Source of the DNA: Macrostomum lignano
Taxonomy: Eukaryota
DNA: 33,815 bases
Reading direction: 5' to 3'
Assembly: GCA_002269645.1 (NCBI GenBank)
Contig: NIVC01001609.1
Span: 1 to 33,815, forward strand
In this document: positions 1 to 33,815 of the stretch, piece by piece
Position numbering within the stretch: the first letter of the stretch is position 1
How the letters are laid out: every line of letters starts with the position of its first letter
Program-made: the position numbers and the translations under genes
The notes under the pieces: model-generated
Databases searched by the model: none
What the model saw: the letters and a program-made list of their open reading frames with translations, nothing else
What the model was told of the DNA's origin: nothing

Positions 1-327
1 TTTTATGTTCATGATAAAATTAAAAGTTGAATTCTAAAGTTTTTAATTATAACAAACAACAGTCCAAGTCCAGTCCAAGAACAGTGTAGGTTCAAAGAAA
101 TCAGTCTAGCTATTTTTCTCTAATTGATCATATAGACATAGACAGACCATTTTTATTATATGGATTTTTATTAACAAATTCATGCCAAGCATGAAGATTC
201 AATGTAAATAAATGTGTTTATGTAAAAAAAGAAAATTCCTTCTAGCTAAAAACTTAAATTAGGCCTATGCATCATTTCTTAAATGTTTAATTTTTTTATT
301 TAAATGAACATATTTGTTATATTGTTA

Positions 328-525
328 CGAGGGATGTTCCATAAGTACTTATACTTTTGCATGCTGCTCAGGAACTACGCAACCAATCATTGTAAGTTTT
401 ATGTCGCTGGAAAGCGGCTTTACTCATCTTTAATCTGTCGCCAAAATCATTTCGTTCTGTCAACTATGTCAAAAGTTACAACAAAAAACGTAGTCAAAGG
501 TCACCCATAGACTTACAAGAAATTT
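328..525. repeat. Left terminal inverted repeat of the mariner element
   Basis: Inverted match to 1500-1694. This is why ORFs 304..510(+) and 1515..1784(-) share the same peptide. Confidence 0.92.
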
Positions 526-597
526 AAAGAGCAACAACTACAATGGCAAGCATGAAAACAGAGGCGCCTTGTTGATGACAGAAAGTTTGACTTCTTG

Positions 598-1300
598 TCA
601 CTCATCCTCAGTCGGTACCGACACCTTCTCAACGTAGTTTCCACCGGAGTTGATGCACTTGGTCCACCTGTTAAACATGCTTTTGATGGCTTCTGCGTAC
701 AGCTGTCGGGGGATGACATACAGCAGAATTCTGCGGACTTCCTCCTCGATCTGGTTCCTGGTCTCGTACACGCGTCCTTTCAGATGGCGCTTCAACTCTG
801 GAAATAAAGCAAAGTCTGCTGGTGCCAGGTCTGGAGAGTAAGGAGGGTGAGGTAGAAGATGGAGCTTCAGCTTGCTGATTGCCTCGACTGTCTTTTGTGC
901 TGTATGAGGCCTTGCATTGTCATGATGAAGAATGAAAGGTCTGGGATGGGATTTTCACGAGCGCTTTTCGGATGTCATGATGCAGCTTTGTTAGCGTTTC
1001 AACGTAGCGCTCAGAGTTTATTGTAGTGTTTGGCTCCAAAAACTCGACAGTTAGAGGACCATTGCAGTCGAAAAACAGAGACAGCATGATCTTCTTTCCA
1101 TGTGCGTCCCTTTGAGCTTTTACCGGAGGATTGGTCCTTCCTGCTTCGAACTGCTCAACCCAGTTGTAGACGGTCATCCTGCTCACCGCATTAGCTCCAT
1201 GAATGTTGCATAAATCCGCATAAATCTCTGATCGCTTTTTTCCGAGTTTCCAGAGGGTAAAAATTGCAGCGCGCTGTCCTTCCCTTGAGTTCACATCCAT
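598..1300 (-). pseudogene. Mariner transposase pseudogene with an internal deletion and a frameshift
   Basis: ATG at 1300 gives MDVNSREGQRAAIFTLWKLGKKRSEIYADL...VSRMTVYNWVEQFEAGRT (N-terminal HTH), fused directly to NPPVKAQ..GKKIMLSLFFDCNG..EFL. After a frameshift near 950-970 it reads LHHDNARPH...HPPYSPDLAPADFALF (34 residues between the two Asp), ending RWTKCINSGGNYVEK. Confidence 0.92.
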
Positions 1301-1499
1301 GGTGATGCAGCAGCAGCCAAGGTGGTGAAACTTTACAAGATTAAGATGCTGTGATCTTAAGATTAAGATGCTGTGAAAGCTTAGGCCAGTATTTTCCATA
1401 GACGAAAAGGGTGTGGCATTCGCTTATGAAGCAAAAAAGAATGCATTATGTAGAATCCGAAATAACTCTGCCTGCTGAACTTTGAAGTTTTGATTTTGA

Positions 1500-1694
1500 A
1501 AATTTCTTGTAAGTCTATGGGTGACCTTTGACTACGTTTTTTGTTGTAACTTTTGACATAGTTGACAGAACGAAATGATTTTGGCGACAGATTAAAGATG
1601 AGTAAAGCCGCTTTCCAGCAACATAAAACTTACAATGATTGGTTGCGTAGTTCCTGAGCAGCATGCAAAAGTATAAGTACTTATGGAACATCCC
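1500..1694. repeat. Right terminal inverted repeat of the mariner element, terminal bases damaged
   Basis: 195-bp inverted copy of 331-525. It ends CCC-A-TA instead of the expected CCCTCG-TA. Confidence 0.9.
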
Positions 1695-2943
1695 ATAAAG
1701 AGGTTTTCTTATAAAAATTTGTTTTGAAAACTCTACACAATCAACTTGTAAAAACTGAATGACTTTAGGAAAAATTTTTGTCATGAAATTTATGTAAATT
1801 TTCTGTTTTTTGCATATACTAGTGTATATTTAGCTACAATAAGATTCTTGTTCTGACATACACTATTATACAATCTAGACCTTGAAGTCTAAAAGATAAT
1901 TTAACTATATATTTTTCATGGATATTGATATATTGGGTCTTTTTAAGAGTAGATAGATAATTATTGGACCTTGGAAGGCCCTCTAACCAAGAGGTTAATA
2001 GCTAACAATTGGGCATGGAAAGTTTTAAGGTAAGGAGATTTTTCACAGAAACTAACATTATCTATCTATATTTAATTTTGGATATCCCCTGAGTGTCTAG
2101 CAAAAGTTTCAAAAAGTTGGAAATTGAAAGTATTTATATTTATTTATCTACTAGAGGTCATTTCACAAGAGACTTTTGAACCATAATACAGACTGCTTTT
2201 TGAAACTAAAAAAATTGAAGTTCAAAAACATGATGGATCCTCTCATAGAATGACCCATAGCTACACTCTCAAATCTATTACATAGTATGCTAGAAAAATG
2301 TAAATATCTGTTTGCAAAACTTTGTAATTAAAACATCTTTAATTAAAAAATTTCTAAAAGTAAGAAATTAAAAAGTAATTGTTAAAAAACATTTTACTTA
2401 CTAAATTAGAAATGTTAATTTATAAAAAAAATAATTAAAAAAATCCAATATACTAAAAATTATTTCACTAAAAATATTAAGTCTGTCTATGTGGGTCTAT
2501 ATACAATTTGTTTGCTATGGACTCCTAAACCACTACCACTCAACCAAATGGCACCAAATTTTGCACCCATCCTAAGCTCTTTATAGAGAATGTTTAGGTC
2601 TTAGTTGTCTTCCTACTTAAAAGTGCAAAAAATGGATAAAAAGTGCAATTTTTTCACTACTATCAATATAAAAATAAGACTTCAAAGGCCTAAATAGTTT
2701 CATAGGCATGGTGTCTATTAGTCCCATTTGTACATATTCAAAAGATAAAAACAAATCTTTTTGTTCTTTTTATTGCTTATGTTAGCAATATTCATTTTAA
2801 AAGCTAGTACATCATCAGTCATAGTTGTATAAGCAAAATTATTCTATAATACTGATTTTAACTTTCTTTAATTTCTACTTTAACCAAAAAATTACATGCA
2901 AGTTGTTTTTTTGGATTTTCAGTGCCTCATCTAACTTATTCTA

Positions 2944-5900
2944 ATGTCGAAGACACCCGATGGGGGTACTGTAAACCCTCCAAAAGCAGATTCTGATACT
3001 ATCAGAACCTCAAAAATTGCTCGTCCACGTATCTTTGGTCAGCAATTGTCTGCAAATGAGCCGAGTATCAAGAAAATTCGGCTCCAAAGTAAGTAATTTA
3101 AGCGATGTCAGTTCGAGTACAGGATACATTATTCACAGGTTCCCATCACCTTTTTCCCATTTCTGCCTTTTGCAGAAAGCAATTTGCCAGTACCGTCATT
3201 GGATACAGGCCAGGCCCAATCGTCGAGGCCAATCAAGCAGACATCCATTCCTCTACCGAAGACAATCAGAGAGCCAGGTCCAGCTGCTAATATTGAAGGA
3301 GCCAGCAATTTGGAGTTTTCTATTAATCAGACTGCATTAAACACCGAGCAGGACACAGGTGCAGAGAACATTTGCAGCACCCCTTCTGTCAAGATTACTT
3401 CTCAACTGTCTGGTTCAAGCAATCGAGATGAAATTCCAAACCTTGAAAAAGTTTTAGCCACCAACAGTCGCTTGGTTCGGGATCTGACTAATCAAAAAAA
3501 GCTGGTAGCTGAGAAAGACGTTCTAATCGCTGAGCTTCAAAAAAAGCTTTCTGATGTCAACAATTCAGCGGACTCGGGCAAAGTAGGGCAACAGAAGTCA
3601 GAAGTCCGCCTGAATCAACTTATGAGCAGTGCAAGCAACACTAGCAGGTGCATTGAACGTGATGCTGATGCACAAACTAGTTTCGAAACTATCCAATCGC
3701 CAACTCGTAATAATCTTCGGCAGCAAATTAACGAGCTAAAAAATCAGAATCAAATTCTTCAACGCAATAACGAAGAGTTAAGCGCTCAACTAACTCAAAT
3801 AAAAGAGGAGTCTATTTCGCCTGAGGAAGCTAAGAAACTCCGGGAAGTAAATAGTGAATTGCAAAGACAAATACTATCAATTCAGGAAAACGACTGCGGC
3901 TCTGAAGAGTACACTGAAAAACAGCGGTGTGAACAGCTTCAGTTACTGCAAACTAACTACAACAATCTCAGTCATGAAAAGTCACTCCAAGATAGAGAAG
4001 TTGATAACTTGCAGAGCAGACTTTCGAAACTACAGGACGAAGCCACGAGTTCTTCCAAAGAGAGTTCCAACCTGAAAGAGCAACTTCTACATTACCAACA
4101 GCAACTAGATGATTTGCGCTGCGAACTGCAATCGACAGAAGATTGCAAAGGCTATTTAGAATGCGAGTCCATTGACCTAAATTCTCGTCTATCACTTCTC
4201 ACTAATCGCTTTAAAGAGGTGGAGGTCGAGAAGGAGATGCTGGAAGAGAAGCTGCGTTCGCTACAAGAAGAGCACGACCATGTGTGCGAGTCGAAATCGT
4301 CGAAGGAGAAGGAGGTGGAGGAGCTGCGATCGCGGTTGTCAGAGTTACAGAACGAAGCAGTGTGCTCTTCTGAGAAAGCTACTGAGCTTGAAGCACAGGT
4401 GCTGGAGTATCAACAGCAGCTGAACGATCTTCGCGAGAAAGTTCGTACCACGGAGGAGCTTAAATCTGCGATCGAGACCGACTGCAGTGATCTGACATCT
4501 CGTCTAGCTGAAGTGAATCAGCTGTTAGAATCTAAAGACGAAGCGCTTACAAAATCTAGCGACAGAATCCAAGAGGTTGAAGTCGAGAAGGAGATGCTGG
4601 AAGAGAAGCTGCGTTCGCTACAAGAAGAGCACGACCATGTGTGCGAGTCGAAATCGTCGAAGGAGAAGGAGGTGGAGGAGCTGCGATCGCGGTTGTCAGA
4701 GTTACAGAACGAAGCAGTGTGCTCTTCTGAGAAAGCTACTGAGCTTGAAGCACAGGTGCTGGAGTATCAACAGCAGCTGAACGATCTTCGCGAGAAAGTT
4801 CGTACCACGGAGGAGCTTAAATCTGCGATCGAGACCGACTGCAGTGATCTGACATCTCGTCTAGCTGAAGTGAATCAGCTGTTAGAATCTAAAGACGAAG
4901 CGCTTACAAAATCTAGCGACAGAATCCAAGAGGTTGAAGTCGAGAAGGAGATGCTGGAAGAGAAGCTGCGTTCGCTACAAGAAGAGCACGACCATGTGTG
5001 CGAGTCGAAATCGTCGAAGGAGAAGGAGGTGGAGGAGCTGCGATCGCGGTTGTCAGAGTTACAGAACGAAGCAGTGTGCTCTTCTGAGAAAGCTACTGAG
5101 CTTGAAGCACAGGTGCTGGAGTATCAACAGCAGCTGAACGATCTTCGCGAGAAAGTTCGTACCACGGAGGAGCTTAAATCTGCGATCGAGACCGACTGCA
5201 GTGATCTGACATCTCGTCTAGCTGAAGTGAATCAGCTGTTAGAATCTAAAGACGAAGCGCTTACAAAATCTAGCGACAGAATCCAAGAGGTTGAAGTCGA
5301 GAAGGAGATGCTGGAAGAGAAGCTGCGTTCGCTACAAGAAGAGCACGACCATGTGTGCGAGTCGAAATCGTCGAAGGAGAAGGAGGTGGAGGAGCTGCGA
5401 TCGCGGTTGTCAGAGTTACAGAACGAAGCAGTGTGCTCTTCTGAGAAAGCTACTGAGCTTGAAGCACAGGTGCTGGAGTATCAACAGCAGCTGAACGATC
5501 TTCGCGAGAAAGTTCGTACCACGGAGGAGCTTAAATCTGCGATCGAGACCGACTGCAGTGATCTGACATCTCGTCTAGCTGAAGTGAATCAGCTGTTAGA
5601 ATCTAAAGACGAAGCGCTTACAAAATCTAGCGACAGAATCCAAGAGGTTGAAGTCGAGAAGGAGATGCTGGAAGAGAAGCTGCGTTCGCTACAAGAAGAG
5701 CACGACCATGTGTGCGAGTCGAAATCGTCGAAGGAGAAGGAGGTGGAGGAGCTGCGATCGCGGTTGTCAGAGTTACAGAACGAAGCAGTGTGCTCTTCTG
5801 AGAAAGCTACTGAGCTTGAAGCACAGGTGCTGGAGTATCAACAGCAGCTGAACGATCTTCGCGAGAAAGTTCGTACCACGGAGGAGCTTAAATCTGCGAT

Positions 5901-8900
5901 CGAGACCGACTGCAGTGATCTGACATCTCGTCTAGCTGAAGTGAATCAGCTGTTAGAATCTAAAGACGAAGCGCTTACAAAATCTAGCGACAGAATCCAA
6001 GAGGTTGAAGTCGAGAAGGAGATGCTGGAAGAGAAGCTGCGTTCGCTACAAGAAGAGCACGACCATGTGTGCGAGTCGAAATCGTCGAAGGAGAAGGAGG
6101 TGGAGGAGCTGCGATCGCGGTTGTCAGAGTTACAGAACGAAGCAGTGTGCTCTTCTGAGAAAGCTACTGAGCTTGAAGCACAGGTGCTGGAGTATCAACA
6201 GCAGCTGAACGATCTTCGCGAGAAAGTTCGTACCACGGAGGAGCTTAAATCTGCGATCGAGACCGACTGCAGTGATCTGACATCTCGTCTAGCTGAAGTG
6301 AATCAGCTGTTAGAATCTAAAGACGAAGCGCTTACAAAATCTAGCGACAGAATCCAAGAGGTTGAAGTCGAGAAGGAGATGCTGGAAGAGAAGCTGCGTT
6401 CGCTACAAGAAGAGCACGACCATGTGTGCGAGTCGAAATCGTCGAAGGAGAAGGAGGTGGAGGAGCTGCGATCGCGGTTGTCAGAGTTACAGAACGAAGC
6501 AGTGTGCTCTTCTGAGAAAGCTACTGAGCTTGAAGCACAGGTGCTGGAGTATCAACAGCAGCTGAACGATCTTCGCGAGAAAGTTCGTACCACGGAGGAG
6601 CTTAAATCTGCGATCGAGACCGACTGCAGTGATCTGACATCTCGTCTAGCTGAAGTGAATCAGCTGTTAGAATCTAAAGACGAAGCGCTTACAAAATCTA
6701 GCGACAGAATCCAAGAGGTTGAAGTCGAGAAGGAGATGCTGGAAGAGAAGCTGCGTTCGCTACAAGAAGAGCACGACCATGTGTGCGAGTCGAAATCGTC
6801 GAAGGAGAAGGAGGTGGAGGAGCTGCGATCGCGGTTGTCAGAGTTACAGAACGAAGCAGTGTGCTCTTCTGAGAAAGCTACTGAGCTTGAAGCACAGGTG
6901 CTGGAGTATCAACAGCAGCTGAACGATCTTCGCGAGAAAGTTCGTACCACGGAGGAGCTTAAATCTGCGATCGAGACCGACTGCAGTGATCTGACATCTC
7001 GTCTAGCTGAAGTGAATCAGCTGTTAGAATCTAAAGACGAAGCGCTTACAAAATCTAGCGACAGAATCCAAGAGGTTGAAGTCGAGAAGGAGATGCTGGA
7101 AGAGAAGCTGCGTTCGCTACAAGAAGAGCACGACCATGTGTGCGAGTCGAAATCGTCGAAGGAGAAGGAGGTGGAGGAGCTGCGATCGCGGTTGTCAGAG
7201 TTACAGAACGAAGCAGTGTGCTCTTCTGAGAAAGCTACTGAGCTTGAAGCACAGGTGCTGGAGTATCAACAGCAGCTGAACGATCTTCGCGAGAAAGTTC
7301 GTACCACGGAGGAGCTTAAATCTGCGATCGAGACCGACTGCAGTGATCTGACATCTCGTCTAGCTGAAGTGAATCAGCTGTTAGAATCTAAAGACGAAGC
7401 GCTTACAAAATCTAGCGACAGAATCCAAGAGGTTGAAGTCGAGAAGGAGATGCTGGAAGAGAAGCTGCGTTCGCTACAAGAAGAGCACGACCATGTGTGC
7501 GAGTCGAAATCGTCGAAGGAGAAGGAGGTGGAGGAGCTGCGATCGCGGTTGTCAGAGTTACAGAACGAAGCAGTGTGCTCTTCTGAGAAAGCTACTGAGC
7601 TTGAAGCACAGGTGCTGGAGTATCAACAGCAGCTGAACGATCTTCGCGAGAAAGTTCGTACCACGGAGGAGCTTAAATCTGCGATCGAGACCGACTGCAG
7701 TGATCTGACATCTCGTCTAGCTGAAGTGAATCAGCTGTTAGAATCTAAAGACGAAGCGCTTACAAAATCTAGCGACAGAATCCAAGAGGTTGAAGTCGAG
7801 AAGGAGATGCTGGAAGAGAAGCTGCGTTCGCTACAAGAAGAGCACGACCATGTGTGCGAGTCGAAATCGTCGAAGGAGAAGGAGGTGGAGGAGCTGCGAT
7901 CGCGGTTGTCAGAGTTACAGAACGAAGCAGTGTGCTCTTCTGAGAAAGCTACTGAGCTTGAAGCACAGGTGCTGGAGTATCAACAGCAGCTGAACGATCT
8001 TCGCGAGAAAGTTCGTACCACGGAGGAGCTTAAATCTGCGATCGAGACCGACTGCAGTGATCTGACATCTCGTCTAGCTGAAGTGAATCAGCTGTTAGAA
8101 TCTAAAGACGAAGCGCTTACAAAATCTAGCGACAGAATCCAAGAGGTTGAAGTCGAGAAGGAGATGCTGGAAGAGAAGCTGCGTTCGCTACAAGAAGAGC
8201 ACGACCATGTGTGCGAGTCGAAATCGTCGAAGGAGAAGGAGGTGGAGGAGCTGCGATCGCGGTTGTCAGAGTTACAGAACGAAGCAGTGTGCTCTTCTGA
8301 GAAAGCTACTGAGCTTGAAGCACAGGTGCTGGAGTATCAACAGCAGCTGAACGATCTTCGCGAGAAAGTTCGTACCACGGAGGAGCTTAAATCTGCGATC
8401 GAGACCGACTGCAGTGATCTGACATCTCGTCTAGCTGAAGTGAATCAGCTGTTAGAATCTAAAGACGAAGCGCTTACAAAATCTAGCGACAGAATCCAAG
8501 AGGTTGAAGTCGAGAAGGAGATGCTGGAAGAGAAGCTGCGTTCGCTACAAGAAGAGCACGACCATGTGTGCGAGTCGAAATCGTCGAAGGAGAAGGAGGT
8601 GGAGGAGCTGCGATCGCGGTTGTCAGAGTTACAGAACGAAGCAGTGTGCTCTTCTGAGAAAGCTACTGAGCTTGAAGCACAGGTGCTGGAGTATCAACAG
8701 CAGCTGAACGATCTTCGCGAGAAAGTTCGTACCACGGAGGAGCTTAAATCTGCGATCGAGACCGACTGCAGTGATCTGACATCTCGTCTAGCTGAAGTGA
8801 ATCAGCTGTTAGAATCTAAAGACGAAGCGCTTACAAAATCTAGCGACAGAATCCAAGAGGTTGAAGTCGAGAAGGAGATGCTGGAAGAGAAGCTGCGTTC

Positions 8901-11900
8901 GCTACAAGAAGAGCACGACCATGTGTGCGAGTCGAAATCGTCGAAGGAGAAGGAGGTGGAGGAGCTGCGATCGCGGTTGTCAGAGTTACAGAACGAAGCA
9001 GTGTGCTCTTCTGAGAAAGCTACTGAGCTTGAAGCACAGGTGCTGGAGTATCAACAGCAGCTGAACGATCTTCGCGAGAAAGTTCGTACCACGGAGGAGC
9101 TTAAATCTGCGATCGAGACCGACTGCAGTGATCTGACATCTCGTCTAGCTGAAGTGAATCAGCTGTTAGAATCTAAAGACGAAGCGCTTACAAAATCTAG
9201 CGACAGAATCCAAGAGGTTGAAGTCGAGAAGGAGATGCTGGAAGAGAAGCTGCGTTCGCTACAAGAAGAGCACGACCATGTGTGCGAGTCGAAATCGTCG
9301 AAGGAGAAGGAGGTGGAGGAGCTGCGATCGCGGTTGTCAGAGTTACAGAACGAAGCAGTGTGCTCTTCTGAGAAAGCTACTGAGCTTGAAGCACAGGTGC
9401 TGGAGTATCAACAGCAGCTGAACGATCTTCGCGAGAAAGTTCGTACCACGGAGGAGCTTAAATCTGCGATCGAGACCGACTGCAGTGATCTGACATCTCG
9501 TCTAGCTGAAGTGAATCAGCTGTTAGAATCTAAAGACGAAGCGCTTACAAAATCTAGCGACAGAATCCAAGAGGTTGAAGTCGAGAAGGAGATGCTGGAA
9601 GAGAAGCTGCGTTCGCTACAAGAAGAGCACGACCATGTGTGCGAGTCGAAATCGTCGAAGGAGAAGGAGGTGGAGGAGCTGCGATCGCGGTTGTCAGAGT
9701 TACAGAACGAAGCAGTGTGCTCTTCTGAGAAAGCTACTGAGCTTGAAGCACAGGTGCTGGAGTATCAACAGCAGCTGAACGATCTTCGCGAGAAAGTTCG
9801 TACCACGGAGGAGCTTAAATCTGCGATCGAGACCGACTGCAGTGATCTGACATCTCGTCTAGCTGAAGTGAATCAGCTGTTAGAATCTAAAGACGAAGCG
9901 CTTACAAAATCTAGCGACAGAATCCAAGAGGTTGAAGTCGAGAAGGAGATGCTGGAAGAGAAGCTGCGTTCGCTACAAGAAGAGCACGACCATGTGTGCG
10001 AGTCGAAATCGTCGAAGGAGAAGGAGGTGGAGGAGCTGCGATCGCGGTTGTCAGAGTTACAGAACGAAGCAGTGTGCTCTTCTGAGAAAGCTACTGAGCT
10101 TGAAGCACAGGTGCTGGAGTATCAACAGCAGCTGAACGATCTTCGCGAGAAAGTTCGTACCACGGAGGAGCTTAAATCTGCGATCGAGACCGACTGCAGT
10201 GATCTGACATCTCGTCTAGCTGAAGTGAATCAGCTGTTAGAATCTAAAGACGAAGCGCTTACAAAATCTAGCGACAGAATCCAAGAGGTTGAAGTCGAGA
10301 AGGAGATGCTGGAAGAGAAGCTGCGTTCGCTACAAGAAGAGCACGACCATGTGTGCGAGTCGAAATCGTCGAAGGAGAAGGAGGTGGAGGAGCTGCGATC
10401 GCGGTTGTCAGAGTTACAGAACGAAGCAGTGTGCTCTTCTGAGAAAGCTACTGAGCTTGAAGCACAGGTGCTGGAGTATCAACAGCAGCTGAACGATCTT
10501 CGCGAGAAAGTTCGTACCACGGAGGAGCTTAAATCTGCGATCGAGACCGACTGCAGTGATCTGACATCTCGTCTAGCTGAAGTGAATCAGCTGTTAGAAT
10601 CTAAAGACGAAGCGCTTACAAAATCTAGCGACAGAATCCAAGAGGTTGAAGTCGAGAAGGAGATGCTGGAAGAGAAGCTGCGTTCGCTACAAGAAGAGCA
10701 CGACCATGTGTGCGAGTCGAAATCGTCGAAGGAGAAGGAGGTGGAGGAGCTGCGATCGCGGTTGTCAGAGTTACAGAACGAAGCAGTGTGCTCTTCTGAG
10801 AAAGCTACTGAGCTTGAAGCACAGGTGCTGGAGTATCAACAGCAGCTGAACGATCTTCGCGAGAAAGTTCGTACCACGGAGGAGCTTAAATCTGCGATCG
10901 AGACCGACTGCAGTGATCTGACATCTCGTCTAGCTGAAGTGAATCAGCTGTTAGAATCTAAAGACGAAGCGCTTACAAAATCTAGCGACAGAATCCAAGA
11001 GGTTGAAGTCGAGAAGGAGATGCTGGAAGAGAAGCTGCGTTCGCTACAAGAAGAGCACGACCATGTGTGCGAGTCGAAATCGTCGAAGGAGAAGGAGGTG
11101 GAGGAGCTGCGATCGCGGTTGTCAGAGTTACAGAACGAAGCAGTGTGCTCTTCTGAGAAAGCTACTGAGCTTGAAGCACAGGTGCTGGAGTATCAACAGC
11201 AGCTGAACGATCTTCGCGAGAAAGTTCGTACCACGGAGGAGCTTAAATCTGCGATCGAGACCGACTGCAGTGATCTGACATCTCGTCTAGCTGAAGTGAA
11301 TCAGCTGTTAGAATCTAAAGACGAAGCGCTTACAAAATCTAGCGACAGAATCCAAGAGGTTGAAGTCGAGAAGGAGATGCTGGAAGAGAAGCTGCGTTCG
11401 CTACAAGAAGAGCACGACCATGTGTGCGAGTCGAAATCGTCGAAGGAGAAGGAGGTGGAGGAGCTGCGATCGCGGTTGTCAGAGTTACAGAACGAAGCAG
11501 TGTGCTCTTCTGAGAAAGCTACTGAGCTTGAAGCACAGGTGCTGGAGTATCAACAGCAGCTGAACGATCTTCGCGAGAAAGTTCGTACCACGGAGGAGCT
11601 TAAATCTGCGATCGAGACCGACTGCAGTGATCTGACATCTCGTCTAGCTGAAGTGAATCAGCTGTTAGAATCTAAAGACGAAGCGCTTACAAAATCTAGC
11701 GACAGAATCCAAGAGGTTGAAGTCGAGAAGGAGATGCTGGAAGAGAAGCTGCGTTCGCTACAAGAAGAGCACGACCATGTGTGCGAGTCGAAATCGTCGA
11801 AGGAGAAGGAGGTGGAGGAGCTGCGATCGCGGTTGTCAGAGTTACAGAACGAAGCAGTGTGCTCTTCTGAGAAAGCTACTGAGCTTGAAGCACAGGTGCT

Positions 11901-14900
11901 GGAGTATCAACAGCAGCTGAACGATCTTCGCGAGAAAGTTCGTACCACGGAGGAGCTTAAATCTGCGATCGAGACCGACTGCAGTGATCTGACATCTCGT
12001 CTAGCTGAAGTGAATCAGCTGTTAGAATCTAAAGACGAAGCGCTTACAAAATCTAGCGACAGAATCCAAGAGGTTGAAGTCGAGAAGGAGATGCTGGAAG
12101 AGAAGCTGCGTTCGCTACAAGAAGAGCACGACCATGTGTGCGAGTCGAAATCGTCGAAGGAGAAGGAGGTGGAGGAGCTGCGATCGCGGTTGTCAGAGTT
12201 ACAGAACGAAGCAGTGTGCTCTTCTGAGAAAGCTACTGAGCTTGAAGCACAGGTGCTGGAGTATCAACAGCAGCTGAACGATCTTCGCGAGAAAGTTCGT
12301 ACCACGGAGGAGCTTAAATCTGCGATCGAGACCGACTGCAGTGATCTGACATCTCGTCTAGCTGAAGTGAATCAGCTGTTAGAATCTAAAGACGAAGCGC
12401 TTACAAAATCTAGCGACAGAATCCAAGAGGTTGAAGTCGAGAAGGAGATGCTGGAAGAGAAGCTGCGTTCGCTACAAGAAGAGCACGACCATGTGTGCGA
12501 GTCGAAATCGTCGAAGGAGAAGGAGGTGGAGGAGCTGCGATCGCGGTTGTCAGAGTTACAGAACGAAGCAGTGTGCTCTTCTGAGAAAGCTACTGAGCTT
12601 GAAGCACAGGTGCTGGAGTATCAACAGCAGCTGAACGATCTTCGCGAGAAAGTTCGTACCACGGAGGAGCTTAAATCTGCGATCGAGACCGACTGCAGTG
12701 ATCTGACATCTCGTCTAGCTGAAGTGAATCAGCTGTTAGAATCTAAAGACGAAGCGCTTACAAAATCTAGCGACAGAATCCAAGAGGTTGAAGTCGAGAA
12801 GGAGATGCTGGAAGAGAAGCTGCGTTCGCTACAAGAAGAGCACGACCATGTGTGCGAGTCGAAATCGTCGAAGGAGAAGGAGGTGGAGGAGCTGCGATCG
12901 CGGTTGTCAGAGTTACAGAACGAAGCAGTGTGCTCTTCTGAGAAAGCTACTGAGCTTGAAGCACAGGTGCTGGAGTATCAACAGCAGCTGAACGATCTTC
13001 GCGAGAAAGTTCGTACCACGGAGGAGCTTAAATCTGCGATCGAGACCGACTGCAGTGATCTGACATCTCGTCTAGCTGAAGTGAATCAGCTGTTAGAATC
13101 TAAAGACGAAGCGCTTACAAAATCTAGCGACAGAATCCAAGAGGTTGAAGTCGAGAAGGAGATGCTGGAAGAGAAGCTGCGTTCGCTACAAGAAGAGCAC
13201 GACCATGTGTGCGAGTCGAAATCGTCGAAGGAGAAGGAGGTGGAGGAGCTGCGATCGCGGTTGTCAGAGTTACAGAACGAAGCAGTGTGCTCTTCTGAGA
13301 AAGCTACTGAGCTTGAAGCACAGGTGCTGGAGTATCAACAGCAGCTGAACGATCTTCGCGAGAAAGTTCGTACCACGGAGGAGCTTAAATCTGCGATCGA
13401 GACCGACTGCAGTGATCTGACATCTCGTCTAGCTGAAGTGAATCAGCTGTTAGAATCTAAAGACGAAGCGCTTACAAAATCTAGCGACAGAATCCAAGAG
13501 GTTGAAGTCGAGAAGGAGATGCTGGAAGAGAAGCTGCGTTCGCTACAAGAAGAGCACGACCATGTGTGCGAGTCGAAATCGTCGAAGGAGAAGGAGGTGG
13601 AGGAGCTGCGATCGCGGTTGTCAGAGTTACAGAACGAAGCAGTGTGCTCTTCTGAGAAAGCTACTGAGCTTGAAGCACAGGTGCTGGAGTATCAACAGCA
13701 GCTGAACGATCTTCGCGAGAAAGTTCGTACCACGGAGGAGCTTAAATCTGCGATCGAGACCGACTGCAGTGATCTGACATCTCGTCTAGCTGAAGTGAAT
13801 CAGCTGTTAGAATCTAAAGACGAAGCGCTTACAAAATCTAGCGACAGAATCCAAGAGGTTGAAGTCGAGAAGGAGATGCTGGAAGAGAAGCTGCGTTCGC
13901 TACAAGAAGAGCACGACCATGTGTGCGAGTCGAAATCGTCGAAGGAGAAGGAGGTGGAGGAGCTGCGATCGCGGTTGTCAGAGTTACAGAACGAAGCAGT
14001 GTGCTCTTCTGAGAAAGCTACTGAGCTTGAAGCACAGGTGCTGGAGTATCAACAGCAGCTGAACGATCTTCGCGAGAAAGTTCGTACCACGGAGGAGCTT
14101 AAATCTGCGATCGAGACCGACTGCAGTGATCTGACATCTCGTCTAGCTGAAGTGAATCAGCTGTTAGAATCTAAAGACGAAGCGCTTACAAAATCTAGCG
14201 ACAGAATCCAAGAGGTTGAAGTCGAGAAGGAGATGCTGGAAGAGAAGCTGCGTTCGCTACAAGAAGAGCACGACCATGTGTGCGAGTCGAAATCGTCGAA
14301 GGAGAAGGAGGTGGAGGAGCTGCGATCGCGGTTGTCAGAGTTACAGAACGAAGCAGTGTGCTCTTCTGAGAAAGCTACTGAGCTTGAAGCACAGGTGCTG
14401 GAGTATCAACAGCAGCTGAACGATCTTCGCGAGAAAGTTCGTACCACGGAGGAGCTTAAATCTGCGATCGAGACCGACTGCAGTGATCTGACATCTCGTC
14501 TAGCTGAAGTGAATCAGCTGTTAGAATCTAAAGACGAAGCGCTTACAAAATCTAGCGACAGAATCCAAGAGGTTGAAGTCGAGAAGGAGATGCTGGAAGA
14601 GAAGCTGCGTTCGCTACAAGAAGAGCACGACCATGTGTGCGAGTCGAAATCGTCGAAGGAGAAGGAGGTGGAGGAGCTGCGATCGCGGTTGTCAGAGTTA
14701 CAGAACGAAGCAGTGTGCTCTTCTGAGAAAGCTACTGAGCTTGAAGCACAGGTGCTGGAGTATCAACAGCAGCTGAACGATCTTCGCGAGAAAGTTCGTA
14801 CCACGGAGGAGCTTAAATCTGCGATCGAGACCGACTGCAGTGATCTGACATCTCGTCTAGCTGAAGTGAATCAGCTGTTAGAATCTAAAGACGAAGCGCT

Positions 14901-17575
14901 TACAAAATCTAGCGACAGAATCCAAGAGGTTGAAGTCGAGAAGGAGATGCTGGAAGAGAAGCTGCGTTCGCTACAAGAAGAGCACGACCATGTGTGCGAG
15001 TCGAAATCGTCGAAGGAGAAGGAGGTGGAGGAGCTGCGATCGCGGTTGTCAGAGTTACAGAACGAAGCAGTGTGCTCTTCTGAGAAAGCTACTGAGCTTG
15101 AAGCACAGGTGCTGGAGTATCAACAGCAGCTGAACGATCTTCGCGAGAAAGTTCGTACCACGGAGGAGCTTAAATCTGCGATCGAGACCGACTGCAGTGA
15201 TCTGACATCTCGTCTAGCTGAAGTGAATCAGCTGTTAGAATCTAAAGACGAAGCGCTTACAAAATCTAGCGACAGAATCCAAGAGGTTGAAGTCGAGAAG
15301 GAGATGCTGGAAGAGAAGCTGCGTTCGCTACAAGAAGAGCACGACCATGTGTGCGAGTCGAAATCGTCGAAGGAGAAGGAGGTGGAGGAGCTGCGATCGC
15401 GGTTGTCAGAGTTACAGAACGAAGCAGTGTGCTCTTCTGAGAAAGCTACTGAGCTTGAAGCACAGGTGCTGGAGTATCAACAGCAGCTGAACGATCTTCG
15501 CGAGAAAGTTCGTACCACGGAGGAGCTTAAATCTGCGATCGAGACCGACTGCAGTGATCTGACATCTCGTCTAGCTGAAGTGAATCAGCTGTTAGAATCT
15601 AAAGACGAAGCGCTTACAAAATCTAGCGACAGAATCCAAGAGGTTGAAGTCGAGAAGGAGATGCTGGAAGAGAAGCTGCGTTCGCTACAAGAAGAGCACG
15701 ACCATGTGTGCGAGTCGAAATCGTCGAAGGAGAAGGAGGTGGAGGAGCTGCGATCGCGGTTGTCAGAGTTACAGAACGAAGCAGTGTGCTCTTCTGAGAA
15801 AGCTACTGAGCTTGAAGCACAGGTGCTGGAGTATCAACAGCAGCTGAACGATCTTCGCGAGAAAGTTCGTACCACGGAGGAGCTTAAATCTGCGATCGAG
15901 ACCGACTGCAGTGATCTGACATCTCGTCTAGCTGAAGTGAATCAGCTGTTAGAATCTAAAGACGAAGCGCTTACAAAATCTAGCGACAGAATCCAAGAGG
16001 TTGAAGTCGAGAAGGAGATGCTGGAAGAGAAGCTGCGTTCGCTACAAGAAGAGCACGACCATGTGTGCGAGTCGAAATCGTCGAAGGAGAAGGAGGTGGA
16101 GGAGCTGCGATCCCGATTGTGTGAGTCGCAGATGAAGTTACTTGAAAGTGAAGAGGCTTTATCGAAGATTTCTGAGGAAAACGCTTATCTAAGTGACAAG
16201 CTTGATAATGAAGTGAAATCTGCTGCGTCTTCCACAGCCAGAGTTGAATCGCTAAACGCGGAAGTTCTTCAGAAAGAATATGAGATTATTGCTTTTCAAA
16301 ATTCTATTTCGTCAGCGGAAGCAAAGATAGCTGCTTTGGAATCTTCTTTTGCCAGTTTATGCGATGAAAAATTAAAGCTTGAAAATGAATTTCAGCTTAA
16401 GGCATCGCAGTACGTTGAATTGGAGTGTCGAATTCGTAACCTTGAGGCTTGGAATAGCTCGACTAAGTCTTCGTTGGATTCGAAAGTAGCTGAACTTGCC
16501 GCTATGGAGGAACTGCTCAAGGAAGCAAACACTAAGCTAGACGGCGCTTGCGCTAATGCTTCCGCTCTTGAGAGTGAGCACTCCGAGATGCAGCGTAGAA
16601 ATGTAGAATTGTCCAACGCTCTGGCAACTAAAGTTGTTGAGCTAAGCCGAGCCGAGGAGCATAGAGAGGCAGTACTTTCTGATCTGTCCGATGTTAAAAA
16701 ACAGCTCGCCGACTGCAGCCAGGAGTTAGTCTCAAGTCGCGAGCTGTTTCAAGCGGAGATCCACCAACTTAATGATGACATCAAGGTCAAAGAGCAATCG
16801 ATCGCCGAGACAACCGCCAGTCTGGCTGCTGCTCGGCAGGAAATCGAAAAATCAGTTAGCGAAGTGTCTACGCTGCAGTCTCGGCTTGATAACACCAAGA
16901 TGAAGGTTGGATTTCTGGAGACCGAGTTGGCCGCCTTTAAGGCGTTTGACGCCAATTCTGAATGCGCCCAGCAGGATTGTCCAAATTTGCCTAAGCTGCG
17001 CGACTCCAAAGCAACCATTTCTGGTCTTGAGGTTAGAATCGATTATATCCAACATGCTTTACTAAAGTAGTATAATACGAGCTAGTATATATATAAATAT
17101 AACTTGTTCATGACTCGGTGATTTTCATGCACTCCCCTAATTTTCGTTAAGAATCTCGCCTAATTCCCCTAAAGAATCTTCCTCAATTCCCCTAAATAAT
17201 CTCCGTCGATTAAGAATTCCTTATATCCTTCCTCCCCCAAATAAGATTCAGCTATGCGCCAACGCTAAACAACGATACATATTGCAGGTTCGACTGCGCC
17301 AGCTCGGTAAGATGTATCGCAGTCTGCGACCAGCCAACGCAGCCGCTGCCGCCGCTCAGCCGACCGCCGCAGCTTCGACTGCCACGCCTGAACTCGCCAC
17401 GGTCGCCGCCGCCGCTGCCGCAGTCCCAGCCGCCACCCTCCGGTCGCGTCAGCCGACTCAGTCGGCTTCTAACGCTGCTTCCAGCGTCGGCGGAGTCAAC
17501 TCGCCGCGCTCGTCGCGTCGTCGGACGTCAGCTGCGCCGGAAGAGGAGCGGCCGCCCAACTGCAAGACGTCTTGA
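2944..17575 (+). CDS. Giant tandem-repeat coiled-coil protein of unknown identity, ~4,762 aa as modelled; exons 2944-3088, 3176-17031, 17288-17575
   Basis: ATG at 2944 is open to a GTAAGT donor at 3089. A pyrimidine-rich TTTTGCAG acceptor ending 3175 joins in frame (phase 1) to the 4,628-aa ORF. A phase-0 GAG|GTTAGA donor at 17032 and a TTGCAG| acceptor ending 17287 join in frame to ORF 17282..17575. Unspliced, the ORF ends at 17070. Exon 2 is very secure; exons 1 and 3 are inferred from splice signals and phase. Confidence 0.85.
3901..4215 (+). repeat. Diverged 105-aa copy of the coiled-coil repeat unit preceding the perfect array
   Basis: QLQLLQ...EVDNLQSRLSKLQDEA...LLHYQQQLDDLR...DLNSRL aligns without gaps to KLRSLQ...EVEELRSRLSELQNEA...VLEYQQQLNDLR...DLTSRL. 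It is 14 aa shorter at its C-terminal end. Confidence 0.85.
4216..16112 (+). repeat. Coding tandem array: 33 full copies plus a 116-bp partial copy of a 357-bp (119-aa) unit
   Basis: Units start at 4216+357n. The alternate-frame ORF recurs identically every 357 bp (4577...15644). The only differences I saw are two synonymous changes at the start of copy 1 (4221, 4224). Confidence 0.98.
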
Positions 17576-17642
17576 ATATCTACTGAGTTGGTCATTGCTG
17601 AATCCGTGTGGTATGGGACTGACGTTCTTTGTGGGCACCATT

Positions 17643-18245
17643 GACTCTGCCACTCTTGTCTTGTCTCCCTCTTCGTTTACTCTGCCACCCCGCTCTGTGA
17701 CTCTGCCACCCTCTCTATGACTCTGCCACCCTCTCTGACTCTGCCACCCTCTCTATGACTCTGCCACCCGCTATATGACTCTGCCACCCTCTCTATGACT
17801 CTGCCACCCTCTCTATGACTCTGCCACCCGCTATATGACTCTGCCACCCTCTCTATGACTCTGCCACCCTCTCTATGACTCTGCCACCCTCTCTATGACT
17901 CTGCCACCCGCTATATGACTCTGCCACCCTCTCTATGACTCTGCCACTCTTGTCTTGTCTCCCTCTTCCTTTACTCTACCACCCGCTATATGACTCTGCC
18001 ACTCCGCTCTATGACTCTGCCACCCTCTCTATGACTCTGCCACCCTCTCTATGACTCTGCCACCCTCTCTATGACTCTGCCACCCTCTCTATGACTCTGC
18101 CACCCTGATCTATGATTCTGCCACCCTTTTTATGACTCTGCCACCCTCTCTGACTCTTCCACCCTCTCTATGACTCTGCCACCCTCTCTGACTCTTCCAC
18201 CCTCTCTATGACTCTTCCACCCTGCTCTATGATTCTGCCACCCCA
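17643..18245. repeat. Pyrimidine-rich ~20-bp minisatellite (ATGACTCTGCCACCCTCTCT) with a higher-order block
   Basis: Many tandem copies with variants (CCCGCTAT, CTTCCACC). The spacer block GACTCTGCCACTCTTGTCTTGTCTCCCTCTTC occurs at 17643 and 17937. Confidence 0.95.
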
Positions 18246-19386
18246 CTCCCTATTCTTCGGCGCATCTAATCCAATCGATACACGACTACATGCTTAAATA
18301 GTTTCTAAAGTACGACCACGGAAGTAGTTTCGGAAGTAAGATGTCGTTTATTGCATCCATTGTTTGAAAAAATAAGCGTTTTTCCTACGATTTTTCCCCA
18401 TAATTTTGTTCCCTTTAGATTTTCTGTTTCTAAGTGAGGAATTCTTGTTTGACGAAATTCCTTATAATTTTTCCTCATTTAAACATTGCTGCGACTTTAT
18501 TATCTTGTGTTGCTATTCTGTTGCTAACCACTTTTACAGCTAGAATCTTTATTTTGTTTTAAGTCTCTACAAGCTTATTACAGGTACTCTGCTCTGCAAA
18601 AAATATCGAATTCCGGTCAGAATTTATTTGTAAGCATTTCTGGGTCAATAAATACAAATATGTGCATTTTAAATTGACTATTCAGCTCTCGAAAGCCATT
18701 TTTGCATAATTAGCTCCATTCATTTATATCTCTATTGCCCGATTCTATTTATACTACTGCTATTGCTAAGTAGGTATACGAGTATAAGATTTTGCGTGCC
18801 AACAAAGTTTAATTACATATGTATAAGATACTCGGCAGTTTCTCCAGCCGCATTTATTCATTAATAATTTTTCAGTTGAAAACACTTACAAGTCTCGTCA
18901 GCCAGTCTTGTCGAGTTCGATTTCATAACTAAGCTCCTATTTTTTTACTTTTGCTCTTAATTCACTTTTTAATTGCCGAATTTATTGATTTCTCACGTTC
19001 TGTGCGTTTAATTTTCGATTTGAAAACATCTTCGTGATTTAATTAATACACACAACCAGCTTAATAAATTGCCATTTGTCACAGCTAGCATTTCTTAGCT
19101 GAGTTGGTTTCTTTTTAAATTGCTTTGGTGCAGTAATGCAGTTTAGTCAGTTCTTAGGTTCTAGTCATTTAGGAAAACTACAAGCGTACAATTGATTAAT
19201 TGCCTGACTGATTTCAGCTTTGAACTTGACACAAAGATGCGTAATGACAAGTGGGGTGAGCGGTAAATGCGTCCGACCGTCGCGATTCCGCAAACGGCTA
19301 CATTAAATTTGCGGTTTTGCACACGAACATTGGCTTCGGGCTAGCCTAAGTGCTAATTCGCTCGTATGTGCATGTATGAAGCATGT

Positions 19387-19583
19387 AAGGACTGTAAGGG
19401 GGTTGCCACACACACCCTCAATTACCCCAGCTAATGCTGGTACCCATTTTACAGCTGGGTGAACTGAAGCAATGCAGAGTTCAGTGTCTTGCTCAAGGAC
19501 ACAAATTGTTCCGAGTGAGTGGAGAATCGCACCTCCGAAATTTAATTCGTGAGCCCGACGCTCTGACCACTAGGCTACAACCC
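19387..19583 (-). mobile_element. tRNA-derived SINE, copy 1 (3' end uncertain, may extend toward ~19240)
   Basis: The minus strand begins GGGTTGTAGCCTAGTGGTCAGAGCG (A-box-like), followed by a degenerate B box and TGTGTCCTTGAGCAAGACAC...CACCCAGCTGTAAAATGGGTACC, a core typical of conserved-domain metazoan SINEs. A homologous copy lies at 30977-31141. Confidence 0.8.
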
Positions 19584-19858
19584 TTCCTTATGGGCACGGA
19601 TGCATCGATCCAGGAGTCGTGGCGCAAGAGTCACACGGAAAAATCTCGTACTAAAAATCTCTAATTGGCTGCATTGATGTACGAATACGATTCGCTGCAC
19701 CCATGAGGGCCAACTCCAAAAGCTCAGAGAGTGTACATGCCTGACGATTAGAAATTCAGGGCCATCGATGTACACTCTGTAAGCGCTTTTTAGCGCCGCA
19801 TACACTCAAATTAGCAATTAGCAATTTAGCCCTGAAGCAAAACTACTGATTTCCATAA

Positions 19859-19964
19859 CAGGTCATGGTGTAGTGGGGGGGGACAAAGCTTTAGGATGTC
19901 CCCCCATAGATTTTAATGGGGGAATATGTCCCCCTGCCCCCCCCCCTCGGTAGCGACGCCCCTG
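19859..19964. mobile_element. Possible short MITE-like remnant with G-run/C-run imperfect inverted ends
   Basis: CAGG...GTAGTGGGGGGGGAC at the left and GCCCCCCCCCCTCGGTAGCGACGCCCCTG at the right. No target-site duplication is visible. Confidence 0.3.
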
Positions 19965-20184
19965 CTGTGGTTATCACGCAACTGAATAGACTTGCGTCAC
20001 CATGATCAGGTCCAATTGCAGTTGCAGCGGCTGGGCCTTTGGTTGCCTCACCTTGGCCAACTGGCAAAAACCGAAGACAAACTCTTATCTAATCTCAACC
20101 GATTTGTTTCCGAGCACGCCATTAAATTTTATTTATAGCTTTAAAACAAGAAAGTTTTGTAATACAAACAAAAGCTTTGTACAG

Positions 20185-20472
20185 TTAGTATTTCAACTTT
20201 CCTAGGTAGAATTTGCGCAGCACAGCTTTGAAGTTCACGTACCGGTGGATCAAGCGGAACTCGTTAGTTGCATCCCGGCCGGCCACTTCCAGCAGCTTGT
20301 CTTTGCCGCCTGGGTGGAATTTTAAGTAGCTGGTAACGTCGAAGACTAGGCCTTCTAACGCAATCCAGCAGCTGTTCTCGTCAGTGTGAAGCCTCAGTTC
20401 ATCGAACGTGATCCACTCTGTGCTGCTTACCGATTTCCGCGATTCTTGGAAACTTTTCCACTGCTTGTCCAT
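20185..20472 (-). CDS. Stand-alone cytochrome b5-like heme-binding protein, 95 aa, intronless as seen
   Basis: ITFDELRLH..ENSCWIALEGLVFDVTSYLKFHPGGKDKLLEVAGRDATNEF..IHRYVN..LGKL: HPGG motif plus a second His in HxxVN, resembling the b5 domain of CYB5R4/IRC21-type proteins. There is an in-frame stop upstream of the ATG. Confidence 0.9.
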   Translation of the reverse strand: MDKQWKSFQESRKSVSSTEWITFDELRLHTDENSCWIALEGLVFDVTSYLKFHPGGKDKLLEVAGRDATNEFRLIHRYVNFKAVLRKFYLGKLKY

Positions 20473-22480
20473 TTTGCCGGCGTCGGCATTTTTCTCCTTT
20501 GCGCGTGTGGAATCTATTTTTTTTCCTTCAATCTTTACCGCTTTGCAGTTTGTTTATGGTCGTAAGTTAATGGTAGATTGTGTATATATGGTTTTGGAGG
20601 TGGACAATGGTTGATTAATTTTTCACGAGCGACTAAAACTAATCATTTTCTATAACAAAATTATATGCACAAACACATCATGTATTTTTAGTAGCCTTAA
20701 TTAAATAATGAGCGTACAGCATGCATGGTACAATGAATATAGTTATATGGTTTGCTGTGCTGTAAAATCGATACCACGAATACCATGTAGATTCATAGAA
20801 ATCTGGATACCTAAATGGCTATACATATAACATGTACGTGTTACAATGCAAATGTGGGTTAGAGTAAAGTAACGTAAAACAACAATCAAGGGCGAATTAA
20901 ATATCGTTAAGTAGTCGTCCTTTTGGTCGTAATCCGTGTACATTGTAAATACGAAGCGTAAACATGCAGCTAGCTGTGCAAGATTCAACTGTAGATCTAA
21001 TGTTCACTGTATGCTGCCGTAGAACTACAGTTTATAATGTATACATTTATATGTAATTTGGAGAAACCTATAATGCCAAAAATTAATGTGTATGAAAATT
21101 TTGTACTGATCATAAACACCTTAAGGGTACAGCTAGCTGCATGTATGCATTCAATGTAATGCAGTGGAACAGTATTTGAGTTGTAAGTTTACAGCGAGTA
21201 CCCAATTGCATAAACCAAAATGTTAATAATTTTTAAATATAGAAATTAAAGCTTATTTATACATGCAGTGCATTTATGACAATAAGATATTTAGCAGCGC
21301 GGTATGCTTTTTTGGCGGTTTTTTTTGAAAACCAGAAAGACTGAAGGACTCCGAAAAAATGTCATCATCAATTTTTTCATCAGAATTCAGACCTATGTGC
21401 CATCTACACACATATGCATACGCGCCCGGCAATTAAGTTGCCTGTGTCTGGCCTATGCTGAGGCCTGAAATACTCCTAATTACGACGTAAATTTAAACCA
21501 GTATGGTATCAACAGAGATCAATAAAAACTTTATCTGTTACCTAATACTTTAGCAAGTGTTAAAATATATTTTGAAGCTATCAAAATATAATTTAATAAA
21601 GACTTACCGCTTATTTGCTATCAATTTGTTATAAACATATCTTGCTATAGAAATTACCAGAGTCGGATCAAATTCAGTTTTTTCAATTTTATTCAAATTT
21701 ATTGGATTTTGTAGGCAGCCAGCGTCACTAATGTTTATAAAACGGTAAATAACAAAGTTAATTCATCGCAAAATGTACAATAAAAATGTAAAAAGTACAC
21801 ATCAAAGATCCAGCAGCCTCCTCTTTATCCTTCGATTTTAAGAATGGCAATAGACATGATAGCTATTACCTAGCTCTAGCTGCGCTGCCCAACAAGTGAC
21901 TGTTTTAAAAACTTTTGCTTCTTATTCTGAATTTTATTGCTTCCTCTGTTTTTTAAACAAGCTTAAGCGCCTTAGTTTGTCATTTATTTTCGTATAGAAC
22001 TCAGTGCATGCCATGAACTGCATTTTTGTAATGATCACTATAAACCACAGCTTATATGTCATTCTAAATCAGCTGTATGAATCATATGAATTATATGAAT
22101 CAGCTGTAGTTTCAAAATTTAATATATTTATTATGCAAGTCTTAATTTTTTTAAACCCTAAAATACATAAATTGTAACTTTTTCATTTATTACTCATTTA
22201 GACTTTTTTGAAGATTATGCTTTTAAGACATATTACTGATATCCTTTCTCATATAAATTTAAACTTACTTTATGTTTTGTTTTAATTGCAGTGGGATATT
22301 CCTATAATGCTCAGATGTTATATTTTTTTGTGGATTAGACCCCAATATTAGATAGTATTATAGAAAATTAATCGGGGAACAATTTTTAGTTTTTTATTTT
22401 ACCAGATGTTATAGAGCAATATTTAAAAATATTATTAGTTTTTGTATTGTACTTTACTGTGCACTTATATGGTTTGTCAG

Positions 22481-22539
22481 ATGCTGTCGGTGCAACCACA
22501 ACCGGATTGTTGGGATCGTTCACGGAGATTTCAACGCGG
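22481..22539 (+). CDS. Possible short upstream coding exon of the WD40 gene (MLSVQPQPDCWDRSRRFQRG)
   Basis: TTTGTCAG|ATG at 22481 and a GG|GTATAT donor at 22540 (phase 2) join in frame to the TTTTAAG| acceptor ending 22750 and then to ATG 22767. Confidence 0.4.
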
Positions 22540-22766
22540 GTATATAAAAATATATATTCACAAGTATATATGTTTACACGTATGTATTATTTGATTATGT
22601 TATATAATTAGTAGAAAGATGCATTATTTCATTAATAGCTCCTTTGGTGTAGCGAAATAAGATCTATTCTGTAACACTATTGTGAAGCTGAAAAAAACTT
22701 TAACCAAACAACCGCATTAATAAATAAATTATACCAAACTCCGTTTTAAGGTACCGGACCGCCGCA

Positions 22767-25700
22767 ATGCTGAGTCGCGAGCACACCCAGCTGCCCGGGC
22801 CGGTACTGAAGCCCAGCAGCATGCTGGTAAACGGCGTCCTGCAGCGCCCGGCTACCGCCTCCGGCTATCTGGAGACGCATCCAAAGCACTACGTGACTGG
22901 CCTGCTGGACGAGCGACAGTCGATGCAACCGAAGCTGGTTGACAGGCCGATGACAGCAGGCGGCGCACTGTCAGTAGCTGAGGTCGCTGGCAGCGTCGTC
23001 AGCTCGGCCGAGGCGCGTTGCTCTGCCCGACGTCCGCGATCGCCTCGTGCCGAGGCGAGGACCTTTCGGCAGCAGCGCAGGCCGACCATTGACCGGACGG
23101 ACAACCTGCAGGCCATAGACAAGTACTTTCTCAACCGGGTCGAGTACGAAAAAATTGGCTCAATTCTGCGCGGCAAAGTCGAAGAGCACATCGACCTGGC
23201 CAAGCTGAAGAAGGTCAAGAAGATCTTCGCTCAATACTCGAACGAGTCAATCGATTTGAAGATGTTCAAGGAAGAGATGAGGCGCCTGCTCAACTTGCCG
23301 ACCGCGAAACTTAACCAGTTGGACGCTCTCTTCCAGAAGATCGACTGGAGCAGCAACGGCTACATCAGCTGGGACGAGTTCTGCACCTACATGCAGTTGG
23401 AATTCCAAGAGAAAGAGAGCCAATACTTCAAGGACAAGGAGATCAAGTTTATCTTGCCCGCCAGGGTAAAGACCACAATCCACCGAGACGCCATCGTGCG
23501 TATCGTCGGCCTCAGCGACGGCAGTTTCGCCTGCGCCAGCTCAGACGGTCTCGTGTCTTTCTGGAACTCGCAACTCGAATTAAAGCGAAAAAGATCGATT
23601 ATTACGCCGGAACAGACGCAGCGAACCAAGCAGAAGTGGATAACTCACTTTATGATCATCAACGAGTTCACAAAGATTGTCGTGTCTACCGGCGATCGCG
23701 AGTTAGAGTTCTTTGAGCTGTCGAACTTTGAGCCGTACTGCAAGCTGACCGGCCTGTACTCGGTGCCCCTCAACCTGACTACACTTGTCACAAGAAGACC
23801 GACTCCAACGAGTCGATGCTGTTCTGGGGCGACGAAAACGGCTGCGTGAACATCCTTGTGCTGCACAAGACTGGCGAAAGTCTTCGAACTTGGAAAAAGA
23901 AGCCGAAAAGCGAAGGCATCGCGGCGGTGACGCTGGAGCGCGCACTGGACAGTGGAGGCCTGGTCGAGTACATCCGCTGGAAGGTGCACAACGACTGGGT
24001 GGCCCAGATCCGATTCGACGAATTTCTGCGTCAGGTGGTCAGCTGTTCGAACGACGAGTCGACGGCTTTGGTGATCGGCTGCAGCATTGGGTCGACGCTT
24101 GTGGATCACCACGATGGCTCGGGGCGGCCGCGCGCGACAGCGACGCGATGGCTGCAGCTGGAGCGGGAGCCGGTGCCGTCCAGGCGCCGAAGGCTCAGCC
24201 AGGCAGCTTCATCTCGCCGATCATGCAGCCTCGGCTGCGCAAAGCCACCGACCAGACAGTCTTTTATGTGCACAAAGGGGTTCGCACGTTCGACATCTCC
24301 AAGCAGAAGAACATCCTGGTCACGGGCGGGATGGACCGCATTATTCGCATCTGGAATCCGTACGTCAATTCGAAGCCGATCGGCACCCTTCAAGGCCACA
24401 GTGCGCCAATTGTCTACCTGACTATTGCGGCTGACGAGAACCGGCTATTCAGCGTCTATCAGGACAAGTGCATCGAGGTGTGGGACATCCTGGACCAGAA
24501 CCGCCTGCTCACTATCCGTCCTAAGGGTCACAAAGTGCGAGGCGACTTGCAGAGCTTTCACTATTCACCGCAGAGCAAATCCCTGATGCTGGCCACCACA
24601 GACGTTGTGTCCATCCTCAACATCAAGGTGAAGCAGAAGGTGCAGGCGGACATCCCTCTGACGCACAAGGAGGCCGTCACCTGCGCGATTTACAATCCGA
24701 CTTTTAAGCACGTCATCAGCGCTTCAGAGAACTCCGTAGTGAAGGTCTGGGAGGTGGAGAATGGCAAAAAGGTGTTTGAATTCACCAGCCACGAAGGCTC
24801 GGCCACCACCTGCCTCTGCCTGGACTTCACAGGCCGCCGCCTGGTTACTGGCTCCCGGGCTGGCAGCATCCGGGTTTGGAATTACAATAACGGCCACTGC
24901 CTGCGCGAGCTGCACCTGCGATCGAGCGACCGGCACAGCCGCTCCGAGGTCACGGCGGTTCTGTACATGGAGTCAGCAAGAACCGCTTTATTGTCGCTGT
25001 CGGCTGGGACCGCAGAATCAGCCTGTTCTTGGACGACTGCGGCGAGGCCGTTCAGTCTGTGCAGTACCCGGAGAACTACTGGAAAGACGACAAGCTGCGA
25101 GGGCACACCGAGGACATCCTGAGCGTGGCGTCCAGCCCGCCCAACCACCTGGCCACCAGCTCCTACGACGGCAGCATCATAGTCTGGAACACGGTGAGCG
25201 GCCACGTCTACTGCAAAATCCCACCACCGCCGCCGCCGTCAGACTACGAGGACGAGTGCCTTGATGGCGACCTGTCGGTGACGCGCGTGCTGTTCCTGCG
25301 CACCAGGGCGGGCAACAGAGAGGCGGCGAGCCTCCTGGCCTCCGGACCCGGGGTCGCATTCACCTGTGGAACATCTACCAGGGCGGCAAGCTGTACTCGC
25401 AGTTTCAGAACCACCCCGGCCACGGCCACATGGTCTCCGCCATGAGCGTCGACGTCAATGACACGATCCTGGTTACCGGAGACCGGTTCGGCCACGTCTC
25501 CATCTGGAGCATCTACGAGTACGCGCTGCACGGTCCCGAGAGCCTCTGCCCGGAGCTGCTGTTCCGCTGGCGCGCCCATACGGAAACTGTCAGCCAAGTA
25601 GACGTGGTGACGCTGATGCAGAAGCGAGTCTTTGTAGTCACAGCGTCCGAGGATTTCACCGTGCGAATTTGGACGCGCCGAGGCGAGTACGTTGGCACCT

Positions 25701-26794
25701 TTGGCCAATCCACCGAGTGGAGCCTATACAATGAGGACTCGTTCGGGCCGCTAAAGGTGCCGATTGATGTGCTCGTTGATCCAAAGTCCATGCCGGAGCC
25801 ACTAGCCATAAAAGAGCTGGATAAGGAAAAAACAACACTGGATGAGAATGGAGCAAGCGGCGGAAGTGTCACCGGACAGCCGCAGCAGCAGCAACAGCAG
25901 CAGCCACAACAACAGCAGGTGACATTTTTACAGAAGCAACAAAAGTTGCTGGACGACACGGAGATCAGCGCCATGGTGCGGGAAAAGTCCTATGTCGATG
26001 GCAAAGGAAAACGGTGAGGACTAAGTTCTGGATAACCCTTTTCACCCTACTGATCTCTTAATTTGGTAGAAATTTTTTGTTGACTTGTAGTATATATGAA
26101 TAGAATCAGATGAATTCCTGCTCGAAATCGGCAAACTACTTGCCACTCAATTGTATGTGCATTGCCTCGAATTCTATACCTTACTGGATTCTCATTGCCT
26201 GGCAGATATAAATAGCTCTGAGCTTTATCTCTTACTCCTCGGTCCTCGCTTATTGGCTGACAGATGTGCATAGATTTGAATTCTATCTCTTACTAGACGC
26301 TCATTGGCTGACAAATGTGCATAGATCTGAATTCTATACCCTTCTAGACGCTAATTGGCTGACAGATGTGCAAAGCTCTGAATTCTATCCCTTACTAGAC
26401 GCTCATTTGGCTGACAAATGTGCATATCCCTAATTTCCATCCCTTACTAGACGATAATTGGCTGCAGCAGATGTGCATAGCCCTGAATTCTATCCCTTAC
26501 TCAATCAAAGCTTATTGTTGGATGACCCTTGTAGATATTTTTATTGAACCATTTTTGATAGTTTCGAAATGATATTTTTTAAAACACACTGCACCTAATT
26601 TAACCTCCACCCTCAATTCGCCAAGGCTTCGAAACGAGCGTTTAACGCCGAAACTGGTAGACCGAGGCGGGCCCAGCGATTTCCAGACTCTGCGCCTGTT
26701 TGCCCTTACCGAGGTGCCCAAAGGCCCGGGCGAGGAGGGAAAGAAGTCGCTAAAAAAGGACAATCCCTACTCAATGTTCGAGGCGGCTAGTTGA
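22767..26794 (+). CDS. EF-hand plus WD40-repeat protein of the WDR49/WDR64/Drosophila WDY type; exons 22767-26013 and 26626-26794; four -1 frameshifts in this sequence
   Basis: EF-hand-like LFQKIDWSSNGYISWDEFCTYM, then many WD repeats (LVTGGMDRIIRIWNPY, GHSAPI, LVTGSRAGSIRVWNYNNGHCL, VGWDRRI, GHTEDI, LATSSYDGSIIVWN, VTASEDFTVRIWT). The frame switches at ~23777, ~24121-24124, ~24972 and ~25347-25353 with no in-frame stops. CG|GTGAGG donor at 26014 and AAG|G acceptor at 26626 give ...GKGKRLRNER...FEAAS*. Confidence 0.88.
26150..26502. repeat. Intronic ~51-bp tandem repeat (CGCTCATTGGCTGACAAATGTGCATAGATCTGAATTCTATCCCTTACTAGA)
   Basis: Five recognisable copies from 26247, plus about two degenerate copies upstream, inside the WD40 gene's last intron. 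Confidence 0.9.
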
Positions 26795-28742
26795 GCTTAT
26801 TATTTGTAATTTTTATAGACAAAACTCAATTGCGCCCTTTTTGCTACTAAGTCTTGCTTCCTCAGCAAGTAGTTCACGCGTAGCTATAGTGTCAAAATTC
26901 GCTCAAATTTTTCACGCTCTGCAATTCTGCACATCTGTCAAATTTTTGTTTTTTTAGTGTTTGTTACGAAAGCACCATGTTGTCGTGTTGTGGACAGAGA
27001 ATAGCCCTATATGGAATTCGGAAAGCTAATTAGACAACAGAGATTCGAACCACGGACATCAAAAGTAAATGTACTGCACATTCTCGTCGAAGAACCGTTA
27101 CCTTTTTGTCTAGGACAGGTCAAAAAGAGTTTTGTGGTTAGTAGTCAATTGTCTTTTCGGGCCTCTTACCGTTTGCTCTAATTAATTTGTTATAATTGCA
27201 TGAAAATTTCGTGGAATATATTTTTCGATTTAAATGCTCAGTAAATAGTTGTACACCTAGAGTTACCCCTTTTGAATCTCGATCTCGGCTACATAAAAAC
27301 TTTTTTTGTTAATTTACACTAAATTTGAATTTAAATTCCACCAGAATCTCGCGGTTTTTTGCCTTTCTAAGAAACGAAATGCTGTTCTCTTTTTCACTTT
27401 CTGCTTCGCCTTTCTCTTCAGACTTGCTTGGCCATCCTGGTAAACTGCAGAGGCCGAAAGCATAGCTATTTCTGTTGTTTGCTCTTGTGCTGCAGAACAA
27501 ATGATGCAGTTCGTACACGATTTTTTCTGCTTTTTGCTTGCGTGAGAATGACGGCATTGGCATGTCAGCTTATTTAAGATTTAATTTTCAAACCGAGATT
27601 TTTTGTTATTTTAAACAGTTAAACAGATATTGCTTCCTTAATTAACAAACACAGAGATAAAATCGGCCTTCAAAGTTTTATTGTCCAGAATTCACGTGTT
27701 AAAAGTACATATTTTAACACGTGACTGAATCCAGTCAATATAAAAACAAAGAATGGATATTCTCGTAGTGTATAATTTGTGTACGTGTACTTCTATTTTA
27801 ACAGTCCTTGTATAAAATATACTGTAGAGTTACAAGTATAAACACAAATGTAGGATGGTCTAAATTGTCAGTCAGAATATCTATTTTATTATTTAATATT
27901 TATAGTTGCATTCAAAAACTAATATTAATGAACTCTAACAGGTATCACTGCTTACAAAAAACTTTTGTCCCTTAATTTGTTTTTGTAACTGGAGAGCGCG
28001 CGTCTATTTGACGGTGTTGCAAATAAAAAAATAACAAATTAAGAAATGCATATTACTGTTTGAGCTGCCCAATCTGTTAGTAGACACGCTTGTTTTATTA
28101 AAAAATCAAGTAAATGTGTTTCAATGTTTATCTTTATTTGAATGCTTTCTCTACCGTTTTCACACCTTAAGGAAGCTGAGCGACGAAAAAAACGGAAAAA
28201 ATATCGAAAAAATCTAAGTATGTTCATAGAAATACTAGAAAATTTGCTCAGGAAAATAAATTGCAATAAAAATAAGTAAAATTATTCTCCAAAGATGAGG
28301 AATATATATGTATAAATATTGAAGCAAAGCCATTAAGGAATCTATACATAAAAGTTTACAACATGGATATTTATAATATCTTAGAATTTGAATCCAAAAT
28401 GCTGCGTTTCGAATGAAACCAGCAAGAAGTCCTGCAATTCTTTTAAGTTAAAAATATAGTTAAGCTTTAGCCTGTAGAGCTTTCAGGCACTTGGAAGTGC
28501 AAGAATTATCCATAGTTTGAGCAGCAGATTAGCAAATAAATAAATATAGCTATTATAAATGTAAAGAATGCTTTAGATAAATGTTTCACTTTTTATCGTC
28601 GATGAGCTATTGGCACAGACTGAGCAATGAAAGTTTACAAAAAACCATCACCCTAATAGTAAGTAAACAAGTGATGTCTGCCGAGACTTTTTTTGTGAAA
28701 TTAAACTTTTTTTAACTTTCTGTTACAAACTTTAATTAGTTA

Positions 28743-29200
28743 ACCCTCTGCTTAAACGTACATTAGCTAAACCTCTGCTTAAAAGTACATTAGCTAAACC
28801 TCTGCCCCAATGTACAGAAGCTAAACCTCTGCCCCAATGTACAGTAGCTAAACCTCTGCCCCAATGGACATTAGCTAAACCTCTGCCCCAATGTACATAT
28901 ATTAGCTAAACCTCTGCCCCAATGTACATATATTAGCTAAACCTCTGCCCCAATGTACAGTAGCTAAACCTCTGCCCCAATGGACATTAGCTAAACATCT
29001 GCCCCAATGTACAGTAGCTAAACCTCTGCCCCAATGGACATTAGCTGAACTTCTGCCCCATGGATGAAGGAATACTATAGTGTATATAGTGTATTCCTTC
29101 ATCCATGCTCTGCCCCAATGTACATTAGCTAACCGTCCGTCCAAGCGTACATTAGCTAAAATTTCTGTCCCAATTTACGAGTACATTAGCCAACACTATC
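28743..29200. repeat. ~27-bp minisatellite (AGCTAAACCTCTGCCCCAATGTACAGT and variants)
   Basis: Tandem copies are directly visible, degenerate at both ends and interrupted at 29059-29107. Confidence 0.93.
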
Positions 29201-29373
29201 TAAATGTAGATCAGCCAACCCTTTCTTCAAATATTAGTCAACCCCCCGCCCTTACAAGTACACGCGCGATTACGTCATCAAATTCGCATTAGCAGTATAA
29301 AAGGTCAGGCACAATCAATACCGATCAATAAAATTCCGCCTGTTATTCCACTTTTGCGCCGTCGAAATGCGCG

Positions 29374-32300
29374 CTAAGAAAGATTTTCCAGATATCGAAG
29401 TGCGTCCTTCTTTGTGATGACGCCCAATAAGCGACCGTTTCGCGTTACCAGAGTCTGTCTGAGGCCCAGTTTGCGAAACATTTCCAAGACAACAAACATT
29501 GGCGTCTGGTCCGTAACAGCGATTGGCGCCTGGCAGTTTAGGATAGGAAATACTGCAGTTGGCCTTGGGAATATATATGAGCCCCAAGGTACAGAGTATA
29601 CATGCATGAAGGTGAAACAAGCGATCTGCGCCACTGTGTACGGTCGCTATTGCTAGTATCCTAAGGAAAATGATGTTATAAAGTAAAAAAGCATCAGACC
29701 TGAAAGCCGGCTGTCTAGCCTAAGATATTAGCATCCCTTGTGAGCTTTGGCATTGAAGCCTCCCTCTCGTAAGCCATGGCTTAACCCTAACTCTCCGTTT
29801 GATCTACCTTTGGCTTGGCCCAAAATTAAAATATCTGTCGATAATTTAGCACACATTGGGAAAATTTATTTGTTTTAATACTCATAAAACCTTTTCACAA
29901 AAAGTTGTTAAAACTTGCAGACGTTTAAAAAATGCTTCCCGTGTCTTACTAAACGCAGCGGCCCTTGGGCGAAAGACTAGCCAATACTAAATGTGCAGAC
30001 TACAGTTACCTCTGGGTTTCCAATCCAGATGTGACACTTTAGAGCTCCATGGAAGAGGGGGGGTCCCGCAGTCCAGTGGGCACTCACCAGATCCACAATG
30101 CGGCTCAGGTTCAGCTGTTTCGGCGAGTTCCGCCTGCTGGGTGCCGCCGACTGGTCAGCGAAGGCAGCCGGGGTGTCCGCAAAGTACACCACGGACTGGC
30201 CGACTATGCTGTCGTCTTTCTTCCTGTAGTATTCTGCAGTAGAGTAACGGTAACGGCACTGTATTGAGCATTTTGGATTTCGTGAAATATACGAATCACA
30301 TGGACTATGGCATGGCATGGTACTTGTGGTATTCTAAGAATGGGCTAGGATAAATTAATAGAGAGAGGCTTTTTGAGACGCGAAATGAATAGAAAATTTT
30401 TGAAAAAGGATAAATGGCCTGATATTCTAGGAATGGAATGAATGAGAGTTTCTAAGAAACAGCAAAAACGGGAATTTATGGGAATGGGAGAAACAGGATA
30501 AGAATGTAGCTCGTAATGACTAATATTTTCTAGGAATTTGCAATAACCGAGATTTTCTAGGAATTTACAATAATGTGTTGGTTTGTGACTGGTCTTGACT
30601 AGCCAATAACCAGTTTTAAACCCCTCTCCTATGCCCCCGCCTTGTGTCGCCTTGCGTACTTTCTCTCTCCCTCTGTCCGCGCTGTGGGGTGGTGGCCTGG
30701 TGGGGTGGGCTTTAGCCTCTGCGCCGTCGCCCCTAATATTGGCGTCTCGCTCAGTTGACTCAGCGTTTTTTTGGCTGCCTGCGTGAGCTCAAATTTCTTT
30801 TTAGGAATGCGCTTAGAATTGTGTTGGGATTGGGTTTAATGTGATTTTTTTAGAGAATACGATAAACGGTACATCAATATTTAATAACAGATTACGCCTG
30901 CCCTAATGGCCAGATGTGCAACCGACAGCTCAGCCGCAGCCATCGCATCTGAAGGTTGCGTACGGCTGTTTAGTCCAAGGACTGGGGGGGGGGGGTCGCC
31001 ACACACACCCTCAGTTACCCCATCTAATGCTGGCACCTCAGGTCTTTCTCAAAGACACAAATTGTATCGAGTAGGACGAGAATCGAACCCCTGACCTTTC
31101 AGTCGTGTGTCCGACGCTCTAACCACTAGGCTGCAATTCCCTCAATTAGCAAGGAATTCATAGAAATTAGTTGGGTTTCTAAATAGAATGAAGATTAACA
31201 GAGGTTTGTTAGAGTAGAGTCACAAGTGAGAACAGTGAAAGCCTCACCAATGGCCATCACCAGATCCCGCCTAGTAACAAATCCTATCAGATAGTGATAA
31301 TCGGCTGATAGCACCACCGGAAAGCCATTCACTTGGCACTCGGCAGCAGCCGGTTGATCTCGTCGACAGTGTCTTCAGCCTGGCGCAGCACCCGCAACGG
31401 CCGGCGCATCACGTCGCCAGCAAGGGCGGAAGCGTCGTCCACATCAGCGGCTGCCGCATCGGCTGCCGGCCGCTCCCAGCTGGCCAGGAACGGGTAGCCG
31501 TTCAGCCGGATGTGCGCCTCGTAGATGCCGCCGCCGCCGCTGAGGCCGTCGCCGACCCACTTGCTGGTGAGGGCGGCGATCATCAGCGGCAGGCTGTACT
31601 CAAGGCCGCCGGTCAGCTCCAGCATGATGGCCACCAGAGACAGCGTCATGCGGGTCACGCCGCCAAGAGCGGCCGCTGCGCCACCATGGCGTACAGGCCG
31701 CTGTTGACACACGGCTGGCCCTGCGCCACCGCGGCCGCGCTGCACAACCGGTTGAATGGGAAATAGGCGGCGTTGGGCGCGGCCAGCTGCTCAAGCAGGC
31801 TGCCAACAATGCGACCGGCGATGGCACCGACAGCCAGGGAGGGAATGAACAGGCCGGAGGGGACCTGCGGGCAGAGGGGACGTCAAGGAATACTAAATAC
31901 ATGCAGACATGGATTTAAAACCTGACGCTCAAGGACTACTAAACAAACATGGATTGGAGAGGTGAAGAGGGCGGTCAGGGACTACTAAACAAACATGGAT
32001 TGGAGAGGTGAAGAGGGCGGTCAGGGACTCCTAAATAAACATGGACTGAAGAGGTAAAGAGGGCAGTCAGGGACTATTAAATAGACCTGGATTGAAGAGA
32101 TGAGCAGGGCGGTCAGGAACTAAATGAACATGGATTGGAGGTGAAGGGTGGGTCAGGGACTACTAAATAAACACGGATTGGACAGTTGTGGGCAGCAACG
32201 GTCAGGGGCTACTTAATATGCATGAACAGGGCTTGCCTTGAAAAGCGAATGGACATTCTTTGTGACCGCTCTATCATATTCATACTGCGTCTTCCTGTGA

Positions 32301-32780
32301 CAATGAGTGTTTTTAATTTAAATTTTAATAAAAACTTTTCTTTGAACTTTAGCTCTAGTTCTTCTGCTACTACTTGTACTGAATCGGCAGTAGTGTAAAC
32401 AGGATATCAGCATGTAATAAATTTCGATACCAAATTGCCAAGTTTTCAGACGATATGTTGTGTTAAATACTCTATGAAGGCAAAATTTTCTGAATCACCT
32501 TAATGCCAAAGGTGAACACGGTGGCCACAATTTTGAACAGGTAGGCAATGCTCAGCTTCCACAAGGCTGCATCAAGGCGGGCATCGCCGGCCACCACGAC
32601 GGCGGCGCCTGTGCCAGTTGTCGCCGTACCGTTGACCGCCACGGCGCCAAAGTCGCACAGTTCGCTGACATCCTCGGGACCGCAGCGGCTGAACAGCAGG
32701 CGGACAAGGCGGGCCGTCCCCATCCGGGTATAGGGATTAGGGAAGGCCGCCAGGGCTGTGAGGCTGGCCACTGCTGCCAC
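29374..32780 (-). CDS. CLCN3/4/5: CLC-3/4/5-type H+/Cl- exchange transporter, 3' part; exons 32780-32499, 31864-31248, 30233-30088, 29529-29374; two -1 frameshifts in this sequence; 5' exons lie beyond the window
   Basis: AFPNPYTR; FTFGIK|[10 protein letters not shown]; GLYAMV[G][25 protein letters not shown]; [21 protein letters not shown]; CBS domains [16 protein letters not shown] and [36 protein letters not shown]. All junctions are GT-AG with matching phases. Frameshifts at ~31681 and ~31344. The paralog cannot be resolved. Confidence 0.93.
30977..31141 (-). mobile_element. tRNA-derived SINE, copy 2, internally deleted, in a CLC intron
   Basis: The minus strand reads GCAGCCTAGTGGTTAGAGCGTCGG...GGGGTTCGATTCTC (A and B boxes), then CAATTTGTGTCTTTGAGAAAGAC and CCAGCATTAG..GGGGTAA.TGAGGGTGTGTGTGGC..CCCC, shared with copy 1. 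Confidence 0.8.
31883..32220. repeat. Intronic 46-bp tandem repeat (TCAGGGACTACTAAACAAACATGGATTGGAGAGGTGAAGAGGGCGG)
   Basis: Units start at 31929, 31975 and 32021, followed by diverged copies; about seven copies in total. Confidence 0.92.
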
Positions 32781-32880
32781 CTGGTAAAGTGAATTGGCTG
32801 ATTTTCAAATGCTGTTTTCTCTACTGCCTGCGAGTGAGTAGAAAGAAACGGACATTATTTAAAATCACATCAATCAGACA

Positions 32881-33815
32881 AAGCATCTGAATGATGAAGC
32901 ATCTGAATGATGAAGCATCTGAATGATGAAGCATCTGAATGATGAAGCATCTGAATGATGAAGCATCTGAATGATGAAGCATCTGAATGATGAAGCATCT
33001 GAATGATGATGAAGCATCTGAATGATGAAGCATCTGAATGATGAAGCATCTGAATGATGATGAAGCATCTGAATGATGAAGCATCTGAATGATGATGAAG
33101 CATCTGAATGATGAAGCATCTGAATGATGAAGCATCTGAATGATGAAGCATCTGAATGATGAAGCATCTGAATGATGAAGCATCTGAATGATGAAGCATC
33201 TGAATGATGAAGCATCTGAATGATGAAGCATCTGAATGATGAAGCATCTGAATGATGAAGCATCTGAATGATGAAGCATCTGAATGATGAAGCATCTGAA
33301 TGATGAAGCATCTGAATGATGAAGCATCTGAATGATGAAGCATCTGAATGATGAAGCATCTGAATGATGAAGCATCTGAATGATGAAGCATCTGAATGAT
33401 GATGAAGCATCTGAATGATGAAGCATCTGAATGATGAAGCATCTGAATGATGAAGCATCTGAATGATGAAGCATCTGAATGATGAAGCATCTGAATGATG
33501 AAGCATCTGAATGATGAAGCATCTGAATGATGATGAAGCATCTGAATGATGATGAAGCATCTGAATGATGATGAAGCATCTGAATGATGAAGCATCTGAA
33601 TGATGAAGCATCTGAATGATGAAGCATCTGAACGATGAAGCATCTGAATGATGAAGCATCTGAATGATGAAGCATCTGAATGATGAAGCATCTGAATGAT
33701 GAAGCATCTGAATGATGAAGCATCTGAATGATGAAGCATCTGAATGATGAAGCATCTGAATGATGAAGCATCTGAATGATGAAGCATCTGATTGATGAAG
33801 CATCTGAATGATGAA
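32881..33815. repeat. 16-bp satellite (ATGATGAAGCATCTGA)n, running off the window end, within a CLC intron
   Basis: Near-perfect tandem copies. Length variants carry one extra ATG (19 bp). Single-base variants at ~33632 and ~33792. Confidence 0.98.

What the first reader, a model, noticed from the sequence alone, without database searches (positions are those of the whole stretch)
2944..17575. Giant dumbbell protein: basic disordered head, ~4,000-aa acidic perfect-repeat rod, basic tail
Seen: one exon of ~13.9 kb encodes 33.3 copies of a 119-aa unit with no Pro, Gly, Phe or Trp, and 32 acidic versus 17 basic residues (net -15 per unit). The head is Ser/Pro/Lys/Arg-rich and the tail is Ala/Ser/Arg-rich. 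There is no signal peptide or transmembrane segment. Known: coiled coils rise about 0.15 nm per residue. Inference: an intracellular rod of roughly 0.6 micrometre, each unit adding about 18 nm, acting as a molecular ruler, tether or filament (for example ciliary rootlet, sperm accessory structure or microtubule cross-bridge). I do not recognise the unit as any named protein. This is the best candidate for an undescribed system in the window.
Basis: partly seen in the sequence, partly recalled or inferred. Interest (0 to 1): 0.88.

Follow-up and report, generated by a model that had tools for sequence, protein, structure and literature searches.

The report
Giant flatworm coiled-coil repeat protein
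A real, transcribed gene of the flatworm Macrostomum lignano encodes a protein of about 4,760 residues that is almost entirely coiled coil, built from about 33 identical 119-residue units; it has no detectable relatives, its function is untested, and the exact unit count may partly reflect how the genome was assembled.

Summary
A 357-bp unit repeats 33.4 times (4214..16120), and copies 2-33 are 100% identical. The array lies in one 13,856-nt exon of a three-exon gene (2944..17575) encoding 4,762 aa (546 kDa). The head and tail are basic and disordered, and the rod carries a net charge of about -500.

The window is a whole contig of Macrostomum lignano (NIVC01001609.1). GenBank splits this one ORF into four partial "hypothetical proteins". 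Two of them confirm both splice junctions.

A colinear paralogous locus carries the same array with 21.4 copies, the same 3' junction and locus-specific fixed differences. The array is therefore genomic and evolves in concert. Unit variants are enriched for synonymous changes (10 of 19, p=0.0035).

The unit is exactly 17 heptads in one unbroken register, and AlphaFold predicts all helix. An exhaustive HMMER search found no homologue outside M. lignano, and no Pfam family passes its threshold.

The rod reading is supported as inference. The ruler or tether function is untested. The copy number and perfect identity come from a PacBio/Canu/Pilon assembly with visible consensus errors nearby, so they need long-read confirmation.

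Verdict: a new, orphan member of a known kind (giant tandem-repeat coiled-coil proteins such as trypanosome FAZ10). Interest is moderate.

The parts
2944..3088 (+). Exon 1 (start codon at 2944; 48 codons plus 1 base). A polypyrimidine tract ending in AG at 2922 lies 21 nt upstream of the ATG and may be a trans-splice acceptor.
   Evidence: Sequence read. The exon1/exon2 junction (…IRLQ|K|SNLPVPS…) is identical in GenBank PAA65872.1 (P0007).
3089..3175 (+). Intron 1, 87 nt, GTAAGT…TTGCAG
   Evidence: confirmed by P0007.
3176..17031 (+). Exon 2, 13,856 nt: rest of the disordered head, a unique coiled coil, the repeat array and the unique C-terminal coiled coil.
   Evidence: ORF, model. Four GenBank partial CDS (2944..5214, 5392..7356, 7534..8325, 16009..17575) all lie on this strand and in this frame.
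3178..3252 (+). Two SxIP-like motifs (SNLP at aa 50-53, TSIP at aa 71-74) in the basic Ser/Pro-rich head. This is only a lead for EB1/microtubule plus-end binding.
   Evidence: these are the only two [ST]x[IL]P matches in 4,762 aa. Composition shuffles of the head give P(>=2) = 0.08, which is not significant.
3979..4215 (+). Old, diverged copy of the unit at the 5' edge of the array (…EKSLQDREVDNLQSRLSKLQDEATSSS…DLNSRLS…).
   Evidence: Local alignment of the head to the unit, score 240.
4214..16120 (+). Tandem array of 33.4 x 357 bp (119 aa = 17 heptads). Copies 2-33 are identical, and copy 1 differs at 2 synonymous third-position bases.
16121..17031 (+). Unique C-terminal coiled coil: two long helices with breaks near AWNSSTKSSL and SECAQQDCPNLPKL.
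   Evidence: AlphaFold2 of P0001. Only sub-threshold coiled-coil Pfam hits.
17032..17287 (+). Intron 2, 256 nt (GTTAGA…TTGCAG).
   Evidence: The junction …ISGLE|VRLRQLGK… is identical in GenBank PAA65875.1 (P0001) and UniProt A0A1I8HCS0 (P0002).
17288..17575 (+). Exon 3: a short helix followed by an Ala/Ser/Arg-rich disordered basic tail (pI 11.8) and the TGA stop at 17573..17575.
   Evidence: pLDDT <50 for the last ~80 aa.
17561..17572 (+). C-terminal CKTS, a CaaX-type box with Cys at -4 and a possible farnesylation site. It is preceded by SPRSSRRRTS.
   Evidence: Sequence; conserved in the paralogue. [quoted passage not shown] Prenylation of this protein was not tested.

Best explanation
This is a real, expressed, lineage-restricted gene of Macrostomum lignano. 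Its product (about 546 kDa as assembled) is about 95% alpha-helical heptad repeat.

A 119-aa unit of exactly 17 heptads has been amplified in tandem and is kept uniform by unequal crossing-over or gene conversion. The hydrophobic seam therefore runs in one register through the whole array.

Inferred: two chains pair in parallel and in register into an acidic rod several hundred nanometres long. Its short, basic, disordered ends are the only parts able to dock onto partners. The C-terminal end also carries a CaaX-type CKTS box that could be farnesylated.

The most likely role is a long cytoskeletal spacer or tether whose length is set by the copy number of the unit. The two subgenome copies (33 versus 21 units as assembled) would then give rods of different lengths.

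Shown here: the gene structure, transcription of both ends and part of the array, the heptad continuity, the helical prediction, the charge layout, the second locus, concerted evolution, and coding constraint.

Inferred only: dimerisation, orientation, rod continuity, prenylation, binding partners, cellular site, and any ruler function.
For: - Array and ORF.
- One of six frames of the unit is open.
- GenBank RNA-seq-based partial models reproduce both introns, and three of them read into the array in frame. The annotation method is in PMC5730564.
- Second locus: L001 (NIVC01002479.1) is colinear with flanks 96-97.5% identical, and carries the same array at 21.4 copies. Its 3' junction is identical, at unit position 118/119.
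- Six to seven sites are fixed or nearly fixed between the two arrays, which indicates concerted evolution.
- Flank divergence of 1-2.3% matches the 1.9-2.4% between M. lignano subgenomes (PMC10733133).
- Coding constraint: the unit consensus differs by 5 synonymous and 2 non-synonymous changes (pN/pS 0.11). Head plus tail give pN/pS 0.42. Of 19 variable unit sites, 10 are synonymous against 22% expected (p=0.0035).
- Heptads: 119 = 17x7, with 22 of 34 a/d positions hydrophobic in one register. Leu is the commonest residue at d, and a holds Leu, Val and Lys. The g-e' pairs are 4 attractive and 1 repulsive per unit.
- AlphaFold2 of two units gives pLDDT 93.3, all helix. The tail is two long helices followed by disorder.
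- Charges and absence of a transmembrane segment.
Against: - No full-length transcript, protein, localisation or phenotype is known.
- The AlphaFold2 monomer breaks at CSSE in each unit and folds back, so a jointed or hairpin chain is not excluded.
- The net charge of -15 per unit would oppose close packing unless counter-ions or basic partners are present.
- pN/pS of 0.42 in head and tail rests on only 29 differences.
- The L001 copy reads as frameshifted as assembled. I attribute this to consensus errors, but it could be a decaying copy.
- The copy number and the perfect identity are not verified by reads.
- The SxIP lead is not significant (P=0.08).
Confidence: 0.55

Rival explanations
1. 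The gene is real, but the headline numbers are technical. On this view the count of 33.4 units and the 100% identity of 32 units come from Canu layout and consensus of noisy PacBio CLR reads followed by Pilon short-read polishing. The true array would be shorter, longer or more heterogeneous.
For: - Assembly method: Canu 1.4 on PacBio data, polished with Pilon using Illumina and RNA-seq reads (PMC5730564).
- The paralogous array carries 18 single-base deletions, all located exactly on five polymorphic sites. This is a signature of a consensus built from mixed units.
- The EF-hand/WD40 gene on this same contig changes frame four times, always by -1.
- 36% of the assembly length lies in chimeric scaffolds, and allelic variants are collapsed or expanded (PMC10733133).
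- An 11.9-kb array is hard for CLR reads to span.
- For FAZ10, the real protein was about four times larger than the assembled repeats predicted (PMC5358337).
Against: - Polishing did not homogenise the paralogous array. Minority variants present in 3 of 21 units survive there. A truly heterogeneous array in the window should therefore also have kept its variants or shown deletion scars, and it shows neither.
- Two independent loci both carry long arrays.
- The edge units differ from the core in the same way at both loci.
Confidence: 0.3
2. The repeat does not form one straight two-stranded rod. Each unit would instead bend at the Ala/Ser-core CSSE stretch and pack as antiparallel helical hairpins or bundles, like a spectrin-type chain of beads. 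That would give a shorter, elastic filament rather than a rigid 0.6-um ruler.
For: - AlphaFold2 of two units places loops at residues 51-54 and 170-173, the same site in each unit, with pTM 0.60 for a folded-back model.
- The best, non-significant Foldseek matches are antiparallel bundles such as the SMC coiled coil, F-BAR domains and chemoreceptors.
- The unit shows a weak internal half-repeat of 56/63 aa (score 61 against shuffles of 35 +/- 6).
Against: - Monomer AlphaFold2 models of dimeric coiled coils commonly fold back to bury the hydrophobic seam.
- There is no Pro or Gly, and no shift of the heptad register, at the proposed turn.
- No Foldseek match has E < 0.1.
Confidence: 0.15
3. It is a functional analogue, or an unrecognisably diverged orthologue, of farnesylated mitotic coiled-coil proteins (CENP-F/mitosin, nematode HCP-1/2, CENP-E tail, Spindly). 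Such a protein would be a kinetochore- or nuclear-envelope-associated fibrous protein with microtubule-binding basic ends.
For: - A C-terminal CKTS box lies next to a basic stretch.
- Both ends are basic and disordered around a long coiled coil with internal tandem repeats.
- The tandem repeats and two microtubule-binding ends of CENP-F are recalled from my own knowledge, not tested here.
Against: - Pfam CENP-F_leu_zip scores 13-15 bits against a cut-off of 34.5.
- CENP-F_N and the CENP-F C-terminal Rb-binding domain give no hit at E<=1.
- The exhaustive HMMER search found no animal homologue at all.
- CXXX boxes are permissive and common (PMC10320760).
Confidence: 0.1
4. The expansion is a selectively neutral or transient runaway of a minisatellite-like coding repeat inside an otherwise ordinary small coiled-coil gene. 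Length would be irrelevant to function, or the gene would be on its way to decay in a redundant neopolyploid genome.
For: - The array is extremely young or homogenised (0 differences among 32 units).
- Copy number differs by a third between paralogues.
- The genome is rich in tandem repeats: 15% of the genome (PMC5730564), and nine other arrays lie in this window.
- Three subgenomes give redundancy.
Against: - There is an excess of synonymous variants in the unit (p=0.0035) and between the array consensuses (5 synonymous to 2 non-synonymous).
- The unit length is an exact multiple of both 3 nt and 7 aa, so the reading frame and heptad phase are preserved.
- The array with the same junction predates the split of the two loci.
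- It is transcribed.
Confidence: 0.15

Closest known systems
Trypanosoma brucei FAZ10 and the other giant repetitive cytoskeletal proteins of trypanosomatids (PMC5358337)
   Same: FAZ10 has a single ORF of about 13 kb and a predicted mass of at least 500 kDa. Its N- and C-terminal regions carry no recognisable motifs. Its coiled-coil regions are filled with dozens of nearly identical tandem repeats whose length is a whole number of heptads (35 aa = 5 heptads; here 119 aa = 17). It has no transmembrane helix, and its repeats were suspected of being mis-assembled.
   Different: There is no sequence homology: no trypanosomatid hit appeared in the exhaustive search. The unit here is 3.4 times longer and the array is one uninterrupted block. 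The organism is an animal. FAZ10 has a demonstrated location and RNAi phenotype, and this protein has none.
CENP-F/mitosin family (and the farnesylated coiled-coil kinetochore proteins CENP-E and Spindly)
   Same: These are very long coiled coils with a C-terminal CaaX-type box (CKVQ, CKTQ, CPQQ against CKTS here). From my own knowledge, CENP-F also has basic terminal regions and internal tandem repeats.
   Different: No CENP-F Pfam domain passes its threshold, and HMMER finds no homology. The repeat array is far larger and perfectly uniform.
Classical two-stranded rods: tropomyosin, myosin and paramyosin tails, intermediate filaments
   Same: They share an unbroken heptad pattern, acidic net charge, absence of Pro and Gly, and Ala/Ser core patches that may give local flexibility.
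   Different: The Pfam models Myosin_tail_1, Tropomyosin and Filament all score far below their cut-offs (18.5 vs 38.1, 13 vs 38.6, and 23 vs 40 bits). There is no motor or head domain, and none of the 28-residue or 40-residue charge periodicities were tested.
Coiled-coil spacers and rulers (yeast Spc110, rootletin/CROCC, CCDC39/40)
   Same: That these proteins act as spacers is my own knowledge.
   Different: I found no homology. The Rootletin family does not appear in the Pfam scans at E<=1, and CCDC39 is only a 'faint' precomputed hit. Ruler behaviour is not tested.

Membership tests
Heptad-repeat alpha-helical coiled coil (structural class) | Hydrophobic residues at a/d positions with 3.5-residue periodicity in a persistent register | tested here: met
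   119 aa = 17 heptads, with 12 and 10 core hydrophobic residues in two columns spaced 3/4 apart. The strongest Fourier period is 3.5, and one register holds across the unit junction. Position-by-position listing.
Heptad-repeat alpha-helical coiled coil (structural class) | Helical, with no helix breakers | tested here: met
   The unit has no Pro or Gly. AlphaFold2 gives pLDDT 93.3 and all helix, except 4-residue loops at CSSE.
Heptad-repeat alpha-helical coiled coil (structural class) | Oligomeric state and strand orientation (parallel dimer) | not testable with these tools
   Only monomer prediction is available. The a/d residue types and the g-e' pairs (4 attractive, 1 repulsive) are compatible with a parallel dimer but not decisive.
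CENP-F / mitosin | CENP-F_N, CENP-F_leu_zip or CENP-F C-terminal Rb-binding Pfam domains above the gathering score | tested here: not met
   CENP-F_leu_zip scores 13-15 bits against a cut-off of 34.5. The other two give no hit at E<=1.
CaaX-prenylated proteins | Cys at position -4 from the C-terminus with a permissive a1-a2-X | tested here: met
   The protein ends …PPNCKTS* in the window and in the paralogue. Related boxes CKTQ and CQTS are farnesylated.
CaaX-prenylated proteins | Actual attachment of a farnesyl or geranylgeranyl group | not testable with these tools
   This needs metabolic labelling or mass spectrometry.
SxIP microtubule plus-end-tracking proteins | [ST]x[IL]P motif in a basic Ser/Pro-rich disordered region | tested here: inconclusive
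   There are two motifs (aa 50 and 71) in the basic head and none elsewhere. Shuffles of the head give P(>=2)=0.08.
Intermediate filament (PF00038) | Filament rod domain above the gathering score | tested here: not met
   15-23 bits against a cut-off of 40.
Myosin/paramyosin tail (PF01576) | Myosin_tail_1 above the gathering score | tested here: not met
   8-18.5 bits against a cut-off of 38.1.
Giant tandem-repeat cytoskeletal proteins of the FAZ10 type (an architectural kind, not a homology family) | ORF above 10 kb, dozens of near-identical repeats that are whole heptad multiples, motif-less ends, no transmembrane segment | tested here: met
   compared with PMC5358337.
Giant tandem-repeat cytoskeletal proteins of the FAZ10 type (an architectural kind, not a homology family) | Insoluble cytoskeletal localisation | not testable with these tools
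   I found no expression or localisation data.

The most novel reading that the evidence does not exclude
The protein is a Macrostomum-specific molecular ruler or tether 0.4-0.7 um long. One end would be held on a membrane by a farnesylated basic tail, and the other would bind microtubule ends through its basic SxIP-bearing head. Its length would be tuned by unequal crossing-over in a perfectly homogenised 17-heptad array, so that the subgenome copies (33 versus 21 units) build structures of different dimensions, for example in the ciliated epidermis, sperm or stylet.
Probability: 0.1. Interest if true: 0.7.

Novelty: new member of a known kind. Interest (0 to 1): 0.4.

Why it matters
If the model is right, the public annotation of a widely used regeneration and sexual-selection model misses one of its largest proteins, because it splits it into four "hypothetical protein" fragments.

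The gene would be a clean natural example of a coding tandem array whose unit is simultaneously a multiple of 3 nt and of 7 aa. It is kept uniform within a locus and diverges between recent subgenome copies, which makes it useful for studying concerted evolution after whole-genome duplication.

If rod length follows copy number, the gene would also offer a tractable test of the coiled-coil ruler idea, because M. lignano has working RNAi, in situ hybridisation and transgenesis.

On present evidence it remains an orphan structural protein of unknown location, so the value is potential rather than demonstrated.

Tried and rejected
- **Word-index protein search, head + one unit + tail.** All 8,000 candidate slots were filled by generic coiled-coil words and nothing scored. 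This says little about homologues. The tail-only search and the exhaustive HMMER search replaced it.
- **Exhaustive HMMER search of head + unit.** Beyond M. lignano fragments, the best hits were bacterial or metagenomic repeat proteins at 24-30% identity (E 2e-8 to 2e-4). I rejected these as compositional similarity.
- **PF28422 and PF19220 precomputed on the C-terminal fragment.** These turned out to be 'faint' hits to CCDC89 and Rod_CreS and carry no information.
- **Pfam scans of head, unit and tail.** Dozens of coiled-coil families appeared, none near its cut-off.
- **PDB sequence search of two units.** The only hit was the reovirus sigma-1 coiled coil at E ~1e-3, rejected.
- **Foldseek of the two-unit model against PDB.** Nothing scored below E=0.1.
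- **Exact look-up of the neighbouring cytochrome b5 ORF.** Not on record, because the annotated product is 106 aa rather than 95.
- **Literature and supplement searches for Mlig030421, Mlig032420, Mlig029970, PAA65872, PAA65875 and A0A1I8HCS0.** No occurrences, so no expression data.
- **The M. lignano adhesive proteins (PMC6410801).** These are secreted Cys-rich proteins, not coiled coils, and are unrelated.
- **Rfam and tRNA scans of the window.** Nothing found.
- **Read-through of the exon-2 donor to the TAG at 17068..17070.** I considered this as the true C-terminus and rejected it because two independent public models use the 17031|17288 junction.
- **L001 as a pseudogene.** I considered this and think it less likely than consensus error. 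Its head and tail ORFs are intact, and all 18 one-base deletions fall on polymorphic sites.

Full report
**1.

Tandem Repeats Finder reports a 357-bp unit repeated 33.4 times at 4214..16120. Cutting the array into units shows that copies 2 to 33 are identical at every one of 357 positions, and copy 1 differs at two bases. The array sits in an ORF of 4,628 codons, 3184..17070.

With an 87-nt GT..AG intron (3089..3175) and a 256-nt intron (17032..17287), the coding sequence is 2944..3088 + 3176..17031 + 17288..17575. This gives 4,762 aa and 546 kDa.

The unit is 119 aa with 32 acidic and 17 basic residues, and has no Pro, Gly, Phe or Trp. Only one of the six frames of the unit is open. The charge layout is:

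| Region | Character | pI | Net charge |
|---|---|---|---|
| First 150 aa | Ser/Pro/Thr-rich | 9.7 | +5 |
| Array | acidic | – | -502 |
| Last 95 aa | Ala/Ser/Arg-rich | 11.8 | +9 |

No 19-residue window exceeds a Kyte-Doolittle mean of 1.23.

**2. Source and public annotation**

A search with the C-terminal 252 aa returned a 100% match to GenBank PAA65875.1, [quoted passage not shown], on a contig of exactly 33,815 bp. It also returned a 97% match to UniProt A0A1I8HCS0. The window is therefore the whole contig NIVC01001609.1 of assembly GCA_002269645.1.

GenBank places four partial CDS on the one ORF, all on the same strand and in the same frame:

- 2944..5214 (728 aa, PAA65872.1)
- 5392..7356 (655 aa)
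- 7534..8325 (264 aa)
- 16009..17575 (436 aa)

The last reproduces the exon 2/3 junction and the stop codon. That annotation was built from RNA-seq (StringTie/TACO plus a de novo transcriptome; PMC5730564). Both ends and part of the array are therefore transcribed, but no public model joins them.

**3. A second locus shows the array is genomic and evolves in concert**

The N-terminal fragment has a 98%-identical relative, PAA57501.1, on the 208,684-bp contig NIVC01002479.1. I fetched that locus as L001.

- It is colinear with the window. Flanks are 96-97.5% identical by BLAST, and substitutions run at 0.7-2.3% per region.
- A 1,367-bp transposon in the window (328..1694) is absent from L001.
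- L001 carries the same 357-bp array with 21.4 copies.
- The junction between the last partial unit and the unique tail falls at the same unit position (118/119) in both loci. The array therefore predates their separation.
- Six to seven sites are fixed or nearly fixed between the two arrays: unit positions 8, 53, 235, 271, 279, 290, and 209 by a bare majority. Each array is largely uniform internally, which is the pattern of concerted evolution.
- The divergence fits the 1.9-2.4% reported between the three subgenomes of this neopolyploid (PMC10733133). L001 is most simply a subgenome paralogue.

**4. Coding constraint**

Between the two array consensuses there are 5 synonymous and 2 non-synonymous differences (pN/pS about 0.11). 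For head plus tail there are 12 synonymous and 17 non-synonymous (pN/pS 0.42). Across all 19 variable unit sites seen in both loci, 10 are synonymous where 22% would be expected (binomial p = 0.0035). The reading frame of the unit is under purifying selection.

**5. How far the perfect array can be trusted**

The assembly was made from PacBio CLR reads with Canu 1.4 and polished with Pilon using Illumina and RNA-seq reads (PMC5730564).

Evidence of local consensus error:

- In L001, the ORF is broken into nine pieces. All 18 one-base deletions lie exactly on five polymorphic sites, while the head and tail ORFs are intact. That is the signature of a consensus drawn from mixed units, not of decay.
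- On the window contig itself, the EF-hand/WD40 gene at 22767..26017 shifts frame four times, always by -1. This is the same kind of error.

The count of units and the absolute identity are therefore not secure.

Evidence against a pure artefact:

- Polishing did not erase minority variants in L001 (3 of 21 units).
- A heterogeneous array in the window would be expected to show variants or deletion scars, and it shows none.

My reading is that the window's array is truly very homogeneous. Its exact length needs spanning reads.

**6. Anatomy of the protein**

- The unit is exactly 17 heptads. Core hydrophobic residues fall in two columns spaced 3/4 apart (12 and 10 of 17). The strongest periodicity is 3.5 residues, and the best register is the same through nearly the whole unit and across the unit junction.
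- Leu is the commonest residue at d. Position a holds Leu, Val and Lys. The g-e' pairs are 4 attractive against 1 repulsive per unit. This is compatible with a parallel in-register dimer but does not prove one.
- AlphaFold2 on two units, without an alignment, gives pLDDT 93.3 and all helix. It places 4-residue loops at CSSE in each unit and folds the chain back on itself. Such fold-back is common for monomer models of dimeric coiled coils. It does mark an Ala/Ser-core soft spot.
- The tail model shows two long helices, a short helix, and about 80 disordered residues, with no globular domain.
- A diverged older copy of the unit lies at the 5' edge of the array, and the unit contains a weak 56/63-aa half-repeat.
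- The protein ends in CKTS, a CaaX-type box conserved in the paralogue. CKTQ and CKVQ are the farnesylation motifs of CENP-E and CENP-F (PMC4384735). CQTS is fully farnesylated in a yeast reporter (PMC10320760).
- The head holds the only two [ST]x[IL]P motifs of the protein, but that is not significant (P = 0.08).

**7. Homology**

Pfam gives only sub-threshold coiled-coil hits for head, unit and tail. An exhaustive HMMER search of head plus one unit against 1.84 billion cluster representatives found only M. lignano fragments, plus four weak hits at 24-30% identity to repeat proteins of bacteria or metagenomes. The tail search found only the two M. lignano entries. PDB sequence and fold searches gave nothing significant. 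At the level of detectable sequence similarity, the gene is restricted to Macrostomum.

**8. Most likely mechanism and rivals**

*Shown:* a transcribed gene under coding constraint whose product is about 95% heptad-continuous helix, with short basic disordered ends.

*Inferred:* two chains form a parallel acidic rod. At 0.1485 nm per residue, that is 17.7 nm per unit and about 0.59 um for the array. The ends are the docking modules, and the C-terminus may be lipid-anchored. The copy number, changed by unequal crossing-over, would set the length. I give this 0.55 overall. The structural part is strong, and the spacer or tether function is weak.

Rivals:

| Rival | Confidence |
|---|---|
| The headline count and identity are technical | 0.3 |
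| A jointed or hairpin chain rather than a straight rod | 0.15 |
| A CENP-F-like farnesylated mitotic fibrous protein | 0.1 |
| A neutral runaway coding minisatellite | 0.15 |

These are not all mutually exclusive with the best explanation.

**9. Comparison with what is known, and verdict**

The closest described thing by architecture is trypanosome FAZ10. It has a 13,005-bp ORF and a predicted mass of at least 502 kDa, with 52 nearly identical 35-aa repeats inside coiled coils. Its ends carry no recognisable motifs, it has no transmembrane helix, and its repeats are probably under-assembled (PMC5358337). There is no homology to it.

Membership of the CENP-F, intermediate filament, myosin-tail and rootletin families was tested through Pfam and not met.

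This is therefore a new, orphan member of a known kind, not a new kind of system. The uniformity of 32 units over 11.4 kb, the exact 17-heptad unit and the contrast between subgenomes are attractive. With no expression, localisation or phenotype, and an unverified copy number, I score interest at 0.4.

Noticed in passing
window 22767..26017 (+): An EF-hand + WD40-repeat gene (GC 54-60%) is readable only by changing frame four times, each time by -1, near 23775, 24100-24140, 24975 and 25345. GenBank annotates only the first 365 aa. This looks like four one-base consensus deletions in the assembly rather than introns or decay.
   Followed up: partly
window 328..1694: A 1,367-bp mariner/Tc1-type element lies just upstream of the giant gene and is absent from the paralogous locus L001. 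It has 222-nt terminal inverted repeats (331-552 / 1473-1694, 94% complementary) and a 159-aa ORF remnant (920..1399, minus strand) with HTH_48 and Transposase_1 domains.
   Followed up: partly
window 17679..18243; L001 20434..20852: A 20-bp minisatellite (ACTCTGCCACCCTCTCTATG, ~29 copies) starts about 100 nt after the stop codon and is conserved at the paralogous locus. It may lie in the 3' UTR.
   Followed up: no
window 32881..33815: The contig ends inside a 16-bp satellite (AAGCATCTGAATGATG, 57 copies), which probably explains why the assembly stops here. It produces three spurious >300-aa ORFs on the minus strand.
   Followed up: no
L001 11271..18872: In the paralogous array, all 18 single-base deletions coincide with five inter-unit polymorphic sites. 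One unit has an in-frame 3-nt deletion (unit positions 94-96). Units 4, 18 and 20 share a V->I / E->K variant pair, which hints at higher-order structure.
   Followed up: partly
P0002 (UniProt A0A1I8HCS0) against window 16009..17575: The older ML2-assembly protein is L001-like at the diagnostic residues. It lacks 62 aa (residues 69-129 of PAA65875.1) and has a 2-aa insertion in the Ala run. It could be a third subgenome copy, an alternative splice form or a model error.
   Followed up: no
window 29374..32780 (-): Exons of a CLC chloride-channel gene (Voltage_CLC and CBS domains) have GC-rich exons set in AT-rich introns. The introns carry 27-bp (28735..29060) and 46-bp (31929..32182) minisatellites.
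   Followed up: no
window 20185..20472 (-): A small cytochrome b5-domain gene (Pfam Cyt-b5, E 3e-23). The ORF from the first ATG is 95 aa, while GenBank's product is 106 aa.
   Followed up: no
window 2905..2922: A polypyrimidine tract ending in AG lies 21 nt upstream of the start codon. It could be a spliced-leader trans-splice acceptor, and 39% of M. lignano genes are reported as trans-spliced.
   Followed up: no
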